64,000 bases of DNA, from positions 123 through 64,122 of the forward strand of contig LCMS01000010.1 in assembly GCA_001002765.1 (NCBI GenBank), in the 5' to 3' direction. Within the stretch, counting starts at the first letter, position 1. The number at the start of each line of letters is the position of its first letter. The stretch comes from Candidatus Uhrbacteria bacterium GW2011_GWE2_46_68 (lineage in GTDB: Bacteria > Patescibacteriota > Patescibacteriia > UBA9934 > GWF2-40-263). This document shows positions 1-64,000 of this stretch, piece by piece. The position numbers were made by a program, and so were the translations under genes. Below the pieces are notes generated by a model that was given only the letters and a program-made list of their open reading frames with translations, was not told the origin of the DNA and did not search any database.

Positions 1-220
1 GACCCCCTCATGCGATTCTTGAAAAAAATATGTGACCGGTTCGCGTAAGGTTCTTTGATCATCAAACCCGTAGGTCTTATCACCTTCTTTTGTTCCGCGA
101 AGAACAGCTGTGTGAAGTTTGCTGGGCATGCCTGACTCCTTTGGAAAGAACTAAAATGGATCGTCACTTCAAGAGTGTCCCCTTAAAGCAGCGGTGAAAA
201 AGGGACAGTCTTGCTGTCCC

Positions 221-1219
221 CTATACGTCGTGAGTAACCCCGTGACCATGATTGACACGGACTTGCGACCAAAATGTGCAATGATCTTGCGGCCGAACCC
301 TTACTTTTTCATCAAAAACCAATTGCGCAATCTCATTCTTTTGTCCGAAAAATTTCTCGAAATCCACAGAATCTGTCGAATTGAATACCGGAGCCACCTT
401 GTCGTACACGACCGTGGCACCCGGACATGAAGAAAATCCTTGCTCCTCCCAATTCCAGTGACGGGAAAGTCCCATCACACGATCTCCCACAAAAATCGCT
501 TCAGAAATAGCATGAGTCACAAGGAGAATGGTATGAGGTGCAGGTTTCCCCTGCCCCACAGCTTGAATATTTTCCTCGTAGAGAACAAGGAGCATACGCT
601 GCAAATCTTCACGCGTGGCCTCATCTAGTGCACCAAACGGCTCATCCAAAAGAAGGATTTGTGGTTTCATAATCAGGGCCTGGGCAATCGCCACGCGCTG
701 TCGCATACCTCCGGAAAGCTCGTGTGGATATTTGTGCACCGCATCCCCAAGACCAAATCGCACCAAGAGTTCTTCTGCATGTTTGAGATGTTCGCGCCGC
801 AAGCGTCGCCAAAATCCTGTCACTTGACCCCACATTCTCCTTGGAATGGTGGTCAGGTGAAGCTTGAGGCCAAACGCCACATTTTCCACGCTGGTCAAAA
901 ATGGATAGAGCCCGTAGGCCTGATACACAATGCCACGATCCGGACCTGGCCCAACAATCTCGGTCTCTTGCCCATCATAATTCACACTTACAATTCCTGA
1001 CGTAGAACGTGTGATGCCGGCGATGAGGTTTAGCAAAGATGTCTTTCCACACCCACTTGCACCAAGCACTCCAACGATTTGTCCGCGACCGATTGTGAAA
1101 TCCACCCCATGCAAAATATGCTGCTTCCTCACCTGAAACGATGCGTTTGAGACTGTAAGGATGGGCTTCACGAGACACCCCCCTTTGCGTACCAGGGGCA
1201 GAGCTTGCATTGAATCCAT
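221..1219 (-). CDS. ABC transporter ATP-binding protein, NitT/TauT (nitrate/sulfonate/bicarbonate) family
   Basis: Walker A GASGCGKTS, ABC signature LSGGMRQRVAIAQAL and Walker B LLLDEPFGALD in the 332-aa minus-strand ORF. It is immediately downstream of the permease and SBP genes on the same strand. Confidence 0.85.
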   Translation of the reverse strand: MDSMQALPLVRKGGCLVKPILTVSNASFQVRKQHILHGVDFTIGRGQIVGVLGASGCGKTSLLNLIAGITRSTSGIVSVNYDGQETEIVGPGPDRGIVYQAYGLYPFLTSVENVAFGLKLHLTTIPRRMWGQVTGFWRRLRREHLKHAEELLVRFGLGDAVHKYPHELSGGMRQRVAIAQALIMKPQILLLDEPFGALDEATREDLQRMLLVLYEENIQAVGQGKPAPHTILLVTHAISEAIFVGDRVMGLSRHWNWEEQGFSSCPGATVVYDKVAPVFNSTDSVDFEKFFGQKNEIAQLVFDEKVRVRPQDHCTFWSQVRVNHGHGVTHDV

Positions 1220-2016
1220 CGCATCCCCATGTCCATACCAAATCCAAACAGGGCAAGATAAGCAAGATAAGGGTAGACCACGTTCATGTTGAGCAATCGA
1301 GATTGCAGACGGATCCGATACCCGAATCCCACATCTCCCACCAAGACTTCAGCCGCAATGAGAAACACCATGGCCGGTCCGATCTGAAGCCTGATGGCAT
1401 CGAGAAGCTTGGGAAGAATCTGGGGGAACATGATACAAAAAATAATCTCAGTCGTACTCGCCCCAAGGGTACGGGCCTTATCAATACGCTCCTCAGCAAT
1501 ATCCTTAAGCCCCAAATAAATGGTCTGAGCCAAAGTGGGGATCACCCCAAAGGCAATGATCGCTCCGTACATCTTGAGTTCGGTTCCAAACAAAGTGAAG
1601 AACACTGCCATCATGGCTGTGGGAGGAATCTTTGCAAACAGAGAAAGGATCGGGAGGAAAAAGGCTTCCATCCATCGCCACACCCCCATGCTCATACCAA
1701 GAGCAAAGGCGATAAAGACTCCAATTCCAAGACCAAATCCCAGACGTGAAAGCGTGGCAAGCACATCTTCAACGATCCATCGGTCGCCTGTGCGCGGCTG
1801 GGCCGCAAAGATCTTGGAGATCCCCTCACTCATTTGCATCCATGTGGGAATCGTCGTGTCTGTGGGGTTGATCATATGCTGATGAATCGAAAGCCTGGTG
1901 TAGAGCGCAAGAAGAAGCAAGATGCTTGCGGTACCGATTACCCATGTTGCCTTACGGCTCATAGGCGCCCGAATACCTGTAAAGCATCGGAAAAGAAAAA
2001 AACGTTTTGTGGTCAC
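1168..2016 (-). CDS. ABC transporter permease (SsuC/TauC-like, BPD_transp_1)
   Basis: 282-aa ORF with multiple TM helices. It has an EAA-like loop (DIAEERIDKARTLGAS) typical of NitT/TauT permeases and overlaps the ATPase gene start by about 50 nt, as in an operon. Confidence 0.8.
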   Translation of the reverse strand: MTTKRFFLFRCFTGIRAPMSRKATWVIGTASILLLLALYTRLSIHQHMINPTDTTIPTWMQMSEGISKIFAAQPRTGDRWIVEDVLATLSRLGFGLGIGVFIAFALGMSMGVWRWMEAFFLPILSLFAKIPPTAMMAVFFTLFGTELKMYGAIIAFGVIPTLAQTIYLGLKDIAEERIDKARTLGASTTEIIFCIMFPQILPKLLDAIRLQIGPAMVFLIAAEVLVGDVGFGYRIRLQSRLLNMNVVYPYLAYLALFGFGMDMGMRWIQCKLCPWYAKGGVS

Positions 2017-2131
2017 AAGAACCTCCGGTTGGAAAGAACGGTTTTCCCTTAAGCCCTGAACACAAAATTAGTTCAAGTCTTAAGGAAAAGGGTTAGAGGT
2101 TTGCTCTAACCCGCGTGTAGGCGTGATTGGC

Positions 2132-3274
2132 CTACTTGTCAGGCGGAGGAATGATCGGGACATCCTGCGTGTAGACTCCCCCCCTCTGGACATCGAGCAT
2201 GTAGGAGGAATCGAAGACATAGGAAGGAGCAGTCGCCTCGGGTGTGCTCCACTGATGCCCATATCCGATCGTCGGAGACAAAGACACGATCTGGCGCCCC
2301 ACGCAGAACTGGCTCACAAGACCCATGGTCCCGGGGAGTCTACTTCCATCATACACGCCAAGCCCCAGGTCTGGGGTAGCGTAGAACTTGGTCTGCTTGA
2401 CCACGGTTTCCATGTCCTCAAGCCCCAGGTTGCTGAACTTGGAGCCGAGCGCAACGAGCATCTCGTTGTGACGGGCAGGGTCAGCCATGACCAGGTTGAA
2501 GGCGTAGTAGGCATCGATGACCGCACGAGCGAAGTTCTCACCGCCCGGCTTCTCGAGGCTTCCCCGCGCCATGACCACCATGTCGATCACCTCGCCGGGA
2601 ATCGTGGTGCTGTCGAAGAGCACATGCGTGTCAGCACGCCGCCGCAGGGTCTCGAGCACGAACGGATTCCAAACCATGATGGCTCGGATCTCCTGCTTCT
2701 GTTGAAGAGCCGTGGCGGCCGCGCCCGGATCCATGTTCGTGAAGGTGAAATCCGCAGGGTTGAGACCCTGGATGACCAGGTTGCGGGCGAACACGTACTC
2801 GGACACGCTCTTCGCCAGCCCGTACACAGGCACACCCTTCAGGTCATCCACGCTCTTGATCCCGCCATCCACGATCAGAGCGTCGGCCCCGAAGGATGTG
2901 GAAGTCGGAAGGATCGCGACCGTGGGTCGCGAGGCGGCGGGGATCAGGCTGTCCATGTTGGTGAGGGCTGCGGCATCGACCTCTCCGTTGCCATAGAGGT
3001 TGATGCAGGTGTCGTAGTCAGCTTCGCGCAGGACGATATCCACGCCCCAGCGCTCTTCGATCGGACCGACCTTGCCCTTGTCACCATCGATGATCCCGAT
3101 CTCGGAGGCAACCCCGAAGACGGACCAAGACGGGTACTCGCTCCAGGCGAGCGAGAAGCTCGGAAACTCGGCCGAAGGCTGTGAAGCCCCAGGATCGGTT
3201 GCCGGCGCATCCGCAGTCTTCGAAGAACAGGCGATGAGGAAACCCATGAGAGTCAGAGAGAACAGACGACGCAT
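2132..3274 (-). CDS. ABC transporter substrate-binding lipoprotein (NMT1/SsuA-like)
   Basis: The ORF track gives 2132..3427. The likely true start is the internal Met MRRLFSLTLMGFLIACSS (lipobox LIAC|S). The mature region resembles NMT1/THI5-type periplasmic binding proteins. It lies upstream of the permease and ATPase. Confidence 0.65.
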   Translation of the reverse strand: MRRLFSLTLMGFLIACSSKTADAPATDPGASQPSAEFPSFSLAWSEYPSWSVFGVASEIGIIDGDKGKVGPIEERWGVDIVLREADYDTCINLYGNGEVDAAALTNMDSLIPAASRPTVAILPTSTSFGADALIVDGGIKSVDDLKGVPVYGLAKSVSEYVFARNLVIQGLNPADFTFTNMDPGAAATALQQKQEIRAIMVWNPFVLETLRRRADTHVLFDSTTIPGEVIDMVVMARGSLEKPGGENFARAVIDAYYAFNLVMADPARHNEMLVALGSKFSNLGLEDMETVVKQTKFYATPDLGLGVYDGSRLPGTMGLVSQFCVGRQIVSLSPTIGYGHQWSTPEATAPSYVFDSSYMLDVQRGGVYTQDVPIIPPPDK

Positions 3275-3423
3275 GGAACACTCCTTCTGCGACGCGAAGC
3301 GACCAGGCTCCGCTTTGGTGAAATGAACGAAGGGCTTTGGAAAGCCCATGAGGGACGGTTGATCACCATAGTTGGAGGGTTTCCCCAACGCAGGTGGTAA
3401 AAAGAGGAAGAACGTAATCTCCC

Positions 3424-4170
3424 TCACGAAACGGTTTGCCTATACCCTTCTTGCCTGATGGCATGCGATCGCTGACTTTGATCCAATGTTTGCGCTCCGG
3501 CTTGCACACAGCGTTCCATTTCATCCACAATGCCATGCAATTCCATATCCACACTTTCCGCATGTTGAAGCGTGCGAATGCGAGTTAGAAGATCTCCAAG
3601 ACGCTCCACACTTGCCTGAACTTCTCCTATCACTTCTTCTCTGCGCGATTGGATCTTGCGGCGCACTTCGCGCTGCACAATCCCCTCGGCATCTTCAAAC
3701 AAATCATAGGAGATCTCGAGATAACGCACGGCATGGGCAAAAAGCTTATCAAACAAGGTAAGAAGATCTGCCCGCAGTTCATCATTGACACCCTTCCAAA
3801 GACGATCCTCATGCAAACGGCCGGCAATCGTTTCCAAATCACCCATGATGGTTTCGGTTCGATCATCACGATCGCGCGACAATTTTTCTTTGAGATCAAT
3901 CATGGCCTGCTTGCGCGCTTCTTGCACTTCATGTTCTTCTTCAGCCAACACGCCCTCGGTGATCTTTTCTCTGGCAAACAAGACGCGCAATGCCACGGCA
4001 GCTATGGCTCCGGTTGTACCCAGAATCCCTACCGCCAGCGGAATCGCCGGATTGGCAGCCACGAGAATCGCCATAAACCCCAGCATCCCGCCCGTAAACG
4101 GTGCCAGGGTCAGAGGATGACCCAAGAGGCGCTTGTACACCTCTCGCTTCCGTTGTTCGCGGGTTCGCAT
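3424..4170 (-). CDS. hypothetical membrane protein with N-terminal TM helices and long coiled-coil region
   Basis: 248-aa ORF. Hydrophobic segments (FTGGMLGFMAILVAANPAIPLAVGILGTTGAIAAVALRVLF) are followed by a charged heptad-like region rich in E/R/L. No recognisable domain. Confidence 0.45.
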   Translation of the reverse strand: MRTREQRKREVYKRLLGHPLTLAPFTGGMLGFMAILVAANPAIPLAVGILGTTGAIAAVALRVLFAREKITEGVLAEEEHEVQEARKQAMIDLKEKLSRDRDDRTETIMGDLETIAGRLHEDRLWKGVNDELRADLLTLFDKLFAHAVRYLEISYDLFEDAEGIVQREVRRKIQSRREEVIGEVQASVERLGDLLTRIRTLQHAESVDMELHGIVDEMERCVQAGAQTLDQSQRSHAIRQEGYRQTVS

Positions 4171-4179
4171 GGCTGCTCC

Positions 4180-5838
4180 TTAGTAGGACTTTTGGCCCAA
4201 AAGGAAACTGACGCTTTGGGACTCGCCACCCATGCCCACGGGAGGAGCCGCTTTGACGCGGATCCGGTGAGTGGGAATGCCTCGGGAGATGATCTGATCG
4301 GAAACGCTCTGTGCGCGGGCAAGCGCCAGCTTTTCGTTTTCAACCTGATCGCCGTCTGCACGCGCATGTCCCACCACGGTCAAGTAGAACGTGGGGTAGC
4401 TATGCAGTTGGCGCGCGATCTCATCCACGCTGCGCTGGCCCTGAAGGCTAAGCGCACTGGATGCCCGACGAAACTCGATCGCACAAATGCGCAAGTGCCC
4501 CACGGTCGAAAGCTTGTCCCAATCCTCGGCCGAAAGCTCGGGAAGAGTCTCGGCTACACGAACAGCTCCCAAATCTCCCTTGGGAACATCCACAACCCCA
4601 AGCTTGGAGCGAGGATGAAATCCTCCACTGTAGAGATCACGCAGCACGCCGTCGAAATAGAGTTCGCTTGGGTCTGCAACCGGCATGGCGGCAAACGCAC
4701 CTGAAGCTGTGAGCATACGCCCGATATTGAGAATCGTGTCGTGCAAGGTCGGAAGACCCGCAGACTCTCCGGTGGGAAGCAGACCAAACAGGGCATAGTT
4801 TTCCGTGGTGTTCCAAAAGCGAATTCCCTTGACCATGTTATGCGCTTCATCGCTTGAAATGATTTCTCCGGTCTTTTGACCGTCTTCGATGAGAAGAGCA
4901 GCAAACCCTTCATCCCCTCGCGACTGGTAGGAGTAGAGGGTTCGAAGATAAGCGGCAAGAACAACCTTTACCTGTTCAGGGTGATCGCGCAAAAATTCGC
5001 GACGGGCCAACAACACATCAACGATGATGCCGCGTACCTGGGAGGTATCCAGCAGACGATGCACGCCGGGAATCTTGAGCGACTTGGAAAGATAGGGCTC
5101 CCACAGAACAAACGCCTTGCGTTCGGTCGGCGAGGTGGCGCGCAAGAGATTGTAAATCCGCTCCTGGCTGGTCTCGGGGACAAACCAATCTTCGGGCATC
5201 TGGGGAAGGCTCATGTCTGCGCGCACCACTTGGACGAATGTCTCGCTGGGCGAGTCAGGCATGGCAACCACATGAGCGGTTGAGTGATCCAGGTCTTCGA
5301 TTGCGGCAAGTGCCTGCTTGTAGGCGACCATACCGTCTGCTCCGGCGCTTTCATCGATCGCCAGGACAATGGTTCCTGGGAACTGTTCGAGTTTGGCACC
5401 AGTCTTCAAGTTGGCATCAATCGTGATCACAGCCATATCCACATCACCCTTACGCAATGCCTTTTGACGTGCCGCGTAATCACCGCCGTCGTCAACGAGC
5501 TCGAGGGAAAAACCACTTTCGCGAAGTTCACCCGCAAACCCATCAGAACGGAAAACCGAATAGCCCTTGAAGCTGTCGGTGGCAATACGAATGGCATGCT
5601 CGTCAGATGACGTTTTCTTCACGCTTGTCTGTGCGATCAGATTGTCTTGCGCTGAAGGATGAATCACAAACTTCCACACGAGGATGCTCACAAAGGCAAG
5701 CAGAATGATGATCGCAGCACCTACAATGAGACGAAGTGAACGACGACCTTGAGAGGTAGGTTCCATGGAAGGACTCCTTGAGTGGGAAAGAAAGCCGGGT
5801 ATCAGCCGGCAAAAAAAGTTTCGGATTGAAAGGAACAT
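4180..5838 (-). CDS. OmpA C-terminal domain protein with N-terminal SBP-like (NMT1/SsuA-like) domain
   Basis: 552 aa. N-terminal TM helix. The central region is paralogous to the SBP at 2132..3274. The C-terminus (TVVGHARADGDQVENEKLALARAQSV...) matches the OmpA/MotB peptidoglycan-binding domain. The start may be the internal Met near 5766. Confidence 0.65.
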   Translation of the reverse strand: MFLSIRNFFCRLIPGFLSHSRSPSMEPTSQGRRSLRLIVGAAIIILLAFVSILVWKFVIHPSAQDNLIAQTSVKKTSSDEHAIRIATDSFKGYSVFRSDGFAGELRESGFSLELVDDGGDYAARQKALRKGDVDMAVITIDANLKTGAKLEQFPGTIVLAIDESAGADGMVAYKQALAAIEDLDHSTAHVVAMPDSPSETFVQVVRADMSLPQMPEDWFVPETSQERIYNLLRATSPTERKAFVLWEPYLSKSLKIPGVHRLLDTSQVRGIIVDVLLARREFLRDHPEQVKVVLAAYLRTLYSYQSRGDEGFAALLIEDGQKTGEIISSDEAHNMVKGIRFWNTTENYALFGLLPTGESAGLPTLHDTILNIGRMLTASGAFAAMPVADPSELYFDGVLRDLYSGGFHPRSKLGVVDVPKGDLGAVRVAETLPELSAEDWDKLSTVGHLRICAIEFRRASSALSLQGQRSVDEIARQLHSYPTFYLTVVGHARADGDQVENEKLALARAQSVSDQIISRGIPTHRIRVKAAPPVGMGGESQSVSFLLGQKSY

Positions 5839-5914
5839 TTCTTTAACCCGAGCTCACAGGAAAACCTATGGTCTCGGGAGAAAGGCCATCACCGTCTGTG
5901 ATGGCTTTGGGGGT

Positions 5915-6874
5915 CTAACCTTCGAGGATTATCCAGAGAAGGACGCCGAATACCCCGCAAATAACGATCATGAAAAAAAGAATCACCAGAAACGGAGTCT
6001 CCTCTTCTTTGACCGCTTCCGCACTCGGCTGGGATGGAGCGGCCGCCTGATCCACTTCCTCGGGAGGATCTTCCCCGATCGGATGGTTGCCTTGCACCGA
6101 AGTGCCAAGCCCCTTCACAACCGCCATGGCCACATCGGTTGAAAGTGGCGCGATGGTCAAGTAGGCATCAGTGGCGAGTTGCGGATCCCGCACAGAGGAA
6201 ACCTCAGCAAACACCTGACGCACGCGCTCTTCGAGTGCCTGCGCATTGTTTGCATTCTGATAGGTGTCGGCCTGGGTGGCCAAAGTGTGTTCAGTATTCA
6301 TGTCGATACCGACCGCGTGAATCAGGATCCCGCGCGAGCGAATCTCGGGCGTGAACCTTTCGACCATTTTTTCTTCTCGTGCCGGATTGGCCTGGCCATC
6401 GGTGAGCACCAAGAGGGTGTACATTCCCTCATTGTGTTGTGCCTCCCGCATGTACAGGAGTTCATCGGCAGCCGCCTTCATGAAGGTACCAAGCGGCGTG
6501 GATCTGTCCGGATTGATCGCCTGGAGAGATTGGAGAAGTGCAGCGTGATCCGAAGGTCCGAGCTTTTGGATCCATTCATACCGTTGTACACCGCTCATGA
6601 CGAGGACGCCGATATAGGTCTCCGGTGGTGCATTGCGGATCGCTTGCTCCAGGATGCGCTTGGCAGCGTCCATCCTGCTTTCTGATGCCTCTCCTCCCAT
6701 ACGCTCGTTCATGCTCCCCGAGGCATCGAGAAGCACGACAATGCAATCGTGGACACTCGTCTTTTCGATTGGCCGCGTGACCATCATTCCATCCATTTCC
6801 AAACCTGCGAAGGTCGGAAGACAGAAAAGCATCGAGACGAAAAGCAGACAAAGGATGCGACTGATGCCTCCCAT
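5915..6874 (-). CDS. von Willebrand factor type A (vWA) domain protein, secreted/membrane anchored
   Basis: Signal peptide MGGISRILCLLFVSMLFCLPTFAG. MIDAS motif in IVVLLDASGSMNE. C-terminal hydrophobic anchor (FLVILFFMIVICGVFGVLLWIIL). Confidence 0.7.
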   Translation of the reverse strand: MGGISRILCLLFVSMLFCLPTFAGLEMDGMMVTRPIEKTSVHDCIVVLLDASGSMNERMGGEASESRMDAAKRILEQAIRNAPPETYIGVLVMSGVQRYEWIQKLGPSDHAALLQSLQAINPDRSTPLGTFMKAAADELLYMREAQHNEGMYTLLVLTDGQANPAREEKMVERFTPEIRSRGILIHAVGIDMNTEHTLATQADTYQNANNAQALEERVRQVFAEVSSVRDPQLATDAYLTIAPLSTDVAMAVVKGLGTSVQGNHPIGEDPPEEVDQAAAPSQPSAEAVKEEETPFLVILFFMIVICGVFGVLLWIILEG

Positions 6875-6884
6875 GACTGCCTCC

Positions 6885-8792
6885 TTAGAAATCGAAGTCT
6901 GCGGTGGTGGATGCCTCGCCGGTCACACGCGTGAGAACGAACTCCACGCGGCGATTGGCTGCAGCTTCTTGCTCACTGCGTGGGCGGGCGACCATGGGCT
7001 CGCCAACACCTACACCATCAAAGGCGATCTGACTCTCGTCGATCCGCTTCCCTTTCTCTTCCGCAAACTGAAGGAAGGAGGAACGCACGGCCTCTGCCCG
7101 GTCACGGGTGAGCTTCTGTGCTTCCTGCAAGGTCTCACGAGGATTGGCGCCTCCGGTCTTGAACGTTCCGCTTGAAACAATCGCAATCACCTTGGCAATG
7201 GCCTCCAAAGCAAGCGGTTCACCATTGTAGAAGTACTGGTAGTCCGTCGGGCTCGTGCCTGTGCGCTTGAGCATACCGTTTTCGATCGCTGCATTGACGA
7301 AGTCACGCAGCACAGCCGTAGGATCCGCATGTCCGCGAATGACGAGGACCGCGCGGGGATACTTGTCGAGAAGCGTGAGAGCACGATCATACTGATCGCG
7401 ATACTGATCCTCCGAAAACGTCATCTGATTGGGCTCAAAGCTGATCGTGAAGGAAAGCATGCTGCGGCTGCCGAAACCTTCGGAGTCAAGGCCGCTGATC
7501 TCGGTGCGAACCGCTTCGGCATTGAACCTGGGCTTGGCCTCTACCGTGAGAGACTCAGACAAGGACTGCTTGAAGATCTCGTCTTGCCAGAAGGTATCCG
7601 GCACGCGGGCAAAGGCAATGGACTTGGTGGTCTGTCCCAAGCTCTCGGCCATCCTGTTTGCTTGGGTGGCGAGCGCATCGAATCCGTGTTCGTTTTTGGG
7701 ATCGATGAACGCCAGGTTGCCGGCATAGCCGACGAACTGGGCATCAAGGAGAAGTCCGTGAGCATCCTCGGAGGTGGGGAGCACACCCGTGCCCAGGATT
7801 TCCTGGGACAGGGCGAGGAGCCCCTGATACTCGGTCGAGCCGGAGACCTCATGCGCCTTGCGAAGCCTGATCACGGCTTCCACGGCTTCGAGGTAAGCGA
7901 CCGCAAAGGCGCGCACCTCATTGACATGGTCACGATAATAGGTCGGGTTGACCCAGTAGGTATCGGCGATCGTGAACACGCGCTGGGCCGTGGACACGAG
8001 AACACGGGCGTTCTTGACCGTGCCTTCAGCACCTGTGCCAACCACATCGAGACCGCCGGTCAAACCGATCATGTCGGGCGTGATCGCAAAGGCCGCGTCG
8101 GCCTGGCCGCTGCGCAGCGCTTCGATCGGACTTCCCTTGCCCGTCAGGGTATCGCACCACACGATCTGCACATCGGTCCACGACAGATGATCGTCGGTCA
8201 AAATCCCATAGAGCATGGACATGTGCGGGCCGCCGCGCTGGAGCGCGACGCGCTTACCCTTCAGATCCTTGATGGACTTGATCCCCTCTTGCACAACCAG
8301 ATGGTCGCCCTGCGACCAGGTCATCTGGAACGCGTAGAGGGGGCAGGTCGCGGGATCCGCGCACAGCCCCTGCTCGAAGATGGCATTGGTGACCATCTCA
8401 TAGGTGCCGCGCAGATAGGGTGTACGCCCTTCCTTGTAGGCCTGCGCCTGGAGCTTCATGTCATCGCCGGCAGCCAGCTGCAGGTTGAGGCCGTGCTTTG
8501 CAAAGATCGTGCCTTCGCGCGTGCGAAAACCGCCGTTGCCGTAGAAGGTGGCGTAGTCCCCACCCCAGGCGATGAAGCCGGTCTGGATGGGAGTGCCGTC
8601 AAACACCTTCCCTTGGAGGAAAGCGACGTCGCTTGGTGCGACTGCCTGCTCCTGTGAAGGCTTGATCTCGGGAGAAACGTTCTGAGAGGTTCCTGGCTGC
8701 GAGTTGTCGATCGGCATGCAGCCGACAAGGACGAAGATCAGGATCGCCAGAAAAAAACGGAGGTAGGAACAGGAAAAATAACGAGTGCACAT
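6885..8792 (-). CDS. OmpA C-terminal domain lipoprotein with SBP-like domain
   Basis: The ORF track gives 6885..8882. The probable start is the internal Met MCTRYFSC...LVGC (lipobox). The SBP-like middle region is paralogous to 2132..3274 and 4180..5838. The C-terminal OmpA-like domain reads RGHADPTAV...RDRAEAVRSSF...RRVEFVL. Confidence 0.65.
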   Translation of the reverse strand: MCTRYFSCSYLRFFLAILIFVLVGCMPIDNSQPGTSQNVSPEIKPSQEQAVAPSDVAFLQGKVFDGTPIQTGFIAWGGDYATFYGNGGFRTREGTIFAKHGLNLQLAAGDDMKLQAQAYKEGRTPYLRGTYEMVTNAIFEQGLCADPATCPLYAFQMTWSQGDHLVVQEGIKSIKDLKGKRVALQRGGPHMSMLYGILTDDHLSWTDVQIVWCDTLTGKGSPIEALRSGQADAAFAITPDMIGLTGGLDVVGTGAEGTVKNARVLVSTAQRVFTIADTYWVNPTYYRDHVNEVRAFAVAYLEAVEAVIRLRKAHEVSGSTEYQGLLALSQEILGTGVLPTSEDAHGLLLDAQFVGYAGNLAFIDPKNEHGFDALATQANRMAESLGQTTKSIAFARVPDTFWQDEIFKQSLSESLTVEAKPRFNAEAVRTEISGLDSEGFGSRSMLSFTISFEPNQMTFSEDQYRDQYDRALTLLDKYPRAVLVIRGHADPTAVLRDFVNAAIENGMLKRTGTSPTDYQYFYNGEPLALEAIAKVIAIVSSGTFKTGGANPRETLQEAQKLTRDRAEAVRSSFLQFAEEKGKRIDESQIAFDGVGVGEPMVARPRSEQEAAANRRVEFVLTRVTGEASTTADFDF

Positions 8793-9176
8793 GGCGCCTC
8801 CTTGGGAAACGGACGAAGTGTCCGATTGGTGAGTTGTTGACCCCTTGTAAGGAGCGTCAGAAGAGAGGTTTTTTGTCTCCAAACCCCTTCGTTCTGAACG
8901 CGAGACCTTAGGGTTTTTTGCCTAAAATGTCAACGATCTGTAGGCGAATCTTTAAGGAAAAAAACAAAAAAAGCCCATTTTTGGCCTCTTCTTGTTTATC
9001 CCTTTATCACACAGGATAAAACAGCAATGTTTGTAAAAAAATTCCACTTTGAATATTTGGTCTGATAATGTTCGTGATCTTTTAGGATAGCTACAGATGT
9101 GGTGTCAGGTCTGACACCAAAATACAAGAATACAAGGCAAAACAAAAAAGAACCTATAGGCTCTCTTTGAAAATTT

Positions 9177-9818
9177 CTATTCCCTTTTGGACGACCCTTG
9201 CTCTAACGTTTTATCTAAAAGGAACGTTTCGTCTCCTGCAAGTGAAGCAAGTGCGATGAAAACTGATCCGGACAACCTCACGGGAGTTTTAAGAATTTGT
9301 CCTAATGTCACGGCTGCCGCACGATGATGTCCTTCGACACAAACAATTTTTTTATGATCTTCACGCACAAGGCCTATCAACTCGGTCGGAGCAGGAAACT
9401 GCTTCATGAGTGACACAACGGCCGAATGATGAAGAAAAAAATCTTGCGGTTCGGGCAGGGCCAGCAACTCGGCAAACGATACTGTATTTTTCTCTTCTGT
9501 ATATTTCTGCCATCCGTTAAACGGCCCCATCAAAAGATTTGGCAAAAAAACTTGTGGATCTTTCACTTCGTATAATGCCCAAGCACGATCTTGAAGATGA
9601 AGTTGCAAAGCGGTGTGCACGCGCCAACTCTCCCAATTTGGCCACCCTTTGATCCTGGTCGCACACTCAACCCATGAAAAATTGTGTGCCTCGCGCTCTT
9701 TCCATCCTGCAAACACTTCTCCCCAACCAAGTGAACGGACAAAAGAAAGTTGTGATTCAAAATGGAACATAAGGAGGCTTCCAGTTCTTTTGAAAAATGG
9801 CCATGGAAAATAAGTCAT
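9177..9818 (-). CDS. hypothetical protein
   Basis: 213-aa ORF with local low-GC codon usage. No recognisable motifs. Confidence 0.4.
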   Translation of the reverse strand: MTYFPWPFFKRTGSLLMFHFESQLSFVRSLGWGEVFAGWKEREAHNFSWVECATRIKGWPNWESWRVHTALQLHLQDRAWALYEVKDPQVFLPNLLMGPFNGWQKYTEEKNTVSFAELLALPEPQDFFLHHSAVVSLMKQFPAPTELIGLVREDHKKIVCVEGHHRAAAVTLGQILKTPVRLSGSVFIALASLAGDETFLLDKTLEQGSSKRE

Positions 9819-10281
9819 GCCATCTTTTGTTTATGAATATTTCCTCTCTCATCCGCCCCTCCTCTACAAACCCCAAAAACTTATACAAACATATCGCTCG
9901 TTTATTTGCATCCACAACTCCCAAGTTCACCTTGTGTAATTTGAGTGTGCAAAATGCATAATCCAAAAGCCAAATCAATGCTTGCTTCCCATATCCTTTT
10001 CCGCGATACGCATCCTCTCCGATTGCGATAAAAAGTTCCGCGTTCCTGTTCATCTTCTGGATATTCGATAAGCCCATAAAACCAATGGGTTCATCGTCCA
10101 CACAAAAAGTAAAAAACTTTTTTTGTGAATTCTTTTTATAAGCCTCAAACCATTTTCTTTCTTTGGCAAGAGTTGTTTTCTCCCCAGAACAATCTCCAAT
10201 ATACTGACTGACCTGTGGGTTATTGAGCCACTTTACGCGAAGAGGAATATCAGATGATTTGTGTGGACGTACCTGCAACAT
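9757..10281 (-). CDS. GNAT family N-acetyltransferase (RimJ/RimL-like)
   Basis: Acetyl-CoA binding motif region (FIAIGEDAYRGKGYGKQALIWLLDYAF). The ORF track extends to 10353, but that would overlap the tRNA. The Met at MLQVRPH (ATG at 10279-10281 minus) is the more plausible start. Confidence 0.65.
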   Translation of the reverse strand: MLQVRPHKSSDIPLRVKWLNNPQVSQYIGDCSGEKTTLAKERKWFEAYKKNSQKKFFTFCVDDEPIGFMGLSNIQKMNRNAELFIAIGEDAYRGKGYGKQALIWLLDYAFCTLKLHKVNLGVVDANKRAICLYKFLGFVEEGRMREEIFINKRWHDLFSMAIFQKNWKPPYVPF

Positions 10282-10325
10282 AGGGTATCTTCTCACGGGT
10301 GCACACACCGTAAATTTTAGATAGT

Positions 10326-10401
10326 TGGTCGGGCTGGCGGGACTCGAACCCACGGCCTCTGCGTCCCGAACGCAGCGCTCTACCTGCTGAGCTACAGCCC
10401 G
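10326..10401 (-). tRNA. tRNA-Pro: tRNA-Pro (anticodon CGG)
   Basis: The reverse complement reads CGGGCTGTAGCTCAGCAGGTAGAGCGCTGCGTTCGGGACGCAGAGGCCGTGGGTTCGAGTCCCGCCAGCCCGACCA. It has a 7-bp acceptor stem with a C1-G72 pair (typical of bacterial tRNA-Pro), a D-loop AGCTCAGCAGGTAGAGC, an anticodon stem-loop CTGCG-TTCGGGA-CGCAG (anticodon CGG), a T-arm GGTTCGAGTCC and an encoded CCA. Confidence 0.8.
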
Positions 10402-10646
10402 ATATAAAAAATTTTATTTTCTCCGGATGCCCCCCATCATATCCGTCCTCCTTTCAAAAATCAACGGAACCGATCAAATATTGTATACTGAAAATCTATG
10501 GAAGACTCTCTTCATGAGATCATTCTTGATCTCGAAAAAACCTATAAGACCAAACGACTGATCAATCTTTTACTTGTCTGGATCGTAGGGTGCGCCCTTG
10601 TGGGAATACTCTCGTTTATCTTCTTTCCTCTCCTCCTTTTCTCTCA

Positions 10647-11618
10647 TCAATAATCCAAACCTTCCCGCGCTTTCACTCCAGAATAAAAATAATGTTTTTT
10701 CATCTGCACATCAGAGACAAGATGTGCGACATCTAATAACGCGGTAGGGGCATGACGTCCGGTTAAAATAAGCTCGACTCCTTCGGGCTTATTTTTTATA
10801 AGCGATAGCACTTCCTCCATGGTTATCAACCCGAGCGCTATACAGCTATTAATCTCATCCAGTAATACCACATCACACTCGGACGCAAAAAAATCTTGTG
10901 CGGCCCTCAACCCTCTCTGCGCCTCTTCGTGATCTTTTGGAGTTAAAGAAAAATCAAATCGCCCTGTGGTCGCATCCACCCGATCGCGACCCGTCACCAC
11001 ATAGGAAATTCCCAAACGATCGAGAGAAAAACGTTCGCTGTAATGTGATCCTCCTTTATCAAAATACACGACCCCTGCTTTTTTCCCCGCCCCATAGGCA
11101 CGAATAATTTCTCCAAGCGCCGCCGTAGTCTTTCCTTTCCCTTCACCTGTAAAAATTTGCACAAGCCCATATCCTTGTCGCCCGGCGATACGATCATCTG
11201 CTTTTGGGATTCCGCTCATGCGACGATACACCTTCAAAACCTCTCGCACATTTTCTTTGATCTCCTCGGGATCCGCGTCTTTAGGATCATGCCAAAGATA
11301 TTGACCATGTTCCTCGCTTAACAAAACTTCAACGTCAAGAACCTTGATCGCATAAAAAACTCCAAACACGCAATGAGTTTCTTCATTTCTCTGAAAAGAC
11401 CAAAGATCAGTATGAATGATCTGCGCGGCCTGCGGATCTGTCACGAGACCGGTCTCCTCTGCAATCTCACGAGCCAATGTTTCCAAAGGGTGATCCCCCT
11501 CCTCCATTCTTCCTCCGGGCAACTCCCATTGATGCGCACCCTTATTTTCCATCAACAGCAAAATCTTTCCCAAAGGATTCACTAAAAGAACTTTTTGTGC
11601 GATAAACGCTTGGATCAT
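10647..11618 (-). CDS. cobO: NUDIX hydrolase domain fused to cob(I)yrinic acid a,c-diamide / cob(I)alamin adenosyltransferase (CobO/BtuR-type)
   Basis: N-terminal NUDIX box GGRMEEGDHPLETLAREIAEETGL. C-terminal P-loop GEGKGKTTAALGEIIRA plus the rest of the CobA/CobO-family adenosyltransferase fold (VVLLDEINSCIALG...TGRHAP). Confidence 0.7.
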   Translation of the reverse strand: MIQAFIAQKVLLVNPLGKILLLMENKGAHQWELPGGRMEEGDHPLETLAREIAEETGLVTDPQAAQIIHTDLWSFQRNEETHCVFGVFYAIKVLDVEVLLSEEHGQYLWHDPKDADPEEIKENVREVLKVYRRMSGIPKADDRIAGRQGYGLVQIFTGEGKGKTTAALGEIIRAYGAGKKAGVVYFDKGGSHYSERFSLDRLGISYVVTGRDRVDATTGRFDFSLTPKDHEEAQRGLRAAQDFFASECDVVLLDEINSCIALGLITMEEVLSLIKNKPEGVELILTGRHAPTALLDVAHLVSDVQMKKHYFYSGVKAREGLDY

Positions 11619-11622
11619 AGCG

Positions 11623-12375
11623 TTATTTTTTTACCGCATCCACAAGAATAAAATTTGAAGTGAATAGATATTCTTTATCTCCTAACGTCACCTTTTCCGG
11701 TGGAACGAATGCAACGGTAAAATTGGTTCGCTCATCTTTGAAAACTTCCTTCAAAAAACTCAAAGCTTCTTCCTGTGTATAATTCGGCTCGTTTTCCACA
11801 ATCCAAAGACTACCATCAGGATAAGTACGTTTAATGTCTGCTGCGAAATCCATAATGATACGCCCTCCAGATTTCAAAACACGTCTCATTTCCAAAAAAA
11901 TGATTTGAAACACCTGCCTTGGAAAAAGATGCATCGTACCCACAGAAAAGACTCCAACAAATTCGCCGTCCTCAAAAGGAAAAGGCTCAACCACATTCAT
12001 GGTCTTTGTGATGAGTTTGTTTTTGAGATGGTCAGGTGTGACACGAACCAGTTTTTGTAAAGCGCCTTCGTCAATATCCACAGCCACAACCTCATCAGCT
12101 TTTTCCAATAACACATGATTAAATCTCCCATCGCCGGCGCAGAGATTCAACCATTTGCCTCCCGTCTCCATGTGGTTTAGTAAATTTGTCGTAGCCAAAT
12201 CTTCCGTCCCCCAAACAGAAGAATGAGAAAGGTCGGCATACTCAATCTCATCAGTGTAGATATATTTCTTTTCATCAGCTTTCATAAACGAGAAAACCCC
12301 GAGAAATACTTCGGGGTTTTGTTTTTTTAAGTAAAAATTTAGCTGCACCCGCTTGTTGCTCCACAATTCAGACAT
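11623..12375 (-). CDS. class I SAM-dependent methyltransferase
   Basis: SAM-binding motif I (LNLCAGDGRFNHVLLEKADEVVAVDIDE). 250 aa. Located between the cobO-like gene and nrdJ on the same strand. Confidence 0.65.
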   Translation of the reverse strand: MSELWSNKRVQLNFYLKKQNPEVFLGVFSFMKADEKKYIYTDEIEYADLSHSSVWGTEDLATTNLLNHMETGGKWLNLCAGDGRFNHVLLEKADEVVAVDIDEGALQKLVRVTPDHLKNKLITKTMNVVEPFPFEDGEFVGVFSVGTMHLFPRQVFQIIFLEMRRVLKSGGRIIMDFAADIKRTYPDGSLWIVENEPNYTQEEALSFLKEVFKDERTNFTVAFVPPEKVTLGDKEYLFTSNFILVDAVKK

Positions 12376-15300
12376 TTATAGCATGAACCGTTTCGCACCA
12401 TGATTGATCCGCAGGTCATACAGGCAGGAGCATCGGATTGATTATCAAACGTGGAGGTAAGACCGGTTGTTGTTTTCTCCGACTGCGCAAATAACGTGGA
12501 TTGTGCTTCAGGACTTTCTTCCACCGCCACGGTCACGACCTGTGGCTTGTTCACGGGCTCAGCCATGATATTACTGTCAGTCGGGTCTTCGGTGACATGC
12601 ACGCCCACGGTCATCTGCACATCCCGAGGTAAAAATTTCATGGCCAACCAACGAAACAAATAATCAATAATGGATTTGGCGATTCGAATTTGTGGGTTAT
12701 TCGTATAGCCTGATGGCTCAAAACGCATATGCACAAATTTATTGACCAACACTTCCAGCGGCACCCCATATTGCAATCCGATCGAAACCGATGTGGCAAA
12801 ACAATCCATCAACCCTCGAATCACTGACCCTTGCTTGGACATCGTGATAAAAATTTCCCCCGGCGTCCCATCATCATAGAGCCCCACATTGATATAGCCC
12901 TCATGACTACCCACACTAAACTTATGCGTGATCGAACGGCGCTCATCGGGCAAGCGGCGACGGCGCGGTTTATCCACAATGGATGGGGTAACTTTTGGCA
13001 CTACGGAAATCACGGATGCCGTGGTTTTTTCCGCCTCTCTAATCCCCTCTTCTTTTTGTCGATCCTCGTTTACCTTTTTGGAATCTTTTTCTTTTGTCGT
13101 CGTCAACGCTTGTTGACGTTTAGATCCATCACGATATACCGCAATCGCTTTGATCCCCATTTTCCATCCTTCCATATACACTTTTCCGATATCCTCCGGA
13201 GTAGAGTCGTGCGGCAAATTGACGGTCTTGGAAATGGCTCCGGAAATAAACGGTTGTACAGCCGCCATCATGCGCAAATGCCCCATATAGTGAATTGTGC
13301 GCTTTCCGTTGACGGGTTTGAACGCGCAATCAAAGACGGACAAATGCTCTTCTTTGAGATGTGGTGCACCTTCGATCGTATCATTGGTATCAATGTAAGT
13401 CGTGATATCGCGTTGCTGTTCCTCGGTATATCCCAATCGCTGTAAAGCTTCTTTCACACAACGATTCACAATTTTCATCATGCCACCACCCACAAGCCAC
13501 TTATATTTAACAAGCGCAATGTCGGGCTCCACTCCGGTCGTATCGCAGTCCATCAAAAAAGCAATAGTGCCGGTGGGAGCCAAAACGGAAATTTGCGCAT
13601 TGCGCGATCCATGCACTTCTCCATCCTCGACAACTTTATTCCAAATGAGACAAGATTCTTTGAGCAAAGCGGGATCAATCCCCTTCTCTTGCAAATGACA
13701 CGCTTCGTCGCGATGCATGCGCATCACTTGCAAAAACGAATCGCGATTCTTTTTATATCCCGCAAACGCTCCGCGCTTTTCCGCAATCTTTGTCGATTGA
13801 TGATAACAATATCCGCTCAACAGTGCTGTGATCGCTGCGGCAAGATTGCGACCTTCTTGCGAATCATAAGCATATCCGTGACTCATCAAAAGCGCACCGA
13901 GATTTGCATACCCAATCCCCAAGGAACGATAATCATGACTGTTGCGTTCAATCGCAGGGGTTGGATAACTTGAATTTCCCACAATGATTTCCATGGCTGT
14001 AATAATAATGCGGCTCACATGCTCAAATGCCTTTACATCAAACTCCATGCGACCGTTCACCTCTTTGCGCAACTTCATGAGATTCAGCGAGGCGAGATTA
14101 CACGCTGTGTCGTTAAGGAACATATATTCACTGCAAGGATTGCTCGCATGAATGCGATCGGTTCCTTTGCAGGTATGCCACGTATTGATGGTTGTATCGT
14201 ATTGAATCCCGGGGTCTCCGCACTGCCAAGCCGCATCACACATTTTTTTCATGAGATCTTTAGCACGATAACGCAAACTTTCTTTCCCTCCCACGACTTC
14301 ATGAGTGACCCATTCGCGATCATCTTCCACTGCGCGCATAAACTCATCGGTCACACGTACAGAGTGATTGGCATTTTGAAAAAACACGGAACTGTAGGCG
14401 TTGCCATCAATCGAACCGTCATACCCGGCATCCATAAGCGCCCAAGCTTTTTTTTCTTCAATCGCTTTTGCCGTAATAAAATCTTCAATATCAGGATGAT
14501 CGATATTCAAAATAACCATCTTGGCCGCACGACGCGTTTTACCACCGCTTTTTATCACCCCGGCAAAAGCGTCAAACCCACGCATAAAAGAAACCGGACC
14601 TGAAGCGCGCCCGTTGCTCCCGCGCAAATATTCTTGTTTGGAACGTAAAATGGAAAGATTCACTCCAGCCCCAGATCCTCCTTTAAACAACATGCCTTCG
14701 GTCACACACAAATTCAAAATGGACCGCATGTCGTCTTGCACCGCATTGATAAAACACGCAGAACATTGCGGATACGAATTCACACCCACATTAAACCAAA
14801 CCGGAGAATTAAATGCGGCCATTTGATTGGTAAGAATATACAAAAGTTCGTGCTCATACACGTCCGCATCTTCCTTGGTTTGAAAATATCCGTCACAACG
14901 CCCCCATTTTGCAATCGTATTGGCAACACGGGTCATGAGTTGTTTGACCGAAGATTCGCGTTCCGACTCCCCCACTTTTCCACGAAAATATTTTGACACC
15001 ACGATATTGGTGGCAGACTGCGACCACGATGCCGGAACCTCCACGCCTTTTTGTTCAAACACGGCCTCTCCTTTTTCGTTTGTGATGCGCGCATCGCGAA
15101 TATCCCAAACCATTTCATCAAAAGGATGCACTCCTTGGCGGGTAAAAAATCTGGAAATCACAAGCCCATCTCCATACACCGGCTCACGTGTACCAATGGC
15201 CGCCAGACTCTCGTACATGGCATAGTGTCTGGCCACATGAGGAAGGTTGTGATCAATAAAAGTAAGAGTAATCACGTCGCGGATATCGGAAAAACACGGT

Positions 15301-15563
15301 GTCATATGCCCGTTAAACCGTCGCACCAGTCGACTCACGATTTGTTCCACCATTTCTTTGACACTGCGCTCGTCTTCAATACCCGCCTCCTTCATGGTTG
15401 CACGAATGGAACGGGAAAGTTTCTGGAGCTCAAAAGGCTCCTCGCGTCCGTCGCGTTTACGAATCATTTTGACAGATGTCAGATAATCCCAAACGGACTC
15501 AGTGACATCCCCGGCTTGGGTTTGCACTTCGGTCTCTGCGGAACGAAACGTTGTGTCAGACAT
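12339..15563 (-). CDS. nrdJ: adenosylcobalamin-dependent ribonucleoside-diphosphate/triphosphate reductase (class II RNR, NrdJ) with N-terminal ATP-cone
   Basis: 1111-aa ORF (track end 15674; the probable start is MSDTTFRS near 15563). ATP-cone (VKMIRKRDGREEPFELQKL), RNR catalytic barrel motifs (NPCSEY, thiyl-radical loop) and a C-terminal Zn-ribbon CMTCGS...CYKCLNCG. The large size and lack of a class I beta-subunit partner fit class II. Confidence 0.9.
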   Translation of the reverse strand: MSDTTFRSAETEVQTQAGDVTESVWDYLTSVKMIRKRDGREEPFELQKLSRSIRATMKEAGIEDERSVKEMVEQIVSRLVRRFNGHMTPCFSDIRDVITLTFIDHNLPHVARHYAMYESLAAIGTREPVYGDGLVISRFFTRQGVHPFDEMVWDIRDARITNEKGEAVFEQKGVEVPASWSQSATNIVVSKYFRGKVGESERESSVKQLMTRVANTIAKWGRCDGYFQTKEDADVYEHELLYILTNQMAAFNSPVWFNVGVNSYPQCSACFINAVQDDMRSILNLCVTEGMLFKGGSGAGVNLSILRSKQEYLRGSNGRASGPVSFMRGFDAFAGVIKSGGKTRRAAKMVILNIDHPDIEDFITAKAIEEKKAWALMDAGYDGSIDGNAYSSVFFQNANHSVRVTDEFMRAVEDDREWVTHEVVGGKESLRYRAKDLMKKMCDAAWQCGDPGIQYDTTINTWHTCKGTDRIHASNPCSEYMFLNDTACNLASLNLMKLRKEVNGRMEFDVKAFEHVSRIIITAMEIIVGNSSYPTPAIERNSHDYRSLGIGYANLGALLMSHGYAYDSQEGRNLAAAITALLSGYCYHQSTKIAEKRGAFAGYKKNRDSFLQVMRMHRDEACHLQEKGIDPALLKESCLIWNKVVEDGEVHGSRNAQISVLAPTGTIAFLMDCDTTGVEPDIALVKYKWLVGGGMMKIVNRCVKEALQRLGYTEEQQRDITTYIDTNDTIEGAPHLKEEHLSVFDCAFKPVNGKRTIHYMGHLRMMAAVQPFISGAISKTVNLPHDSTPEDIGKVYMEGWKMGIKAIAVYRDGSKRQQALTTTKEKDSKKVNEDRQKEEGIREAEKTTASVISVVPKVTPSIVDKPRRRRLPDERRSITHKFSVGSHEGYINVGLYDDGTPGEIFITMSKQGSVIRGLMDCFATSVSIGLQYGVPLEVLVNKFVHMRFEPSGYTNNPQIRIAKSIIDYLFRWLAMKFLPRDVQMTVGVHVTEDPTDSNIMAEPVNKPQVVTVAVEESPEAQSTLFAQSEKTTTGLTSTFDNQSDAPACMTCGSIMVRNGSCYKCLNCGATSGCS

Positions 15564-15864
15564 ACGGCGAGTACGAAAGAAAGAGTAAGAGATAAGAAAA
15601 GATCTTCGTGATTCTTCTTTTATCTCCCTCCCTTTGGAAGGTTGAAAAACTCCCCCTAAGACACGAAAAGACAATCCCCACGGATTATCTTTTTATGTCA
15701 TGAAGAAAGAAGGACGTCTTTCTTCTTTTCCTCCATCGAAGCGACAAACCACTCGTCCGTACGTTCTACCATATGTTGTGGTCTGCTCTTATTTTAGACC
15801 ACGACATATGGGGTGTCAAAAGAAAAACTTATCCACAGAATCGCACAAAAAACGACGCTCAAAA

Positions 15865-16512
15865 TCAAAACGGCATGGTGAGATTGATAACAGGTTGAGG
15901 GGCTATTTTTAAGGCAAAATCCACGGGAATCGCCTTTCTTTCTCCGCTCCTGTCCTCAAACGCGAGGGCTTGATACTTAAGTCCATACTCATACACCTCT
16001 TTGGTAACCCGCACATCGTCCAAACAGTATTGTTTGATCTTGTCCACTTCTCCCTGTTTCCACCACTCGATTGCCTGTAGGCCATGCCCTGTTTTTCGAT
16101 GCCCCACACTTGCGGCGGCTACATCATCCAGCTTGAGCCGAAACCCCAAGGCCTTTTGGATTTCCTCCAAAATATCGAGTTGTGGAAGCTTGAGGAGATC
16201 GCCTGCATAATAGTTATTCATGATAGGCAAATCAAAACTGCGAGAGTTATACCCGATCACTCGATCACAACGCTCCAACCGCGCCCAAAGGCGAGACAAT
16301 TCATGTTCCTCAAAGACCTCGAACGTATTGGTCTCGTAAAAATAAACGCCGACAACCGAGATTTTAAACTTTGTGTAGTCATTCTCGACGTCGGCAAAAC
16401 TATTTTGCGTTTCAATGTCCAATACCACTTCGTGCTTCATACGCGGCACAGTATAACGCAAGGAAGCGATTGGATCAAAATCAAATCTCCACAACAAAAC
16501 GCGAACCCGCAT
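15865..16512 (-). CDS. DEDD-family (DnaQ-like / RNase H-fold) 3'-5' exonuclease
   Basis: Exo I LDIETQN, Exo II GYNSRSFDLP and Exo III YCLDDV motifs in the 215-aa ORF. Confidence 0.6.
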   Translation of the reverse strand: MRVRVLLWRFDFDPIASLRYTVPRMKHEVVLDIETQNSFADVENDYTKFKISVVGVYFYETNTFEVFEEHELSRLWARLERCDRVIGYNSRSFDLPIMNNYYAGDLLKLPQLDILEEIQKALGFRLKLDDVAAASVGHRKTGHGLQAIEWWKQGEVDKIKQYCLDDVRVTKEVYEYGLKYQALAFEDRSGERKAIPVDFALKIAPQPVINLTMPF

Positions 16513-17736
16513 CGGTCGAAACGTAATCCTCCGGATTGTCTACTCTTGTAACAATCCGCTTATCGGTGTGATCCCAAAAAATATTTGGAACACCTTTTGC
16601 CATAAGGGACATACACCCCGCTACATTCATTGCCAAGCTCTTTTGATATTCATACTCGTCCAAAGGTTTTCCTGTAACCTCAAGATGGGTCATGAAAGCC
16701 GTGATCCAATCCTCAAGCGTCATACCCGACTCACCAAAATAAGGAGAGCTGGGGTCTTGTCTGGAGGCTTCAAGAAAATCAATGTCATGCTGAGGTGCGT
16801 ATCTTCCCTCTCGATCAGGCCGTGGGTTCCCCCCCCCCGCACCATTCCGATCTTTTCTTTTGTAATACCGCAAAATCCCGGGGCATCATCGTGTGGAGCC
16901 TGGAGAAGAAGGACTCGCCAGCCGGAAGCGAGTTTCCCTTGATCTTGATCTTCGGCTTCAAGGATTTCTTTTTTTGTTTTTCCACCATGCCCGGGAACGT
17001 AAAAACCGGCAGACGTTGGATGATACACGACGTTATCTATAATCAAGTCATGATCTTTAAAAATAAAACGAAAATGAGTTAAGACAAAATCAGGATGTTT
17101 CTTTCTATATTCCACCAAAAACTCTTGCACCACAGAAACAAAAAAGCCTAATCCCGTGGCAAAAGGAACGAGGAGGAGCCGTGTGAATCCTTGATCTTGT
17201 TTGATTTCGAGTGTTTCGCGACGTTCGTACAATCGTTTGGCGATTTGCTCCAAAGTGGGCACGGGTCGGGAAAGATTTTTCATGTGATCCAAAAAACCTT
17301 CCTTATGTAAAAGTTCAATTTGATCCTCGTATTGTTCACGAAGATTGTAAAAATTCTCGGCATACTCGAGAGTCTCTGCCAGACTCAACTCTTCTTTTGC
17401 CGGTTCTTTGTGTTTCACGAGATATTCAAAACGCTCAAGAAGATCGGCAAGTCGTTCGAGATCTGGAGTGGAGAGTTTACTGGTCGCCTCACGGAGAGCG
17501 GCAGGTTTGGTAAGGGATTCTTTGGAAATCCCGTGAGCTTTTGTAAAATCAATGATCTCTTGCCGCAGAGTTTCAAAGTGTGCGCGATGTTGTTCGGGCA
17601 AAGAATCACGGACACTTGAAACCGAATCCATGATGGCTTCGCCAAGAATTTCCGAAGTGCGTTTGACCCCCACCTCCGCAGGGGTGGCAGAGGAAAAAGA
17701 TTCTGAAGTTGGTCGAAAAAAAGAAACCATATTCAA
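16481..17736 (-). pseudogene. member of the multi-copy paralogous family, split by a frameshift at a G10 homopolymer (minus strand)
   Basis: ORF 16720..17736 encodes the conserved N-terminal domain (EAIMDSVSSVRDSLPEQHRAHFETLRQEIIDFTKAHGI...). ORF 16481..16873 encodes the family C-terminus (DPSSPYFGESGMTLEDWITAFMTHLEVTGKPLD) in another frame. They overlap at a run of 10 C (16829-16838). Confidence 0.6.
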
Positions 17737-18785
17737 TTCGTTTGTCCTCCAAATATCTTTCCAGCTTCATTCCATAGCCCATCAAATCCATGAACCTTCA
17801 AATAATACCACCACTCCGCTCCCCACAAATACACCTCGGACACACCTATCTCTTCGGAAAAATGAACACGATCACGCAAGGCTTTCTCATCAAACAACCC
17901 ATACCATTCCTCAAGCGGCCGATCTCCCAATGACATCGTAAACCATGGCTCGGCTTGAAGCTCGGAAACAACGACCTGATCGGTCCAAAAAGAAGCTGCA
18001 AGCACACGCAGGCGATAAAACAAAGGAGAAATGGGATACACAAAATATCCTGTCGTATCACTCCAGGTGACTTGATAAAGAGAAAATCCCAGTACATCGC
18101 TCATGCGTGCAAGCGGCCACCAAAACTCTAATTCCCCGCTCACAGTCAATTGAATGGGATGATCATCTTGTGCGCGCACAAGAGCCAAAGTTTCTTGAAG
18201 ATTCTCAGAGTCAATCGTCGGACACACTCCATAATCAAAAAGTGGTTCATTTTCTACTTGCCAACGCACAAGAGCTGGAGAATTTTTATAACGTGTGATC
18301 GCTTGTTGCACATAGATGGAAAACGACTCCCAACGCTCATGGTCGGGAAGAGACAGCGCCCAAGATGGAATATGACATTCAGGCCAACGCGGAACTTTTT
18401 GACCAATGACAAGAGTAATCTTCATGTCATAATCCTCTGCGATCGCCAGAAGCGCATCCATTTCTTTCCAATCATACTGTCCCTCCTCTTGTTCAATGTG
18501 ATTCCAGTAGAGAGGTATGCGTGCAAATCGGACGTTTTCTTCCTTTGCAAGAGCGCTAAAAACTTCCTCTGGACTCAATCCAAGTTCTCGCGCATACGCG
18601 GAAGAAAAAGTGATGCCAAACTTTGGCAAAGGTTGGGGATGAAAAATCCACCACATCATTCCTCCGGCCAAAAGAAAAAAAAGCACCGCTCCTCCTATGA
18701 TCCAGAGATGTTTTTGAAAACGTTGGCAACAAAACATAGCAGGCCTTAAATCTCCTCTTTCTTTTCTCGTAAAAAGGCGAGCCAA
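17733..18785 (-). CDS. putative glycoside hydrolase (TIM-barrel, GH5/GH42-like)
   Basis: N-terminal TM anchor. QVENEP motif typical of the retaining GH clan A acid/base catalyst. 350 aa. Confidence 0.4.
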   Translation of the reverse strand: MARLFTRKERGDLRPAMFCCQRFQKHLWIIGGAVLFFLLAGGMMWWIFHPQPLPKFGITFSSAYARELGLSPEEVFSALAKEENVRFARIPLYWNHIEQEEGQYDWKEMDALLAIAEDYDMKITLVIGQKVPRWPECHIPSWALSLPDHERWESFSIYVQQAITRYKNSPALVRWQVENEPLFDYGVCPTIDSENLQETLALVRAQDDHPIQLTVSGELEFWWPLARMSDVLGFSLYQVTWSDTTGYFVYPISPLFYRLRVLAASFWTDQVVVSELQAEPWFTMSLGDRPLEEWYGLFDEKALRDRVHFSEEIGVSEVYLWGAEWWYYLKVHGFDGLWNEAGKIFGGQTN

Positions 18786-20335
18786 CTTTCGATAATCCCA
18801 ATGGCAGCTTTAAACGGCGCTTCCACGATAAAATCAAAAAAGAAAAGAAAAATGTTCACACGTGGTGCACGCATGGCCATCCATCGCCCGGCACGCACAA
18901 TGGGCAAAAAGACAATATCGGCGATAAAGGTGAAAAGTCCTCCGGCGGTTTCCACGACCACCAAATCTTTTTTCGTCTGCCGGATCTTGAGACCGAAAAA
19001 CGCCACCAACATAAAAAAGAAAATGAAAAAGAGAATGGAAACAACGTTAAAAGCAAACAAATGAAGAATAAAAGAAATCACGCTTAATGTGAGAATAAAC
19101 GCGCCAACGTACAACACATTGAACACCATACCCAAAGCCCCTTTGGTCCAAGAACGACGCATCTTAAAGAGCACTAAAAAATCTTCTCCCCATCCGAATA
19201 ATCCTCGCGCTTCTTCCAAAATCTTTTCCGTATTACGTTTTCCCGGAACTTGAACGGTAAATCCAAGAAATGCCAAAAGAGCCGGAGGAAAAATAATATT
19301 CACAAACAGCGGGACGTAGTTGGTGGTGTGCAAGATGAACGTTTCGTATGGTGCTTCCAAAACAAGGGCCAACAACATCTTGGTAAAAAAGAGGAACACG
19401 GTAGCGCGAATCACTCCACGCGCCAATCGAGAACGAAAACGACTATATCGTTCTTGCGCCGCGCGCGTAAGCGCCGTCTCGATTTTTTCTTTTTGTGTAT
19501 TTTCAAATGCCTGATTAAATGCGTCCGGATCATCTTGAGTGATGTCGCGCAATAGATGGAACACGACGGCGTGACGGCGCATAAGACGATACAAAGAATC
19601 GCTCCCGGGATGTTGTAATTGATGCTCTGCGGTTTCCACAAACGCACTGAAGTTTTGTTCTACTTCTGCCACAACGGGATCTCCGGCTTGAGCTTTGCGC
19701 CACGTGGGAAAATACAACGTGAGCAAGCGAAACCGTAACATAGCGGGATTGGCTTTTAAAACAGAGCGATGAATCGCGATGAACAATTGAAGATCGCGAT
19801 CCTCTTCGGTCACAATCTTTGTGCTCCATTGCACACGTTTACGCATCTCCTGATACGCATATTGTGTCAGTGCCTCATCAACAAGCGGAGGATCCAACAG
19901 ATATTCGATTTCACACGTAAGCACGTCAAGGAGCCAATCATAATGGTCCTGACCTTTTTTGGAATCTTCGGGGAGTCCTGCAAAAAGTCCTTGATATTTG
20001 GAAAGAATTTGCGCAAGCTCCTCAATCTTTCTCTCCGGAATTTTTTTATTGGGAAAATAACGGGCCCAAATGAGCTCACGCAACAGATTGGTGGCAAGAT
20101 TGCGGTCCATCCCCTCTCCCATACGTCGTTTCAAAATGCGGCGAATCGCATTGCGCCGCAACAAATGATCCTCATCATACTCAAGTGTATTGCGCACAAT
20201 CTCATAGGCTGAGGCCGCAACCGAGAGTGTCTCATTGACTGTAATGACTTCTTCTTTGGGAGCCTCTTGCGCATCTTGTTTTACCCGCACAATGGTGCGC
20301 AGTAGGTGGTGGAGTGTTTGATCCATATAAAACAT
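18746..20335 (-). CDS. hypothetical polytopic membrane protein
   Basis: 529 aa. Soluble N-terminal half, C-terminal half with several hydrophobic helices. No recognisable domain. Confidence 0.5.
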   Translation of the reverse strand: MFYMDQTLHHLLRTIVRVKQDAQEAPKEEVITVNETLSVAASAYEIVRNTLEYDEDHLLRRNAIRRILKRRMGEGMDRNLATNLLRELIWARYFPNKKIPERKIEELAQILSKYQGLFAGLPEDSKKGQDHYDWLLDVLTCEIEYLLDPPLVDEALTQYAYQEMRKRVQWSTKIVTEEDRDLQLFIAIHRSVLKANPAMLRFRLLTLYFPTWRKAQAGDPVVAEVEQNFSAFVETAEHQLQHPGSDSLYRLMRRHAVVFHLLRDITQDDPDAFNQAFENTQKEKIETALTRAAQERYSRFRSRLARGVIRATVFLFFTKMLLALVLEAPYETFILHTTNYVPLFVNIIFPPALLAFLGFTVQVPGKRNTEKILEEARGLFGWGEDFLVLFKMRRSWTKGALGMVFNVLYVGAFILTLSVISFILHLFAFNVVSILFFIFFFMLVAFFGLKIRQTKKDLVVVETAGGLFTFIADIVFLPIVRAGRWMAMRAPRVNIFLFFFDFIVEAPFKAAIGIIESWLAFLREKKEEI

Positions 20336-21676
20336 CTAAACGATCAAAGGAAGAGGATGGATAACATCCGGTTTTCCCAAAACAATATTTTCAATGCGAT
20401 ACGTGCCGTGGGTCGGCGCCTCAACAAATCCGCTCCAAGCCATGCGCGCCACACCCCCTGACTGGATCCAATCAAATAACCATTCGTTTGTGTACCGAGG
20501 ATCGGCTTGCGGAATTCCGCCCCCCACATACTGCAACCATACTTGGTTGAACACTTCTTGAGACCCGATGGGGGGTGCAATGATAATGGGAATTCCAAGC
20601 CCGGTATAAAAAGACAGCTCACTTGGTTTGGTCCAAAGAATATCGGTTTCCTTAAGCCAATCGGTAAACCCATCAAAATATTCTTTGCGCGATGAATAGG
20701 AGGGAATGAGGATCGATTGTCCCAACTCTTGTTTGAGCCCAAGATCCAAAACAGCATCTTGAAAAAAACGCGCGACATCTTTGCGAGTGCCCGCCATCAA
20801 TATCAAACGAAGTTTCCCCTGTTTAAGTTCGCCCTTCAAACTGTTCAAAATATCCACGGCGATTTTTCGCTGCGCTCCGGCTCCTCCCACGCTATACAAA
20901 AGCGTAAGTGGACGATGACCGTCTTGTGTGATGCAAAACGATTTTCCCAGTTCGGCCTGAAGCGTTTTGAGATAACGATCTGTAAAAATACCTTGCGGAT
21001 CCAAGTGACACAGACGCTCGCGCATCCGTTCTTTAAGCGCGCCTGCGCGAGGACCGCCAATTAATTCTTTTGGAAGAGGAAAACCCGTTAAATGAATTTG
21101 TTCGGAACGTACACCATACAGTTTCAACCGCTCGGCGACGCGACCATTGGATGCAAAATAAATAATGCGACTCCGTTTAGGATCCAGGGGCGCCCAAGAA
21201 CGACTGACATCTGCGTCGGTTGTGATGCAATAAATCTTCCCGGGATAGTCAAAATAATCCGCGGCAAAGGCGGGAAGAAAAAACGTCGTCACCAGTGGCA
21301 CGGGATTTTCGCTTATCTTTTCAATCAAATGTTTGCCCATGCCTTTCTTAATCAAATGATACATTTCCCGCAACTGAATATTTGGTCTTGAAAGATCGCG
21401 CCGAGGATAAAAAGACGGAATCTGCTGCAAACGATCCATAGCGCCAAAAAGCATATCACCTACAACCGGAAGAGGTTTGAGTCTGGAAATCTTTTCATAC
21501 GCTTCACGGCTTTTACGCCAACGTTCTTTGTCTTCATCCGGAATCCCTTCATAATTATTCGCGGAAATCACTTCCCCACCTCCAAGATCGCGTAGTGCGT
21601 GCGCAGCACGGCTATGCCCATAGCCCATGTCCACATCCACCACCCAAGCCTGACGCGTTGTTTTTTTGACGGCCAT
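20336..21676 (-). CDS. putative GT28-like glycosyltransferase (MGDG synthase / UgtP / MurG-like fold)
   Basis: N-terminal G-rich loop VVDVDMGYGHSRAAHAL and a C-terminal TKPSELS...GIPIIIAPPIGSQE region, resembling MGD/UgtP-family lipid glycosyltransferases. The assignment is from motif resemblance only. Confidence 0.4.
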   Translation of the reverse strand: MAVKKTTRQAWVVDVDMGYGHSRAAHALRDLGGGEVISANNYEGIPDEDKERWRKSREAYEKISRLKPLPVVGDMLFGAMDRLQQIPSFYPRRDLSRPNIQLREMYHLIKKGMGKHLIEKISENPVPLVTTFFLPAFAADYFDYPGKIYCITTDADVSRSWAPLDPKRSRIIYFASNGRVAERLKLYGVRSEQIHLTGFPLPKELIGGPRAGALKERMRERLCHLDPQGIFTDRYLKTLQAELGKSFCITQDGHRPLTLLYSVGGAGAQRKIAVDILNSLKGELKQGKLRLILMAGTRKDVARFFQDAVLDLGLKQELGQSILIPSYSSRKEYFDGFTDWLKETDILWTKPSELSFYTGLGIPIIIAPPIGSQEVFNQVWLQYVGGGIPQADPRYTNEWLFDWIQSGGVARMAWSGFVEAPTHGTYRIENIVLGKPDVIHPLPLIV

Positions 21677-21681
21677 AAAAA

Positions 21682-22449
21682 TTAAAATAACGTGCGTTCC
21701 TCGGAATCTTTAATAAAAGCAAATGCCTCCTCTGCCGTATCCACGATGGAGACAAGATCCAGATCACCGGGCGCAATCGCTTGTTGAGTTTCCAATACTT
21801 GTGTCTTTATCCAAGCCCATAGAGGATCCCAATACTCCTTCCCCACCAAAATAACCGGGGTCTTTTGCATTTTGTGTGTTTGGATCAAGGTGATGATTTC
21901 AAAACATTCATCCAAAGTTCCAAACCCGCCGGGAAAATAAATATAGGCTTGAGCCGAAGCGGCAAGCATCACTTTGCGAGTGAAAAAATAATAAAACCCC
22001 CGACTGCGCTTTACATACGGATTGATGCGCTGTTCGGTAGGTAATTGAATATTAAGTCCGATGGATTCTCCTCCGTTCTCAAACGCTCCTCGATTGGCTG
22101 CTTCCATGATACCCGGGCCTCCGCCAGTGATCACCGTAAACTTATGCCTAGCCAACAGACTGCCAAGAGTGTATGCCTCGTTATACCAACGACTTCCTTC
22201 TCTTGTGCGTGCCGAGCCAAAAATTGTTACCTCACGGCTCGACTCGGATAAAAATTGAAACCCTTCCACAAACTCGGCCATAATACGAAAAATACGCCAA
22301 GTGATGTCATTCATGTTGGGCGGCTGTTTTGTCTCTTCGTGCTCCATGGTTGGAAGAGGAATGCGCACAGAGCCTTCTATCTTTTCCATGGTCTTTTCCA
22401 ACTCTTTGTGATGATTTTTTTTATGAAACATACGCTCCCATGATACCAC
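21682..22449 (-). CDS. LOG family protein (TIGR00730 Rossmann-fold nucleotide-binding / nucleotide 5'-monophosphate nucleosidase-like)
   Basis: Signature GGGPGIMEAANRGA...IYFPGGFGTLDE. Confidence 0.8.
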   Translation of the reverse strand: MVSWERMFHKKNHHKELEKTMEKIEGSVRIPLPTMEHEETKQPPNMNDITWRIFRIMAEFVEGFQFLSESSREVTIFGSARTREGSRWYNEAYTLGSLLARHKFTVITGGGPGIMEAANRGAFENGGESIGLNIQLPTEQRINPYVKRSRGFYYFFTRKVMLAASAQAYIYFPGGFGTLDECFEIITLIQTHKMQKTPVILVGKEYWDPLWAWIKTQVLETQQAIAPGDLDLVSIVDTAEEAFAFIKDSEERTLF

Positions 22450-22476
22450 ACCGCCCCTTTCCCTCTGTGTACAGAA

Positions 22477-22965
22477 TTATTCTTCTTGGATCAGAAAAGA
22501 CATGAGAATCCATACACCTTCTGCGTCGGTCAAAGGAATTTCTTCGTTCGATGTTGTGACAACGGCATAACAGACTTCTCCTGCAAAAACTTTTCGCTGG
22601 AGCGAGATGGAAACATCTTCGTGCAATCCTTCTTTCAATGCTGCCGACCCGATCAGTTTTCCCGGCGCACCGTCGTCATTATCAAAAATCGCTATAAATC
22701 CTGTTTGGGATATCGTAACCGATGCAACGGTTACTTCTTGTCCTTCTGGTTGATCAGCCATCAATACACCTGATCTTGTCTGTGTGATCATGGACGCATA
22801 ATGATCTTCGCGCAATTGCCACTGGGTTTCATCGAGTGCATCTTTTGTGGGATCACTTATGGGAACCGAGGGTTGGCTTAGAAGAATTCCGATAATCGCA
22901 ATCGCAATGACACCAAGCCATAAAGTCCACGTCAAAGGAATGATGGGTTGTTTTTTGAAAAACAT
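22477..22965 (-). CDS. hypothetical small membrane-anchored/secreted protein
   Basis: 162 aa. N-terminal TM helix (LTWTLWLGVIAIAIIGILL). Confidence 0.4.
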   Translation of the reverse strand: MFFKKQPIIPLTWTLWLGVIAIAIIGILLSQPSVPISDPTKDALDETQWQLREDHYASMITQTRSGVLMADQPEGQEVTVASVTISQTGFIAIFDNDDGAPGKLIGSAALKEGLHEDVSISLQRKVFAGEVCYAVVTTSNEEIPLTDAEGVWILMSFLIQEE

Positions 22966-22977
22966 AAGGGACGGGGG

Positions 22978-24287
22978 TTAAACGATCACAGAGGAGCGAA
23001 CGCCGATGTTCTCATTCTGATCACCAGAACCTTCTATACCGAGGCAAACACAACGAACGCCATGATTCCAAAACGCGCTTAGTACAAGGACGGAGGAAGA
23101 AAAAAAAGCGCCTGTAAGACAACTGTAACTTTCAGTGTTTATTACATTATATGCATCATCAAGCGGCTCCTCTCTCTCAGAAAAGTGTGTCATAAAAGCC
23201 ATGATCCAGTCCTCTGGAGTCATACCGAACTCTTGAAAGTAAGGTGAGTCTGGATCGTCTTGAGCGTTTTGAAGAATGGAAAGATATTCATTGGGGGTTT
23301 TGTTTGCTTCAAGAGGAGGACGTGAAGTGAGCTTTCCTTGGGGTGTTCCTTGACCTTGTCGGGGAATAGAAGAAAAACCTATGGGAGTCTCCATGTCTTG
23401 GTCATCTAGGTTTGAAGGTTGAAAAAGATGAACGGTCCAACCGGGGGTTCCCAATCCCTTCTCTCCTGCCACCCCTGCGGAGGCAGGGGTCCATCGTCCT
23501 TCTGTTTGTTCTTCGAGTATCTGTGCTTTTGTTTTCCCCCATGACCTTTTTTTTGTAAAAGACTGTGGATAATAGACAAGGTTTGGAGAATCCCCCATGT
23601 CTGCTCCTTGATAGTCTTCCCACGTCCAGAGAGGATTGTTGATATCCAAATAAAAATCAGGATGGGACCCCTTATATCTAAGAATGAATCGTTTAAACGT
23701 TTCACAAAGGGAATCAAGGCTCATACCAAAGGGAACAAGGAGGAGTTTAGTAAAGCCTTGATCGTGTTTGGTGTGGAGAGTCTCACGGCGTTCAAACAGA
23801 CGCATGGCGATACTCCTTCTTTAAGTATTCCCGCTTCTTTAAGAAGGTTGAATTGAAAAGTGTATTGTTCACGAAGATGGTAAAACTCTTCGGCATACTC
23901 GAGGGCTTCGGCATAGTCTTCTTTCTTTGGTTCCCCATTCTTGAGAAGATATTCAAAACGTTCGAGAAGATTGGCAAGTCGTTCAAGGTCTTGGGTGGAG
24001 AGTTTGCTAGTAGCCTCACGGAGAGCGGCAGGTTTAGCAAGAGCAGCTTTGGGAATCCCATGAGCTTTTGTAAAATCAATGATCTCTTGTCGCAGAGTTT
24101 CAAAGTGTGCGCGATATTGTTCGGGCAAAGAATCACGAACACTTGAAACCGAATCCATGATGGCCTCATGGAGAGTAGCGGATAAAGGAGGTTCAGAAGA
24201 CAGCGTCCCCCTTCGTCCCGCCGTTGGCGGGACTTCGGAGGGACAGTTTTCACTTTTTGTGAAAACTGTTGGTCGAAAAAGAGACAT
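22978..24287 (-). pseudogene. member of the multi-copy paralogous family disrupted by an internal deletion/frameshift
   Basis: The N-terminal part (23721..24287) and C-terminal part (22978..23805) are in different frames. Alignment with the intact copy near 56400 shows loss of about 50 nt around 23800. Confidence 0.55.
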
Positions 24288-24398
24288 AAAATTAAGATAG
24301 CAACCTTAAAAATATTTTCTCAAATTAAGGAGCATCTCTATGGTACAGAAAAAAATCCTGAAGGTCATGCGTTTTCTTCACAATCCAGCCTAAATCCC

Positions 24399-24427
24399 TT
24401 GCCAAAACAAAGACCTTTGGTTATACT
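24399..24427 (+). promoter_or_regulatory. sigma70-like promoter candidate for rpmB (TTGCCA-N17-TATACT)
   Basis: TTGCCA at 24399-24404, 17-nt spacer, TATACT at 24422-24427, about 25 nt upstream of the rpmB ATG (24452). Confidence 0.4.
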
Positions 24428-24451
24428 CCTGCCATACTATCGAACATATTT

Positions 24452-24691
24452 ATGACAAAAACTTGCGTTGTTACCGGTAAAAAAATCACTATGGGATTCA
24501 ATGTGAGCCATTCCAAGCGCCACACCAAAAAGATTTTACGCCCCAATCAAATCAAACGTAGCCTATTAAATCCTGCCACGGGACGTATGGTCACCGTAGT
24601 CATCTCCTCCCGCGGTCTGCGCACACTCAAAAAATGGCAACGGGAAGGAAAAATCTACAATCTTGCTGAAATGGCAAAAAAGGGTCTATAA
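24452..24691 (+). CDS. rpmB: 50S ribosomal protein L28
   Basis: 79 aa. MTKTCVVTGKK...HSKRHTKK...RMVTVVISSRGLRTL matches the L28 family pattern. Confidence 0.85.
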   Translation: MTKTCVVTGKKITMGFNVSHSKRHTKKILRPNQIKRSLLNPATGRMVTVVISSRGLRTLKKWQREGKIYNLAEMAKKGL

Positions 24692-24697
24692 ACAAAC

Positions 24698-24722
24698 TGC
24701 CGGGAAACCGGCAGCTTTTGTT
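24698..24722. terminator. bidirectional rho-independent terminator between convergent rpmB and hflX
   Basis: CTGCCGG-GAAA-CCGGCAG hairpin followed by CTTTTGTT on the plus strand and TTTGTTTAT on the minus strand. Confidence 0.55.
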
Positions 24723-24724
24723 AC

Positions 24725-25810
24725 CTACAGTTTTGATTCAATCATTTCTATCAAATCTCCTATCCCCTTTTCTTCTTGAGAAGAAACCCAAACGTGCACA
24801 GTATCTCCCAATTTTTGATCTATTATTTTACGTTGCTTTGAAGTGACTTGATCGGACTTGTGACAAATCAAGATACGAGGTTTATCACTAATCCCCAATC
24901 GTTTAAGAATGTCTTCCACCACCTGAAGATGTTGCCAAAGATGAGAATCTGAAGCATCAAGAACCTGAAGAAGGATGTCCGCCTCGACAGCCTCAGAAAG
25001 TGTGGAGGTAAAAGCACTGATCAATTCGGGTGGAAGTTGTTTGATAAAACCGATGGTATCAGAAACCAAAATCTTGGATTGCACATGAGGAAGCCAAAGA
25101 GATCCTACACGAGTATCAAGCGTAGCAAACAATTTATTGGCCGCATATTCGCGACGACCGGTAAGCGCATTTAGTAAAGTGGTTTTGCCCGCATTGGTAT
25201 AACCGACAATGGAAATGGTCTTTAATCCTTTCCTGCGGCGAAAAATACGATGACCTTCGCGCACCACCTGACACTTATCAAGCTTTTCTTTGATCAACTT
25301 TTCTCGTTCGCTTAAATGTCTCCGCATAATCTCGGTATTGGTTTCTCCAATGCCCGAGGTGCCAATACCTCCTCCCTGGCGAGATAATTCCATCCCCATG
25401 CCAAATATCCGCGGCCCCATGTGACGAATGCTTGCGAGTTCGATTTCCAACTTCGCTTCTGTCGTATGTGCATGCTTGGCAAAAATCTTTAAAATAAGAT
25501 CAATGCGGTCCCACACTTCAATTTTTACCGAACGCAATTGTTCGCTGATTTCATAAATCTGTCTTGGCTTCAAAAGATCGTTGATAACCAAAAGATCAGC
25601 GTGCAGAAGTTTCCCTTCCTCTCCTAGCTGTTTGATTTTTCCTGTTCCCAAAAAAGTTTTTGGATGAGGAGCAAATCGCCGCTGAAATGTTTTTACGACA
25701 ACAATGCCTCCGTAGGTGGAAACGAGTTCTTCCAATTCTTGCATGCGCTCCAAACTCTGCACTCCACGCATACAAGGATGAATCACATCTGCTAAAATTG
25801 CCTTACGCAT
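24725..25810 (-). CDS. hflX: GTPase HflX
   Basis: N-terminal HflX domain plus G-domain with G1 GYTNAGKTTLLN, G3 DTIGF and G4 HKSD. Confidence 0.85.
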   Translation of the reverse strand: MRKAILADVIHPCMRGVQSLERMQELEELVSTYGGIVVVKTFQRRFAPHPKTFLGTGKIKQLGEEGKLLHADLLVINDLLKPRQIYEISEQLRSVKIEVWDRIDLILKIFAKHAHTTEAKLEIELASIRHMGPRIFGMGMELSRQGGGIGTSGIGETNTEIMRRHLSEREKLIKEKLDKCQVVREGHRIFRRRKGLKTISIVGYTNAGKTTLLNALTGRREYAANKLFATLDTRVGSLWLPHVQSKILVSDTIGFIKQLPPELISAFTSTLSEAVEADILLQVLDASDSHLWQHLQVVEDILKRLGISDKPRILICHKSDQVTSKQRKIIDQKLGDTVHVWVSSQEEKGIGDLIEMIESKL

Positions 25811-25828
25811 ATAACGCCAGTCTCACAA

Positions 25829-25858
25829 AAGCAGAGGCTTTGGGCCTCTGCTTTTTTC
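25829..25858. terminator. hairpin terminator candidate downstream of hup
   Basis: AGCAGAGGC-TTTG-GGCCTCTGCT stem-loop flanked by T-runs (TTTTTTC on plus, TTTTGTG on minus). Confidence 0.45.
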
Positions 25859-25864
25859 TTTGTG

Positions 25865-26146
25865 TTAAAGAACGGCGTCCTTCACCTGCTTTGCAACACG
25901 GAACTTCACGACAGTCTTGGCTGGAATATTGATCGTGGCTCCTGTGGCTGGATTGCGGCCCATGCGAGCAGCACGTGACTTTTTTACAAGCTTTCCAAGT
26001 CCTGGGAGACTAAACTCGCCGCTGGCTCGCACTTCGCGATATGCCATTTCAACAAGCTTGTCCCACGCCGTGGTGGCTGTCTTTTTTGGAACGCCGAGCG
26101 TCTCGGATAATGCGTTCATGAATTGACCTTTGGTCATCTTTGCCAT
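25865..26146 (-). CDS. hup: DNA-binding protein HU
   Basis: 93 aa. MAKMTKGQFMNALSE...GEFSLPGLGKL...RMGRNPATGATINIPAK is typical of the HU/IHF fold. Confidence 0.85.
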   Translation of the reverse strand: MAKMTKGQFMNALSETLGVPKKTATTAWDKLVEMAYREVRASGEFSLPGLGKLVKKSRAARMGRNPATGATINIPAKTVVKFRVAKQVKDAVL

Positions 26147-26407
26147 ATATGAAAAACTTAAAAATTACGCAAATATCGTAACATATTGCGAGATTCCTGC
26201 CTATCAAAAAGCAAGGGTAAACTGTCGGAGGGTATAAACAAAAAATAATTCCAAAAGGAAAAACGTATGGATAAAAAGGTTTTGTAAACAAAAAATGGCT
26301 AAAAAGAGCCATTTTATCTCATACTTTTAAAAATCTTTCTTGAAAATATTTTATCCACTTTTCTCTTTCCTTTTTTCTAAAATCTCCAAAAATATCCACA
26401 ATCCCCT

Positions 26408-26917
26408 TCATCTTTTCCATGTTTTCACTCTTTCCAAAGCAAGGTGGATAATCGGTCGCACATCCACATAACTTGACTCTTTAAGCACATCTTGTGCGGG
26501 GACCCAACGCGTTTCATAGGTATGTTCGGAAGGAACGGGATGGATCTTGGCATCCTCTGGCGCTTCAAAAAGAAAGTAGTGGATATCCTTATGTACAAGC
26601 GCTCCTTTTTTCTCAAATCGATCTTTAAACCAAATATCAATCTTCCCTAAATACTCAACGAGCTGAATCCGTTCAAGTCCAAGCTCTTCCATGGTTTCAC
26701 GCGCTGCAGCATCCTCAAGTTCCTCGCCCTTTTCCACTCGACCTTTTGGAAAAGACCATTGGCCGTAAGAATCTTTCATAATCGCGAACACAAAACCGTC
26801 TCTCCATCGCTTGACGACTATTCCGCCGGCAGAAATTTCGGATACATGAGGAGGTCGGCGTCGTGGAGGTAACGCTTGTTTATTCTTGGGCAAACGTGCT
26901 TTCGAGGGTGCTTTCAT
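26408..26917 (-). CDS. NUDIX hydrolase
   Basis: NUDIX box GRVEKGEELEDAAARETMEELGL. The track ORF extends to 27061, overlapping ctp. The start was adjusted to the internal Met MKAPSKAR. Confidence 0.6.
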   Translation of the reverse strand: MKAPSKARLPKNKQALPPRRRPPHVSEISAGGIVVKRWRDGFVFAIMKDSYGQWSFPKGRVEKGEELEDAAARETMEELGLERIQLVEYLGKIDIWFKDRFEKKGALVHKDIHYFLFEAPEDAKIHPVPSEHTYETRWVPAQDVLKESSYVDVRPIIHLALERVKTWKR

Positions 26918-28178
26918 AACTGTGCAAAAGAATGTCGATGGCTTTATCTTTTTGAGGATCAATCCCTGCTTGATATTCCTCAAGCGTATACTCCACTTCA
27001 ATATCAGGAGCAATTCCTGTTTCGTTAATGGAACGACCATTTGGCGTATACCACTGTGCAATCGTCACTTTGACAGCCGAACCGTCCGGCAACTCTTGAT
27101 AGTCCTGAACCGACCCTTTTCCAAACGTCTGTGCCCCGACCAAAATTGCGACATGATAATCTTGCAAAGCCCCGGAAACAATTTCAGAGGCAGAAGCGCT
27201 CCCTTCATTCACTAAAATAACGGTGGGGACCCCCTCAAGACGTGCGGAAAGAAAGCCCGCATAGGCTTGAGCGTTTTCTTGCGCTTTCTCGATTACGATT
27301 ATTTCGTCTCCCACCCAAAGAGAGGCAATGTCGATTGCCGAAGTGAGAAGACCTCCCGGATTTCCACGTACATCTAAAATGATTCCTTGGACATTGGATG
27401 TGAGAGCTTCATTCACGGCCTCTTGGAATAACGCCAGTGTATCAGAATTAAAAGTGGAAATTTTTATAGTCATGAGACGGTTCTCATCTGTTTCCCATCG
27501 CACACTATCCACGACAATGGTATCTCGAGTGACGGAAACTTCTACAATCTCCACCCCTCCTTGACGGCCAATCGTAAGAACAACTTGAGTTCCACCCTCT
27601 CCGCGAATTTTTGAAACTGCTTCTTCCACAGCCATTCCCGTTGTCATAACGTCATCGATCGCCAGAATCCAATCTCCGATTAGAAGCCCCGCTTTTTCTG
27701 CAGGAGTCCCTGGAAGCGGAGAGACGATTTGGAGTTGATCGTTTTTCACACCAATCTCTGCTCCAATTCCTTCAAAGGTTCCGTTGATCTCATTGATAAA
27801 CTTTTCCGCCTCCTCCGGAGTAAAAAAAGTGGAGTAATCATCTTCAAGTCCGTTGAGCATTCCTTGCATGGCGCCGTAATACAAATCAGTTTCCGAAACC
27901 GGCTGTTTGTAATATTGTTCTTTGATGTAATTCCAGACATCCCAAAATTGTTGAAAATCAATATCTTCGGATATATCTTTGGGCGTATCGTTTTTATTAA
28001 CAACCTCTCCCTCTCCCGCAGGAACTTCACTACGACGCTCGTGTAATTCGCCTGTGTACCACCCCACACCAAATGACGTGATGGTGCTGAAAAGAAAAAA
28101 AAGAAGAAGAATGGAAAAAGAGATGCGTGAATGTGAATGGATCATAAAAATATGCTCCCAGGATACCGTGTGAAACAA
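26880..28178 (-). CDS. ctp: carboxy-terminal processing (tail-specific) peptidase, S41 family, with PDZ domain
   Basis: N-terminal TM. PDZ region (GLLIGDWILAIDD). Catalytic-region motifs ILDVRGNPGG and SASASEIVSGALQD. Confidence 0.8.
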   Translation of the reverse strand: MFHTVSWEHIFMIHSHSRISFSILLLFFLFSTITSFGVGWYTGELHERRSEVPAGEGEVVNKNDTPKDISEDIDFQQFWDVWNYIKEQYYKQPVSETDLYYGAMQGMLNGLEDDYSTFFTPEEAEKFINEINGTFEGIGAEIGVKNDQLQIVSPLPGTPAEKAGLLIGDWILAIDDVMTTGMAVEEAVSKIRGEGGTQVVLTIGRQGGVEIVEVSVTRDTIVVDSVRWETDENRLMTIKISTFNSDTLALFQEAVNEALTSNVQGIILDVRGNPGGLLTSAIDIASLWVGDEIIVIEKAQENAQAYAGFLSARLEGVPTVILVNEGSASASEIVSGALQDYHVAILVGAQTFGKGSVQDYQELPDGSAVKVTIAQWYTPNGRSINETGIAPDIEVEYTLEEYQAGIDPQKDKAIDILLHSYESTLESTFAQE

Positions 28179-28247
28179 GGTGCGTCAAAAAGAAAAATTA
28201 AGCGTGACGAAAGCGTAGAGGTTCGCTACAATGCCAATATTCTTTCT

Positions 28248-29576
28248 ATGCCTCCCCTTTTCCGACGTATTCTCTTTTATCTCTTTCTTTTTTGCTTTCT
28301 TATCTCCGCTCCGCTGGCTGTGCTTTATACTGCCGGTTATCGGTATGATGTCGGTTCGGGCATGGTCATAAAAACCGGTGTGCTCTCACTTGAAAGCGCT
28401 CCCAAAGGAGCCACCGTACGTATTGATGATATTGAGGCAAAAGAAAAAACTCCTGCGATTATTAATACTATCATCCCCGGAGAACATGACGTTCAAATCA
28501 TAAAAGACGGCTATCTCCCATGGGAAAAAACGCTCAGGGTTCAAAGTAATCAGACAACCTTTGCCTCTGCCACACTTTTTCTTGTCGATGCTCCACAGCT
28601 CTTTTCCTCGCTTACCCCCACATTTGCAACGACATCACCCAATCGAGAAGAAGTCGCCTTTGTAACAAGAAACGAGGAAACCACTGATGTCTGGCGACTC
28701 ACGGCAAATGCGACATCTCCTTTTCTTATCGCCTCATTTCCCTCTTCCAAAAAAATAACCAAAATTCTGTGGTCACCCGAGGCACGGTATTTGCTCCTTC
28801 AAACAACCGACTTGGAAAAACCTTTTTCAATTTACACACGCGATGGCGATTCTCTCCTCAATCCTTCTCAACTTTTTGAAACAATTACTGCGCTTTGGTG
28901 GGATGTGGGACAAGACGGTTTTCTTTTTTTGACAACGGATACGAAACAGGTTCGCCTCAATATCGCCAATGGTCTTTTTGATTTCCTCGATCTTCCTTGT
29001 GAAGCTGCTCGCACTGTCTCACAAGGCCTCGTCATAGTTCAACAGACCATAGAACGCGCCTCACTCATCCGTACCCAAAACGGAGAATCCACGATTCTCG
29101 CTTATCTTCCTTCCGGAAATTATCAATTTCACTCCTCTCCGGATCATGTATTTCTTTTGGAAGATACTCGACACCAACGCATCCTTCTTCTGGATGCCCG
29201 TGGCGGTGACCAACCAATCTTATTGAACGACGAGGCGACATTATGGCAGTGGAATCAACAAGGACACCTTTTGGTAAGTGATGGATTTGATCTGCATGTC
29301 TATGACAGCTACGCGCATACAGACACCCTTCTCACCCGTACCAGTGAACACATGTCCGCTTTGATCTGGTATGCCACAGGAACCGATGTCGTCTTTTGTC
29401 TCCCTTCGACTATTCAGGCTGTGGAAATCGATGAACGCGGATCGCGCCATGCCCCTCTTCTTGCCGTCGATACTTCTTGCACCAATCTTTGGATGGATAC
29501 GGACGGAAAAACACTTTCATTCTTTGGAACGATTGGGGGGGAACGGGGGTGGTTTGAAAAAAAGATGCAGGAATAA
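28248..29576 (+). CDS. hypothetical membrane-anchored PEGA-domain protein with beta-rich C-terminal region
   Basis: The track ORF starts at 28137. The start at MPPLFRR is preferred so as to avoid overlapping the divergent ctp 5' end. TM helix. PEGA-like motif (KGATVRIDDIEAKEKTPAIINTIIPGEHDVQIIKDGYLPWEKTLRV). Confidence 0.5.
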   Translation: MPPLFRRILFYLFLFCFLISAPLAVLYTAGYRYDVGSGMVIKTGVLSLESAPKGATVRIDDIEAKEKTPAIINTIIPGEHDVQIIKDGYLPWEKTLRVQSNQTTFASATLFLVDAPQLFSSLTPTFATTSPNREEVAFVTRNEETTDVWRLTANATSPFLIASFPSSKKITKILWSPEARYLLLQTTDLEKPFSIYTRDGDSLLNPSQLFETITALWWDVGQDGFLFLTTDTKQVRLNIANGLFDFLDLPCEAARTVSQGLVIVQQTIERASLIRTQNGESTILAYLPSGNYQFHSSPDHVFLLEDTRHQRILLLDARGGDQPILLNDEATLWQWNQQGHLLVSDGFDLHVYDSYAHTDTLLTRTSEHMSALIWYATGTDVVFCLPSTIQAVEIDERGSRHAPLLAVDTSCTNLWMDTDGKTLSFFGTIGGERGWFEKKMQE

Positions 29577-29624
29577 CATCCACAGTAAAAAAATCCGCTC
29601 GGTTCAATTCCGGGCGGATATTTT

Positions 29625-30719
29625 TTATAACTCCACACTGCTGTTTTCTCCAATCACCATGCGGTGGCCGGATCGAGGATGGGTTCCTTGCACATCCACC
29701 ACCTGTGCATTCTTTCCGATAATGCTATCAATGATGCGACGACGTGTATCAATAAACACGTTTGGAAACACAATGGAGTGTTCGACTTCGGATCGCACAA
29801 TCTTTGCTCCATCCCCAATCGATGTATACGGTCCGATATACGATCCTTCAATGTGACAGTTGCTTCCAATAACCACGGGTCCACGAATCAAACAATCCGG
29901 TGTGATCACTGTATTGATTCCAATCTTCACCAACCCTTGCACCTGTGCTTCGATCGGCACTTCGCTTTCCACCGCATAATGATTCTTCGGTAAATCATCT
30001 TTGATGAGCGCGTTGCCTTCGAGTAACGCTTCCGGAGTTCCCGTATCTTTCCACCATCCGGTAATTTCCTCATATCCCACGCGCCCGTGATCAATAAACC
30101 AGGTATTCACATCAGTAATCTCGTATTCTCCGCGTGCGGAAGGTTGGATGTTTTGATACGCCTCAAAAAATCGATCGTTGTAAAAATAAATTCCTGTGAC
30201 TGCAAAATCGGAAGGAGGTTGCACGGGTTTTTCAACCACACGTTTGAGTGTGCCGTCTTCGCGAAACTCGGGCACACCAAAACGCTGCGGGTCTTTCACG
30301 CGGGAAAATGCGAGAAGACAGTCCAAATCCTCCCGTAAAAATCGTTCCACAAACGGTCGCAAACTTCCTAAAATAATATTGTCTCCCAAAAAGAAAAGAA
30401 ACTTGTCCCCGCGCAAATATTCCTCTGCATTGGCAACCACATGGGCGACTCCGCGCGCACCACCTCGCTGTTCCACATAGGTAATATGCGCTCCCCAAGC
30501 TTCCCCATCTCCCAGGGCTTCCCGCATCACCTCCTGTTCTCCCGGATTCACATTGACATAAATATCCTTGATGCCGGCCTCAACAATTTTTGTTATGACA
30601 TGCCAAAGCATGGGTTTATTGGCAAGCGGAATCAAATGTTTATTGATGGTCCAGGTGATGGGGCGCAAACGTGTGGCCCGTCCACCGGCCGCAATAAGTG
30701 CTTTCATAGTGATGTTCAA
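29625..30719 (-). CDS. sugar-phosphate nucleotidyltransferase (long-form glucose-1-phosphate thymidylyltransferase-like) with C-terminal left-handed beta-helix
   Basis: N-terminal MKALIAAGGRATRLRPIT...KHLIPLANKPM (the G-x-G-x-R nucleotidyltransferase signature). C-terminal hexapeptide repeats. Confidence 0.75.
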   Translation of the reverse strand: MNITMKALIAAGGRATRLRPITWTINKHLIPLANKPMLWHVITKIVEAGIKDIYVNVNPGEQEVMREALGDGEAWGAHITYVEQRGGARGVAHVVANAEEYLRGDKFLFFLGDNIILGSLRPFVERFLREDLDCLLAFSRVKDPQRFGVPEFREDGTLKRVVEKPVQPPSDFAVTGIYFYNDRFFEAYQNIQPSARGEYEITDVNTWFIDHGRVGYEEITGWWKDTGTPEALLEGNALIKDDLPKNHYAVESEVPIEAQVQGLVKIGINTVITPDCLIRGPVVIGSNCHIEGSYIGPYTSIGDGAKIVRSEVEHSIVFPNVFIDTRRRIIDSIIGKNAQVVDVQGTHPRSGHRMVIGENSSVEL

Positions 30720-30755
30720 AGGTTACTCGAACCGTCCCTTGCACGTCAACCGCGC

Positions 30756-31652
30756 CTATGATCCGCAACACCCACATCCCCCATCACAATCTTCACATCG
30801 GCAGCTTTGTTTTGCCCGTGCATATTTTTCAAGTGTGTCTCTCAAAGCTTCTTTGATAGGGCGCATCGTGATCCCCAATTCGGCCAAACGTTCTGAGGCC
30901 AAAAAATTATTGGATCGCCCTTTCTTTGCCAGTCCTCGTTTCACGAGATCTTCATTCGTTATCCAATGACAGGTATGCTCGGGATCCACAATTTCATGAT
31001 ACAGATCCAAAATCTCGCGATGGCGAATCGTTCCGGGATTGGTCACATGAAAAATCCCCTCCCCTTTCTTTTCGATAAGCTGACGAAATACCTCGACCAT
31101 ATCATCGACAATCGTCACACTGTTTTCCACATCGATCACTTCAGGGTAGCTCACGATTTTATCAATGAGATTTCCCGGGCTGGGTTTGCTATCAAGCGGC
31201 ATGCGAATGCGCGCAATGCCCACATTCTTAAATGTCGCCAAGGCAAGATCGGCCGCATATTTTGATCGTGAATACACAACACTTGGATTGGCGTGATCGT
31301 GCTCACGCCACAATTTATCCGCATGGGAAGAATCCCCGTAGTACACACAACCGGATCCGATATGCAAAAAATAAACATTTTCTTGTTGGCAAGCGTCGGC
31401 GATCAGCAAAGGTAAAACTGTGTTCCCACGAATCGTTTCCAGGACATGATCTTCACACCAATCCACATTGGGTGTTCCTTTCACTCCTGCGGCATTAAAA
31501 ACCGCTTCGGGCTTGTGCGTATGAATCCCGCGGAGCGCATCTTCGACGGATTGAACGCGGATGGGAGAAACGATCACTTCATGTCCCTCATGTATCCATT
31601 CCTCTGCACAACGATTCCCCAAATACCCCGCACCAAAAATTAAAATCTTCAT
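30756..31652 (-). CDS. NAD(P)-dependent sugar epimerase/reductase (RmlD-like dTDP-4-dehydrorhamnose reductase family) with Cys-rich C-terminal tail
   Basis: Rossmann motif MKILIFGAGYLG. 298 aa. Unusual C-terminus CRCEDCDGGCGCCGS. Confidence 0.55.
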   Translation of the reverse strand: MKILIFGAGYLGNRCAEEWIHEGHEVIVSPIRVQSVEDALRGIHTHKPEAVFNAAGVKGTPNVDWCEDHVLETIRGNTVLPLLIADACQQENVYFLHIGSGCVYYGDSSHADKLWREHDHANPSVVYSRSKYAADLALATFKNVGIARIRMPLDSKPSPGNLIDKIVSYPEVIDVENSVTIVDDMVEVFRQLIEKKGEGIFHVTNPGTIRHREILDLYHEIVDPEHTCHWITNEDLVKRGLAKKGRSNNFLASERLAELGITMRPIKEALRDTLEKYARAKQSCRCEDCDGGCGCCGS

Positions 31653-31655
31653 AGA

Positions 31656-32660
31656 TTAACGTGTAACATATTGTTTTTCATAATAATCTTGATACGCACC
31701 TGAACGCACCTCATCCACCCAGGCCTGATGATTGGCATACCAATCCACGGTATTTTTTAAACCCTCATCAATCCCAATCGTCGGTTCCCAACCAAGTTCA
31801 CGTTGCGCTTTGGAATAATCGATTGAATAACGACGATCGTGCCCAGGACGGTCTTTCACATACTCAATAAAACTCTCATCACGATCAGTCAGCGCCAAAA
31901 GTTTTTTCGTAAGTTCCAAATTGGAAATCTCACTTTCCTTTCCGCCCAGACAATACGTTTCGCCCACCCGACCCTTTAACAAAATCGCCTCGATGCCTCG
32001 GCAATGATCTTCCACATGAATCCAATCGCGCACATACAGACCGTCCCCATACACGGGTACCTTTTTTCCTTCTCTCAAGTTACAGATAAAAAGTGGAATG
32101 ATTTTTTCCGGAAAATGATAGGGACCGTAATTATTGGAACAATTGGAAATCGTGATAGGTAAACCGTGGGTGTGATAGAACGCTCGCACAAAATGATCAG
32201 AAGCCGCTTTGGAAGCGGGATAAATGCTGCGCGGAGCATAAAGGCTTTGCTCGTTAAAACTGCCTCCATCAAGAGGAAGATGACCAAAAACCTCATCTGT
32301 GGACACATGATGGAAACGTTTTATCTGGTGTTGTCGTGCGGCATCCAACAGGTTATACGTGCCGAAAATGTTGGTGCGTAAAAACGATTCCGGATCCATT
32401 GCCGCTCGGTCATTGTGAGACTCTGCAGCAAAATGAACGATCCTATCAACATCTTTCACAAGGGAAAAAACCAACTCGTGATCACAAATATCACCTTTGA
32501 CAAAACGGATCTTGTTCGCGACCGATTCCAAATTGCGCAAATTGCCCGCATACGTGAGCTTATCCAAAACAATGATACGATCCTCCGGATGATGCGCCAC
32601 CCAATAATGTACGAAGTTGGAGCCAATAAATCCGGCTCCACCGGTTACAAGTATGGTCAT
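31656..32660 (-). CDS. rfbB: dTDP-glucose 4,6-dehydratase
   Basis: MTILVTGGAGFIGSNFV Rossmann motif. Catalytic YxxxK within YAASKAASDHF. The track ORF extends to 32801, but ATG at 32658-32660 (minus) gives the canonical N-terminus. Confidence 0.85.
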   Translation of the reverse strand: MTILVTGGAGFIGSNFVHYWVAHHPEDRIIVLDKLTYAGNLRNLESVANKIRFVKGDICDHELVFSLVKDVDRIVHFAAESHNDRAAMDPESFLRTNIFGTYNLLDAARQHQIKRFHHVSTDEVFGHLPLDGGSFNEQSLYAPRSIYPASKAASDHFVRAFYHTHGLPITISNCSNNYGPYHFPEKIIPLFICNLREGKKVPVYGDGLYVRDWIHVEDHCRGIEAILLKGRVGETYCLGGKESEISNLELTKKLLALTDRDESFIEYVKDRPGHDRRYSIDYSKAQRELGWEPTIGIDEGLKNTVDWYANHQAWVDEVRSGAYQDYYEKQYVTR

Positions 32661-32670
32661 AGATAAAAAA

Positions 32671-33207
32671 TTATTTTTTAAAAAAAAGTTTAGCAATGGC
32701 CCATGCGGAGATAGAAACTCCATCCCACATCTCGCCTCGAAAAATGGCTGTGTCAATTTCCTCGGGCGATAAACGCATGTGTTCAAATTCTTCAGTCTCA
32801 TCTTTTTCTGAAGTCATAAACGATAAATCTTTCGCTATAAAAACCTTCACGACATCATCTAACAAACCGGTTCCAACGGCAAAACTTCCAACCTCTTCTA
32901 AAATTTTCGCTCTCACTCCGATTTCTTCGGCCAGCTCGGCGGTTGCTGCTTCACGTGGAGTCTGATCCGGTTTAATGCCTCCGGCAGGACATTCTAGACT
33001 CTCTCGGTCAAAAATATAACGATATTGTCGATGCAACAAAATCTTCCCCCCTGCATCAATCGCGATAATCGCAACCGATCCTCGAGTTTTCATGTAATGA
33101 TATTCTCCCTTCGCTCCATTTGGTAATTCAAACTCATCAAGCTGATATTTCCACCAAGGATTTTCATGAACGGTTTTTGAAGAAAGTTGTTTCCAAGATT
33201 GAATCAT
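32671..33207 (-). CDS. NUDIX hydrolase (ADP-ribose pyrophosphatase-like)
   Basis: NUDIX box PAGGIKPDQTPREAATAELAEEIG. Start adjusted to MIQSWKQ to avoid a 150-nt overlap with the HIT gene. Confidence 0.65.
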   Translation of the reverse strand: MIQSWKQLSSKTVHENPWWKYQLDEFELPNGAKGEYHYMKTRGSVAIIAIDAGGKILLHRQYRYIFDRESLECPAGGIKPDQTPREAATAELAEEIGVRAKILEEVGSFAVGTGLLDDVVKVFIAKDLSFMTSEKDETEEFEHMRLSPEEIDTAIFRGEMWDGVSISAWAIAKLFFKK

Positions 33208-33608
33208 AGGGACATGCGAATCTGTTCTGCGATGGCAACAAAATCGGGCACCTCCTTCATTTCTCCCCAAAGCGTATGACCATCTCCAGAGAAACGAGGA
33301 ATGATGTGGATATGCGTGTGAAAAATCATTTGACCTGATCCTTGTCCGATATTGCACATAAAATTGCAGGCCTCGGCTCCCACTGACTTCATCACCCCTT
33401 TGCTTATTTTTGCTACGACCATCATCACCACCTCACGGTCTTCCGCTTCCATTTCCAAAAAATTTTCCGAATGTGCTTTGGGCACCACCAGGACGTGACC
33501 CAGATTGACCGGATGAATATCTAAAAAAGCCAGGACTTTCTCATCTTCGTACACTTTGTAGCTGGGAATGTCCCCGGCAATAATTTTGCAAAAAAGACAG
33601 TCGGACAT
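33204..33608 (-). CDS. HIT family (histidine triad) nucleotide hydrolase
   Basis: HxHxHxx motif FHTHIHIIPR. N-terminal CLFCKII. Confidence 0.8.
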   Translation of the reverse strand: MSDCLFCKIIAGDIPSYKVYEDEKVLAFLDIHPVNLGHVLVVPKAHSENFLEMEAEDREVVMMVVAKISKGVMKSVGAEACNFMCNIGQGSGQMIFHTHIHIIPRFSGDGHTLWGEMKEVPDFVAIAEQIRMSL

Positions 33609-33625
33609 AAAAAAATAATCAAAAG

Positions 33626-34876
33626 TTAAACGATTACCGAGGTACGTATACCAAGGTACCCGGAACGACTGCGATAGTTAGACCAGACGAAATTCACTTT
33701 CTGATCATTACAGTCCCAGTATGCACACGGTACTGAACTGATAAAAGAATATACAGCTCCTAAGAAACAACTATGACCTTCTATTCTTGTAGGGTTCCAT
33801 ATATCATCAAGAGGTTTTCCTGTTTCTTGAAGATGAGTCATAAAAGCTATGATCCAATCCTCGAGAGTCATACCGGATTCATGGGAGTAAGGGGAATCTT
33901 CCTTGTCTTTGCATGCTTGAAGAGTAGAAAAATATTCATTGGCGGATTGACCTATCTCAAGAGGAGGACGCGGGGTGAGGTCTCCTTGGAGTTTTCCTTT
34001 ACCTTGAGGAGGAATAAAAGCAAAACCTAAAGAGTTTGAATCTGACGGATTTGAGGGTTGGAGAAGATGAACCGTCCAGCCATTGAAAGAATCTGGATTG
34101 TTGTCTTGTGTCTCAAGTATCTGTGCCTTTGTCTTCCCTCCATGTCTATCTTCTGTAAAAGACTGTGGCTTATAGACAAGATTGGGAAAATTTCCTGTAT
34201 CTGCTCCTTGATATCCTTCTTCTTGTATCAAAAAAGAATCATTGGTTTTAGGGGCAAAGGTTGGATGAAATTGTTTGTAAGAGAGTAAGAATTGATCAAG
34301 GGTTTTTATAAGGACGTCAAGGCTCATGCCAAAGGGAACCAGAAGAAGTTTAGTGAAACCTTGTTCGTGTTTGGTTTGGAGAGTCTCACGGCGTTCGAAA
34401 AGACGGGAAGCGATTTGTTCGAGAGTGGGGATGGGGTACTTCTTACCGTCTATCCCTGTAATCGCTCCTTCTTTGAGAATACCTGCTTGTTCAAGGAGAG
34501 CGACTTGGGAAGTGTATTGTTTTTCGAGATGATAAAACTCTTCGGCATACTCACGAGCTTCGGAAAGTTTCTCTTTCATGGGTTCTTTTTTGACAATCAG
34601 ATACTTAAAGCGTTCGAGAAGATTGGCTAGTCGTTCAAGATCGGAAGTGGGGAGTTTGCTGGCAGCCTCGCGGAGAGCATCAGGTTTGGAAAGTAATTCT
34701 CTTGGAATATCGTGAGATGCTGCAAAATCAATAATCTCTTGTCGCAGAATGTTAAAATGTTCGTGGTGTTCTTTGGGAAGAGAATCACGGACACTTGAAA
34801 CCGAGGCAAGGACGGCTTCATGGAGAGCCGGTTCTATGGAATGAGCGGATTCGGGAGACGGTCGAGAAAAAGACAT
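33626..34876 (-). CDS. multi-copy paralogous family member (intact, 416 aa)
   Basis: Conserved family N-domain (LPKEHHEHFNILRQEIIDFAASHDI..., KHEQGFTKLLLVPFGMSLD, GWTVHLLQPS, GMTLEDWIIAFMTHLQETGKPLD). Variable C-terminal region. Terminal motif GIRTSVIV. Confidence 0.7.
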   Translation of the reverse strand: MSFSRPSPESAHSIEPALHEAVLASVSSVRDSLPKEHHEHFNILRQEIIDFAASHDIPRELLSKPDALREAASKLPTSDLERLANLLERFKYLIVKKEPMKEKLSEAREYAEEFYHLEKQYTSQVALLEQAGILKEGAITGIDGKKYPIPTLEQIASRLFERRETLQTKHEQGFTKLLLVPFGMSLDVLIKTLDQFLLSYKQFHPTFAPKTNDSFLIQEEGYQGADTGNFPNLVYKPQSFTEDRHGGKTKAQILETQDNNPDSFNGWTVHLLQPSNPSDSNSLGFAFIPPQGKGKLQGDLTPRPPLEIGQSANEYFSTLQACKDKEDSPYSHESGMTLEDWIIAFMTHLQETGKPLDDIWNPTRIEGHSCFLGAVYSFISSVPCAYWDCNDQKVNFVWSNYRSRSGYLGIRTSVIV

Positions 34877-34879
34877 ATA

Positions 34880-35245
34880 TCACGAAACGCGGCGGATAAG
34901 TAGATAAAAAATCCAGGGGGTGAGGAGGCCGAATAAGACAAGCCAGACACGCAGTATTCCCAAATCCACTCCCACGATCCAACACAAAATCCCGACCAAA
35001 ATCGAGAAAAAACAGCAAAAAACATAAGAAAGCCAAGATCGCTCCTTCCATGAGGATACCGCACTCCCAAACCAGGCACCAGACAAAATACCCACAAGTA
35101 AAAAAAGGTGAACAGAAAGGTAGCGCGAGACAAACCCCGGTCGCAGTGCATCTAAAATCCAAAACACGATGTAGCTCACAAGGCTTGTGAAAAAAATCGT
35201 GCCTGCCAATTGTTCACTGATCGTATGTTGTTTATGGAAAAACAT
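34880..35245 (-). CDS. hypothetical small membrane protein (4 TM)
   Basis: 121 aa, almost entirely hydrophobic helices. Confidence 0.4.
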   Translation of the reverse strand: MFFHKQHTISEQLAGTIFFTSLVSYIVFWILDALRPGFVSRYLSVHLFLLVGILSGAWFGSAVSSWKERSWLSYVFCCFFSILVGILCWIVGVDLGILRVWLVLFGLLTPWIFYLLIRRVS

Positions 35246-36701
35246 AAGCTCTCAAAAATTGCCAAAAAGAGGACCATGTGAAAGCCTCGCGCATCCATAT
35301 CATGCGAATCTTCCCTACATCCACAGATCCTTCTTGTTCTAAAATTCTCGGTAAAGAAAACGCAAACTTCCACGCGCCTTGTTCTTGTGCCAACATCGAG
35401 GCGTCAAAACTCGCTTCCGCCACCCACCATTCCCCTTCACGACGTGGAGGCATATAAGTTGCCAAAATATAATCCACTCCCAAGGTGTCCAAATCACTTG
35501 ATGCAACAAGTGAAACGGGATCGGGTTGAAAAAATGTTCCTGCCGATGTTGCAATCATGCCATCACTTTGTATTTCTATGTCTCCCAATGGCACGGAAAG
35601 AATCGCAAGCCCGGGTTGGATAATCGTCTGCGTCACAGTTTCAAAAGGAGCAGTCACGGACACGCTTTGCCCTCCAATCTCCACCTCTTGCACTCCTTCC
35701 GCATGCCTCGTTTCAAAAGAAAACTGTTTGCCGTTTGTCACCAATTGCGTTCCCATCGGCGTATCGCGATATCCCACCTCATCGGCCAAAAATAGTGATC
35801 GGACAAACACCCATTTTTGTTGCGGGGTCGCAATCGAACGGAAAAAAATATCCCGCCCCACATTGAGTTCTATTTTGTACACGCCTTCGGACAAATCTGA
35901 AGCACTGACAGTGATCGTCTGTAAAAAGGAAGGAAGGGCGGTTGCCTTGGTGACTCCATCATCGGTCATGCGTGCTTCTGCCACGGCCTGATCTTCCTCA
36001 TTAAATACAAGAATTTGCACAGAATCATCCCCCTCTTCTCTATTCATATCCATATAGGCAAAGGAAAAAGAGAGCGTTTCGTCTTTCACATATGTCTTGA
36101 TCGTATGATGCCCGCGAAAACTCAAATCCGTGATTTGCATCACAGAAGATGAAGTGTAAAACACCGGCTCATAGGAAATCGACCAATCATCATGATAGGT
36201 TGCAACTTGTTCGACCGGAGGCGGGGATGCAAAAAAATCTTCCAAAGAATGATAGGTAAGCTCGCGTTGCAATAAGAGACGATCCCCTTCTTGAATCCGC
36301 GACCAAGAAGATTGATCCAATAAAAGATTTTGAAGAGGATGCAAATCAAACGCCTGATGATCTGCAAAAACCAATCCTCCAAACTCGATAATGGGAACGT
36401 TTGCATTCTTAAACCAAATCTCCGCGGTGATGGTCTCAAAAGATCGATGAGGATGAACAAAAAGATACACCGGATCTCCGGTTAACACTTGTACGAGATC
36501 CCCTTGCGCATCTGTTTTGGATGATGAGGCACGAGATCCCGGAATAAGATCATCCAAAAAAGGTGAAGAAGTGCCTGGAGTTTTTTCCACAACAAAAACT
36601 CCGGAAGGAACCAACTCTTGCCACAACAACCAGCCCCCAAAAATAAAAGGAGCCCCTATGATCAACCCTTGAGTAAACCGTAAAAAAAGTTGGGTCTTCA
36701 C
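35232..36701 (-). CDS. hypothetical secreted/membrane-anchored protein
   Basis: 489 aa. N-terminal signal/anchor (LIIGAPFIFGGWLLW). No recognisable domain. Confidence 0.45.
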   Translation of the reverse strand: MKTQLFLRFTQGLIIGAPFIFGGWLLWQELVPSGVFVVEKTPGTSSPFLDDLIPGSRASSSKTDAQGDLVQVLTGDPVYLFVHPHRSFETITAEIWFKNANVPIIEFGGLVFADHQAFDLHPLQNLLLDQSSWSRIQEGDRLLLQRELTYHSLEDFFASPPPVEQVATYHDDWSISYEPVFYTSSSVMQITDLSFRGHHTIKTYVKDETLSFSFAYMDMNREEGDDSVQILVFNEEDQAVAEARMTDDGVTKATALPSFLQTITVSASDLSEGVYKIELNVGRDIFFRSIATPQQKWVFVRSLFLADEVGYRDTPMGTQLVTNGKQFSFETRHAEGVQEVEIGGQSVSVTAPFETVTQTIIQPGLAILSVPLGDIEIQSDGMIATSAGTFFQPDPVSLVASSDLDTLGVDYILATYMPPRREGEWWVAEASFDASMLAQEQGAWKFAFSLPRILEQEGSVDVGKIRMIWMREAFTWSSFWQFLRAYVFP

Positions 36702-38380
36702 AAAGAATAAAAATGATACAAAGACTCTTCGTAAAACGTTTCTACCTGTTCGATCTGAAGTCCGTATTCCTTAAGCTTGCGAGTATTCAAATAATCCACA
36801 TCCTCCTGCGGCAAGGTGATGCCATAATAATATACCGAGCTGTGTAGGATAAGTCGCGGCAAAAGATCATAGGTCGTATCACTGCGCAGTGGATAGATGA
36901 CATGACGATACGGAAAAAAAATTTTGTCCGCGCGATCCACCACAATCACAGATTCGGAATCCGTGATTCCAAGCACATATTCCCGCACCTCGGCATCTTC
37001 TCTCCAGGTGGAAGCAACGCGAAAGAGTCCGTCATCTCCACGGAAAAAAACCGTATAGACGTTGAGAAAAAAACATACCGTAAGAAAAAAAACGACGGTG
37101 GCTTTCTTAAGCCATCCTGTATTGGCATGTCGCGCAAACCAATCAATAAAAAGAGCGGCAAGTGGAGTGCTTAGCACAAACATCGGCAACCAATAGCGGA
37201 CATAGGAATTGGCAATGGTGATTTGTGTGGGATCGGGATTGTCATAAAACGTCCAACTCCCATAGAGAAGCGCGAGCCATGATCCGACAAACAGAAAAAG
37301 TAAACCATAGGTGCTGTATCGTTGGCGACGTTCGGGAGAGCGATGTTGACGTGGAAAAAACAGAAGAGCAAATCCACCCAAGCAAAGCACGGTCATCCAC
37401 CAAAATAATTGCAGACCGTACTGCCATACATGGGTCGCTACGCTCCACAGATGAATCCCAAAAGGAAAAATCCAAGTGGCGGGAGGAGTGGTGCTGAAAC
37501 GCTCCCATGCAGAAAGAGATATAGTGACTGTTTCAAGAGCTGACGTTGTGTTTCCCCCCAAAGTATATCCTGTGGTAAACCAGCCTCCGTAGGTCCAATA
37601 TTGAAACAGAAGAAGCGGCACAAAACCGCAAAGAATCCATCCAAAAAGCAAAGCTACCAAATCTTTCCATTTCCATGTATGACGAAATGAGAGAGCAAGA
37701 AGTCCAAGGGCTCCCGCGATCCAGATAAACTCGGAAGGCCTCACAAAAAAACAAAGTCCTAAAAACACTCCGGCAAAAAAGAAATCAAAAATGTGTGTAG
37801 AGAAAAAAGGAAATCGTAAAATGTGAAGATGCGGGGTGACTTTTTCCCTCCAAGGTCGGACGATCAAAAAACAGCAAGCAAAAATAAGCAAGCTTGTAAA
37901 TAATACATTGGGCATGAGACTGCGCGCGCTGTAATACCACCAAGCCGGATGAAGAGCAAGAAGAAGTGTGGCATAAAACGCCACGGTTTGATCAAAACTT
38001 TTGCGAACAATTGCATACCAAGCCAAAACAGCCAAAAGTGCAATAAAAGGAGTGATCCAAGGGAGAACGTCTGTACTTAACATGTTGATCACCCATCCAT
38101 ACAAAACAGGAAGTCCTAAAAAACCCGCAGGAACCAAACGACCTTCTTTGGAAAGAATGCTGCGAGGATGAATCAAGTCATCAAACGTGGATGAGAGACT
38201 GTCAAAAGAAAATACATGTCCGGTTGCGGCAAACGTCTCGGAAAAAAAAGCATTCGCGGTTTCATCGGGCGACACATACATCCCTTGATGACGCAACAAA
38301 ACTCCCGCACCAAAAAAAGCGATGAGCAGAAATGCTATAATCCACAGAACTTCTTTTTTTTGTGAAAAAAGTTGGCGCAT
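36698..38380 (-). CDS. polytopic membrane glycosyltransferase, GT39/GT83-like (PMT/ArnT fold)
   Basis: 560 aa. About 11-13 TM helices in the N-terminal two thirds, then a soluble C-terminal domain. The architecture is typical of lipid-linked-sugar-dependent GT-C enzymes. Confidence 0.5.
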   Translation of the reverse strand: MRQLFSQKKEVLWIIAFLLIAFFGAGVLLRHQGMYVSPDETANAFFSETFAATGHVFSFDSLSSTFDDLIHPRSILSKEGRLVPAGFLGLPVLYGWVINMLSTDVLPWITPFIALLAVLAWYAIVRKSFDQTVAFYATLLLALHPAWWYYSARSLMPNVLFTSLLIFACCFLIVRPWREKVTPHLHILRFPFFSTHIFDFFFAGVFLGLCFFVRPSEFIWIAGALGLLALSFRHTWKWKDLVALLFGWILCGFVPLLLFQYWTYGGWFTTGYTLGGNTTSALETVTISLSAWERFSTTPPATWIFPFGIHLWSVATHVWQYGLQLFWWMTVLCLGGFALLFFPRQHRSPERRQRYSTYGLLFLFVGSWLALLYGSWTFYDNPDPTQITIANSYVRYWLPMFVLSTPLAALFIDWFARHANTGWLKKATVVFFLTVCFFLNVYTVFFRGDDGLFRVASTWREDAEVREYVLGITDSESVIVVDRADKIFFPYRHVIYPLRSDTTYDLLPRLILHSSVYYYGITLPQEDVDYLNTRKLKEYGLQIEQVETFYEESLYHFYSL

Positions 38381-38390
38381 GAAAAAAATT

Positions 38391-39650
38391 TTAAATCATC
38401 ACCGAGGTGTGAACACCAAAAAGCTCGCTTCGACGGTTGGTGCCACTCTGACCAATCTCTACCCGTCGCCATGTATGATTCCAACACGCGTCTGATAAAG
38501 AGACAGCGTAAGGAAAAAGAGATCTCATAAGATAAGAAGCGCTTTCTGTATTGTTTACAATATTATCCAAAGGTTTTCCTGTTTCTTGAAGATGAATCAT
38601 AAAGGCTATAATCCAATCCATGGGAGTTAATCCGGACTCTAGAAAATAAGGGGAATCAGAATTGTTTTGAACCTCCCGAAAAATAGAAAAATACTCCGAG
38701 GGCGACTTTCCCGCCTCAAGAGAAGGGCGACCTCCTTGGGATGTCCCTTGACCTTCGCGAGGAATAGAAACAAAACCTTTGGAATACTGATCGGAGGGAT
38801 CCGAGGGTTGAAAAAGATGAACCGTCCAACCTGAAAAAAAATCTTCAGCATCTCTTTGTTTGTTAAGAATCTCTGTCTTCGTTTGACCCTGATGAGACCT
38901 ATCGAGAAACAATGGATCGTAAATAATTACGTTAGATCCTTTGGTATCCACTCTTTCGGAAAAACTTATAAAAAAAGGATTATTTGCATTGAGATCAAAA
39001 GAGGGGTGAACCTCTTTGTAGTCACGAAGAAATTGTTTAAGAACATCCGCAAGAACTTCGATGCTCATGCCAAAGGGAACAAGAAGGAGTTTGGTGAAAC
39101 CTTGGTCATGCTTGGTTTTTAGTTTCTCACGACGCTCAAACAAACGAACAGCGATTTGTTCCAAAGTGGGGATGGGATAGGTACGTTTATCTATACCTCG
39201 GATGGCTCCTTCTTCGAGAATACCGACTTGTTCAAAAAAGGAAACCTGAGAATTATATTGTTCCTTGAGGTGATAGTATTTCTCGGCATATTCAAGAGGA
39301 TCGGTAGGTTCTTTGGGTTCTTTCTTTACAATCAGATACTGAAAGTGCTCAAGAAGATAAGTGAGTCTCTCAAGGTCTGGGATGGAAAGTTTGCTGGTCA
39401 CCTCGCGCAGGAGGTCGGGTTTGGCGAGGGATTTTTTTGTGATCCCGTGAGCTTTTGTAAAATTAATGATCTCTTGTCGCAGAGTTTCAAAATGCGCGCG
39501 GTGTTGTTCAGGAAGAGAATCACGAATACTTGAAACCGAATCCATAATGGCTTCGCCAAGGATTTCCGAAGTGCGTCTAACCCCTACCTCCGCAAGGGCG
39601 GCAGACGGGGAAGATTCCAAACTTGGTCGAAAAAGAGACATAGATATCAA
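38391..39650 (-). CDS. multi-copy paralogous family member (intact, 419 aa)
   Basis: Family N-domain (EAIMDSVSSIRDSLPEQHRAHFETLRQEIINFTKAHGI...). C-terminal motif GVHTSVMI. First of three tandem copies. Confidence 0.7.
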   Translation of the reverse strand: MISMSLFRPSLESSPSAALAEVGVRRTSEILGEAIMDSVSSIRDSLPEQHRAHFETLRQEIINFTKAHGITKKSLAKPDLLREVTSKLSIPDLERLTYLLEHFQYLIVKKEPKEPTDPLEYAEKYYHLKEQYNSQVSFFEQVGILEEGAIRGIDKRTYPIPTLEQIAVRLFERREKLKTKHDQGFTKLLLVPFGMSIEVLADVLKQFLRDYKEVHPSFDLNANNPFFISFSERVDTKGSNVIIYDPLFLDRSHQGQTKTEILNKQRDAEDFFSGWTVHLFQPSDPSDQYSKGFVSIPREGQGTSQGGRPSLEAGKSPSEYFSIFREVQNNSDSPYFLESGLTPMDWIIAFMIHLQETGKPLDNIVNNTESASYLMRSLFPYAVSLSDACWNHTWRRVEIGQSGTNRRSELFGVHTSVMI

Positions 39651-39653
39651 AAG

Positions 39654-40946
39654 TTAAAGCATCACCGAGGAACGCACACCAGTATCCACAACCCAACCAA
39701 GAAGACTATTCCCGAAGAGATGAATCCGACGACTGCCACGGCTCCAACGCGCTCTTGGCACAAGGTAGGAGAAAAGAAAAAAAGCACCTGTAAGATTAGA
39801 GGCGCTCTCTATGCCATTTAGATAGTCATCCAGTGGTTTTCCTGTTTCGGAAAGATGAATCATAAAGGCTGTGATCCAATCTTCCGGAGTCATACCTGTT
39901 TCACCATGATAGGGAGAATCTTTATCGTCTTGAGCATTTTGAAGAATGGAAAGATATTCATTGGGAGTTTTGCTTGCTTCAAGAGAAGGACGAGGGACGA
40001 GGTCTCCTTGGGATGTTCCTTTACCTTGTCGGGGAATATGAGCAAAGCCCATGGGAGCTTCAGTATCTTGTGAGTCAGAGTTTGATGGTTGAAAAAGATG
40101 AACCGTCCAACCGGGAAAGGAATCTTGATTGTCTTCTTGTTCCCTAAGTATCTCCATCTTGGTCTTTCCTTGATGACCCTTTTCATCAAAAGACTGTGGA
40201 TAATAGAAAAGATTTGGAGAATCCCCCGTGTCTGCTCCTTGATAGTCTCCCGATGTGAAGAGAGGCATGCTGGTATCAAGATCAAAAGAGTGGGACTTTT
40301 TATATTTGATGAAAAATTGTTTGATGGTTTCTTGGAGAGCATCAAGGCTCATCCCAAAAGGAACGAGAAGAAGTTTGGTAAAACCTTGGTCGTGTTTGGT
40401 TTTGAGAGTCTCGCGGCGTTCAAACAGACGAGAAGCTATTTGTTCGAGAGTTGGCACGGGATATTCATGACCGTCTATACCTAGGATGACTCCTTCTTTG
40501 AGGATGCCCACTTCCTCAAGAAGCTCTACTTGAGAATCGTATTGCTCACGAAGATGATAAAACTTCTCTCCATACTCAATGGCTTTGGCAGGGTCTATCT
40601 CTTCTTTCTTTGGTTCTCCATTCTTGAGAAGATATTCAAAGCGTTCGAGAAGGAGAGCGAGTCGTTCAAGGTCTTGGGTGGAGAGTTTGCCGGTCACCTC
40701 GCGCAGGAGATCAGGCTTGCCAAGAGATTCTCTTGGAATCCCGTGAACCTCGGTAAAAGTGATGATCTCTTGTCGCAGAGTTTCAAAGTGCGCGCGATGT
40801 TGTTCGGGCAAAGAATCACGGACACTTGAAACCGAATCCATGATGGCCTCACCAAGGATTTCCGAAGTGCGTCTAACCCCTGCCTCCGCAGGGACGGCAG
40901 AGGAAAAAGATTCTGAAGTTGGTCGAAAAAAAGACATAGATATCAA
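39654..40946 (-). CDS. multi-copy paralogous family member (intact, 430 aa)
   Basis: Family N-domain. Terminal motif GVRSSVML. Separated by 3 bp from both flanking paralogs. Confidence 0.7.
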   Translation of the reverse strand: MISMSFFRPTSESFSSAVPAEAGVRRTSEILGEAIMDSVSSVRDSLPEQHRAHFETLRQEIITFTEVHGIPRESLGKPDLLREVTGKLSTQDLERLALLLERFEYLLKNGEPKKEEIDPAKAIEYGEKFYHLREQYDSQVELLEEVGILKEGVILGIDGHEYPVPTLEQIASRLFERRETLKTKHDQGFTKLLLVPFGMSLDALQETIKQFFIKYKKSHSFDLDTSMPLFTSGDYQGADTGDSPNLFYYPQSFDEKGHQGKTKMEILREQEDNQDSFPGWTVHLFQPSNSDSQDTEAPMGFAHIPRQGKGTSQGDLVPRPSLEASKTPNEYLSILQNAQDDKDSPYHGETGMTPEDWITAFMIHLSETGKPLDDYLNGIESASNLTGAFFLFSYLVPRARWSRGSRRIHLFGNSLLGWVVDTGVRSSVML

Positions 40947-40949
40947 AGG

Positions 40950-42299
40950 TTAAATGATCACCGAGGAACGAGCGCCGGCGTTCTTGTCGTCATCACGAAG
41001 ACTGCTCCTACTGAGGCAAGCTTGTCGTTCAAAACGCCCCCAACATGCATTCGATGTAGGAATGGAAAGAGGGAAAAAAACTCCTGCAAGACAAGAAATG
41101 CTTTCTTTATTATTTTGCCAGTTATCCAATGGTTTTCCTGTTTCAGAAAGATGAATCATAAAGGCCATGATCCAATCTTCCGGAGTCATGCCTGTTTCAC
41201 CGTGATAGGAAGAGTCTTTATCACCTTGAGCTTTTTGAAGAATGGAAAGATATTCAATGGGAGATTTTCCTGTTTCAAGAGGAGGTCGAGGGACGAGGTC
41301 TCCTTGAGGTGTTCCTTGTCCTTCTCTGGGAATAGAAGAAAAGCCCGGGGAATGTGGATTGGAAGGATCAGAAGGCTGGAGAAGATGAACGGTCCAACCG
41401 GGGGTTCCCTCTCCCTTCTCTCCTGCCACCCCTGCAAAGGCAGGGGTCCATCGTCCTTGGGCTTGTTCCTTAAGTATCTCCATCTTGGTCTTCCCCCCAT
41501 GACCCTCTCTTGTAAAAGACTGTGGATAATAGACAAGATTTGGGGAATCCCCTGTGTCTGCTCCTTGATATCTTGGCCATGTCCAGAGAGGAATACTGGT
41601 ATCAAGACCAAAAGAGGAGTGGGACTCTTTATATTTGATGAGAAATTGTTTGAGTGTTTCTCTGAGAGTATCAAGACTCATCCCAAAGGGAACAAGAAGA
41701 AGTTTGGTAAAACCTTGGTCGTGTTTGGTTTTAAGTTCCTCACGGCGTTCAAACAGACGTATGGCGATTTGTTCCAAAGTGGGGATGGGATAGATTTTAC
41801 CGTCTATACCTAGGATAGCTCCTTCTTTAAGTATTCCTGCTTCCTCAAGAAGCTCTACTTGAAAATTATATTGTTCACGAAGATTGTAAAGACGTTCAAT
41901 TTCTTGAAGATGTTTCGGAAGTTTTTCTTTCTTTGGTTCCCCGTTCTTGAGAAGGTATTCAAAACGTTCGAGAAGATCGGCAAGTCGTTTGAGATCTGGA
42001 GTGGAGAGTTTGCCGGCGGCCTCGCGGAGAGCGGAGGGTTTGGAAAGTGTGTCTTTGAAAATCCCATGAACCTTTGTAAAATCAATGATCTCATGTCGCA
42101 GAGTTTCAAAATGCGCTCGGTGTTGTTCGGGAAGAGAATCGCGGACACTTGAAACAGAATCCATGATGGCTTCACCAAGAAGTGCAGAAGACACCGGATC
42201 CCCGCCTGTGCGGGGATGACGGTTGCGGGAAGAGTGTGACTCCACAGGGGTAACGGAGGAACGAGGAGAAAATTCAGGAGATGAACGAACGAAAGACAT
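40950..42299 (-). CDS. multi-copy paralogous family member (intact, 449 aa)
   Basis: Family N-domain with a divergent leader. Optional insert GRWTPAFAGVAGEKGEGTP. Terminal motif GARSSVII. Confidence 0.7.
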   Translation of the reverse strand: MSFVRSSPEFSPRSSVTPVESHSSRNRHPRTGGDPVSSALLGEAIMDSVSSVRDSLPEQHRAHFETLRHEIIDFTKVHGIFKDTLSKPSALREAAGKLSTPDLKRLADLLERFEYLLKNGEPKKEKLPKHLQEIERLYNLREQYNFQVELLEEAGILKEGAILGIDGKIYPIPTLEQIAIRLFERREELKTKHDQGFTKLLLVPFGMSLDTLRETLKQFLIKYKESHSSFGLDTSIPLWTWPRYQGADTGDSPNLVYYPQSFTREGHGGKTKMEILKEQAQGRWTPAFAGVAGEKGEGTPGWTVHLLQPSDPSNPHSPGFSSIPREGQGTPQGDLVPRPPLETGKSPIEYLSILQKAQGDKDSSYHGETGMTPEDWIMAFMIHLSETGKPLDNWQNNKESISCLAGVFFPLSIPTSNACWGRFERQACLSRSSLRDDDKNAGARSSVII

Positions 42300-42311
42300 A
42301 GTGTCTCCTCC

Positions 42312-42920
42312 TTAAAGCGAGTAAGTAAATAAACTGATAATTGCAAACACGATGGCCAAAGAAAATGTGCCGATGGAAAAAGGAATGAACAAATCAATCC
42401 CCGCCCAGACAGCAATAAGAAGCAGTGCGACTCCGATCACTTGCAACACCATTTTTATTTTTCCAAACACGTTGGCCGAAGTGATAGTTCCATTGCTCTT
42501 TCGAAAATATCCGACAAACACAATAATGGATTCGATCATCACGATCAAAATCCCAAAAACAATATTGATATGTTTGACAACAATGAGAAGCACGACCGTG
42601 GAAATTAAAAGCTTGTCCGCCACAGGATCATACAGGGTTCCCCAATCCGTGATTTGTTTACGAATACGTGCCAGACTTCCATCCACCGCATCGGTCAGTG
42701 CGGAAAATAAAAAAAGCGGCGCCCCAACCGCATAATTTCCAATATACAAAAAATAGAGCACAAACGGGATGGTGAGAAAACGCAACACGGTGACCATGTT
42801 GGGAGAAATAAAACGAGGAATGAGAGGAATAATGGTATAACGCATGACATAATCATGCGGATACCACTTGGAGGGATCGCGGTGCATTTTCTCCATACAA
42901 CTTGCAATGATACAATACAT
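42312..42920 (-). CDS. CDP-alcohol phosphatidyltransferase family protein
   Basis: Motif DAVDGSLARIRKQITDWGTLYDPVADK, i.e. D-x2-DG-x2-AR-x8-G-x3-D-x3-D. 202 aa with multiple TM helices. Confidence 0.75.
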   Translation of the reverse strand: MYCIIASCMEKMHRDPSKWYPHDYVMRYTIIPLIPRFISPNMVTVLRFLTIPFVLYFLYIGNYAVGAPLFLFSALTDAVDGSLARIRKQITDWGTLYDPVADKLLISTVVLLIVVKHINIVFGILIVMIESIIVFVGYFRKSNGTITSANVFGKIKMVLQVIGVALLLIAVWAGIDLFIPFSIGTFSLAIVFAIISLFTYSL

Positions 42921-42925
42921 TTACT

Positions 42926-45052
42926 ATGTTTCTTCGCCTCTACTCTACCACGTTCACTTTCCTGTTTCTAGGAATCTTTCTTGCGAATGTCTTAATTTTT
43001 CATCAACCGCTTCTTGGAGGAATCTTATTGGGAACCGCTCTCCTCTTTTACGGAAAACTCTTGGCACACCGCCTTTCCCCCAAACATCTTTGGCTCGGTA
43101 TCTTTTTCCTTTTAAGTTCTCTTGTCTGCGTCGGATCGTTTGCTTATTATCTTCTCCCCTTTACCTCCGAAGTTGCGCTGGCTGTTTTTCTTTTTTGTCT
43201 CCCCCTTTGGTTATGGTTCGGATCGCACGGGCATCCGCAGGAAAAAGAATCCTCTCCTACGCAACAAAAACTTCCCATGTGGTTTTGGATCGCCACTGCC
43301 TTTGTTGCGCTTGGATGCGTGGCAGGATTTTTCCTTCTTGTCACACACACGACAACAGAAGCCATTCGCACTCCTTGGGATCAAATACCCTCGGCATTTT
43401 TTCTCATCATCTTCTTGAGCTTCCTTCTTTTATCCGGCCTTCTTTTTTTGGGACAAGGTCGATCTGTCACACATCTTCTTACCAGCGGAATGCTTTTTCT
43501 CTTTTTAACAATCGCTCTCATTATCTATCCGCTTGGATACGGGTTTGATACCTTTATTCATCAAGCGACCGAACAACATATCGCCACTTTTGGTTCCATC
43601 ACTCCCCAACCTCTTTATTACACCGGACAATACGTGCTTGTATTACTCACCCATCATCTCTTTTTTCTTCCTGTCATTTGGGCAGATAAACTCCTCGTTC
43701 CACTCCTGGCCGCTCTCCTGCTCCCGTTGGCTTGGTATCATGCGGCTCTGCGACTCCTTCATGATAAACGCATTGCCACCGCTTCACTGATCGGCCTTTT
43801 CCTTCTTCCTCTTTCTTCTTGGATTGTGACGACTCCACAAGGATTGGCAAATCTTTTTGTACTTTTGACGATCTTGGCTTCGGCCCCTCTTTTGATCGCA
43901 AGAGAAGGGCCGCGACCGTTCCAGCTGTTACTGCCCACACTGGCCACTTTGCTCATCCATCCCCTTGCCGGTATTCCCCTTCTTCTGTATCTCGCGTTCT
44001 TATTGAGTCGACCTTCCGAGGTTCAAAAACAGCAAGAACGTTTTGCACGCATCTTCTCCGTGATTATTTTTGTGCTTACCTGTCTGGCACTTCCTTTAAG
44101 TTTTCTCTTGAATGCTCTCGTGGCCCATCAAACCATTGCCTTTTCATGGGATCGACTTTGGCATCTTGAAGGTATGGAAACCCTGGTTTCCTTTTTTTCG
44201 TTCCATCGTATCTTTACTCCACTTCTTGATGGCGTCTATTCTTTCGGCTCCGCACTTCCTCTTATCTTCTGCGCAATCGCTCTTGTGGCTTGGTGGATTG
44301 GTAAACGATCACTTGATGGACGACTGCGACCACTTGGCCTTATCTCCATGGCTCTCTTTTTGAATTATGTCTTCTTGTCCACGGTCGTGGAGTTCACTTT
44401 TTTGATTGAATACGAACGCGCTAATTATGCAGATCGTTTACTGCCGCTATTACTTTTTTTCCTCACTCCTTTTGTGATTGCGGGTCTTGGCATGGCCATG
44501 GCAAAAGCGAAAACATGGCCGATTTCTTTGCGTGCCCTGTTTCTGATTTTTTTATGTGGCCTTGCACTTTCAAATCTCTATCTCACCTATCCGCGCGATG
44601 ATGCGTGTATCACGGGACATAATATCAACACGAGCCAAGCGGATATGGAGGCTGTGTCTCTTGTCGCTTCCGATGCGGGAGATGATTCTTATCTTGTACT
44701 TGCAAACCAAAGTGTTTCCGCTGCCGCCATCCGCTTGCTTGGTTTTGAAGAACACTACTTCGGATCACAATATCGTTATCCGATTCCCACGGGCGGAACG
44801 TTGTATCATTTTTTTCTTGCAATGAATGAGAACCCCTCGCAAGAGACAGCACTCCAATCTGCGTCATTGGTGCGTGGACTTTGTGCGACCGATCTTTCCT
44901 GCACACAAGATCGTGTGATCCATGTGTACTTTATTGTAAATACGTATTGGTGGGATAGTGCACGCATCATTGAAACGGCAAAAGGAACAGCTAACAAATG
45001 GATGAGTGCGGGAAACGGAAAAAATTATATTTTTCGATATGATCTTGAGTAA
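42926..45052 (+). CDS. large polytopic membrane protein (hypothetical; possibly a GT-C-like or polymerase-like envelope enzyme)
   Basis: 708 aa with more than 12 predicted TM helices. One of only three plus-strand genes in the window. Confidence 0.5.
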   Translation: MFLRLYSTTFTFLFLGIFLANVLIFHQPLLGGILLGTALLFYGKLLAHRLSPKHLWLGIFFLLSSLVCVGSFAYYLLPFTSEVALAVFLFCLPLWLWFGSHGHPQEKESSPTQQKLPMWFWIATAFVALGCVAGFFLLVTHTTTEAIRTPWDQIPSAFFLIIFLSFLLLSGLLFLGQGRSVTHLLTSGMLFLFLTIALIIYPLGYGFDTFIHQATEQHIATFGSITPQPLYYTGQYVLVLLTHHLFFLPVIWADKLLVPLLAALLLPLAWYHAALRLLHDKRIATASLIGLFLLPLSSWIVTTPQGLANLFVLLTILASAPLLIAREGPRPFQLLLPTLATLLIHPLAGIPLLLYLAFLLSRPSEVQKQQERFARIFSVIIFVLTCLALPLSFLLNALVAHQTIAFSWDRLWHLEGMETLVSFFSFHRIFTPLLDGVYSFGSALPLIFCAIALVAWWIGKRSLDGRLRPLGLISMALFLNYVFLSTVVEFTFLIEYERANYADRLLPLLLFFLTPFVIAGLGMAMAKAKTWPISLRALFLIFLCGLALSNLYLTYPRDDACITGHNINTSQADMEAVSLVASDAGDDSYLVLANQSVSAAAIRLLGFEEHYFGSQYRYPIPTGGTLYHFFLAMNENPSQETALQSASLVRGLCATDLSCTQDRVIHVYFIVNTYWWDSARIIETAKGTANKWMSAGNGKNYIFRYDLE

Positions 45053-45117
45053 AGTTGATCTTGTAGAGGATCAACCGTGTGTAAGCATCTAAACGGTTAC
45101 GAAGAGGGGGTCAAAGA

Positions 45118-45307
45118 GGGGGTCAGGTCGTGAATCGTAGCATGCGTTTATTTTGAACTATAAAACATTAAAATTTTACTCCTTTAACTCTTCAATAAAA
45201 TTCACGGCCATTCTGTTTGTTATTTTTTTCTTGAAAATACTCAAATAATGAGTTATTTTTGCAACCCGGAGTTTATATAAGACGCTACGATTCACGACCT
45301 GACCCCC
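45118..45307. repeat. MITE-like element: 24-bp perfect terminal inverted repeats GGGGGTCAGGTCGTGAATCGTAGC flanking about 142 bp of AT-rich non-coding DNA
   Basis: Left TIR 45118-45141. Right TIR (reverse complement) 45284-45307. The left end is preceded by a direct duplication of GAGGGGGTCA. Confidence 0.6.
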
Positions 45308-45337
45308 TAACTGATCTCTAACAAAAAAGGAGCATGG

Positions 45338-46543
45338 TTATGCCCCTTTGATCAATTGCTCCAGTCGATCCACATATGCCTTGAGAGAATGATGTTGGAT
45401 CTCTTCTTGAAACTCTACGCAGGTTTGCGACAAGGGCCACGGAGAATCGAGAAAACGCAAAAAAGCTTTCTTGAGTGCCTCGCCGTCTCCGGCCGGAACC
45501 AAAAATCCATTTTTCCCATCATGCACCAACTCTCCCACTCCTCCGATATGTGAAGCCACAACCGGCACGCCCGCCTGAAGACTTTCATAAATCACGGTCG
45601 GAGAATTTTCATAACATAAAGAAGGAACCACACTGACATCACAAATCCCAAATAAATCCTCTAGATGCTCAAAAGAAACAAATCCGTGATAATGCACATG
45701 AACATCGAGATTGGATCGCTCTGTAATAAAATCCGCAAGGGATCCCTCTCCTGCAATATGGAGTTCAATCTTTCCCTCCATCTGCCGCGCCACATCCATG
45801 AGTAACAAAATCCCTTTATGTTTTTCCAATTGTCCCGCAAATAAAACGTGCAGGGCTTTTTTGGTTTGAGGACAACAAGTCCTTGTGGGAAGTTTGATGT
45901 CCGGCGCCGGATTGGGAATAGTCTCTATTCGACTGTCGGTAAAAAAATGTCGTTTCTTATAAAACTCCGCTAAAAAATGGGAAGGAGAAATCACCACATC
46001 GGGTGACCGCACCATTTTTTGCACTTGTCGCTCATACCACTTCCGTAAAAAAGAAGTTTGAATCCACGCTTGTTCTTGTCCGGCAAGTAAAAGTCCGCTT
46101 GGAAGAGAAAGTTGCACATCATGAATGGTGTGGATATGCCGGATCCCGCTTTCATGCGCCACGCGAAAGGCCTGCATGCCCAATCCTTTCAAGTTATGTG
46201 TCAAAATAACATCCGGTTTTTCTTTGGCTAAAATCTTTCGTACACACCACGTCGTTTGCGGATTCCAAAGATCAATCAAATGCCAAAATGCACGGAATAC
46301 AAAAGGAACTGATGTGTCAGAAAGTGTGTGATACAAATTCAACGGATAAAAACGATAAATTTTTTCGATCTGTTGCTCGGTCACTCGGGGAAAAAAAGAC
46401 CAAAATCCGTCAAAAGGCATGGAGGAAACAATCGTCACTTTATGCCCGCGTCCAAGGAGTTCCTGTGCCACGCGTCGTGCAATAATCTCCGCACCCCCAC
46501 GCGCATATGGACGATACAAATTGGAAAGAAGAAGAATGTTCAT
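45338..46543 (-). CDS. glycosyltransferase family 4 (GT-B)
   Basis: C-terminal GT4 signature E-x7-E region (CYENSPTVIYESLQAGVPVVASHIGGVGELV). Confidence 0.75.
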   Translation of the reverse strand: MNILLLSNLYRPYARGGAEIIARRVAQELLGRGHKVTIVSSMPFDGFWSFFPRVTEQQIEKIYRFYPLNLYHTLSDTSVPFVFRAFWHLIDLWNPQTTWCVRKILAKEKPDVILTHNLKGLGMQAFRVAHESGIRHIHTIHDVQLSLPSGLLLAGQEQAWIQTSFLRKWYERQVQKMVRSPDVVISPSHFLAEFYKKRHFFTDSRIETIPNPAPDIKLPTRTCCPQTKKALHVLFAGQLEKHKGILLLMDVARQMEGKIELHIAGEGSLADFITERSNLDVHVHYHGFVSFEHLEDLFGICDVSVVPSLCYENSPTVIYESLQAGVPVVASHIGGVGELVHDGKNGFLVPAGDGEALKKAFLRFLDSPWPLSQTCVEFQEEIQHHSLKAYVDRLEQLIKGA

Positions 46544-47697
46544 ACGGGATAAAAACGTTTGCTTTGTTGTTGTGTCACAGACAAATATGTTTGCTCAAGT
46601 TTTGTAATCAAAGGATCCCAGGCAAAAACTTGTTCAGATCGCAAGCGAGCTGACCTTCCCAACCGTTCCCGCAATAATGGTTGTTCCAAAAGAAGAGACA
46701 AAGCGCGTGCAAGAGCGCGTGCATCCCCAGCGGGTTCCAAAAGTCCGGTTTCTCCATTAAGCACCACTCCGCGCACACCTGGCAAATCCGATGCGATCGT
46801 GGGAAGACCGCTGGCCGCTGCCTCCAATGCCACCATACCAAAAGCCTCTGCACGTTTTGTGGAAGGAAACAGATGCACATCCGCAGCTTGATAATATCTT
46901 GGAAGATGTTCTTCGGAAACCTTTCCTGTAAAATGCACGCGTGAAGCGTAGGGCAGCCCATGTACGATTGCTTCATACCCCGTTTTCAAGCTCCCCTCTC
47001 CCACAAGTAAAAGATGCCAATCTTTTTGTCCTAGACGTTCCAATGCCTCCAAAAGAATCGGCACTCCCTTGAAATGATGCGCCTCGTCCATGCCGCCGAC
47101 AAACAAAAAAACAGGTGCCTCTTTTGGAATCTTCCACTGTTTTTTTATCTCCTCATCTTTCCTTGGATGAAACCGATCAAGATCCACTCCAAACGGATGG
47201 ACTTCCACGCGATCAAAAATATGTGGAATATCGCAAAGGGCTGACGTCTCGGCGTACTCTTTAGAGCTCACCAAAATACGATCTGCCCGATTCATAAGCC
47301 AAGGAAACAATAATCGACGATGAGCACTATGAATCACCCCACGAATTCCGGTCACACACGCATCGTGATGATAGGTGATGACAAGCCCCTGATGTGCTTG
47401 CAGAGCTTTGCGCACAATCACAGGTTCGGCCCCACCAAAAAAAGGGTAGTGCAAATGAACAAGATCGAAACCTTTCAGTCGATAAAATAAAGAAGGAGTA
47501 ACCCCGGCGTTTCCCACATGTAAAGGAGAAGGAACGCGATGCACGTAGTCGGGATCTCCACTCACTGATGCGTAGCGTGGTGTGTATACATGTACATGGT
47601 GTCCGCGTGCGCGTAAACGCTCGGTATATTCAAAAGCGACTCGGCCAATACCGCCGGCGTACGGAGGATAGGTGCAGGTGACATGCGCGATTTTCAC
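46540..47697 (-). CDS. glycosyltransferase family 4 (GT-B)
   Basis: EAFGMVALEAAASGLPTIASDLPGVRGVV. 385 aa. 4-bp overlap with the upstream GT4. Confidence 0.75.
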   Translation of the reverse strand: MKIAHVTCTYPPYAGGIGRVAFEYTERLRARGHHVHVYTPRYASVSGDPDYVHRVPSPLHVGNAGVTPSLFYRLKGFDLVHLHYPFFGGAEPVIVRKALQAHQGLVITYHHDACVTGIRGVIHSAHRRLLFPWLMNRADRILVSSKEYAETSALCDIPHIFDRVEVHPFGVDLDRFHPRKDEEIKKQWKIPKEAPVFLFVGGMDEAHHFKGVPILLEALERLGQKDWHLLLVGEGSLKTGYEAIVHGLPYASRVHFTGKVSEEHLPRYYQAADVHLFPSTKRAEAFGMVALEAAASGLPTIASDLPGVRGVVLNGETGLLEPAGDARALARALSLLLEQPLLRERLGRSARLRSEQVFAWDPLITKLEQTYLSVTQQQSKRFYPV

Positions 47698-47698
47698 A

Positions 47699-48775
47699 TT
47701 AACGAATCAGGGGTTTTAAACATATCCACAAAAAAGAAAGCGCCTTGTCTCCCATTTTCGTTAATCGTGAAAAAGGAAGTTCTTGATAGGCAATCGCCCC
47801 TGTCCAGATACGAACAATTTCTCGATCGGAAATCGTACGCAACAACGCAGAGTCTCGACGTTTCTTTTTGAGATACGTCCAGGTCTTTGGAGAAAACCAT
47901 ATACACCAGGCTAAAAGCTTCTCTTTCATCCACCCTCCTTTGATCGCCAAAATAAAAAGTGTGACTTCCAGTCCTAAAAGCCAAGGAGCCAAAAGAATCA
48001 ATGTGGAATAACGGCCATGAGAACAAAGCACGAGCCCGCGATTACGCTCCATCCAAAAATATTTTTTAATGGATCGTTGAAACTCGTAATGATGATATGC
48101 AATGGAGGACGCACAAAGTACATTGCGGTATCCGGCCAGTCTCATGCGCCAACCCAATTCCAAATCTTCGTGATACAAAAAAAGAAACGGGTCTAATAAT
48201 CCCACGGTTTGCAGTACGTGTGCGCGCAAGAGCACACCCGCGCCGCTTGCGTAAGCGATTTCTTCCCCATCACTCATAGAAACTTGGTTCAAAGGAATGC
48301 CATTATGTCTCGCATATCCCAATCCCAAAAAATGTTGCATACCTCCAGAGCTATTGATGACGTCCGGTTGTTGCCACAACAACAACAACGATTGAACAGA
48401 TCCAATCGTCGGATCACTTTCCGCCATGGCAACGGCGCGATCCATTGCCTCGGGATGAAGCTTGGCGTCATTATTGAGAAGATAGACATAATCACATCCA
48501 TCCAAAAGGGCACGCTCTATCCCGATATTATTCCCCCTGGCAAACCCGGTATTTTTTTCTTGCGGCAACAGAATCATTTGTGGAAGTGTCCCTTGAGATT
48601 TTGGGAGATACTCTTTGCGGATACGCTCTGCGCTTCCGTCAGACGATGCGTTGTCAACGACAATAAGACGCAGCCGATCTTTCGGATACTGTAATCTCTC
48701 CAAAGAAGTAAATACTTCATCAAGATAAGGAACCGCATTGTAGGAAAGATACACGATGGCAACCAATGGTTTCAT
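47699..48775 (-). CDS. glycosyltransferase family 2
   Basis: N-terminal VAIVYLSYNAVPYLDE...IVVDNASSDGS (GT-A, DxD-type). Confidence 0.7.
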   Translation of the reverse strand: MKPLVAIVYLSYNAVPYLDEVFTSLERLQYPKDRLRLIVVDNASSDGSAERIRKEYLPKSQGTLPQMILLPQEKNTGFARGNNIGIERALLDGCDYVYLLNNDAKLHPEAMDRAVAMAESDPTIGSVQSLLLLWQQPDVINSSGGMQHFLGLGYARHNGIPLNQVSMSDGEEIAYASGAGVLLRAHVLQTVGLLDPFLFLYHEDLELGWRMRLAGYRNVLCASSIAYHHYEFQRSIKKYFWMERNRGLVLCSHGRYSTLILLAPWLLGLEVTLFILAIKGGWMKEKLLAWCIWFSPKTWTYLKKKRRDSALLRTISDREIVRIWTGAIAYQELPFSRLTKMGDKALSFLWICLKPLIR

Positions 48776-49119
48776 AGATCTTTTTTCGATGCATCCTCCT
48801 TTGCATTCAAAGCGATCATGCGTACAAGTTTTGTGATCTCGCGCTCCACTCCCTCAAGCCGCGCATATAAACGAAAAAGCAAATAAAATAAACTGACGAT
48901 GGCCAGATATATCACAACGTCCACTCCTCTTCCTACGCCGACCAACCGCGCGGCTATGTCTGTCGTTTGTGGCAATAAAACCATGACTCCCGCTCCGACC
49001 CAAACAATAACCCAGAGCAATGTCCAATGCACGGGAAGTTGGTGAGCGCGAAATTGTTTCATCGTGCGCAAAAGCGCAAAGACAAAAAAGAAAAGAAGAA
49101 AGATTTGAAGAAATGACAT
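48772..49119 (-). CDS. small membrane protein, DUF2304-like (GT2-associated)
   Basis: 115 aa, 3-4 TM helices. Motif TDIAARLVGVGRGVDVVIYL. Immediately between two GT2 genes, the usual context for DUF2304. Confidence 0.5.
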   Translation of the reverse strand: MSFLQIFLLFFFVFALLRTMKQFRAHQLPVHWTLLWVIVWVGAGVMVLLPQTTDIAARLVGVGRGVDVVIYLAIVSLFYLLFRLYARLEGVEREITKLVRMIALNAKEDASKKDL

Positions 49120-49125
49120 AAGGGT

Positions 49126-49788
49126 TTACATGAACCGGCGCAGAACCAATTTGCCCAAAGTTTTCAATCCGACAAAAAAATTCTGTCCTTTTGATAATGA
49201 ATATGTGGTGTAAATCGCACGGATGGGAATTTCCGCAAATCGCAACCGTTTTTGTTTTGCTTGCGCGATCAACTCGGAGGAAACCTCCATGCGATTAGTG
49301 CGTACCTCGATTTGTTCAAGTGCGCGTCGTGAAAATGCGCGAAATCCCGATTGGCTATCTGTGACCCACATCCCAAATAAAATAAAGGTGACGATATTTC
49401 CCAAAAAATTCGCGACTTGACGATACCAAGGCATTCCTGTGCGCGTGAGCATACGAGACCCTACGACCATTTCAGCCCCCTCCTCAAGAGCATCTACAAA
49501 ACGAGGAATTTCGGAGGGATCATGCTGTCCATCCGCATCCAAGGTAACGGCCACATCCGCATTCAAACGTTTTGCCACTTCCATCCCCGTACCGATCGCT
49601 GCTCCCAATCCACGATTCATTGAATGAGAAACCACGTATGCGCCACTCTCCTTGGCGATCTTTTTTGTTTCATCACTTGATCCATCATCAATCACAATCA
49701 CCCTATCCACAAACGGTTTGGTGCGTTTGATGACCTCCGCGATCGTTGTCGCTTCATTGTAAGCAGGTATCAAGGCGATCACACGCAT
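49126..49788 (-). CDS. glycosyltransferase family 2, dolichyl/polyprenyl-phosphate sugar synthase-like (DPM1-like)
   Basis: MRVIALIPAYNEATTI...VIVIDDGSSDET...LDADGQHDP. Confidence 0.75.
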   Translation of the reverse strand: MRVIALIPAYNEATTIAEVIKRTKPFVDRVIVIDDGSSDETKKIAKESGAYVVSHSMNRGLGAAIGTGMEVAKRLNADVAVTLDADGQHDPSEIPRFVDALEEGAEMVVGSRMLTRTGMPWYRQVANFLGNIVTFILFGMWVTDSQSGFRAFSRRALEQIEVRTNRMEVSSELIAQAKQKRLRFAEIPIRAIYTTYSLSKGQNFFVGLKTLGKLVLRRFM

Positions 49789-49791
49789 ACT

Positions 49792-50805
49792 CTAGGCTTC
49801 GGTCAAAAGAATGTTATTGGCTTTAAGATATTCAATCGTACGCGCCAATCCATCTTCCAAACGCACAAGGGGAATCCATCCCAATTGTTTCGCCTTCGTT
49901 GTACACGGCAAGGCAAGCTCGGACAAAAATACATAATTTTCTCCGGCCACAATCTTTGAAGAAGATCCAATCATGGCGATAATTTTCTTGGCAATATCTT
50001 CAAGACGCAAATCCACATCGCTTCCGATATTCACCGGGCCATCATAGGATGGCGACTTCATGAGACGTACAATACCGTCAGTGACGTCCGTGACATACAA
50101 AAGAGACGTACGAAAATCCAATCCTCCGTTGAGCACCAAATCTTTTCCATCGAGTGCGTTCAAAATAAAATCGGGAATCAAATGTCCGTCCGACAACGGC
50201 ATCCGCGGTCCATAGGTACGAAAAATGCGTGCGATACGGGTATCCAGTCCATAGACCTGACGGTACGTTTCAAACATGGTTTCGGCAAAACGCTTTCCTT
50301 CGTCATAACATGCACGTCCGGAAAGATGATCCACGCACCCGATTGCGCTTTCCTCGACAAACGGTTCTTCCTTTTGTCTCCCCCCATACACCACCGAACT
50401 GGAAGTCAATAAAATTTTTGCACGATAGGTGCGCGCCAATTCCAAAATAGAAGATGTGCCCACGGAATTTGCCAATAAGGTCTGAACTTTAAATTGATCA
50501 AAGCGGGCAATCGAGGTGGGACAAGCAAGATGATAAATTTCTTGAATACCTTGAAAAGGAATCTTAAATGCGGACAACTCTTGAAACATCTCCAAGTCAA
50601 ACGATGTGTTGATATCCTGTCGTAAAAAACGAAAAGCAGGATGTTGCAACAACGGATTGATATTGGCGGAGGAACTGGTGGAAAGATTATCGAGACAGAT
50701 AACCCGATGCCCCTCGCGGAGAAATTGTTCGCACAGATGGGAGCCGATAAATCCTGCACCTCCTGTGACAAGAATATTTTTTGTTTGCACGATTTGGTTG
50801 ATCAT
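49792..50805 (-). CDS. UDP-glucuronate decarboxylase / UDP-xylose synthase-like NAD-dependent epimerase/dehydratase
   Basis: ILVTGGAGFIGSHLCEQFLREGHRVICLDN. Catalytic YDEGKR (YxxxK). Start adjusted to the internal Met MINQIV (track 50916). Confidence 0.75.
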   Translation of the reverse strand: MINQIVQTKNILVTGGAGFIGSHLCEQFLREGHRVICLDNLSTSSSANINPLLQHPAFRFLRQDINTSFDLEMFQELSAFKIPFQGIQEIYHLACPTSIARFDQFKVQTLLANSVGTSSILELARTYRAKILLTSSSVVYGGRQKEEPFVEESAIGCVDHLSGRACYDEGKRFAETMFETYRQVYGLDTRIARIFRTYGPRMPLSDGHLIPDFILNALDGKDLVLNGGLDFRTSLLYVTDVTDGIVRLMKSPSYDGPVNIGSDVDLRLEDIAKKIIAMIGSSSKIVAGENYVFLSELALPCTTKAKQLGWIPLVRLEDGLARTIEYLKANNILLTEA

Positions 50806-50866
50806 AGGAAAAAAATTACAAGGTCTCACTTCAGTGTACGAGAAAAGAGACGCTCTCTCAATAGGT

Positions 50867-52924
50867 CTAATAGCTCCATGCCCCCACAAAAATACCACCA
50901 CGATCTTCCTCCACATCTGTAAAAAATGTACCGATCAAAGCGGCATGATCATTAAACACGCGAATATGCGGTCCACCTCCGGGTCCCGCAGCTGTGATAA
51001 TAGAAGCCGCGCCTTCCACTTCATCGCTCAAATTCCCCACCGCTACGCGCACCCCTCCGCGAAACGCTTCATCATAAGCAAAAAATGTTCCCATGTGTTG
51101 ACCGAAGCCCGTATAGATTTGCACATGGGGTCCTCCCCCTTGATCAGTTCCTGTGACAATTTCATCAAGTCCATCCCCATTGATATCTCCGGAAGAAACA
51201 TACACACCGTTACTATACGTTTGTGCATAGACAAGAAAGGAAGCGGTCTTTGTTCCGTCAGCTTTATACACATCAATCCACGGCTCGGTTCCCGGACCAT
51301 AACTCAAAATAATCTCATCACGTTTATCACCATCCATGTCCCCCGTGGCAACACGAACGGCCGCATCTTCGTAACGATCAACCGAAATCTGTGAGACTTC
51401 TTCACCTTCCTCATTAAACACACGCACCTCGCTCGATCCGCCCGCCTCGGTACTCACCACAATCTCCTCTTTTCCATCTTGATCCACATCCCCTGTCGCT
51501 ATATAGCATCCTGATGTCATTGTGTATTTGAACGCATCAAACCCTTTTTGCATAGTTCCATCTTGTTCAAACACGCGGATATCCGGTCCGCCTCCTGGCC
51601 CTGGAGCGGAAACAATTTCATCTTCTCCGTCCCCATCCACATCTCCCACAGCCACACGCACCCCACCCGTAAACGTAGAATCGTACGCAAGAAATTCTTT
51701 GAGCAAAACACCAGACTTTGCAAATACACGGATCAATGGCGGAGCACCTGCGGCCGGCACGACAATAATATTTGTGCTTGGAATAATGGTGACCTCATCC
51801 ACACTGACCGAAGAAACGGGCTCGGCAAAATTTGCCGCAATCTCAAACGCACGCTCCACATTCACACGCCCTGCCCCCATATCTGCGTGTTTAATCGGAC
51901 CCGACTCCACCACAGGATCCACGGATATTTTCAAAATAGTCTGTATCTCCCCCACAGTGAGACTGGGATAATAACTCCACAAAAGCGCGGCGGCCCCGGA
52001 AATCACAGGTGCGGCCAAAGAGGTTCCTGACCACTGCCCCATGTATTCTTCTTCATCAAACCCTTCCCAATCCTCATCAAAATAATAGGTGGAATAAAAA
52101 TTCTCTCCGGGTGCGGAAATATCCACACAGGTGGAACCATAATTGGAAAATATCGTCTTCTCATCCTCTGCATTTGTAGCCGCAACTCCCAGTACCCAAT
52201 CATCATCACTTTGACTTCCAAAACATGCGGGGTAGACGGGTTGTACATTTGTGTTTACACCACCCGAACTTAAATTACCGACCGCAGCGACCACCAAAAC
52301 ACCGGCCTCATACGCCTCGCGCACAGCTGCACGCAAACGGTTATCTGCGTCATACCCGGAAAAACTCAAATTAATGATCTTCGCCCCCTGTGCCACAGCA
52401 TACTCAATCGCCTCGGTTACATCTGTGGATAATCCGGCTCCATAATTATCCATCACGCGCAACGCCATAATTTTTGAATTCCAACTCATACCCGCCACCC
52501 CCTTGTCATTATCTGTCACAGCTGCAATGACACCTGCAATCATCGTGCCATGAGGAACCGAACCCTCATCAAACCCTTCTTCCACGTCCGGAGTAGGCGT
52601 TGCGTCTTCTCCCACAAAATCCCAACCATAGACATCATCAATATATCCATTGTCATCATTATCGATTCCGTCCCCCATTTTTTCTTCTTCATTAATCCAT
52701 ATATGCTCTTCCAAATCCTCGTGATCCAAATCCACACCTGTATCTAAAACCGCCACTATGATCTCATCGGATCCTGTCGTCGTATCCCACACGTTTGAAA
52801 CACCGATAAAATTCAAATACCATTGATCGAGATAATAAAAATCATTGGGCACTTGAGCGAAGACAGGATGTGCCACAAGAAAAAAAATCACAAGAAGAAA
52901 AAAACTTTTTTGAAAATACTTCAT
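50867..52924 (-). CDS. subtilisin-like serine peptidase (S8) with C-terminal FG-GAP/beta-propeller-like repeats
   Basis: Signal peptide. Asp region VAVLDTGVDLDHEDL, His region HGTMIAGVIAA and Ser region GTSLAAPVISGAAALL. The C-terminal 300 aa carry repeated GGxxxRVF...DG..DE units. Confidence 0.8.
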   Translation of the reverse strand: MKYFQKSFFLLVIFFLVAHPVFAQVPNDFYYLDQWYLNFIGVSNVWDTTTGSDEIIVAVLDTGVDLDHEDLEEHIWINEEEKMGDGIDNDDNGYIDDVYGWDFVGEDATPTPDVEEGFDEGSVPHGTMIAGVIAAVTDNDKGVAGMSWNSKIMALRVMDNYGAGLSTDVTEAIEYAVAQGAKIINLSFSGYDADNRLRAAVREAYEAGVLVVAAVGNLSSGGVNTNVQPVYPACFGSQSDDDWVLGVAATNAEDEKTIFSNYGSTCVDISAPGENFYSTYYFDEDWEGFDEEEYMGQWSGTSLAAPVISGAAALLWSYYPSLTVGEIQTILKISVDPVVESGPIKHADMGAGRVNVERAFEIAANFAEPVSSVSVDEVTIIPSTNIIVVPAAGAPPLIRVFAKSGVLLKEFLAYDSTFTGGVRVAVGDVDGDGEDEIVSAPGPGGGPDIRVFEQDGTMQKGFDAFKYTMTSGCYIATGDVDQDGKEEIVVSTEAGGSSEVRVFNEEGEEVSQISVDRYEDAAVRVATGDMDGDKRDEIILSYGPGTEPWIDVYKADGTKTASFLVYAQTYSNGVYVSSGDINGDGLDEIVTGTDQGGGPHVQIYTGFGQHMGTFFAYDEAFRGGVRVAVGNLSDEVEGAASIITAAGPGGGPHIRVFNDHAALIGTFFTDVEEDRGGIFVGAWSY

Positions 52925-52926
52925 AC

Positions 52927-55008
52927 TTATAATGCAATGGTTCCGCCGAAACGGGATGACTCATCTCCCACAAAAAATCCACCGATGACATCACCGTTTT
53001 TATTAAACACTCGGACATGCGGTCCTCCGCTTGAAACGGGAATCGTGTAAATTTCACTCTCCCCATTTTGATCAAGATCACCCACAACTGTCTGCACCCC
53101 GCCTAAAAAATCGATGGGATAGGTAATGAAAGATTGCTGCAGCGCTCCAAACGCATCATGCACAAACACGCGTGAAACCGTTCCCTGACCAAAAGAAATC
53201 ACAATATCATTGTGTCCGTCTCGATCCACGTCTCCCACGCTCACCAAACGCTCGCTTGTGTGTAACCCCAGAGGATCATCGAGCGTGGACACATACTTTC
53301 CTGTCCCTTCGTACACGCGCACAGCCCCCTCGCTCCCCCCCCGACAGACAACAAGTTCGTCCGCGCTATCCTCGTCCAAATTTCCAGCCTCCACACGAAC
53401 AGATGCGCTCGTCCGATCAAAAGGACTGAAAAATCCAATCAATACTCCATCTTTTGTAAAATAACGAACTTGTCCTGTTCCACCCTCATCTTGCGACACA
53501 ATAATTTCTTGCAATCCATCTCCATTGATATCCCCGGTTGTCACAAACAATCCCGATCGATCATCTTCATCAAAAGCAAAAAATTGTGAAAGCACTCGAC
53601 CACTTGGATCAAACACGCGCACCTGCGGACCTCCTCCCGGACCTGGTACTGTCACAATCTCTCCGTCTCCGTCCCCGTCGGTATCGGTAACGGTCATGCG
53701 CACTCCTCCCAAAAATGATTCCGCATAGGCGAAAAAAGAATGCAACACATCCCCATCTTTTGTTACCTCAAAAATCAACGGAGCAGATCCTGCACCTTGA
53801 GCAAAGATAAGCTGAGAAGAAAGATAACCATCAGTGACAACGCGACCCTCTCCTTTTTCCATCAATTGTCTGGACACATCCAAGGCACTGGCAATATCAA
53901 GACGACCATTTCCCATAGCTTGGCGCGCCAAAGCTGAAGATTCTTCCACAGGGTCAGCGGAAAGACGCAATAAGCGAATAATCTGCTCGGGTGTCAACGT
54001 GGGATAGGCGGCTTTCATGAGTGCAGCCGCTCCGGCAACTAAAGGAGCCGCGACCGATGTCCCCTCCCAAGGTCCGCCATAGGGAGTGGAAAGCAAAAGA
54101 TAATCCGGATCATGATACACCGTGCCGAGTATATCTATTCCCGGAGCGGAAATATCCACGCAACCTTTTCCATAATTGGAAAAAGAAACTTTCGCATCTG
54201 TGCGATCGGTTGCCCCAACCCCGATCACCATATTCTCGCTTTGAAATAAATCATAACAAGCGGGAAAAACCGGAGACAATAAAAGATCCGTGTTGTCATT
54301 TCCAACCGATGTGACAATCACAACCCCCTGGTCATACGCCCAACGAATGGTTTCCAAAAGTTGAGTGTCTTGTTGCGTGGTGGTAAAACTCAAATTGATG
54401 ACATCCGCGCCATTATCAACCGCGTAGCGAATCGCCTGACGCACATCATACGTATACCCTGTCCCATCGGTGTTCAAAATACGTAGTGGCATAATTTCCA
54501 CATCCCAAAGAATGCCCGCAATCCCTTTTCCATTATCTCCTACCGCACCGATAAGTCCTGCCACCAAAGTCCCGTGAGAAACAATGGTGTCGGAAAAATT
54601 TTCCGTGATCTCGGGAGAAGGGTTCCCATTCCCGCTCACAAAATCCCATCCATCATAATCATCTTCAAAACCATTGTGATCATTATCAATACCATCTTCG
54701 GGAATCTCATTTTCATTTTTCCAAAGATTGCCTTCCAAATCGGGATGATCCAGATCAATACCTGAATCGAGAACGGCTACAATGACATCGGAGGAACCTG
54801 TGGACATATCCCAAGATGCCGGGGAACGCAACGTTTCCAAATACCATTGTCCTGAATACAAAAAATCATTTGGCACCAAAGCCGCAGTAGTAAGAGGAAA
54901 AAAGAGAAAAATAACGCTTAAAATTGTGAGGATCTGTCGATACAGCCTTTGCATAACGATTCGTATTGTAGCTTGGGATGTCTTAATTGGAAACCTTGAC
55001 CGCTTCAC
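52927..55008 (-). CDS. subtilisin-like serine peptidase (S8) with C-terminal FG-GAP/beta-propeller-like repeats (tandem paralog)
   Basis: VAVLDSGIDLDHPDL, HGTLVAGLIGA, GTSVAAPLVAGAAALM. Same architecture as the upstream gene. Confidence 0.8.
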   Translation of the reverse strand: MKRSRFPIKTSQATIRIVMQRLYRQILTILSVIFLFFPLTTAALVPNDFLYSGQWYLETLRSPASWDMSTGSSDVIVAVLDSGIDLDHPDLEGNLWKNENEIPEDGIDNDHNGFEDDYDGWDFVSGNGNPSPEITENFSDTIVSHGTLVAGLIGAVGDNGKGIAGILWDVEIMPLRILNTDGTGYTYDVRQAIRYAVDNGADVINLSFTTTQQDTQLLETIRWAYDQGVVIVTSVGNDNTDLLLSPVFPACYDLFQSENMVIGVGATDRTDAKVSFSNYGKGCVDISAPGIDILGTVYHDPDYLLLSTPYGGPWEGTSVAAPLVAGAAALMKAAYPTLTPEQIIRLLRLSADPVEESSALARQAMGNGRLDIASALDVSRQLMEKGEGRVVTDGYLSSQLIFAQGAGSAPLIFEVTKDGDVLHSFFAYAESFLGGVRMTVTDTDGDGDGEIVTVPGPGGGPQVRVFDPSGRVLSQFFAFDEDDRSGLFVTTGDINGDGLQEIIVSQDEGGTGQVRYFTKDGVLIGFFSPFDRTSASVRVEAGNLDEDSADELVVCRGGSEGAVRVYEGTGKYVSTLDDPLGLHTSERLVSVGDVDRDGHNDIVISFGQGTVSRVFVHDAFGALQQSFITYPIDFLGGVQTVVGDLDQNGESEIYTIPVSSGGPHVRVFNKNGDVIGGFFVGDESSRFGGTIAL

Positions 55009-55586
55009 AATTCTTCATCAAAAATCCCCTCTGCGACATGCGATGCGGGATCGGAATTTTCATCATAAACCTCAAGGGTAATGATGACCCGGGTATAGCC
55101 ATTATAGGAAACTGCTTTCTCCGGTGCATCCCATTCCAAAACAAACTCACCAAGATCATTCGTTATCATTTCTCCGGCGGAAAAATAAGCGTAAGGAATT
55201 TGTTGCAAAAGCCACACCTCATAAAACTGTGATTCACGATCAATCATAGGGAGTGCTGTTTTGACGCGAAGATAATAGGCCCCGTCTTTTTCTCCGCGTC
55301 TCGCCTCTCCTATCTCCTCTCCCGTGCCAAGCCAATACAAAATCGCTTCACGACTTTGTATGTCCACGGCGCGTTCGATAAGCTCAACGGAAACAGGAGT
55401 GGGTGTGAGTACATCGGTGATTGAATCCACGATTTCTTCCGATGGAGCGGATTTGGAAGATCGAAACCAAGCGACCAAAACCACAAAAAGAACAACAAGC
55501 AATAACATAGCCACTCCTGTTCCAAGAATCGGCTTGAAACGCCACCGACGATGAGAGGATTGATGATAACCCGAAAAAAAACGCAT
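55005..55586 (-). CDS. hypothetical membrane-anchored protein
   Basis: 193 aa. Single N-terminal TM (VAMLLLVVLFVVLVAWF). Confidence 0.4.
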   Translation of the reverse strand: MRFFSGYHQSSHRRWRFKPILGTGVAMLLLVVLFVVLVAWFRSSKSAPSEEIVDSITDVLTPTPVSVELIERAVDIQSREAILYWLGTGEEIGEARRGEKDGAYYLRVKTALPMIDRESQFYEVWLLQQIPYAYFSAGEMITNDLGEFVLEWDAPEKAVSYNGYTRVIITLEVYDENSDPASHVAEGIFDEEL

Positions 55587-55591
55587 AGAGG

Positions 55592-56752
55592 TTAGATGAG
55601 AACCGAGGTGCGAATACCTCTATACCAATAAGTACCGTACCCTTCATCCAATATTGCCTCATGGCAATCTCTATCCCAATAGGCTAGAGGTAAGTAAAGA
55701 GCAAAAGGAAAAAAGGCCCCGATAAGATAGGATTGTTTTTCCATACCGTTTTTATAATCATCCATTGGTTGTCCCTTTTCTGTAAGGTGGGTCATAAAAG
55801 CAATGATCCAATCTTCGGGAGTAAGTCCTGTTTCACCATGATAGGGAGAGTTTTTATCACCTTGAGCTTTTTGAAGAATGGAAAGATATTCATTGGGAGA
55901 TTCTCCTGCTTCAAGAGGAGGTCGAGGGACAAAGTCTCCTTGGGGTGTTCCTTGGCCTTTGCGGGAAATGGAAGCAAAGCCCGGGGAATCTGAATCAGAA
56001 GGATTCGAGGGTTGGAAAAGATGAACAGTCCACCCTGGAAAGGAATCTTGATTGTCTTCTTGTTCTTTGAGTATCTGTGCTTTTGTCTTTCCTTGATGAC
56101 CTGTCAGATCAAAAGACTGTGGCTTGTAAACAAGGTTTGGGGAATCTCCTGTGTCTCCTCCCCACAATGCACAAAGAGATTCATGGGCATTGAGATTAAA
56201 AAAAGAATTCTTTTGTTTGTAAGCAATAAGAAATTGTTTGAGGGTTTCTTGGAGAGCATCAAGGCTCATCCCGAATGGAACAAGGAGGAGTTTGGTAAAA
56301 CCTTGGTCGTGTTTAGTAGAAAGTTCCTCGCGGCGTTCAAACAGACGCATGGCGACTTGTTCCAAGGTGGGGATGGAATAGGTATTACCATCTATGCCTA
56401 GGATAGCTCCTTCTTTGAGTATTCCTACTTCCTTAAGAAGGTTAAATTGAAAAGTGTATTGTTCACGAAGACTATAAAGACGTTCAATTTCTTGAAGATG
56501 TTCAGGGAATTTTTCTTTCTTTGGTTCCCCATTCTTAAGAAGATACTCAAAGCGTTCAAGAAGGAGAGCGAGTCGCTCAAGATCTGAAGTGGAGAGTTTG
56601 CTAGTAGCCTCGCGCAGGAGGTCAGGCTTACCAAGAGATTCTCTAGAAATCCCGTGAGCTTTTGTAAAATCAATAATCTCTTGTCGTAAAGTTTCAAAGT
56701 GTGCGCGATATTGTTCGGGCAAAGAATCACGGACACTTGAAACCGAATCCAT
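55592..56752 (-). CDS. multi-copy paralogous family member (386 aa; leader removed by deletion, starts at the conserved MDSVSS)
   Basis: Family N-domain and terminal motif GIRTSVLI. Upstream remnant MSLCGTKGDSVF* shows a deletion relative to the leader of the copy at 24287. Confidence 0.65.
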   Translation of the reverse strand: MDSVSSVRDSLPEQYRAHFETLRQEIIDFTKAHGISRESLGKPDLLREATSKLSTSDLERLALLLERFEYLLKNGEPKKEKFPEHLQEIERLYSLREQYTFQFNLLKEVGILKEGAILGIDGNTYSIPTLEQVAMRLFERREELSTKHDQGFTKLLLVPFGMSLDALQETLKQFLIAYKQKNSFFNLNAHESLCALWGGDTGDSPNLVYKPQSFDLTGHQGKTKAQILKEQEDNQDSFPGWTVHLFQPSNPSDSDSPGFASISRKGQGTPQGDFVPRPPLEAGESPNEYLSILQKAQGDKNSPYHGETGLTPEDWIIAFMTHLTEKGQPMDDYKNGMEKQSYLIGAFFPFALYLPLAYWDRDCHEAILDEGYGTYWYRGIRTSVLI

Positions 56753-56837
56753 GATGGCTTCGTGGAGAGTAGCGGATAAAGGAGGTTCAGAAGACAGAGT
56801 CCCCCTTCGTCCCGCAAAGAGACATAAATATCAAAGG

Positions 56838-58109
56838 TTAAACCACCACCGAAGACCGCAAACCAATGGCCCCAACCCGAGTACGAGGACCACCCCTGTC
56901 GAGGTTAGCCCGACAGCTATCACGGCTCCAAGACACGCAAGGCACACGGGAGGAGAAGCGAAAAAAAACTCCTGTAAGGTAAGAGATACTTTCTTTGTTT
57001 GTGGGATTCCATGCATCATCAAGAGGTTGTCCTGTTTCAGAAAGATGAATCATAAAAGCTGTGATCCAATCTTCGGGAGTCATGCCTGTTTCACCATGAT
57101 AGGGAGAGTCTTTGTCACCTTGAGCTTTTTGAAGAATGGAAAGATATCCATTGGGGATTTTACCTGCTTCAAGAGGAGGTCGATCCCTCCCTTCGCGAAG
57201 GGAGGGATGGGGTGTTCCTTGGCCTTCTCTGGGGATGGGAGCAAAGCCTTTGGGAGTTTCAGTGTCTTGTTCGTTCGGGTTTGATGGTTGAAGAAGATGA
57301 ACAGTCCAACCGGGGGTTCCCAATCCCTTCCCTCCTGCCACCCCTGCAAAGGCGGTCCCGCCTGTGGCGGATCCCGCCGTAGGCGGGAGGGTCCATCGTC
57401 CTTTGGCTTGTTCCTTAAGCATCTCCATCTTGGTCTTTCCTTGATGATCTTTCGGATCAAAAGACTGTGGATAGTAGACAATGTCTGGAAAATCTCCTAT
57501 GTCTGCTCTTTTATATCCTTCACCCGTCCAGAGAGGATCTTCGGTATCAAGATCAAATGAGGAGTGGGACTCTTTATATTTGAGTAGGAATTGTTTGAAG
57601 GTTTCTCGGAGAGTATCAAGGCTCATGCCAAAGGGAACAAGAAGAAGTTTGGTAAAGCCTTGGTCGTGTTTAGTCTCGAGAGTCTCACGGCGTTCAAACA
57701 GACGCATGGCGATTTGTTCCAAGGTGGGGATGGGATAAGTGTTACCGTCTATGCCTAGGATGGCTCCTTCTTTGAGGATGCCTACTTCTTTAAGAAGGTT
57801 AAATTGAAAAGTGTATTGTTCACGAAGATTGTAAAGACGCTCAACTTCTTGAAGATGTTTAGGGAGTTCTTCTTTCTTTGGTTCCCCATTCTTAAGCAGA
57901 TATTCAAAACGTTCAAGAAGGAGAGCGAGTCGTTCAAGATCTTGGGTAGAAAGTTTTTTTGTAGCCTCGCGCAGGAGGTTAGGCTTGCCAAGAGATTCTC
58001 TGGAAATCCCATGAACTTTTGTAAAATCAATGATCTCTTGTCGCAGAGTTTCAAAATGTGCGCGATATTGTTCAGGTAAAGAATCGCGAACACTTGAAAC
58101 AGAATCCAT
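56838..58109 (-). CDS. multi-copy paralogous family member (423 aa, starts at MDSVSS)
   Basis: Family N-domain. Insert with tandem palindromic units (TLPPTAGSATGGTAFAGVAGGKG). Terminal motif GLRSSVVV. A leader remnant without a start codon abuts the uvrD stop. Confidence 0.7.
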   Translation of the reverse strand: MDSVSSVRDSLPEQYRAHFETLRQEIIDFTKVHGISRESLGKPNLLREATKKLSTQDLERLALLLERFEYLLKNGEPKKEELPKHLQEVERLYNLREQYTFQFNLLKEVGILKEGAILGIDGNTYPIPTLEQIAMRLFERRETLETKHDQGFTKLLLVPFGMSLDTLRETFKQFLLKYKESHSSFDLDTEDPLWTGEGYKRADIGDFPDIVYYPQSFDPKDHQGKTKMEMLKEQAKGRWTLPPTAGSATGGTAFAGVAGGKGLGTPGWTVHLLQPSNPNEQDTETPKGFAPIPREGQGTPHPSLREGRDRPPLEAGKIPNGYLSILQKAQGDKDSPYHGETGMTPEDWITAFMIHLSETGQPLDDAWNPTNKESISYLTGVFFRFSSRVPCVSWSRDSCRANLDRGGPRTRVGAIGLRSSVVV

Positions 58110-58192
58110 GACGGCTTCGTGGAGAGTAGCGGATAAAGGAGGTTCAGAAGACAGAGTCCCCCTTCGTCCCGCCGTTGGCGGGACTTCGTTTA

Positions 58193-60262
58193 TTATAACT
58201 CCTCCACACTGCGAAGAAAGCTCCCTTTTGATTTACGTGGGGGCGAGGATGGGCGTTCCCCAAGATCATCAAGCACAATCACCGGATCTTCGTTTTGCCA
58301 ATTCGCACCGGTGGAAAGAGAAGGGGGTAAACGCGAAGCTTCCAAAAATTGTGAGGGAATCTCTTCCAAAAACAACGAGGGCTGTTGGAAAAGTGTGCTC
58401 TCTCCATTGCCCATCATAGGATAGGTGTAATACAAACGACGACGCGCGCGGGTAGTGGCTACATAAAAAAGACGGCGCTCTTCCTCCAACCCTTCCTCTT
58501 CCTCAAGCGCGCGCGGATGCGGAAATTTATCTTGCGCCAAATGTATTAAAAACACGGTATTCCATTCCAACCCCTTGGCTTGATGAATTGTGGATAAAAC
58601 CATGCGATCCTGATCCCCTCTTTGCTCGTTTGCTTGAAATGTTTCCGTAAGCGCAATCTCATCTAAAAATATTTGCGTCTCTTTATACCCCTCCGCAAAC
58701 ACTGCGAACTGTTCAAGATCATCCAAACGATCGCGAAAATCGGGATATTCTCCTTGCGCATAATCTTCGTAAAAATGGGCCACGGTTGCACGGATCATAT
58801 CAGAAGGAAGTTGATTGCCTGAAAGGATATGACGAAGCGCGCCGACAAAAAGATTCCATCCGGACTGCGCTCGACGATCAATGACAAATGTTCTCTCACA
58901 AATCTCTTCAAGTTTTCCGATCCCCTGCACTTGCATGATAATTTTTTGCGCGGTGGTCGCTCCCACACCGGGTAACATCTCCAATACACGCATCCATGAC
59001 GCCGTATCTTTTGGATTGGAAACGAGACGCAAAAAACTTACCACATCTTTAATGTGTGCGCGCTCAAAAAACTTCATCCCCCCGCGATACTCGTAGGGAA
59101 TATTGCGTTTGATAAGTTCGAACTCGAGCGCTTGCGAATGAAACGCCGCACGAAACAAAACCGCCATCTCACGAAGTGGTTCTCCCCTGCGATGATGATC
59201 ACGAACTTGAGAGACAATATAATCTGCCTCCTTGGCCGCGGAAAGAGCCGGGGCCAATCGCGGTTTTTCAAAAGAAGGACAATGAGCCTGTAGATGTTTT
59301 TCAAACTGATGCACATTGTGGGTGATACTTGCATTGGCCACATGGAGAATCTCGGGAGAGGATCGGTAATTGGTAGTGAGACGAAAGGTGCGTGTCCCGG
59401 GAAACAGCTCGGGAAATCGCAAAATATTTTTGATCTCGGCCGCGCGAAAACTGTAAATGCTCTGGGCATCATCTCCCACAATAAGGACGTTGCGATGGAC
59501 TTGGGCTAAGAGGCGCACAATATCCGCCTGCACAATATTAGTGTCCTGGTATTCATCCACCAAAATGTATTGAAACTGATGGGAAAGATGCTGTGCCGTT
59601 TCGGGATGGTTCAAAAGAAGATCGCGCAGATGCAAAAGCAAATCATCAAAATCCATGACATCGGCCTCGTGTTTTTTCATGGCATACACATCAGCGAGTC
59701 GTTCGAGAACGGGAATCAAATCATAAAAATTGTGCAAACGCTTTTCCACAACCTCACGAATCGGACGATTGGCATTGCGGCTGTAACTGATCAAATCTTG
59801 TACGCTCGAAGGAGAAGGGAAACGACGAGCGGACGTATCAAGTTGCATCTCTTTGATGCAGGACTTGATAAGACTGCGGCTGTCTTCCTGATCTAAAATC
59901 GTAAAATTTTGCGTGAAGCCGATTTTGGGAGCGTAGTGGCGCAAGAGTCGATTAGCGATCGAATGGAATGTGCCCGACCATAATCCCTGTGGATGAAATC
60001 CCAAAAGGGATTCCACGCGCTCCAGCATTTGTTTGGCTGCCTTATTGGTAAAGGTGAGCAAAAGAATACGCGATGGGATCACACCTTTGGAAAGAAGATA
60101 AGCGACGCGATAGGTAATGGTTCTTGTTTTTCCTGATCCGGCTCCGGCAAGGACAAGACAAGGTCCGTCACCATCACGCACAACTCCCCATTGTTCGGTG
60201 TTGAGTTCGTGTTCAAAATCGATGGGGGAAACAAGGTTCATAATGACAGTATGGTAACACAT
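58193..60262 (-). CDS. uvrD: ATP-dependent DNA helicase, UvrD/PcrA/Rep family (SF1)
   Basis: Walker A AGAGSGKT, helicase motifs II (VDEYQDTN), III, V and VI (VATTRAR). 689 aa. Confidence 0.85.
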   Translation of the reverse strand: MCYHTVIMNLVSPIDFEHELNTEQWGVVRDGDGPCLVLAGAGSGKTRTITYRVAYLLSKGVIPSRILLLTFTNKAAKQMLERVESLLGFHPQGLWSGTFHSIANRLLRHYAPKIGFTQNFTILDQEDSRSLIKSCIKEMQLDTSARRFPSPSSVQDLISYSRNANRPIREVVEKRLHNFYDLIPVLERLADVYAMKKHEADVMDFDDLLLHLRDLLLNHPETAQHLSHQFQYILVDEYQDTNIVQADIVRLLAQVHRNVLIVGDDAQSIYSFRAAEIKNILRFPELFPGTRTFRLTTNYRSSPEILHVANASITHNVHQFEKHLQAHCPSFEKPRLAPALSAAKEADYIVSQVRDHHRRGEPLREMAVLFRAAFHSQALEFELIKRNIPYEYRGGMKFFERAHIKDVVSFLRLVSNPKDTASWMRVLEMLPGVGATTAQKIIMQVQGIGKLEEICERTFVIDRRAQSGWNLFVGALRHILSGNQLPSDMIRATVAHFYEDYAQGEYPDFRDRLDDLEQFAVFAEGYKETQIFLDEIALTETFQANEQRGDQDRMVLSTIHQAKGLEWNTVFLIHLAQDKFPHPRALEEEEGLEEERRLFYVATTRARRRLYYTYPMMGNGESTLFQQPSLFLEEIPSQFLEASRLPPSLSTGANWQNEDPVIVLDDLGERPSSPPRKSKGSFLRSVEEL

Positions 60263-60323
60263 TTACAGATCCCCTATGACCCCTAAGACCTGTCTTTGGA
60301 GGATAAGAAAAACCCCGAGCACT

Positions 60324-60713
60324 TCAGATGCAGGGGGCGCGTGGAAAAAAGGCAATATAGGTAAGACGTTGTGATAATTCGTGATGCTGTGCACAAAGGA
60401 TCATCAAAGAAAGCAAGACCTTACTTTTTTCTTTTTCTCCCAAGAGATGGGCATCGCGTATTCCTACATCTACGATCATCCGTCGCCTTCTGTGCGTGCA
60501 AGCGATCATACGCCGCACCTCGACCGATCCGTCTTTGGAACAAAGAACATATTGGCGCAACGCCGCTTGGTCGAAAAAAAAGATTTCCTCATGTGCCCCA
60601 ATCACGATCTCTCTTCCTTCCCATCCGTGGAAAAAATAGCGCTCAAAAAATCCAAATCCATACCGTCGCTTTGTAAACCATCGCACCCCGACCAAATGAG
60701 CAGACGAAGTCAT
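60324..60713 (-). CDS. hypothetical protein
   Basis: 129-aa ORF. A 171-aa plus-strand ORF overlaps it, so the coding strand is uncertain. No motifs recognised. Confidence 0.25.
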   Translation of the reverse strand: MTSSAHLVGVRWFTKRRYGFGFFERYFFHGWEGREIVIGAHEEIFFFDQAALRQYVLCSKDGSVEVRRMIACTHRRRRMIVDVGIRDAHLLGEKEKSKVLLSLMILCAQHHELSQRLTYIAFFPRAPCI

Positions 60714-60747
60714 GATGCACCTCTGAAAGGATTGGGGGGTCTATTGG

Positions 60748-60803
60748 GGGGTCAGGTCCGGACATCGGACTTTTTCCAAAAAGTCCGATGTCCGGACCTG
60801 ACC
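60748..60803. repeat. 56-nt near-perfect palindrome (28-nt arms) sharing the GGGGGTCAGGTC end motif with the 45.1-kb MITE-like element
   Basis: GGGTCAGGTCCGGACATCGGACTTTTT | CCAAAAAGTCCGATGTCCGGACCTGACCC. It is preceded by a TGGGGGGTC direct duplication and lies between mltG and the downstream ORF. Confidence 0.6.
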
Positions 60804-60808
60804 CTACA

Positions 60809-61837
60809 TTATTTCAAATACCTATACTTATGCGCGATGTGTTCCTCATACGTCTGTGCATATTTCATGTCCCCTTCAGGTGTGGTCAAAAAATAAAAAT
60901 ATGCGGTGGGTGTTGGCTCCAATACCGCGTTTAGCGCATTCATCCCCGGATTACCAATGGGGCCAGGCGGCAAGCCCACCACTTGATAGGTGTTGTACGG
61001 CGAGTTGATCGCCTGATCTTCCGCACTCACTCCTGGATCATTTTTTCCCGTAATAAAATTAACGGTTGAACACGCTTGCAGGGCCATACCGATTTCCAAA
61101 CGCTTCAAAAAAATTCCGGCCACAATTTTCATATCTTCTTCCGTAGCCGCTTCTTTTTCCACGATCGAGGCCACGGTCAATAATTCATGAAAAGTAAGTC
61201 CATTTTCCATCACCAAATCATCCGGAATCACCACTCCCGTTTCAGACAACCGACGCTTTAACGTTAAAACCATAGTCTCGGCGATCACGTCGGCTGTTAC
61301 ATCTGTACGAAAACGATAGGTATCAGGAAACAGATATCCTTCGAGTCCTTGTCCCTTCGGAATCCCTCCAAGAATATGCGTTCCCGACGCAAACAAAGAA
61401 CTCTCGACCCCTGTGGCCACCTCCCAAAGAGAAGAAGAAAAATTCGGGAACGCTACCATAATCACCTCCTCCATATTTTTGAGTGTGTATCCTTCGGGAA
61501 ATGTCACTCGCACCTCTTGCGCTTGCGCATTGGTAAGTACAGCAACCAGGGTGCGGTAACTCAATCCGGGTTCCAAGGAAAACATACCGGACTGAAAATC
61601 GGTTTGTGTTCCCGTAAGCCATACATACCACTCAAAAAATCGCGGACTGACGAGCAGGCCCTCTTGTTTCAATCGCTCGCTGATCACCTTCACACTTTCT
61701 CCACTATTCACAACAAAAGTCGTAGCGGAAATATCTCCGGAAGGAGAAGCTAAAAAGGCATCCCATACAAAGGCGCCACTCAAGACCGTTCCCGCCAAAA
61801 GCAAAGTAGCAAAAATCACAAGACATCCTCGTATCAT
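60809..61837 (-). CDS. mltG: endolytic murein transglycosylase MltG (YceG-like)
   Basis: N-terminal TM. C-terminal YceG signature (YNTYQVVGLPPGPIGNPGMNALNAVLEPTPTAYFYF). Confidence 0.75.
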   Translation of the reverse strand: MIRGCLVIFATLLLAGTVLSGAFVWDAFLASPSGDISATTFVVNSGESVKVISERLKQEGLLVSPRFFEWYVWLTGTQTDFQSGMFSLEPGLSYRTLVAVLTNAQAQEVRVTFPEGYTLKNMEEVIMVAFPNFSSSLWEVATGVESSLFASGTHILGGIPKGQGLEGYLFPDTYRFRTDVTADVIAETMVLTLKRRLSETGVVIPDDLVMENGLTFHELLTVASIVEKEAATEEDMKIVAGIFLKRLEIGMALQACSTVNFITGKNDPGVSAEDQAINSPYNTYQVVGLPPGPIGNPGMNALNAVLEPTPTAYFYFLTTPEGDMKYAQTYEEHIAHKYRYLK

Positions 61838-62919
61838 AAAAGATGTTGATGACCACTTTGGGCCAAGAGTTGAACAATTTCTTTCACACGTTGTGCTTGA
61901 TCTTTTCGACAGACGAGCAAAGCATCCTTTGTATCCACGATGATCAAATCTTGTACCCCCAATACCGTCACTTTTTTTTCGGGAACTCCATAAACTAAAG
62001 ATCCTGTGCTATCAAGGACAAGGCAATCCCCTTTCACGACGTTTTGATATCCATCCTGTGAAAGACAGTGGTACAAGGTGTCCCAAGCACCAATATCACT
62101 CCACCCAAAATCTCCGCGAATCACAAGCACATTTTGCGGATCCATTTCTTCGGTCACTGCATAGTCAAAAGAAATTTTTGGAAGCTCTCCGTACAAAACA
62201 ATAGCATGTGCACATCCTTCTTGTGTTTTCTCACGTAAACATTCCTGAATCTGACGAAACACTTCCCCCATCTTTGGAGCACATGTGTCAAACGCTTCCA
62301 TGAATTTACGCGGCGTCCACATGTAATAATTGGCGTGCCACAAATAATCACCTTGCGCCAAATATTGTTTAGCGATTTCATAAGACGGCTTTTCGGTGTG
62401 TCCCAAAAAAGTATACACGCGAATATTTTCTTTTTCTTCAAAGACCTCTCCCACATGCGTATAGCCAAGCACCGTGCTTGGAAATTGCGGCTCGATGCTG
62501 ATATCCAAAAGTTTCCCTGTTTCCAAAATCAACCTCTCTCCTGTTTGCAGACAATACAAAAACATTTCCTCATCCTTGATGTAATGATCGGATGGAACAA
62601 ACACGATCGGTTCATCCGGATCGGAAAGTTCCAGGAGGGCGGCCACATATCCCATAGCCGGGCCGGTATCGCGTTTTTCCGGCTCGATAAAAATGCGCTC
62701 CGGCGGAACCTCGGGAAGATGCGTATGCAAGTGTTCCTCAAACCCCGGAGAAATGGAAAAATAAATTTTTTCCTGCGGGAGCCATCGCAGAAGTCGGCGA
62801 TAGGTATCACAAATCAATGATTCCTCCCCTATCAAATCCGTAAATTGCTTGGGGTGTGTACTGCGGCTCATGGGCCACAGCCTTGTCCCCGCTCCGCCGG
62901 CAAGAATAATAGCTTTCAT
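61834..62919 (-). CDS. manC: mannose-1-phosphate guanylyltransferase
   Basis: MKAIILAGGAGTRLWPMSRSTHPKQF, the sugar-nucleotidyltransferase G-x-G-T-R-L-x-P signature. 361 aa. Confidence 0.8.
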   Translation of the reverse strand: MKAIILAGGAGTRLWPMSRSTHPKQFTDLIGEESLICDTYRRLLRWLPQEKIYFSISPGFEEHLHTHLPEVPPERIFIEPEKRDTGPAMGYVAALLELSDPDEPIVFVPSDHYIKDEEMFLYCLQTGERLILETGKLLDISIEPQFPSTVLGYTHVGEVFEEKENIRVYTFLGHTEKPSYEIAKQYLAQGDYLWHANYYMWTPRKFMEAFDTCAPKMGEVFRQIQECLREKTQEGCAHAIVLYGELPKISFDYAVTEEMDPQNVLVIRGDFGWSDIGAWDTLYHCLSQDGYQNVVKGDCLVLDSTGSLVYGVPEKKVTVLGVQDLIIVDTKDALLVCRKDQAQRVKEIVQLLAQSGHQHLL

Positions 62920-62925
62920 AGTTAT

Positions 62926-64000
62926 TTAAATGATCACTGAGGAACGTAAGCCAAATCCAATATCTGCAATATCACAACGATGACTTCCCGCATAGACCTG
63001 TAACAAACTGGAGTTCCAATCCATAAAAGGCGTACGAAGAGAAGAAGGAAAAAAAGCTCCCGTAAGATAAGAGGTATTTATGTCGCGAGTTAATGATGCA
63101 TCTATGGGTTTTCCCGTTTCTACAAAATGTGTCATAAAAACCATGATCCAATCTTCAGGAGTGAGGCCGGATTCTTGGAAGTAGGGGGAGCTAGAGTTGC
63201 CTCGAGCTTCTTCAAGAATGGAAAGATATTCCGTGGGAGTTTTGTTTGCTTCAAAAGGGGGACGGAAATTCTCGTCTCCTCGGAGTGTTCTTTGGTCTTT
63301 TTGGGAAATGGTGGCAAAGCCTTTGAGAGTTTTGGTATTTGAGGGTTGAAAGAAATGAGCCGTCCAGCCTGGAAAAAAATTTTGGTTATCCTCTTGTCCC
63401 TCAAGTATCTGCATTTTGGTCTTTCCTCGATGACCATTTTCTTCAAAAAACTTTGGATAATAAACAAGACTGGGAGTATCTCCTCTGTCTGCTCCTTGAT
63501 AACGCTTCTGAATGGCAAAAGAATAGGAATCGCTAATATCAAGATCGGGATGAGACTCTTTGTAAGAAAGAAAAAATTGTTTGAACGTTTCTATGAGAAC
63601 ATCAAGGCTCATACCAAAGGGAACGAGAAGGAGTTTGGTAAAGCCTTGGTCGTGTTTGGTGCGGAGGATTTCTCGGCGTTCAAAGAGACGAATGGCGATT
63701 TGTTCGAGTGTGGGGATGGGATAGGTATTACCATCTATGCCTTTGATCGCATCACCCATGAGAATCCCGACTTGTTCAAGAAGTTCGACTTGAGAATCGT
63801 ATTGTTCTTTGAGGCGATAGTGTTCCTCGGCATACTCAAGGGCTTCTTTGTTTGTCCAAGGTTCCTTCTTAACAATGAGGTGTTCAAAGCGCTCAAGAAG
63901 ATTGGCAAGCCGCTCGAGGTTGGGAGTGGAGAGTTTCTCGGCAGCTTTGCGGAGGAGATCGGGTTTGGCAAGCGCTTCTCTTGGAATCCCTTGAGCTTGT
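62926..64000 (-). CDS. multi-copy paralogous family member, 5' end beyond the window edge
   Basis: The reading frame is open from 62926 to the window end. The upstream in-frame translation (…LSTPNLERLANLLERFEHLIVKKEP…) matches the family N-domain. Terminal motif GLRSSVII. Confidence 0.6.
   Translation of the reverse strand, partial: QAQGIPREALAKPDLLRKAAEKLSTPNLERLANLLERFEHLIVKKEPWTNKEALEYAEEHYRLKEQYDSQVELLEQVGILMGDAIKGIDGNTYPIPTLEQIAIRLFERREILRTKHDQGFTKLLLVPFGMSLDVLIETFKQFFLSYKESHPDLDISDSYSFAIQKRYQGADRGDTPSLVYYPKFFEENGHRGKTKMQILEGQEDNQNFFPGWTAHFFQPSNTKTLKGFATISQKDQRTLRGDENFRPPFEANKTPTEYLSILEEARGNSSSPYFQESGLTPEDWIMVFMTHFVETGKPIDASLTRDINTSYLTGAFFPSSLRTPFMDWNSSLLQVYAGSHRCDIADIGFGLRSSVII

Follow-up and report, generated by a model that had tools for sequence, protein, structure and literature searches.

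Gene content of the operon and its surroundings

Uhrbacteria are tiny groundwater bacteria of the CPR/Patescibacteria. The window, i.e., the whole 64,000-nucleotide stretch analysed here, opens within a compact 10-kb operon of eight minus-strand genes (A to H) that runs from window position 9041 to approximately 940 bp beyond position 1. The part inside the window holds genes A to G and the first 129 nt of H. An earlier note on this DNA had counted seven genes in the block and placed its second boundary beyond the window; an ORF check and longer contigs from the same organism bear out both.

Gene A (6885–8792) encodes a 635 aa lipoprotein with an LVGC lipobox, in which an NMT1/SsuA-like binding domain (PF09084, E 5.8e-10) is joined to a C-terminal OmpA-like domain; its start at 8792 is called by all assemblies, and the open frame extends to 8882. 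The product of gene B (5915–6874, 319 aa) is a VWA-domain protein (PF00092 and PF13519) with a signal peptide, a C-terminal transmembrane helix and an intact MIDAS motif (DASGS, residue 50). Gene C (4180–5838, 552 aa) is distantly paralogous to A and colinear with it, and has a membrane-anchored product that combines an N-terminal substrate-binding-like domain (weak TIGR03427 and SsuA matches) with a C-terminal OmpA-like domain of the peptidoglycan-binding type (PF00691, E 4.4e-11). Pfam and NCBIfam searches gave no significant match for gene D (3424–4170, 248 aa), a membrane protein whose N-terminus is hydrophobic and whose remainder is charged, helical and of coiled-coil type; it keeps its place within the operon in 33 of the 80 loci of other phyla, at 20–34% identity.

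Gene E (2132–3427, ORF of 431 aa) encodes the substrate-binding lipoprotein of an importer. It resembles TIGR03427 (E 2.3e-43, 148.6 bits, under the 333.9-bit cut-off) and shows a distant relationship to the structures of SsuA and TauA; translation likely begins at 3274, an alternative start called by several assemblies, giving 380 aa with a LIAC lipobox. Gene F (1168–2016, 282 aa) is an ABC transporter permease (PF00528, E 1.4e-13) with a TauC-type permease as its top NCBIfam match and 50–62% identity to its operon partners in other phyla. Gene G (221–1219, 332 aa) encodes the ATP-binding subunit (PF00005, E 1e-29), closest to the NCBIfam models for taurine and nitrate ABC ATPases, with intact Walker A (GASGCGKT), signature (LSGGM) and Walker B (ILLLDE) motifs. 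The last gene, H, contributes only its 5′ end to the window (1–129); complete in a longer contig of the same organism (L003, 11091–12131), it encodes 346 aa and is distantly related to the RaSEA family of radical SAM proteins (TIGR01210, E 3.5e-20, 72.5 bits, under the 212-bit cut-off), with a CX4CX2C motif kept across phyla. The family scores of A and C are likewise under curated cut-offs.

Genes E, F and G thus share the three-component architecture of NitT/TauT ABC importers (TauABC, SsuABC, NrtABCD and the urea-carboxylase-associated TIGR03427), which are also their top family matches, although all scores fall well under equivalog cut-offs. The operon further differs from those systems in being larger and conserved as such, adding two OmpA-tethered, binding-like proteins, the VWA and coiled-coil proteins and the RaSEA-like radical SAM protein; in other phyla it additionally has an AAA ATPase. 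We know of no characterised counterpart.

Upstream of A lies a conserved minus-strand region (8793–9041) that moves with the operon. Homology to the three relatives R1, R2 and R4 begins at 9041, 9005 and 9001, respectively, and none begins earlier. The region includes a terminator-like hairpin (8966–8992) and a TTGACA box (8928–8933) with TAAGGT 17 nt downstream (8905–8910), which would leave a leader of approximately 110 nt. The promoter is termed putative because the promoter scan score stayed under threshold, and the upstream region gave no Rfam riboswitch match. Beyond it on the minus strand are the native hyp197 (9177–9770) and a GNAT acetyltransferase gene (9757–10281), with GC of 0.46 and 0.39 and GC3 of 0.41 and 0.42, followed by tRNA-Pro(CGG) at 10326–10401, where the earlier note had placed it. 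On the other side, the 10 kb past the window hold the rest of H, an orphan gene (I) that is also GC-rich, DUF4178, PBP, MurE and an MFS protein.

Composition of the block

The GC content of positions 1–8882 is 0.550, versus 0.455 for 9177–64000. In 1-kb sliding windows the values are 0.49–0.59 within the block and 0.41–0.50 elsewhere; the contrast drawn by the earlier note therefore stands, while its figures of 55–60% versus 40–45% were slightly overstated at both ends. The long antisense ORFs it listed (2123–3184, 3649–4704 and 7329–8657) are all present, and the abrupt drop in composition at the block edge is reflected in a GC of 0.35 over 8901–9200. On a 3-kb scale, the block lies 3.9–9.5 sd over the backbone mean of 0.456 (sd 0.012), and its tetranucleotide distance reaches z = 7.6. 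The GC-normalised dinucleotide signature showed no anomaly on the same scale (z ≤ 2.0), so the compositional shift is essentially one of GC alone. Codon usage places most of this shift at third positions, with a GC3 of 0.48 (gene G) to 0.75 (gene E) in the seven block genes versus approximately 0.32–0.53 in nearly all backbone ORFs.

Distribution, insertion site and age

Very probably, the operon was acquired by an ancestor of a small Uhrbacteria clade from a non-CPR bacterium rich in GC, and has been ameliorating since. Its distribution supports a foreign origin. Of 326 matching stretches in a genome collection, approximately 50 of the best 80 loci carry A-B-C-D-E-F-G(-H) in colinear order; they belong mostly to Verrucomicrobiota, with others in Planctomycetota, Myxococcota, Desulfobacterota, Omnitrophota, Hydrogenedentota and Poribacteria. 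Within the CPR, the operon was found only in the small Uhrbacteria clade and one Parcubacteria MAG. A comparison of homologues separates the two parts of the contig: homologues of protein A have 92, 80 and 79% identity and then at most 52%, in non-CPR taxa, while those of the backbone PBP grade through 94, 91, 87, 74, 70 and 68 down to 62% and are named Uhrbacteria, Falkowbacteria, Parcubacteria or Patescibacteria. Among the best 80 of the 326 loci, the non-CPR proteins nearest to those of the operon are only 42–64% identical. The nearest loci by distance have 63–72% GC and the same compact order, D and E being adjacent and, in L007 and L010, H adjoining G, from which we infer a GC-rich donor; a GC-rich CPR intermediary is possible. 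Neighbour joining sets the Uhrbacteria copies on a long branch whose placement is poor, so the tree alone is no proof of the direction of transfer.

The relatives show that the insertion site is ancestral and the acquisition old. In the sister species R1 (L089 and L090), A to H are followed by I, DUF4178, PBP and MurE, as in the window organism. The relative R4 (L167), with RNR and PBP 88% and 85% identical in amino acids to those of the window organism, keeps the order tRNA-Pro(CGG), one or two genes, hyp197 (65% aa identity) and operon site. There, hyp197 is followed by the operon promoter region, which after 14 nt runs into the final 152 nt of H, with I coming next. This is a deletion scar from which approximately 9.6 kb has been lost, and the acquisition is older than the split of lineages that share only about 73% backbone DNA identity.

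The alternative that survives best, although we consider it unlikely, is an IS-bounded unit resembling a composite transposon, with secondary transfers within or between Uhrbacteria accounting for the three carrier lineages. In R2 (L087/L088, approximately 75% nucleotide identity), homology begins and ends exactly at the operon ends and the flanks differ: downstream is the start of a new ORF, and upstream an ORF is represented by its 3′ end, the final 40 aa of which match annotated IS30-family transposases at 46–49%, a statistically weak match (E 0.02–0.07). In a contig from the ENA sample of R2, gene I adjoins FtsH without the operon, and the left flank of R1 is also different. However, the R2 flanking ORFs are visible only as fragments, L087 and L169 possibly belong to separate genomes, and the window and its 10-kb extension are without any IS. 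Moreover, the window organism, R1 and R4 have the insertion site in common, whether judged from the right side, the left or both, which fits one ancestral insertion.

Under the Lawrence and Ochman model of amelioration, foreign DNA moves toward host composition, fastest at third codon positions. The operon is behaving in this way. Polarised synonymous third-position changes run from GC to AT in excess, with 118 versus 70 in the opposite direction on the window branch (p 6e-4) and 109 versus 66 on the R1 branch (p 1.4e-3), whereas those of the backbone PBP and MurE are balanced (42:44 and 50:45). The process has yet to run its course, even though synonymous divergence between carrier lineages is saturated (dS 0.9–2.8), and the link expected under the model between synonymous rate and remaining GC3 was not significant gene by gene (rho −0.43, p 0.29).

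This ongoing loss of GC, set against backbone genes at equilibrium, is one reason to think it very improbable that the genes are native, never transferred horizontally, and owe their GC to selection or to mutational bias acting locally. That reading draws on the host-like dinucleotide signature, on GC3 values that are alike gene by gene in three lineages, and on gene I. This neighbour is restricted to the clade, keeps its position in relatives that lack the operon and shows a GC3 of 0.73–0.74 in every relative; it appears to be native, so high GC by itself is no proof of foreignness in this genome. Against a native origin, the operon is absent from the many Uhrbacteria with PBP 62–74% identical, and from a relative at 65% in which synteny is partly kept; protein A lacks any homologue between 52% and 79%; and the nearest relatives of the operon are non-CPR. 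Elsewhere its GC3 follows the host, from 0.40–0.51 in a 42% GC MAG to 0.91–1.00 in MAGs of 66–72% GC, and its genes are therefore not intrinsically GC-rich.

Classical tRNA-associated islands, by the criteria of Hacker and Kaper, have an integrase, a tRNA target and flanking direct repeats. The block recalls them in its deviant GC and codon usage, its patchy distribution and the tRNA-Pro gene 1.2–1.4 kb from its boundary, and the earlier note had pointed to that gene as a possible integration site. A 20-nt palindrome, TGGTGTCAGACCTGACACCA (9099–9120), also lies immediately outside the operon, occurring once in the 64-kb window where 0.08 chance matches are expected, and related tandem and inverted copies stand just beyond gene H, outside the window (L003, 12167–12412). 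The same structure nevertheless lies downstream of gene I on the relative contig L169, with no operon adjoining, and for this reason we take it as probably an intergenic element of the host rather than an att site. A recent integrase-mediated or ICE-like island at tRNA-Pro, with its integrase beyond the window, has only the slightest likelihood: two native genes, host-like in composition, separate the tRNA from the block, in an order kept in R4, and the insertion is old. The window was searched and, as first noted, has neither an integrase nor a repeat of the tRNA 3′ end; the 10 kb past position 1, where the earlier note would have looked, has no integrase either, and no tRNA-derived repeat flanks the block at either boundary. 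The window gives no sign of how integration took place, and this genome none of recent mobility. The term genomic island holds in the broad sense of acquired DNA whose composition is still unlike that of the host, and not in the sense of the tRNA-targeted model.

That DNA of another organism was joined to an Uhrbacteria backbone by an assembler, in a chimeric or mis-binned contig, is barely credible and was rejected: the composition does change abruptly where an AT-rich intergenic region lies, an operon of this kind is typical of other phyla and two related metagenomes have it on short contigs ending near its boundaries, but at least six assemblies from differing samples and assemblers (ENA, JGI, three NCBI MAGs and Logan) agree across the junction at 100% identity, on contigs of 18–161 kb with backbone on both flanks, the far junction (H-I-DUF4178-PBP) is common to R1, remnants of the promoter and of H persist in R4 between hyp197 and I, and the window organism and R1 have diverged alike in operon and backbone (85% versus 81–83% nucleotide identity; dS 0.36–0.80 versus 0.66–0.70). 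The GC-rich block is real and no assembly error.

Proposed history and function

We found no discussion of this operon or genome in the searchable literature. The closest parallels are the horizontally acquired regions and islands surveyed in Patescibacteria MAGs from aquifers (PMC12455944). Like them, the block comprises several genes, is atypical in composition, is set in a streamlined CPR genome, has relatives in groundwater bacteria that are phylogenetically distant, and encodes a transport function. Compared with these, the present operon is old, fixed in a small clade and without mobility genes, and it is resolved to the base level in its boundaries, ancestral site, scar and directional substitution bias.

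In the history that we propose, a self-contained unit of upstream hairpin, promoter region, leader, genes A to H and terminator would have been transferred and inserted between hyp197 and I, both of them native. After fixation it would have been inherited vertically, with purifying selection keeping it functional while its GC drifted slowly toward the 45–46% of the host, and one relative would later have deleted it and kept a scar. The acquisition is old and fixed and amelioration slow; it is this slow decay of GC that leaves the block conspicuous, chiefly at third codon positions.

The dN/dS of 0.07–0.26 across all eight genes, along with the intact ABC and MIDAS motifs, indicates that the operon genes are functional. 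On the strength of their family assignments, E, F and G probably form a NitT/TauT-type ABC importer for a small solute. A and C probably present binding-protein-like domains tethered to peptidoglycan through their OmpA-like domains, with B and D as probable membrane-anchored partners, and H may be a radical-SAM enzyme acting on the imported compound; the roles of A to D and H, as well as the transported substrate, are guesses. An event of this type is ordinary, but its documentation here is unusually good.

Composition, gene content and integrity of the block

The first 8.9 kb of the window contains 55.0% GC, compared with 45.5% in the remaining 55 kb, in agreement with the GC-rich block described in the earlier note. 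In 1-kb windows, GC ranged from 0.49 to 0.59 within the block and from 0.41 to 0.50 outside it, and 3-kb windows placed the block 3.9–9.5 sd above the backbone mean of 0.456 (sd 0.012), with a tetranucleotide distance of up to z = 7.6. The anomaly was strongest at third codon positions (GC3 of 0.48–0.75 in the seven block genes versus about 0.32–0.53 in nearly all backbone ORFs); the proposed sliding-window GC, tetranucleotide and codon-usage checks all found the shift. The GC-normalised dinucleotide signature of the block was not deviant, with z at most 2.0 in 3-kb windows, so that the anomaly lies essentially in GC. As previously described, GC falls abruptly in the AT-rich intergenic region (0.35 at 8901–9200), a tRNA-Pro(CGG) lies at 10326–10401, and the block holds three long antisense ORFs; the minus-strand frames are taken as the real genes because family matches and cross-phylum conservation sit on them. 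A further, small GC-rich patch (0.59 at 20001–20500) was seen on L003, the longer contig of the same organism, at 19965–20828, ~8.7–9.6 kb beyond window position 1, where a 287-aa gene has a GC3 of 0.56 and no family match.

Gene G, the ATPase at 221–1219, is encoded on 19 public contigs, and the six of these that were retrieved run on for 10 kb past position 1 of the window (position x of the window being L003 position 11220 − x). They contain an eighth operon gene, H, of which just the first 129 nt lie inside the window, followed by a terminator, a spacer rich in repeats, gene I, which is GC-rich and on the opposite strand, and then normal backbone of ~45% GC with DUF4178, PBP and MurE. All eight operon genes are on the minus strand. 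Gene A encodes a lipoprotein with an NMT1/SsuA-like binding domain and an OmpA-like domain (its true start gives 635 aa, not 665 aa), B a VWA protein that keeps its DxSxS motif intact and has a membrane helix at the C terminus, C a distant, membrane-anchored paralogue of A in which the OmpA domain is clear, and D a membrane-anchored helical protein of no family; the family scores of A and C were below curated cut-offs. E is a binding lipoprotein nearest to TIGR03427 and SsuA/TauA (E-values of 2.3e-43 for TIGR03427 and 1.2e-14 for SsuA, yet short of curated cut-offs), with SsuA and TauA as its PDB neighbours (E 5e-5 to 6e-4). F is a BPD_transp_1 permease scoring above the PF00528 cut-off, and G is an ABC ATPase (PF00005, E 1e-29) whose Walker A (GASGCGKT), signature (LSGGM) and Walker B (ILLLDE) motifs are intact and whose best NCBIfam matches, taurine and nitrate ATPases, were under their cut-offs. 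With 72.5 bits against TIGR01210 (cut-off 212), H is predicted to be no more than distantly related to the RaSEA radical SAM family and is not a member by score; its CX4CX2C motif is kept in homologues from several phyla, no archaeosine genes were found near it when an ArcS/ArcTGT association was looked for, and PDB sequence searches with H and I returned nothing useful. Contig LCMG01000012 (GCA_001002565.1) has a strain-level 36-bp deletion (window 122–157) that removes the H start codon and the preceding 28 nt, and H may be disabled or re-started there.

The sharp compositional boundary had raised the alternative that the block was joined to this genome by the assembler. This fails, as the junction is reproducible in at least six assemblies and conserved in two related Uhrbacteria, R1 and R4. 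Apart from the 36-bp deletion in LCMG01000012, the six retrieved contigs match the window at 100% identity across 11 kb, with identical junctions on contigs of 18–161 kb from differing samples and assemblers. The sister species R1 (contigs L089 and L090, 99% identical in their overlap) carries A–H followed by I, DUF4178, PBP and MurE, in the same order as in the window organism. DNA identity between the two is 85–88% in the operon and 81–83% in the backbone, and dS is similar (0.36–0.80 and 0.66–0.70, respectively). The GC-rich block is not an assembly chimera. A MAG with a genuine 10-point GC jump is a warning for automated contamination filters, and composition-based decontamination would wrongly discard the block.

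Several other features of the window were observed. Seven consecutive large ORFs (416–708 aa) without a Pfam match at E 1e-5 occupy 33626–45052, where AT skews are strong and of opposite sign (+0.34 at 37–38 kb, −0.33 at 43–44 kb); the ORF at 42926–45052 is one of only two on the plus strand among the 53 ORFs of a greedy longest-ORF list for the window. The two highest dinucleotide-signature deviations in the window lie at 39–42 kb and 55–58 kb. At 10647–15674, the neighbours of a 1111-aa class II (B12-dependent) ribonucleotide reductase (RNR) with ATP-cone and TSCPD domains are a methyltransferase and a NUDIX-CobA (ATP:corrinoid adenosyltransferase) fusion, in what looks like a pairing of cofactor activation and enzyme; CobA apparently lacks the NUDIX domain in both relatives examined (contigs L094 and L167). 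Two tandem paralogous subtilisin-like proteases of 685 and 693 aa, each with FG-GAP repeats, are encoded at 50867–55008, downstream of a glycosyltransferase and sugar-nucleotide gene cluster.

Foreign origin and amelioration

The phylogenetic-affinity check proposed in the earlier note separates block from backbone, the relatives of protein A being mostly outside the CPR and those of the backbone PBP within it. Homologues of protein A occur at 92, 80 and 79% identity, one of them named ‘Patescibacteria group bacterium’, and identity then drops straight to 52% or less, where hundreds of full-length matches follow, Verrucomicrobia included. The relatives of PBP grade smoothly from 94% to 62% identity, and their taxon-specific names are all Uhrbacteria, Falkowbacteria, Parcubacteria or Patescibacteria; despite many Uhrbacteria PBP relatives at 62–74%, no protein A homologue of 52–79% identity was found. 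The operon is sporadic among the Uhrbacteria, being present in the window organism, R1 and a further relative, R2 (L087/L088), deleted in R4, and absent from the partly syntenic locus of L094.

In a scan of one genome per species, with the source species not among the matches, 326 stretches encoded a protein A relative, the best at 52% identity. About half of the best 80 of these 326 loci are from Verrucomicrobiota, the rest coming from Planctomycetota, Myxococcota, Desulfobacterota, Omnitrophota, Hydrogenedentota, Poribacteria, others and one Parcubacteria MAG (SG8_24), and about 50 of the 80 keep the whole order A-B-C-D-E-F-G(-H). Most of these colinear loci have two extra genes, one between D and E for a coiled-coil protein and one between G and H for an AAA ATPase. 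In one retrieved locus, L086, the coiled-coil protein is encoded at 15108–15929 and a 603-aa AAA ATPase with a CDC48-like domain at 18831–20642, directly upstream of the RaSEA-like gene, with equivalent positions in most non-CPR loci. The pairing of VWA and AAA proteins in other phyla suggests a MoxR-like chaperone module that is missing from the Uhrbacteria version. The window organism has its compact operon form in common with the loci nearest in sequence, which are from two MAGs labelled Rickettsiales (66–72% GC) and from Myxococcota (63–70% GC); the former label is doubtful given the GC content. Across other phyla, operon GC3 equals that of the host, from 0.40–0.51 to 0.91–1.00, and thus these genes are not GC-rich by necessity.

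Neighbour-joining trees of A, C, EFG and a five-gene concatenate identified no donor. The Uhrbacteria sit on a long branch with an unstable sister group, which is DeMMO2 or ‘Rickettsiales’-labelled MAGs according to the gene analysed; in most bootstrap replicates of the EFG and five-gene concatenates they fall beside a large mixed clade. A second CPR-labelled carrier, Parcubacteria bacterium SG8_24 (L039, LJNP01000002.1, 5479–14700), has the longer operon form at 64% GC and GC3 of 0.83–0.93; its presence there reflects either a binning error or a separate transfer into a CPR bacterium of high GC.

The decay of foreign composition at this locus can be measured against backbone genes. When synonymous third-position changes were polarised with R2 as outgroup, GC-to-AT changes in the operon outnumbered AT-to-GC changes on both the window branch (118 vs 70, p 6e-4) and the R1 branch (109 vs 66, p 1.4e-3); for PBP and MurE the same test yielded 42:44 and 50:45. 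The block is therefore losing GC, with the backbone at equilibrium. As a rough estimate, a starting GC3 near 0.9, as in the nearest loci, and ~1 synonymous substitution per site would give the observed mean near 0.6. A second test, of per-gene GC3 against dS, yielded no significant correlation.

Age, limits and mobility of the transferred unit

Only five homologues of gene I were found, all in this clade, and their contigs led to L167, the contig of R4, where amino acid identity to the window organism is 88% for RNR, 85% for PBP, 65% for hyp197 (a gene of the native flank) and 62% for I. The order on L167 is RNR, cobA, tRNA-Pro(CGG), a 335-aa gene and hyp197, then 106 nt homologous to the operon upstream region, 14 nt and the final 152 nt of H; beyond these lie I, DUF4178, PBP and MurE. 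A never-occupied empty site was considered for L167 and dropped once the promoter and H remnants had been aligned. Judged from this alignment, the junction at L167 7670–7965 (JGI 3300045115, contig Ga0438312_004905), in which the operon upstream region fronts a 49-codon H remnant, is a deletion scar, with ~9.6 kb lost in R4. Because R4 keeps this scar, the operon was at the same site in the common ancestor, making the insertion older than the split of lineages that are ~73% identical in backbone DNA. The R4 locus also identifies the tRNA and hyp197 as conserved backbone with no part in the insertion site, and gene I as native despite its GC3 of 0.73–0.74.

Gene I was considered as part of the island and rejected, given its same position in relatives without the operon, its clade-only homologues and its equally high GC3 throughout. 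It is a 334-aa orphan (L003 12536–13540, minus strand, ~1.3–2.3 kb beyond window position 1) with a low-complexity C-terminal half rich in Arg, Pro and Glu, and its GC3 is 0.73–0.74 in every relative against a host GC of 45–51%. That a native orphan is as GC-rich as the operon shows that genes of this genome are mislabelled when judged by GC alone.

Homology to the window organism starts at window 9001–9041 in all relatives, and in R2 it stops 31 nt past the H stop codon, at the end of the terminator hairpin. The transferred unit therefore comprises an upstream hairpin, promoter region, leader, A–H and terminator. The conserved TTGACA-N17-TAAGGT fell below the threshold of the sigma-70 scanner, so the operon promoter is only a putative one. 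An Rfam E-value scan of the whole locus found no riboswitch in the conserved leader and returned only the tRNA and a chance miRNA match on an inverted repeat.

The tRNA-Pro had been suspected as the insertion site because of its proximity; two native genes separate it from the unit end, 1.2 kb away, which argues against this. As the earlier note had observed for the window, integrases and tRNA-derived repeats are lacking: neither the block nor the 10 kb on each side of it yielded any integrase, transposase or other mobility gene, or any such repeat, and the suggested search beyond position 1 returned neither an integrase nor a partial tRNA-Pro repeat. The strongest tRNA-like match of the region covers 17 nt within gene A and is consistent with chance. 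The block thus shares deviant composition and patchy distribution with classical genomic islands, but lacks their tRNA insertion, direct repeats and integrase. It also differs from a composite transposon, in which two copies of the same IS bracket the cargo, as no IS is present in the window or its 10-kb extension. Both R2 flanks differ from those of the window organism and hold only ORF fragments at contig ends; the last 40 residues of the upstream one weakly resemble proteins annotated as IS30-family transposases (E 0.02–0.07), and secondary IS-mediated movement of the operon in R2 is possible. The left flank of R1 encodes a Cys-rich repeat protein.

A 20-nt palindrome at window 9099–9120 (core GGTGTCAGGTCYGAC), unique in the window, has tandem and inverted copies directly after H (L003 12167–12412). 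It was rejected as an att site or target duplication because the same structure occurs 3' of gene I on another relative's contig, L169, beside FtsH and without the operon; the motif is missing from R4. We regard it as a native, partly terminator-like intergenic element. This clade-specific element (also at L090 4680–4740 and L169 2140–2440) takes the form of the simple 20-nt palindrome, 18-nt tandem repeats, or 31-nt inverted repeats around a spacer of 142 nt in the window organism that is almost absent in R1; a terminator-like hairpin lies in each arm. The element may be a duplicated bidirectional terminator, a small mobile element or a protein-binding site.

Possible function and significance

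A defence-system reading was dropped, since the operon matched no known system and PADLOC gave only marginal coiled-coil and AAA hits. The operon does contain the parts of a NitT/TauT-family ABC importer, namely an ATP-binding subunit with the Walker and signature motifs (G), a BPD_transp_1 permease (F) and a binding protein resembling the SsuA/TauA/NrtA fold (E); no characterised close homologue was found. Going by its protein families, the operon is predicted to serve in uptake, its importer being accompanied by accessory proteins anchored to the cell wall and by a radical SAM enzyme. Purifying selection acts on all eight genes (dN/dS 0.07–0.26).

A more specific reading, which we put forward as rather unlikely, is that the acquired genes are the compact core of a widespread, uncharacterised envelope-associated system that processes a specific small molecule by an undescribed mechanism. 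Such a system may consist of two binding-protein-like subunits tethered to peptidoglycan, a VWA protein, a membrane protein with a coiled coil, the NitT/TauT importer and the RaSEA-like radical SAM enzyme, and may capture the small molecule and then chemically process it. As one operon the system is conserved in hundreds of genomes, those of Verrucomicrobiota, Planctomycetota and Myxococcota among them, with the AAA ATPase added in most phyla. On this reading, its retention under purifying selection in a metabolically minimal CPR bacterium suggests that it supplies a nutrient or cofactor precursor which the cell cannot make. The operon, common in Verrucomicrobiota and related phyla, seems uncharacterised, as no description of it was found, and the minimal version here is a possible guide for experiments on its function.

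Literature searches on this genome and on horizontal transfer of ABC transporters in Uhrbacteria returned nothing specific. A large-scale record of horizontal acquisition, covering genomic islands and transporter genes, already exists for aquifer Patescibacteria (PMC12455944). The present locus is therefore a well-resolved new example rather than a new phenomenon, and offers a clean, checkable case in which the unit is delimited to the base and the ancestral site is fixed by the R4 deletion scar. CPR bacteria have tiny genomes and depend on scavenging, and for such organisms the gain of whole uptake systems from unrelated neighbours is one route to new livelihoods.

Follow-up and report, generated by a model that had tools for sequence, protein, structure and literature searches.

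At one end of a 64,000-nucleotide stretch of Candidatus Uhrbacteria bacterium GW2011_GWE2_46_68 DNA (the whole stretch being referred to as the window), two proteins that fuse a solute-binding-protein (SBP) domain to an OmpA-like domain, a vWA protein and a helical membrane protein are encoded beside a NitT/TauT-type ABC importer. We asked whether these proteins are accessories of the importer, as a preliminary description had framed them, or whether the importer is attached to something else. All module genes were confirmed on the minus strand at the coordinates first assigned to them, apart from the start of E. The features are as follows:

1..129, minus strand: start of X (first ~43 aa), radical-SAM-like; X-family HMM, 3.7e-11
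221..1219, minus strand: A, ABC transporter ATPase, NitT/TauT-like; PF00005, 1e-29
1168..2016, minus strand: B, ABC importer permease (BPD_transp_1, TauC/SaoP/NtrB-like); PF00528, 1.4e-13; TauC, 2.4e-25
2090..2112, minus strand: terminator-like hairpin between C and B; 9-bp stem and T-run, pattern match only
2132..3274, minus strand: C, the importer's own lipoprotein SBP, lipobox LIAC; TIGR03427, 1.6e-43
3424..4170, minus strand: D, 248-aa inner-membrane helical protein; AlphaFold model and family HMMER search
4180..5766, minus strand: E, 528 aa; TM anchor, type-2 SBP-like domain, linker, OmpA-like domain
4747..5604, minus strand: E SBP-like domain (periplasmic binding protein type 2), about aa 55-340; TIGR03427, 3e-9
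4183..4473, minus strand: E OmpA-like domain, about aa 432-528; PF00691, 4.4e-11
5915..6874, minus strand: F, 319-aa vWA protein; PF00092, 7.8e-12
6263..6742, minus strand: F vWA domain, aa 45-204
6885..8792, minus strand: G, 635-aa lipoprotein, lipobox LVGC; PF09084, 5e-10
7593..8585, minus strand: G NMT1/SsuA-type SBP domain, about aa 70-400
6918..7460, minus strand: G split OmpA-like domain, about aa 445-625
8905..8933, minus strand: candidate module promoter TTGACA, 17 nt, TAAGGT; read from sequence, conserved in contig L091
8966..8993, minus strand: terminator-like hairpin just upstream of the candidate promoter; 10-bp stem and T-run

The start of E had been placed at 5838. A 528-aa database protein with 100% identity and the family alignment both back 5766 as the most likely start. 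The operon runs past the window edge, where bases 129-1 begin an eighth gene, X. Its full-length product, read from the parent contig (L007 15638-16678), has 346 aa and a conserved Cx4Cx2C motif, and matches TIGR01210 (RaSEA-like radical SAM) at 3.5e-20, below the cut-off. The TTGACA/TAAGGT element is also kept in a second CPR contig (L091), and is given as a candidate promoter, a stricter consensus scan of the region having reported none. Hairpins are no more frequent in the region than in shuffled sequence, and those listed are pattern matches; the one between C and B may act as an attenuator.

We then examined the two fusion proteins, whose proposed architecture was borne out by profile searches. 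The Pfam OmpA model scored E at 43 bits against a cut-off of 27, and the E family profile matched about 50 solved OmpA-like domains, YiaD among them at 3e-15. Its N-terminal region matched the SBP model TIGR03427 (an E orthologue at 1.4e-14), and E family members bear PF13379/PF09084. For G, the NMT1 model gave 40 bits against a cut-off of 20.5, and the family profile also matched SsuA. The G OmpA match in Pfam was weak (0.0067) because an insertion of about 65 aa splits the domain; the G family profile matched solved OmpA-like domains in two pieces, at positions 430-475 and 542-605. G also possesses a low-complexity linker. The TM anchor attributed to E was found in all 82 orthologues. G carries the lipobox expected of a lipoprotein, a feature confined to the D-C-B-A-X clade, to which the window copy belongs; a plain signal peptide is found in other clades.

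Conservation differs between the two OmpA-like domains at the wall-contacting residues. G has the Asp of GH[SA]D and the Arg in 73/73 orthologues, together with a conserved N-x-R-V-E-F. E retains the canonical Arg of 'RA' in 82/82, while an Arg (GH[AT]R) replaces the peptidoglycan-contacting Asp of 'GHxD', again in 82/82, so that peptidoglycan binding by E is uncertain. In the SBP-like domains, polar motifs are invariant in E (DExxGAD, SPSE, LWEP, NTxENY) and in G (WGGD, TWSxGDH, GGPH). Conservation of G is very strong, column identity averaging 58% across phyla; its database matches comprise more than 1146 clusters, and the best 120 listed are mostly full length with about 45-52% identity.

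A common origin had been proposed for the SBP-like domains of C, E and G. Profile-profile comparison (hhalign) gave 96.7% probability for C and E (E-value 3.5e-10, 283 columns) and 89% for E and G (2e-6, 210 columns), and only 45% for C and G. The first two links stand and the third is marginal, a pattern that supports homology of the three domains. The E-G BLAST alignment spans the SBP C-lobe and the linker and continues into the OmpA domain, indicating that the SBP::OmpA fusion is older than the E/G duplication.

The vWA/MIDAS assignment of F also held. The MIDAS (DxSxS, T, D) is intact: all 71 orthologues have its D, S, S and T, and 70 have the final D. F had been called secreted, yet hydrophobic segments at aa 1-27 and 290-319 bracket a layout of signal peptide, vWA domain, acidic/Pro-rich tether and C-terminal TM anchor, the last present in 67/71 orthologues. 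It is thus not freely secreted; from this layout, F would be periplasmic in its mostly diderm hosts and tethered to the cytoplasmic membrane.

D had been described as a TM plus coiled-coil protein. A helical TM protein it is, but the AlphaFold model (pLDDT 90.6, pTM 0.75, from a 150-sequence alignment) predicts a basic helix at the N-terminus, followed by two TM helices that form a hairpin (about aa 19-66) and then by roughly 180 aa folded into a helical bundle in the cytoplasm. A loop, D-x-D-P-R-T-E (aa 100-106), is conserved. An exhaustive HMMER search yielded 497 representatives; among the 150 listed, lengths of 240-260 aa predominate and no Pfam family is shared. Comparison with the PDB gave no significant sequence or fold match, similarity to PspA, Snf7, TelA or any known adaptor was not detectable, and an ESCRT-III-like nature could not be demonstrated. 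D is a new protein family, without a Pfam or PDB match.

Domain matches identify C, B and A as the SBP, permease and ATPase of the NitT/TauT-type importer named in the preliminary description. C matches the SsuA family at 9e-15 and, in the PDB, the SsuA and TauA sequences at 5e-5 to 6e-4; its score against TIGR03427 ('putative urea ABC SBP'), 149 bits against a cut-off of 334, does not make it an equivalog. The best NCBIfam matches of A are the taurine (8e-50) and nitrate (1e-48) ABC ATPases. The substrate is not assignable because all matches fall below equivalog cut-offs.

Next, we compared the module across genomes. Relatives of E occur in 257 species-representative genomes of Verrucomicrobiota, Poribacteria, Planctomycetota, Hydrogenedentota, Sumerlaeota, Desulfobacterales and a few CPR. 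Across 84 unique loci in eight or more phyla, G-F-E-D is kept in one order and on one strand with hardly any exception. Of 71 informative loci, 70 have G and F, and D follows E in 76/79. G-F-E-D is therefore a near-invariant four-gene core. By contrast, where the sequence downstream of E extends for 9 kb or more (55 loci), 21 cores have no importer within 9 kb, including 17 Poribacteria loci, many on complete chromosomes. The importer is an optional attachment of the core, and the view of the other proteins as transporter accessories is not supported.

The gene directly after D provides a further clue. In 32/55 loci it encodes a PspA-like protein (P); 21 of 42 members of this family match PF04012 (best 7.6e-9), and the family profile matches solved Vipp1/PspA at 3e-4. 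Such operons then close with a tandem AAA+ ATPase, which its matches (CDC48 9e-19, CdvC 1e-8) place in the Cdc48/Vps4 class. Three P- and Z-containing loci have no importer (G-F-E-D-P-Z or G-F-E-D-P-Y-Z). On six Vibrio plasmids, the effector slot is taken by TelA (PF05816, 3e-49), which comes after a G-like protein, F, an E-like protein and a D homologue (hhalign 92.8%). These cousins adjoin plasmid backbone genes; plasmid typing classes three of the six as mobilizable, and a MOBH relaxase is encoded on pSEA1. Both TelA and the PspA family act as envelope-stress effectors, and telA is regulated by LiaR in Listeria (PMC11765107).

An extended form of this module has been noted before. A comparative genomics study (Ravi, Aravind and co-workers, mSystems 2024) linked PspA/TM-Snf7/AAA+ with ABC and PBPb-OmpA genes, as in OGG56892.1 from Handelsmanbacteria, and proposed in one sentence a membrane remodelling coupled to solute transport, in which OmpA binds the wall and PBPb the solute (PMC11237479). 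Those operons share with ours a PspA-like protein, a TM helical protein, a classical AAA+ ATPase with an inactive and an active unit in tandem, the ATPase and permease of an ABC transporter, and a binding-protein::OmpA fusion. They differ in having one PBPb-OmpA, no vWA protein and another gene order; G-F-E-D was not recognised there as an invariant core, nor as existing without a transporter, and the window copy, unlike them, lacks PspA and AAA+. For D, the TM helical protein of the module, our comparisons did not confirm a likeness to Snf7. Nowhere in the literature did we find the G-F-E-D core, its vWA protein or the D family described.

Classical envelope-stress modules (PspBC-PspA-PspF of E. 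coli, LiaI-LiaH of B. subtilis, TelA of Listeria lmo1967 and RK2 klaB) likewise place a small membrane protein beside a soluble helical effector, as D precedes the PspA-like P, or TelA in Vibrio, with an AAA+ protein in the same operon. However, PspB, PspC and LiaI are not related to D by sequence and have no Pfam family in common with it, the module AAA+ is of the Cdc48/Vps4 class and not a sigma-54 activator like PspF, and the classical modules all lack both a vWA protein and binding-protein fusions anchored in the wall. The PF00691-type domains of E and G resemble those of Pal, YiaD, YfiB and the OmpA C-terminal domain, the best solved relatives being YiaD, OmpA-family domains and Pal, and G retains both wall-contact residues; they depart from them in being fused to some 300 aa of SBP-like domain, in the invariant Arg of E and in the conserved insertion of G. 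C, B and A are by domains ordinary members of the NitT/TauT importers (SsuABC, TauABC, NrtABCD and the TIGR03427 'urea-carboxylase-associated' SBPs), and the NMT1/SsuA-type fold signature recurs in C, E and, more distantly, G. Canonical importers of this type nevertheless have one free or lipid-anchored SBP and no wall-binding fusions, whereas here the importer is dispensable for the core.

What, then, does the core do? E and G could be wall-tethered extra SBPs that hand a scarce solute to B/A, with F and D as assembly factors. The homology of the E SBP domain to C, both of which match the same NCBIfam model, is consistent with this, as are the presence of the importer in all five complete loci of the window's clade and the benefit that small-genome CPR organisms would draw from scavenging. 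We consider it unlikely, though worth serious weight: the core occurs without an importer in the 21 loci above, the G-F-E-D-P-Z loci join it to PspA and AAA+ genes with no transporter, the similarity between G and C is marginal, and D, the invariant MIDAS protein and the PspA/TelA neighbours are left unexplained. A purely structural role, in which G, F and E staple the cytoplasmic membrane or periplasmic components to peptidoglycan like Pal or Lpp, with the SBP-like domains reduced to scaffolds for protein contacts, is quite improbable. Each system has two OmpA-like domains, one on a membrane-anchored protein; vWA/MIDAS domains typically clamp protein to protein; and the SBP parts of E and G match solved SBP sequences significantly over no more than a short segment. 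They could be degenerate scaffolds. Against this, their polar motifs are invariant, as expected of a conserved pocket, and without a ligand it is difficult to see why the core should so often be linked to an importer whose SBP is homologous.

A mobile system for defence or conflict at the envelope, directed against phages or bacteriocins or giving resistance to toxic anions and related in logic to Ter/TelA/TerY and phage-shock systems, has still less to recommend it. The large, partly mobilizable Vibrio plasmids, the GC-foreign island in the window, the different contexts in two CPR genomes, the TelA or PspA-like neighbours and a weak match of F to TerY in PADLOC (0.0094) point that way. Yet that match is marginal, G, E, D and X have no significant match there, and the module lacks any nuclease, toxin or other typical effector; its composition is native in most genomes. 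Ter/TerY-type stress systems resemble the Vibrio version in pairing a vWA/MIDAS protein with TelA, but TerD, TerC, TerB and the kinase/phosphatase triad are missing here. This reading moreover overlaps with an envelope-stress explanation and does not exclude it. The suggestion that F is a surface adhesin, by which an episymbiotic CPR cell would attach to its host, is very improbable. vWA domains can be adhesins and CPR bacteria lack an outer membrane, so that F would be surface-exposed in the Uhrbacteria host; but the hosts are overwhelmingly free-living diderm lineages in which F would be periplasmic and membrane-tethered, and the CPR copy was recently imported. A further idea makes E the peptidoglycan-anchored arm of a MotB/PomB-like stator or of a tether that transduces force: E has the outline of MotB (N-terminal TM helix, C-terminal OmpA-like domain), and the source labels one database homologue 'flagellar motor protein MotB'. 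That idea is effectively refuted: no MotA/ExbB/TolQ-type channel partner is annotated in the loci inspected, the TM helix of the window E has no acidic residue, about 300 aa of SBP-like domain separate this helix from the OmpA domain, and the OmpA-like domain matches YiaD, Pal and OmpA best, with MotY and PomB at just 0.004-0.01. Cell-wall-anchored ligand capture or sensing, also suggested in the preliminary description, is a live reading.

The window copy differs from most of its relatives. It groups with other D-C-B-A-X loci, and its clade reads G-F-E-D-C-B-A-X without PspA, AAA+ or TelA. X, the final operon gene of this clade, is found in 5/5 complete loci of it and in six P/Z-type loci. 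The module has 54.8% GC against 46.5% in its flanks, the biggest excess of all loci compared. It is the only part that L091 has in common with L007, the flanks being unrelated, and the nucleotide homology starts at L007 6759, which is window position 9008, just upstream of the hairpin at 8966..8993. Base composition, the sharing of the module alone with L091 and the grouping with other D-C-B-A-X loci indicate that the module entered the Uhrbacteria lineage horizontally. We propose that the window clade is a reduced form that lost PspA and AAA+, kept the importer and added the radical-SAM-like enzyme. As the effector genes are missing from it, the stress-effector link for the window copy is extrapolated from relatives, and an importer that is always present in the clade fits a transport role equally well.

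We tentatively favour, at somewhat short of an even chance, a model in which G-F-E-D forms a peptidoglycan-tethered periplasmic sensing/scaffold complex, coupled through D to membrane-stress effectors and often equipped with a dedicated importer. In the predicted topology, G, F and E lie outside the membrane and the D bundle inside. E would be anchored in the cytoplasmic membrane, with G a lipoprotein in the window clade and soluble in the periplasm elsewhere, and each would offer a solute-receptor (type-2 binding-protein) domain and an OmpA-like cell-wall-binding domain. The MIDAS of F probably holds on to an acidic residue of its partner, which would be E or G. Together, E, G and F would tie the membrane to peptidoglycan and report a small ligand or the membrane-wall geometry. 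D, with its TM hairpin in the same membrane and its cytoplasmic bundle, would be the sole core component to reach the cytoplasm, where it may relay the periplasmic state to membrane-stress effectors or dock them. The effector would be a PspA-like protein recycled by the Cdc48/Vps4-class AAA+ ATPase in most lineages and TelA on the Vibrio plasmids, and the NitT/TauT importer, with its SBP homologous to the E receptor domain, may take up the same or a related solute. Cumulatively, the most likely reading of the gene cluster is a machine for envelope stress or solute sensing, as yet uncharacterised and more than an odd transporter.

Seven collinear minus-strand genes span positions 221-8792 of the window, and an eighth operon gene, X, is complete on the parent contig (L007). 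Read 5' to 3', the order is G, F, E, D, C, B, A, X. A database protein of Candidatus Uhrbacteria bacterium GW2011_GWE2_46_68 matches E at 100% identity, which makes the host a CPR/Patescibacteria organism.

Genes of the module (window coordinates unless L007 is named)
221-1219, minus strand: A, ABC ATPase (domain match)
1168-2016, minus strand: B, BPD_transp_1 permease (domain match)
2132-3274, minus strand: C, lipoprotein SBP (domain match)
3424-4170, minus strand: D, 248 aa, no family match (ORF)
4180-5766, minus strand: E, OmpA-domain protein (domain match)
5915-6874, minus strand: F, vWA protein (domain match)
6885-8792, minus strand: G, NMT1-type SBP protein with a weak OmpA match (domain match)
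L007 15638-16678, minus strand in the window: X, full on the parent contig, its first 43 codons at window 129-1 (contig and HMM)

Long antisense ORFs of 350-440 aa face C, D/E and G on the plus strand (window 2123-3184, 3649-4704 and 7329-8657). Homology evidence at these sites backs the minus-strand genes throughout, and the antisense ORFs are most likely by-products of high GC.

The preliminary description claimed two SBP::OmpA fusions in this module. Pfam, NCBIfam and family-profile searches bear this out for both E and G, whose N-termini proved SBP-like and whose C-termini proved OmpA-like; only the start proposed for E (5838) had to be corrected, most probably to 5766. Against PF00691, E scored 43.4 bits (cut-off 27.2, 4.4e-11), and its family profile matches about 50 solved OmpA-like domains. 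As a single sequence G reached a sub-threshold 17 bits, because the domain is interrupted by a conserved insertion of about 65 aa: the G family profile matches solved OmpA-like domains in two segments, one on either side of the insertion. Several G orthologues also carry precomputed PF00691 matches. The Asp of 'GHxD' and the Arg of 'RA' form the canonical wall-contact pair for diaminopimelate binding in the AbOmpA and Pal structures. In the orthologue alignments G keeps both residues (73/73 each), and E keeps the Arg (82/82) with an invariant Arg at the position of the Asp (82/82). Judged from these residues, the OmpA-like domains of E and G probably do not bind the wall alike.

The SBP domain of G matched PF09084 (NMT1) at 40 bits against a cut-off of 20.5. 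The N-terminal ~300 aa of E matched TIGR03427 at 3e-9 (one orthologue at 1.4e-14), members of the E family carry PF13379 or PF09084 matches, and hhalign of E against the C family gave 96.7% over 283 columns. By profile matches across both lobes, E and G classify as type-2 periplasmic binding proteins of the NMT1/SsuA/NrtA group. The NCBIfam matches of the SBPs all fall below their equivalog cut-offs and so point to no particular substrate. Both SBP-like domains contain invariant polar motifs, which suggests a conserved pocket. The alignment between E and G starts in the C-lobe of the SBP, crosses the linker and continues into the OmpA domain, indicating that the two are paralogues of an already fused ancestor. 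G is represented by more than 1146 database clusters at 90% identity; within the D-C-B-A-X clade, and there alone, it is a true lipoprotein bearing a low-complexity linker, and elsewhere it has a plain signal peptide.

F matched PF00092 at 46 bits (cut-off 23.8), and its MIDAS residues (DxSxS...T...D) are invariant in 70-71 of 71 orthologues. It had been described as a secreted vWA/MIDAS protein. The domain and the intact MIDAS are there, but a signal peptide combined with a C-terminal TM anchor makes F a membrane-tethered rather than a secreted protein. By predicted topology, C, E, F and G lie outside the membrane; on its cytoplasmic side are A, X, the helical bundle of D and two proteins of related loci, the PspA-like P and the Cdc48/Vps4-class tandem AAA+ ATPase Z. 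A MotB-like stator had also been proposed. Among the annotated genes of the inspected loci there is no MotA/ExbB/TolQ-like partner and the TM helix of the window E contains no Asp or Glu, and the stator idea was therefore removed. PADLOC gave no significant defence-model match for the core proteins; the marginal ones were F to TerY (0.0094) and D to LeoBC (3.5e-4, over a coiled-coil stretch).

D was taken at first for a protein with a TM segment and a coiled coil. That it is a helical membrane protein was upheld, and an AlphaFold model built from 150 family members (pLDDT 90.6, as against 63 with an earlier, shallower alignment) replaces the rest with a TM hairpin and a cytoplasmic helical bundle. 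On this model D is best described as a new family, with a TM hairpin and a predicted five-helix cytoplasmic domain carrying a conserved D-x-D-P-R-T-E loop. Word-indexed searches under-counted the families (23 members for E, 3 for D), and this was corrected by a genome scan and an exhaustive search, the latter giving 497 representatives of the D family at 50% identity. The literature suggests an ESCRT-III/Snf7 identity for an analogous protein; for D, Pfam, PDB-profile, hhalign and Foldseek comparisons gave no signal of it. Among the Pfam families listed at E<=0.01, PspA_IM30 or Snf7 was matched by 0/150 D-family members. The D profile found nothing below 0.04 among PDB sequences, with no ESCRT-III among the matches, and hhalign against the neighbouring P family gave less than 1%. 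Foldseek of the D model against the PDB returned no match at E<=0.001; the best were designed helical proteins, with IncA at 0.31 and CdvB2 at 0.79. An hhalign comparison of the D family with E. coli PspA and human CHMP4B sequences was discarded when its positive control, the P family against the same PspA, failed. Membership of D in ESCRT-III/Snf7 is thus not supported by these comparisons, though not disproved either.

When the alignment of the E family was scanned against a single genome for each species, 257 genomes proved to contain a relative. The best 80 of these 257 belong to Verrucomicrobiota, Poribacteria, Hydrogenedentota, Planctomycetota, Sumerlaeota, Desulfobacterales and a few CPR; all 80 are MAGs, many of those from Poribacteria being complete chromosomes. 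ORFs of 88 loci were labelled with HMMs from the window proteins. G-F-E-D recurs in constant order and strand, with G and F in 70/71 informative loci and D in 76/79. A rare exception is L004 (10001-15995), a locus of a 6.87-Mb genome, where G-F-E occurs without D and the genes behind it encode a two-component system and a protein that carries collagen/fibrinogen C-terminal-like domains. Downstream patterns were counted over the 55 loci whose sequence extends 9 kb or more beyond E.

Some gene patterns after E
D-C-B-A-X (window type): 5/55 loci
D-Y, in Poribacteria, no importer: 17/55 loci
Other single patterns: 5/55 loci

The core occurs without the C-B-A importer in 21/55 loci, indicating that the importer is an optional attachment. 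A PspA-like P is present in 32/55 related loci, and the core is more often linked to membrane-stress proteins.

P is a divergent PspA/Vipp1 protein: PF04012 was matched by 21/42 members (best 7.6e-9), and the family profile matched solved Vipp1/PspA at 3e-4. Most P-type relatives also carry the tandem AAA+ gene Z. Neither has a counterpart in the window, where no PspA-like ORF occurs anywhere in the 64 kb and no Z homologue was found; the gene after A on the parent contig is X, which is not an AAA+ protein. The C-terminus of the P family consists of a variable linker followed by a near-invariant K-x-S-x-L-P-E, which, by analogy with MIM motifs, could serve the adjacent AAA+ protein as a docking peptide. 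X, a radical-SAM-like protein, matched TIGR01210 at 3.5e-20, has a conserved Cx4Cx2C motif and is a distant relative of the archaeosine enzyme RaSEA; it is found in every complete D-C-B-A-X locus and also in some P/Z-type loci. Another gene, Y, encodes a cytoplasmic protein of 560-600 aa with a conserved HDxWGHQWQE and no Pfam match.

Occurrences of Y
L052 12509-14305, and 23 further loci, mostly Poribacteria
L076 13407-15080

Y lies directly after D in Poribacteria loci, replacing the importer, and between P and Z in two others (L076 and L036). The 598-aa Poribacteria form was considered as a degenerate AAA+ protein, but it has no Z-family match and no Walker A; Y is a family separate from Z. 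Upstream of G, other genes recur (L052 4343-6859). A DUF4159 protein is encoded just upstream of it in 17 Poribacteria loci, and a sigma-54 enhancer-binding protein, of PspF-like architecture plus an extra N-terminal domain, upstream of it in three loci (Poribacteria L052 and L074, Planctomycetaceae L015).

With G as query, tblastn against plasmids identified pSEA1, pAM7 and four further large Vibrio plasmids, and these six carry the sole version found in cultured organisms.

Vibrio cousin operons
L089 (Vibrio rotiferianus pAM7) 7374-16745
L090 (pSEA1) 6408-15770

HMMs built from the window proteins pick out G, F, E, C, B and A on these plasmids. The operon adjoins PRTRC plasmid genes and reads: hypothetical, A, G-like, F, E-like, a 257-aa protein, TelA, C, B. 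In its layout, a TM hairpin plus helices, the 257-aa protein is like D, and hhalign aligns it to the D family at 92.8% (E 4e-7). The slot of P is filled by TelA (PF05816, 3.3e-49), for which we detected no signal of homology to the PspA-like protein or to D. TelA aids resistance to envelope-acting antimicrobials and in Listeria is LiaR-regulated, as is the PspA homologue LiaH (PMC11765107). The sharing of the slot after D by PspA-like protein and TelA, two unrelated envelope-stress effectors, is the strongest contextual clue to function.

The window copy differs in composition from its surroundings. At 54.8%, the GC content of the module stands above the 46.5% of its flanks, the largest excess among the loci compared, most genomes being near zero difference; window 2000-9000 has 55-58% GC and the rest of the window 44-47%. 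A second Patescibacteria contig (L091/L092, 10.6 kb) shows 75-79% nucleotide identity to L007 over the module only, its flanks being unrelated. The shared stretch (L007 6759-16709) starts some 216 nt before G and ends some 30 nt beyond X, and both CPR copies keep, upstream of G, a terminator-like hairpin and a promoter-like element, TTGACA-N17-TAAGGT. A neighbour-joining tree of G+E places the window copy on a long branch with other D-C-B-A-X loci. Cumulatively, the GC excess, the module-only homology and the clustering with D-C-B-A-X loci indicate that the module was imported as a unit, already reduced.

Other features lie around its borders. A 23-nt palindrome-containing GTCAGACCTGACACCACATCTGT is located upstream of G (window 9093-9115, minus strand), and a second copy with 87% identity (L007 16941-16963) just downstream of X, beside three tandem 18-nt repeats (L007 16714-16773). 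The 23-nt pair brackets the module from slightly beyond the DNA shared with the second CPR copy; on a rough estimate, a match this good would be only modestly unlikely by chance (p about 0.07). A tRNA-Pro (CGG) gene at window 10326-10401 (minus strand) is overlapped by the longest-ORF call of a GNAT gene (9757-10353). It was considered as an integration site and rejected, as it lies about 1.3 kb past the module boundary with two low-GC genes between. At the edge of the second CPR contig, a reading of the sequence as the tail of an IS30-type transposase was set aside as unconfirmed. Just past X and outside the window, L007 17083-18087 (minus strand) holds a 334-aa ORF of 62.5% GC with no Pfam match. 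It occurs in no other fetched locus except L008, a second recovery of the same region, and may be a second foreign gene.

We tentatively favour a reading, held at somewhat less than even confidence, in which G, F and E are a wall-tethered sensing or scaffold complex, D couples it to stress effectors and the importer is a frequent partner. We infer complex formation, ligand binding and the adaptor role of D. G, F and E would assemble outside the cytoplasmic membrane as a wall-tethered sensing or scaffold complex; D would couple them across the membrane to the PspA-like and AAA+ proteins, or to TelA; and the NitT/TauT importer would handle the same or a related solute. An alternative, rather unlikely in our estimate, is a transport-centred role, with E and G feeding the importer. 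The conserved polar motifs of E and G are in keeping with functional importer SBPs, and the loci in which the core stands without an importer argue against this. For the window copy this alternative is nearly as good, because its clade lacks the stress effectors.

A wider proposal, to which we give a low probability, is that G-F-E-D is the periplasmic and membrane arm of an unrecognised, widespread machine, a bacterial counterpart of ESCRT-III/Vps4 with an extracellular sensor, of which the window would hold a stripped-down, horizontally spread derivative. Wall-tethered receptor domains would then gate D, a new class of membrane adaptor; D would recruit a PspA-like polymer of ESCRT-III type, and the Cdc48/Vps4-class AAA+ protein would recycle it. 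The window genes are orthologous to those of loci carrying PspA and AAA+. Archaeal ESCRT loci can include an SBP (ProX). A PspA/TM-Snf7/AAA+ operon has been noted in PMC11237479, with the suggestion that the OmpA domain could bind peptidoglycan and PBPb the transported solute. The window shares with it the ABC ATPase, the permease, a PBPb::OmpA protein and a TM-anchored helical protein, but lacks both its PspA and its tandem (inactive plus active) AAA+ protein. That account gives a different gene order, a single PBPb-OmpA and no vWA, and the four-gene core was not identified in it. In the literature beyond PMC11237479 we found no other description and no experimental work. The system is real, conserved and largely uncharacterised, and the kind to which it belongs has to date been noted only computationally.

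The four-protein core, made up of a pair of receptor fusions with wall-binding domains, the MIDAS protein and D as a new membrane protein family, constitutes an unstudied envelope system distributed over the PVC group, Poribacteria, Hydrogenedentota, Desulfobacterales, some CPR and Vibrio plasmids. According to a review from 2025 (PMC7619361), a Vps4-like PspA regulator 'appears absent in bacteria'. Because the full-form operons pair a PspA-family protein with a classical AAA+ protein, they offer a place to test the regulation of an ESCRT-III-type polymer in bacteria. The value for follow-up lies in the family revealed, in the link between PspA and a classical AAA+ protein and in the presence of the system on pSEA1 and pAM7, which place it in culturable, genetically tractable hosts. 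For CPR, the window copy represents a clear case of a diderm-type envelope module imported by a wall-bearing lineage that has no outer membrane.

Follow-up and report, generated by a model that had tools for sequence, protein, structure and literature searches.

Some B12-dependent enzymes are encoded together with the enzyme that prepares their coenzyme. PduO in the pdu operon and EutT in the eut operon are adenosyltransferases that each serve one B12 enzyme. The CobA family (PF02572) is represented by Salmonella enterica CobA (PDB 1G5R/1G5T/1G64, 4HUT). In the structure paper for 1G64, the N-terminal segment of this protein reportedly caps the active site of the neighbouring subunit, and in the paper for 4HUT the aromatic pair F91/W93 is said to push out the lower ligand, which leaves cob(II)alamin four-coordinate. 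CobA releases inorganic triphosphate and requires the 2'-OH of ATP (Fonseca et al., 2002). The operators of the NrdR regulon are pairs of partially palindromic 16-bp boxes that overlap the promoters of nrd genes. Their highly conserved positions are C4, A6, A8, T9, T11 and G13, and the linker between the boxes is predominantly 15-16 bp, with exceptions of 14 bp and 26-27 bp (PMC13584703).

Here we describe a locus within a 64,000-nucleotide stretch of DNA (the window) that, judged from sequence, comes from an Uhrbacteria-like CPR bacterium. We consider it likely that this locus is a ribonucleotide-reduction module controlled by NrdR boxes and equipped with a CobA activator, a co-expressed NUDIX domain and a passenger methyltransferase. 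As with PduO in pdu, EutT in eut, and a MeaB::CobA fusion that we also observed (P0272), an enzyme that makes or restores the coenzyme is encoded alongside its client. Unlike the PduO and EutT systems, this one serves a class II ribonucleotide reductase through an adenosyltransferase of the CobA type, the host has no B12 synthesis visible in the 64 kb window, and the unit is apparently under NrdR control. The layout is conserved in the lineage but varies a theme that is already known.

The locus and the nrdJ-cobA linkage

The three genes proposed in the initial annotation are all present as open reading frames, and all lie on the minus strand. Transcription therefore runs from nrdJ through the methyltransferase gene to the NUDIX::CobA fusion gene, and nrdJ is upstream of the adenosyltransferase rather than downstream as had been written. 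The nrdJ gene occupies 12339..15563. The mechanical reading frame extends to 15674, but translation more likely begins at its M38, an ATG at 15563, in agreement with the homologue alignments and with the gene called in an identical contig. The predicted protein exceeds both equivalog cut-offs (NF005122, 1426 bits against 859; TIGR02504, 591 bits against 400) and has, by Pfam, an N-terminal ATP-cone followed by Ribonuc_red_2_N, barrel and TSCPD domains. It ends in a Cys-rich tail (...CMTCGSIMVRNGSCYKCLNCGATSGCS). These features identify it, as first annotated, as a class II adenosylcobalamin-dependent reductase. Pfam scans of the 64 kb window found no second ribonucleotide reductase and no genes for B12 synthesis or transport. 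To our knowledge, CPR bacteria lack cofactor biosynthesis.

The pairing of nrdJ with cobA extends well beyond this contig. An upstream nrdJ on the same strand accompanies 30 of 42 CPR-type CobA loci but only 1 of 47 other CobA loci. The same linkage was seen in a Nanoarchaeota locus (L063) and in an unclassified small-genome MAG (L007). It is absent from the remaining 12 of the 42 CPR-type loci, and three loci with a fused gene have no nrdJ within 10 kb (L083, L084, L092). Because the synteny is so strongly enriched, the functional coupling of NrdJ and CobA put forward in the initial annotation is supported, and the two genes can be read as a predicted salvage-and-activate module. We found no account of nrdJ-cobA linkage in CPR or DPANN in the literature searched. 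If it works in this way, many ultra-small CPR bacteria, and at least some DPANN archaea, would rely on the corrinoids of others for DNA-precursor synthesis. Only the last activating step is kept, encoded beside the reductase and apparently governed by the repressor that controls the reductase itself, which points to a vitamin dependence of such organisms.

The methyltransferase gene (11623..12285, minus strand) encodes a class I SAM-dependent protein of about 220 aa and of the small-molecule type (Pfam Methyltransf_25/11). Its likely start is the ATG at 12285 (M31; the mechanical frame reaches 12375) because some 60 homologues are about 220 aa long; with this start there is no overlap with nrdJ. 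The family is restricted to CPR bacteria (66 clusters, about 220 aa). Only the nearest relatives of the window have a member of it between nrdJ and cobA, and orthologues elsewhere occur in unrelated contexts. An AF2 model compared by Foldseek gave only a generic small-molecule methyltransferase fold. A match to CpaM, the corrinoid-protein-associated methyltransferase of NCBIfam, was weak (25.7 bits, cut-off 180), and other generic methyltransferase matches were as good. A role as a working member of the module, with or without the CpaM match, was rejected on these three counts (distribution, contexts and fold). We regard the gene as a lineage-specific insertion, a passenger without a conserved link to the module, although it had earlier been listed together with the other two genes.

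The NUDIX::CobA fusion

The fusion gene (10647-11618, minus strand) is a single uninterrupted reading frame of 323 aa. Its CobA core (residues 151-323 plus stop; 10647..11168) matches CobA_CobO_BtuR (PF02572) with 163.6 bits (cut-off 25.7) over profile positions 3-172 of 172. The P-loop GEGKGKTT is present and has the GxGKGKTT form of Salmonella CobA. In an alignment of 157 sequences (84 CPR-type and 73 other CobA proteins), all family-invariant residues are kept in the window protein (in Salmonella numbering R51, K66, E73, D127-E128, N130, T159-G160-R161, K181-H182, G187, G193 and D195). The AF2 model has a pLDDT of 91.3, and the best Foldseek matches of the CobA part are 1g64, 4hut and 1g5r (E 3e-15 to 2e-12; TM 0.76-0.80 on the target). 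Thus, the CobA/CobO assignment made earlier stands at the level of the family, by Pfam, invariant residues and fold.

The protein nevertheless differs from Salmonella CobA in several ways. Identity is about 32-36%, a 135-residue NUDIX domain is placed at the N terminus, and the gene adjoins that of a client enzyme instead of lying within a cob operon. Scores fall below the NCBIfam equivalog or subfamily cut-offs (TIGR00708, 128.5 against 167.75; NF004637, 148.9 against 185). In addition, the corrin-side loop that holds F91/W93 in Salmonella is replaced by a longer one, in which GRDRIDPVTGRFDFS is a conserved insertion. The position of F91 is assigned by MAFFT to I214, and F221 and F223 fall inside the clade-specific insertion. 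Other CobA proteins are variable in this loop as well. Because the F91/W93 loop is rebuilt, we only infer that the domain has ATP:co(I)rrinoid adenosyltransferase activity.

The linker (residues 136-150, PKADDRIAGRQGYG; 11169..11213) is the N-terminal segment of CobA itself. It aligns with Salmonella CobA residues 15-29, resembling the segment found there ahead of the P-loop, and its motif LDERIKGRQGYGL also begins unfused CPR-type CobA proteins.

The NUDIX domain occupies residues 1-135 (11214..11618) and matches PF00293 at residues 10-128 with 55.9 bits (cut-off 21.1). The Nudix box (consensus GX5EX7REUXEEXGU) reads G36-x5-(E/D)42-x7-R50-E51-I52-x-E54-E55-x-G57-L58 and is invariant or nearly so among 82 sequences; at position 42 the window copy has D, and at least 90% of relatives have E. 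A dN/dS of 0.20 indicates purifying selection on the domain. The fold is MutT-like, and the closest solved structures belong to pyrophosphohydrolases that act on (d)NTPs or NpnN. Both the fold and the intact Nudix box are shared with M. mazei 3GRN, BdRppH 3EES, NudG 2RRK, NUDT2 3U53 and NudI, and a LSxEHxxxxW motif downstream of the box is common to the fusion, 3GRN and NUDT2. Unlike these enzymes, the domain is fused to CobA and reaches no curated subfamily cut-off: the best score against MutT, NudB, NudI, NudG, RppH and YtkD was 31.6 bits, where the NCBIfam cut-offs are 95-245.

Both domains occur together in 117 of the best 120 database clusters (at 90% identity), and homologues that share about 50% identity can be aligned over residues 1-323. 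An assembly or frameshift artefact was ruled out as the origin of the fusion by the two-domain clusters, the full-length alignments and the dN/dS value. The fusion had been called unusual, which overstates the case: it is phylogenetically narrow, being found mainly in Uhrbacteria, but it is not rare, and within that group it is common. A scan of genome contigs with the full-length fusion alignment, in which the generic P-loop pattern dominated, gave at least two further fused loci; the metagenome scan used the C-terminal CobA alignment. Viral contigs contained no relatives, and no description of a NUDIX-CobA fusion was found in the literature searched. With at least 117 sequence clusters, this well-populated architecture is a cheap target for asking if the hydrolysis of nucleotides is tied to the making of coenzyme B12 or to control of the dNTP pool.

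In four loci (L143, L144, L153, L168) the same NUDIX subfamily stands between nrdJ and cobA as a gene of its own, and two loci (L002 and L164) have it in both separate and fused form. In L142 and L145 the slot is filled by a different MutT-like subfamily. In L169, the gene after nrdJ and NUDIX encodes a YjjX-type NTPase, and the contig ends before any cobA appears. A query with the standalone NUDIX returned only eight matches, two of them with informative contexts. A close relative (L087) has neither the NUDIX domain nor the methyltransferase, and its CobA is still next to nrdJ. Because the domain also occurs as a separate gene in this position and has been lost in a close relative, we conclude that it is a predicted accessory MutT-like nucleotide pyrophosphohydrolase.

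A model for the fusion protein and its alternatives

We propose that the CobA-type enzyme, encoded by the last gene of the unit, moves the adenosyl group of ATP onto a scavenged corrinoid in its reduced state, with release of triphosphate. The enzyme would supply the adenosylcobalamin that NrdJ needs and would remake the coenzyme after cofactor damage. The NUDIX domain, predicted to be a catalytically intact MutT-like nucleoside-polyphosphate pyrophosphohydrolase ahead of a complete CobA unit, probably started out as a gene of its own, located between nrdJ and cobA; at least one close relative dispenses with it. Our best guess is that its targets are (d)NTPs of the pool fed by the reductase, either for house-cleaning or for the conversion of dNTPs to dNMPs. 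If so, the fusion would reflect co-expression and not the adenosylation step.

It is possible, but in our judgement unlikely, that the NUDIX domain takes part in adenosylation itself, either by hydrolysing the triphosphate held in the P-loop or by clearing competing dATP and non-adenine NTPs, so that the protein would be a self-clearing or self-proofreading enzyme. The domain is attached directly ahead of CobA's N-terminal segment, its relatives work on polyphosphate chains, and the AF2 pTM of 0.72 hints at a defined two-domain arrangement. The fusion is also kept where cobA is unlinked from nrdJ, although a fused gene that moves trivially remains fused. A stricter version, which we consider distinctly unlikely, would have the NUDIX domain ride on the CobA lid to reach the nucleotide site of the partner subunit, where it would hydrolyse trapped triphosphate or competing dATP made by the neighbouring reductase. 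If this were true, product clearing would make coenzyme B12 synthesis irreversible and insulated from the dNTP pool. We know of no built-in product-clearing step in any corrinoid adenosyltransferase, and NUDIX enzymes that act on nucleoside-free triphosphate are, as far as we know, rare. The reaction chemistry does fit participation in adenosylation, since inorganic triphosphate is the by-product and the 2'-OH of ATP a requirement (Fonseca et al., 2002). Against it, 27 of the 42 CPR-type CobA loci (about two thirds) have no NUDIX at all, the close relative dropped the domain yet kept CobA beside nrdJ, the slot can hold another NUDIX subfamily, and in L169 the NUDIX gene follows nrdJ in the company of another house-cleaning NTPase and with no adjacent cobA.

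The sub-threshold equivalog scores, the conserved insertion in the corrin-side loop and a set of clade-specific invariant residues would also be expected if the CobA-like domain were not an adenosyltransferase but a divergent P-loop NTPase that serves NrdJ as a chaperone for cofactor loading or repair, or that has an unrelated role; fusions of CobA to the chaperone MeaB do exist. We believe this to be very unlikely. The residues invariant across the 157 CobA sequences are all kept, the fold is that of CobA, and the corrin-binding loop is variable in bona fide CobA proteins too. Moreover, an adenosylcobalamin enzyme in such a genome needs an adenosyltransferase, and the CobA domain is the only candidate seen. 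Hardly credible, in our view, is that the adjacency is incidental to a compact genome and that the methyltransferase is a working member of the unit, acting for example on the corrinoid or a nucleotide. In its favour are the gene density of CPR genomes, the gap of only 4 nt from the methyltransferase gene to the fusion, and the weak CpaM match; however, the nrdJ-cobA synteny largely refutes a chance arrangement, the CpaM score is far under its cut-off and no better than the generic ones, and neither the restriction of the interposed gene to the nearest relatives nor the unrelated contexts of its orthologues agrees with membership.

Control of the unit

A strong sigma-70-like promoter, TTGACA-17-TAAAAT, precedes nrdJ at 15791..15819 (minus strand; 11 of 12 consensus matches). 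It is the best site of the region, though such sites are no commoner than in shuffles; it gains weight because it overlaps conserved NrdR-type boxes. Box 1 (ACCCCATATGTCGTGG, 15799..15814) lies within the promoter spacer and box 2 (CCACAACATATGGTAG, 15766..15781) just downstream of the -10 element, beginning 33 nt past the start of box 1. Both are on the minus strand and carry all six key positions. Of 26 distinct regions upstream of related nrdJ genes, 20 contain such a pair of boxes, against an expectation of 0.02 from shuffles. A linker of 17 bp separates the boxes here, and one of 16-17 bp does so in the 20 related loci, so that this operator falls outside the usual 15-16 bp. Neither Pfam scans nor tblastn with an E. 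coli NrdR sequence detected an nrdR gene in the 64 kb window or in the related loci analysed, and no cobalamin riboswitch or other known RNA was found near nrdJ. We propose that this two-box promoter drives nrdJ and that its transcription presumably follows the ATP/dATP balance.

Between nrdJ and the next start codon lies a terminator-like hairpin (12293..12320, minus strand; AAAACCCCGA...UCGGGGUUUU then CUCGUUU), with a fold energy of -19.3 kcal/mol (z = -3.6), which lies 8 nt ahead of the methyltransferase ATG. The close relative L087 has the same hairpin and junction, and similar hairpins lie 3' of nrdJ in L099, L004 and L128. No promoter-like site was seen on the minus strand from the 3' part of nrdJ to the start of the fusion. 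The hairpin is probably an internal attenuator; because it lies 3' of nrdJ, the genes beyond it are probably expressed by read-through. It probably passes only a fraction of the transcripts, so that much NrdJ and little CobA would be made. Alternatively, the hairpin may stop transcription altogether; the genes beyond it would then depend on an unseen promoter. The description of the locus as one operon thus fits the 4 nt junction of methyltransferase and fusion, but needs a caveat at the nrdJ end. In contrast with known NrdR regulon operators, the regulated unit here probably includes cobA.

Upstream of nrdJ, and outside the promoter with the NrdR-type boxes, a domain search identified a gene for an RNase-H-fold, PolB-exo-like exonuclease (15865..16512, minus strand), which also lies upstream of nrdJ in most related loci.

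The nrdJ–cobA unit

Three co-directional minus-strand ORFs fill positions 10647-15674, exactly as the initial annotation had described. The first to be transcribed is nrdJ (ORF 12339-15674 (-), 1111 aa; likely start, the ATG at 15563). Its product scored above cut-off in NCBIfam (NF005122, 1426 bits against 859; TIGR02504, 591 against 400) and contains the class II Pfam domains ATP-cone, Ribonuc_red_2_N, barrel and TSCPD. The translated sequence also shows a Cys-rich tail, and its identity as a class II ribonucleotide reductase (RNR) stands. The class I SAM methyltransferase ORF follows (11623-12375 (-)). Some 60 homologues have lengths of roughly 220 aa, which makes the ATG at 12285 the likely start and leaves no overlap with nrdJ. 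Last comes a single 323-aa reading frame (10647-11618 (-)) with NUDIX at residues 10-128 and CobA_CobO_BtuR at 151-323, both well over Pfam gathering scores. NrdJ is therefore encoded upstream of the adenosyltransferase, not downstream as first noted. An ENA metagenome contig of 86.8 kb carries the identical stretch, and the closest named homologues come from Candidatus Uhrbacteria and other Patescibacteria.

The assignment of the second domain to CobO held for Pfam domain, invariant residues and fold, whereas the NCBIfam equivalog cut-offs were missed. The fusion retained every residue that is invariant in the 157 CobA sequences taken from the loci collected (Salmonella numbering: P-loop, R51, K66, E73, D127-E128, N130, T159-G160-R161, K181-H182, G187, G193 and D195). 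Its AlphaFold model was confident (pLDDT 91.3, pTM 0.72), with Salmonella CobA structures as best PDB matches (E 3e-15 to 2e-12). The loop that bears F91 and W93 in Salmonella CobA gives way here to a longer one, invariant within the clade. The 15-residue linker corresponds to the N-terminal segment of unfused CobA proteins of the same clade (CPR-type), so a complete CobA unit lies behind the NUDIX domain.

To gauge linkage we used 80 loci matching a generic CobA pattern in species-representative genomes (among the matches listed), 80 more matching a clade-specific C-terminal pattern in metagenomes, and several from exact protein look-up, counting a CobA locus only where 4.5 kb or more of sequence precedes it. 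nrdJ lay upstream on the same strand in 30 of 42 CPR-type loci (12/15 NUDIX-fused, 18/27 unfused), compared with 1 of 47 other CobA loci among the matches listed, the sole exception being L007, an unclassified MAG. A Nanoarchaeota locus (L063) has the same pairing, and at some loci (L006, L101) cobA starts a few bases at most from the nrdJ stop. These comparisons argue strongly for CobA serving NrdJ in these organisms. The initial interpretation was right at its core, despite the reversed gene order and two overstated parts, taken up below. We found no description of nrdJ–cobA linkage in CPR or DPANN in the literature searched.

PduO and EutT are operon-embedded adenosyltransferases, and the unit follows the same logic, as do the MeaB::CobA fusions seen in this analysis. 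It differs from all three in its client, a class II RNR, in its apparent NrdR control, in its genome-reduced symbiont hosts and in its NUDIX appendage.

Pfam scans of 59 further ORFs, covering the window's large ORFs, detected neither a class I nor a class III RNR within the 64 kb, and no genes of the cob/cbi set, for B12 transport or for NrdR. Rfam found no cobalamin riboswitch; its sole match was the tRNA-Pro at 10326-10401.

The NUDIX domain and its fusion to CobA

The fusion had been called unusual, which overstated its rarity: among the 120 best clusters at 90% identity, 117 had both PF00293 and PF02572. Proteins about 50% identical align across residues 1-323. Some gene callers begin the window protein at M38 (P0001, a 286-aa database entry); conservation of K9, G17 and L20 favours the full-length start. 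In a 50%-identity library the architecture comprised two full-length representatives plus fragments, and the fused family appears populous but phylogenetically narrow. The literature searched held no description of a NUDIX-CobA fusion. In comparison with L085, the nearest fused relative, dN/dS came to 0.20 over the NUDIX part and to 0.10 over the CobA part.

In the 50%-identity library CobA also occurred with other N-terminal partners (proteins P0193, P0272 and P0221), namely as pyruvate-kinase barrel::CobA, MeaB::CobA and CbiX::CobA. The pyruvate-kinase barrel fusion is CPR-type (CobA part 55% identical); it would set an ATP-making domain at the NUDIX's place, and could be a gene-call artefact.

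Across 82 sequences the Nudix box (G36-x5-E/D42-x7-R50-E51-U-x-E54-E55-x-G57-U) and a downstream motif (S101-x-E103-H104...W109) were invariant or nearly so. The same subfamily occurs as a stand-alone gene between nrdJ and cobA (L143, L144, L153, L168) and both separate and fused at L002 and L164; a different MutT-like NUDIX takes this slot at L142 and L145. At L169 (3840-8206) the order is exonuclease, nrdJ, stand-alone NUDIX, a 69-aa coiled-coil-like ORF and NTPase_I-T (YjjX-type ITP/XTP-ase), a predicted second house-cleaning NTPase in an nrdJ neighbourhood, with no cobA up to the contig end. The domain reached no curated subfamily cut-off. Its nearest solved relatives by sequence and fold (3GRN, BdRppH, NudG, NUDT2 and NudI) are (d)NTP or NpnN pyrophosphohydrolases.

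We conclude that the domain is probably an intact accessory nucleoside-polyphosphate hydrolase of the nrdJ neighbourhood, and we prefer the reading that it would act on the (d)NTP pool. That it instead takes a direct part in the reaction of CobA, where it would remove triphosphate or dATP, we consider possible but unlikely. As for the fusion partner, we infer that the C-terminal tail of NrdJ needs a free end; if so, CobA is the one neighbour with which a fusion would leave that tail free.

Besides the fused domain, the genome encodes several nucleotide hydrolases: the window contains two more NUDIX genes (one weakly NudE-like) and one HIT-family gene (26408-27061, 32671-33357, 33204-33608 (-)).

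The methyltransferase and expression of the unit

The methyltransferase had been counted as part of the operon, which claims too much. As a gene between nrdJ and cobA, its family (66 clusters, all Patescibacteria, about 220 aa) is confined to the window, L085 and L086, the latter two being the window's nearest relatives, and elsewhere it occupies unrelated contexts; we therefore rejected it as a member of the unit. Profile and fold searches matched only generic small-molecule methyltransferases. In a close relative, L087 (NrdJ 91% and CobA 83% identical), positions 9585-10225 carry the same post-nrdJ hairpin and junction CTCGTTTATG and, immediately after them, an unfused CobA (MTKDHQKDVIPKADERIIGRQGYG...). 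Methyltransferase and NUDIX domain are missing together, a clean deletion/insertion polymorphism spanning both. The methyltransferase gene is best treated as a lineage-specific insertion.

The region's best sigma-70-like site (TTGACA-17-TAAAAT, 15819-15791 (-)) lies 220 nt upstream of the nrdJ start and is overlapped by two predicted NrdR-type boxes, partially palindromic stretches of 16 bp at 15814-15799 and 15781-15766 (-). Each shows the full set of six highly conserved positions of the NrdR box, C4, A6, A8, T9, T11 and G13 (PMC13584703). Of 26 distinct upstream regions of related nrdJ genes, 20 contain such a pair, with box starts 32-33 nt apart (0.02 expected in shuffled sequences). The window's linker exceeds by 1 bp the 15-16 bp predominant in known operators.

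A terminator-like hairpin with U-rich tail (12320-12293 (-), -19.3 kcal/mol, z = -3.6) sits directly 3' of the nrdJ stop, 8 nt short of the methyltransferase ATG, and several relatives have similar ones. Since nothing resembling a promoter was found from this hairpin to the downstream genes, the simplest reading is that these would be expressed by reduced-level read-through. Where the window has this single hairpin, L085 carries a GC-rich, hairpin-forming insert of about 200 nt (6772-6968) between nrdJ and the methyltransferase.

The leader of about 220 nt from predicted promoter to nrdJ start (15564-15790 (-)) had no Rfam match. It includes a hairpin (15725-15702), and its strong Shine-Dalgarno-like AAGGGAGGGAG is not followed by a start codon. 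Directly upstream of nrdJ, as in most related CPR loci, is a gene for an RNase-H-fold/PolB-exo-like exonuclease (15865-16512 (-)), which had no NCBIfam match and lies outside the NrdR-box promoter.

Other features of the window

A 51-aa ORF (10498-10653 (+)), hydrophobic in its C-terminal half, converges with the fusion gene, overlaps its stop by 7 nt and is conserved in L085 and L087. The tRNA-Pro (CGG, minus strand) has its own promoter-like site at 10464-10436; a mechanically called GNAT ORF (9757-10353) overlaps the tRNA, so its real start must be further downstream. Positions 1-9000 (GC about 55%, compared with about 45% in the remainder) encode an ABC transporter (ATPase and permease), an NMT1-like binding protein with an OmpA-like tail, and VWA and OmpA proteins. 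An independent assembly (L001) has the same junction, which rules out a chimera; the segment is possibly acquired DNA. Seven consecutive ORFs at 33626-42299 (-) (416, 121, 489, 560, 419, 430 and 449 aa) had no Pfam match at E <= 1e-5. Finally, two adjoining paralogous genes at 50867-55008 (-) each encode a subtilase (S8) domain with FG-GAP repeats.
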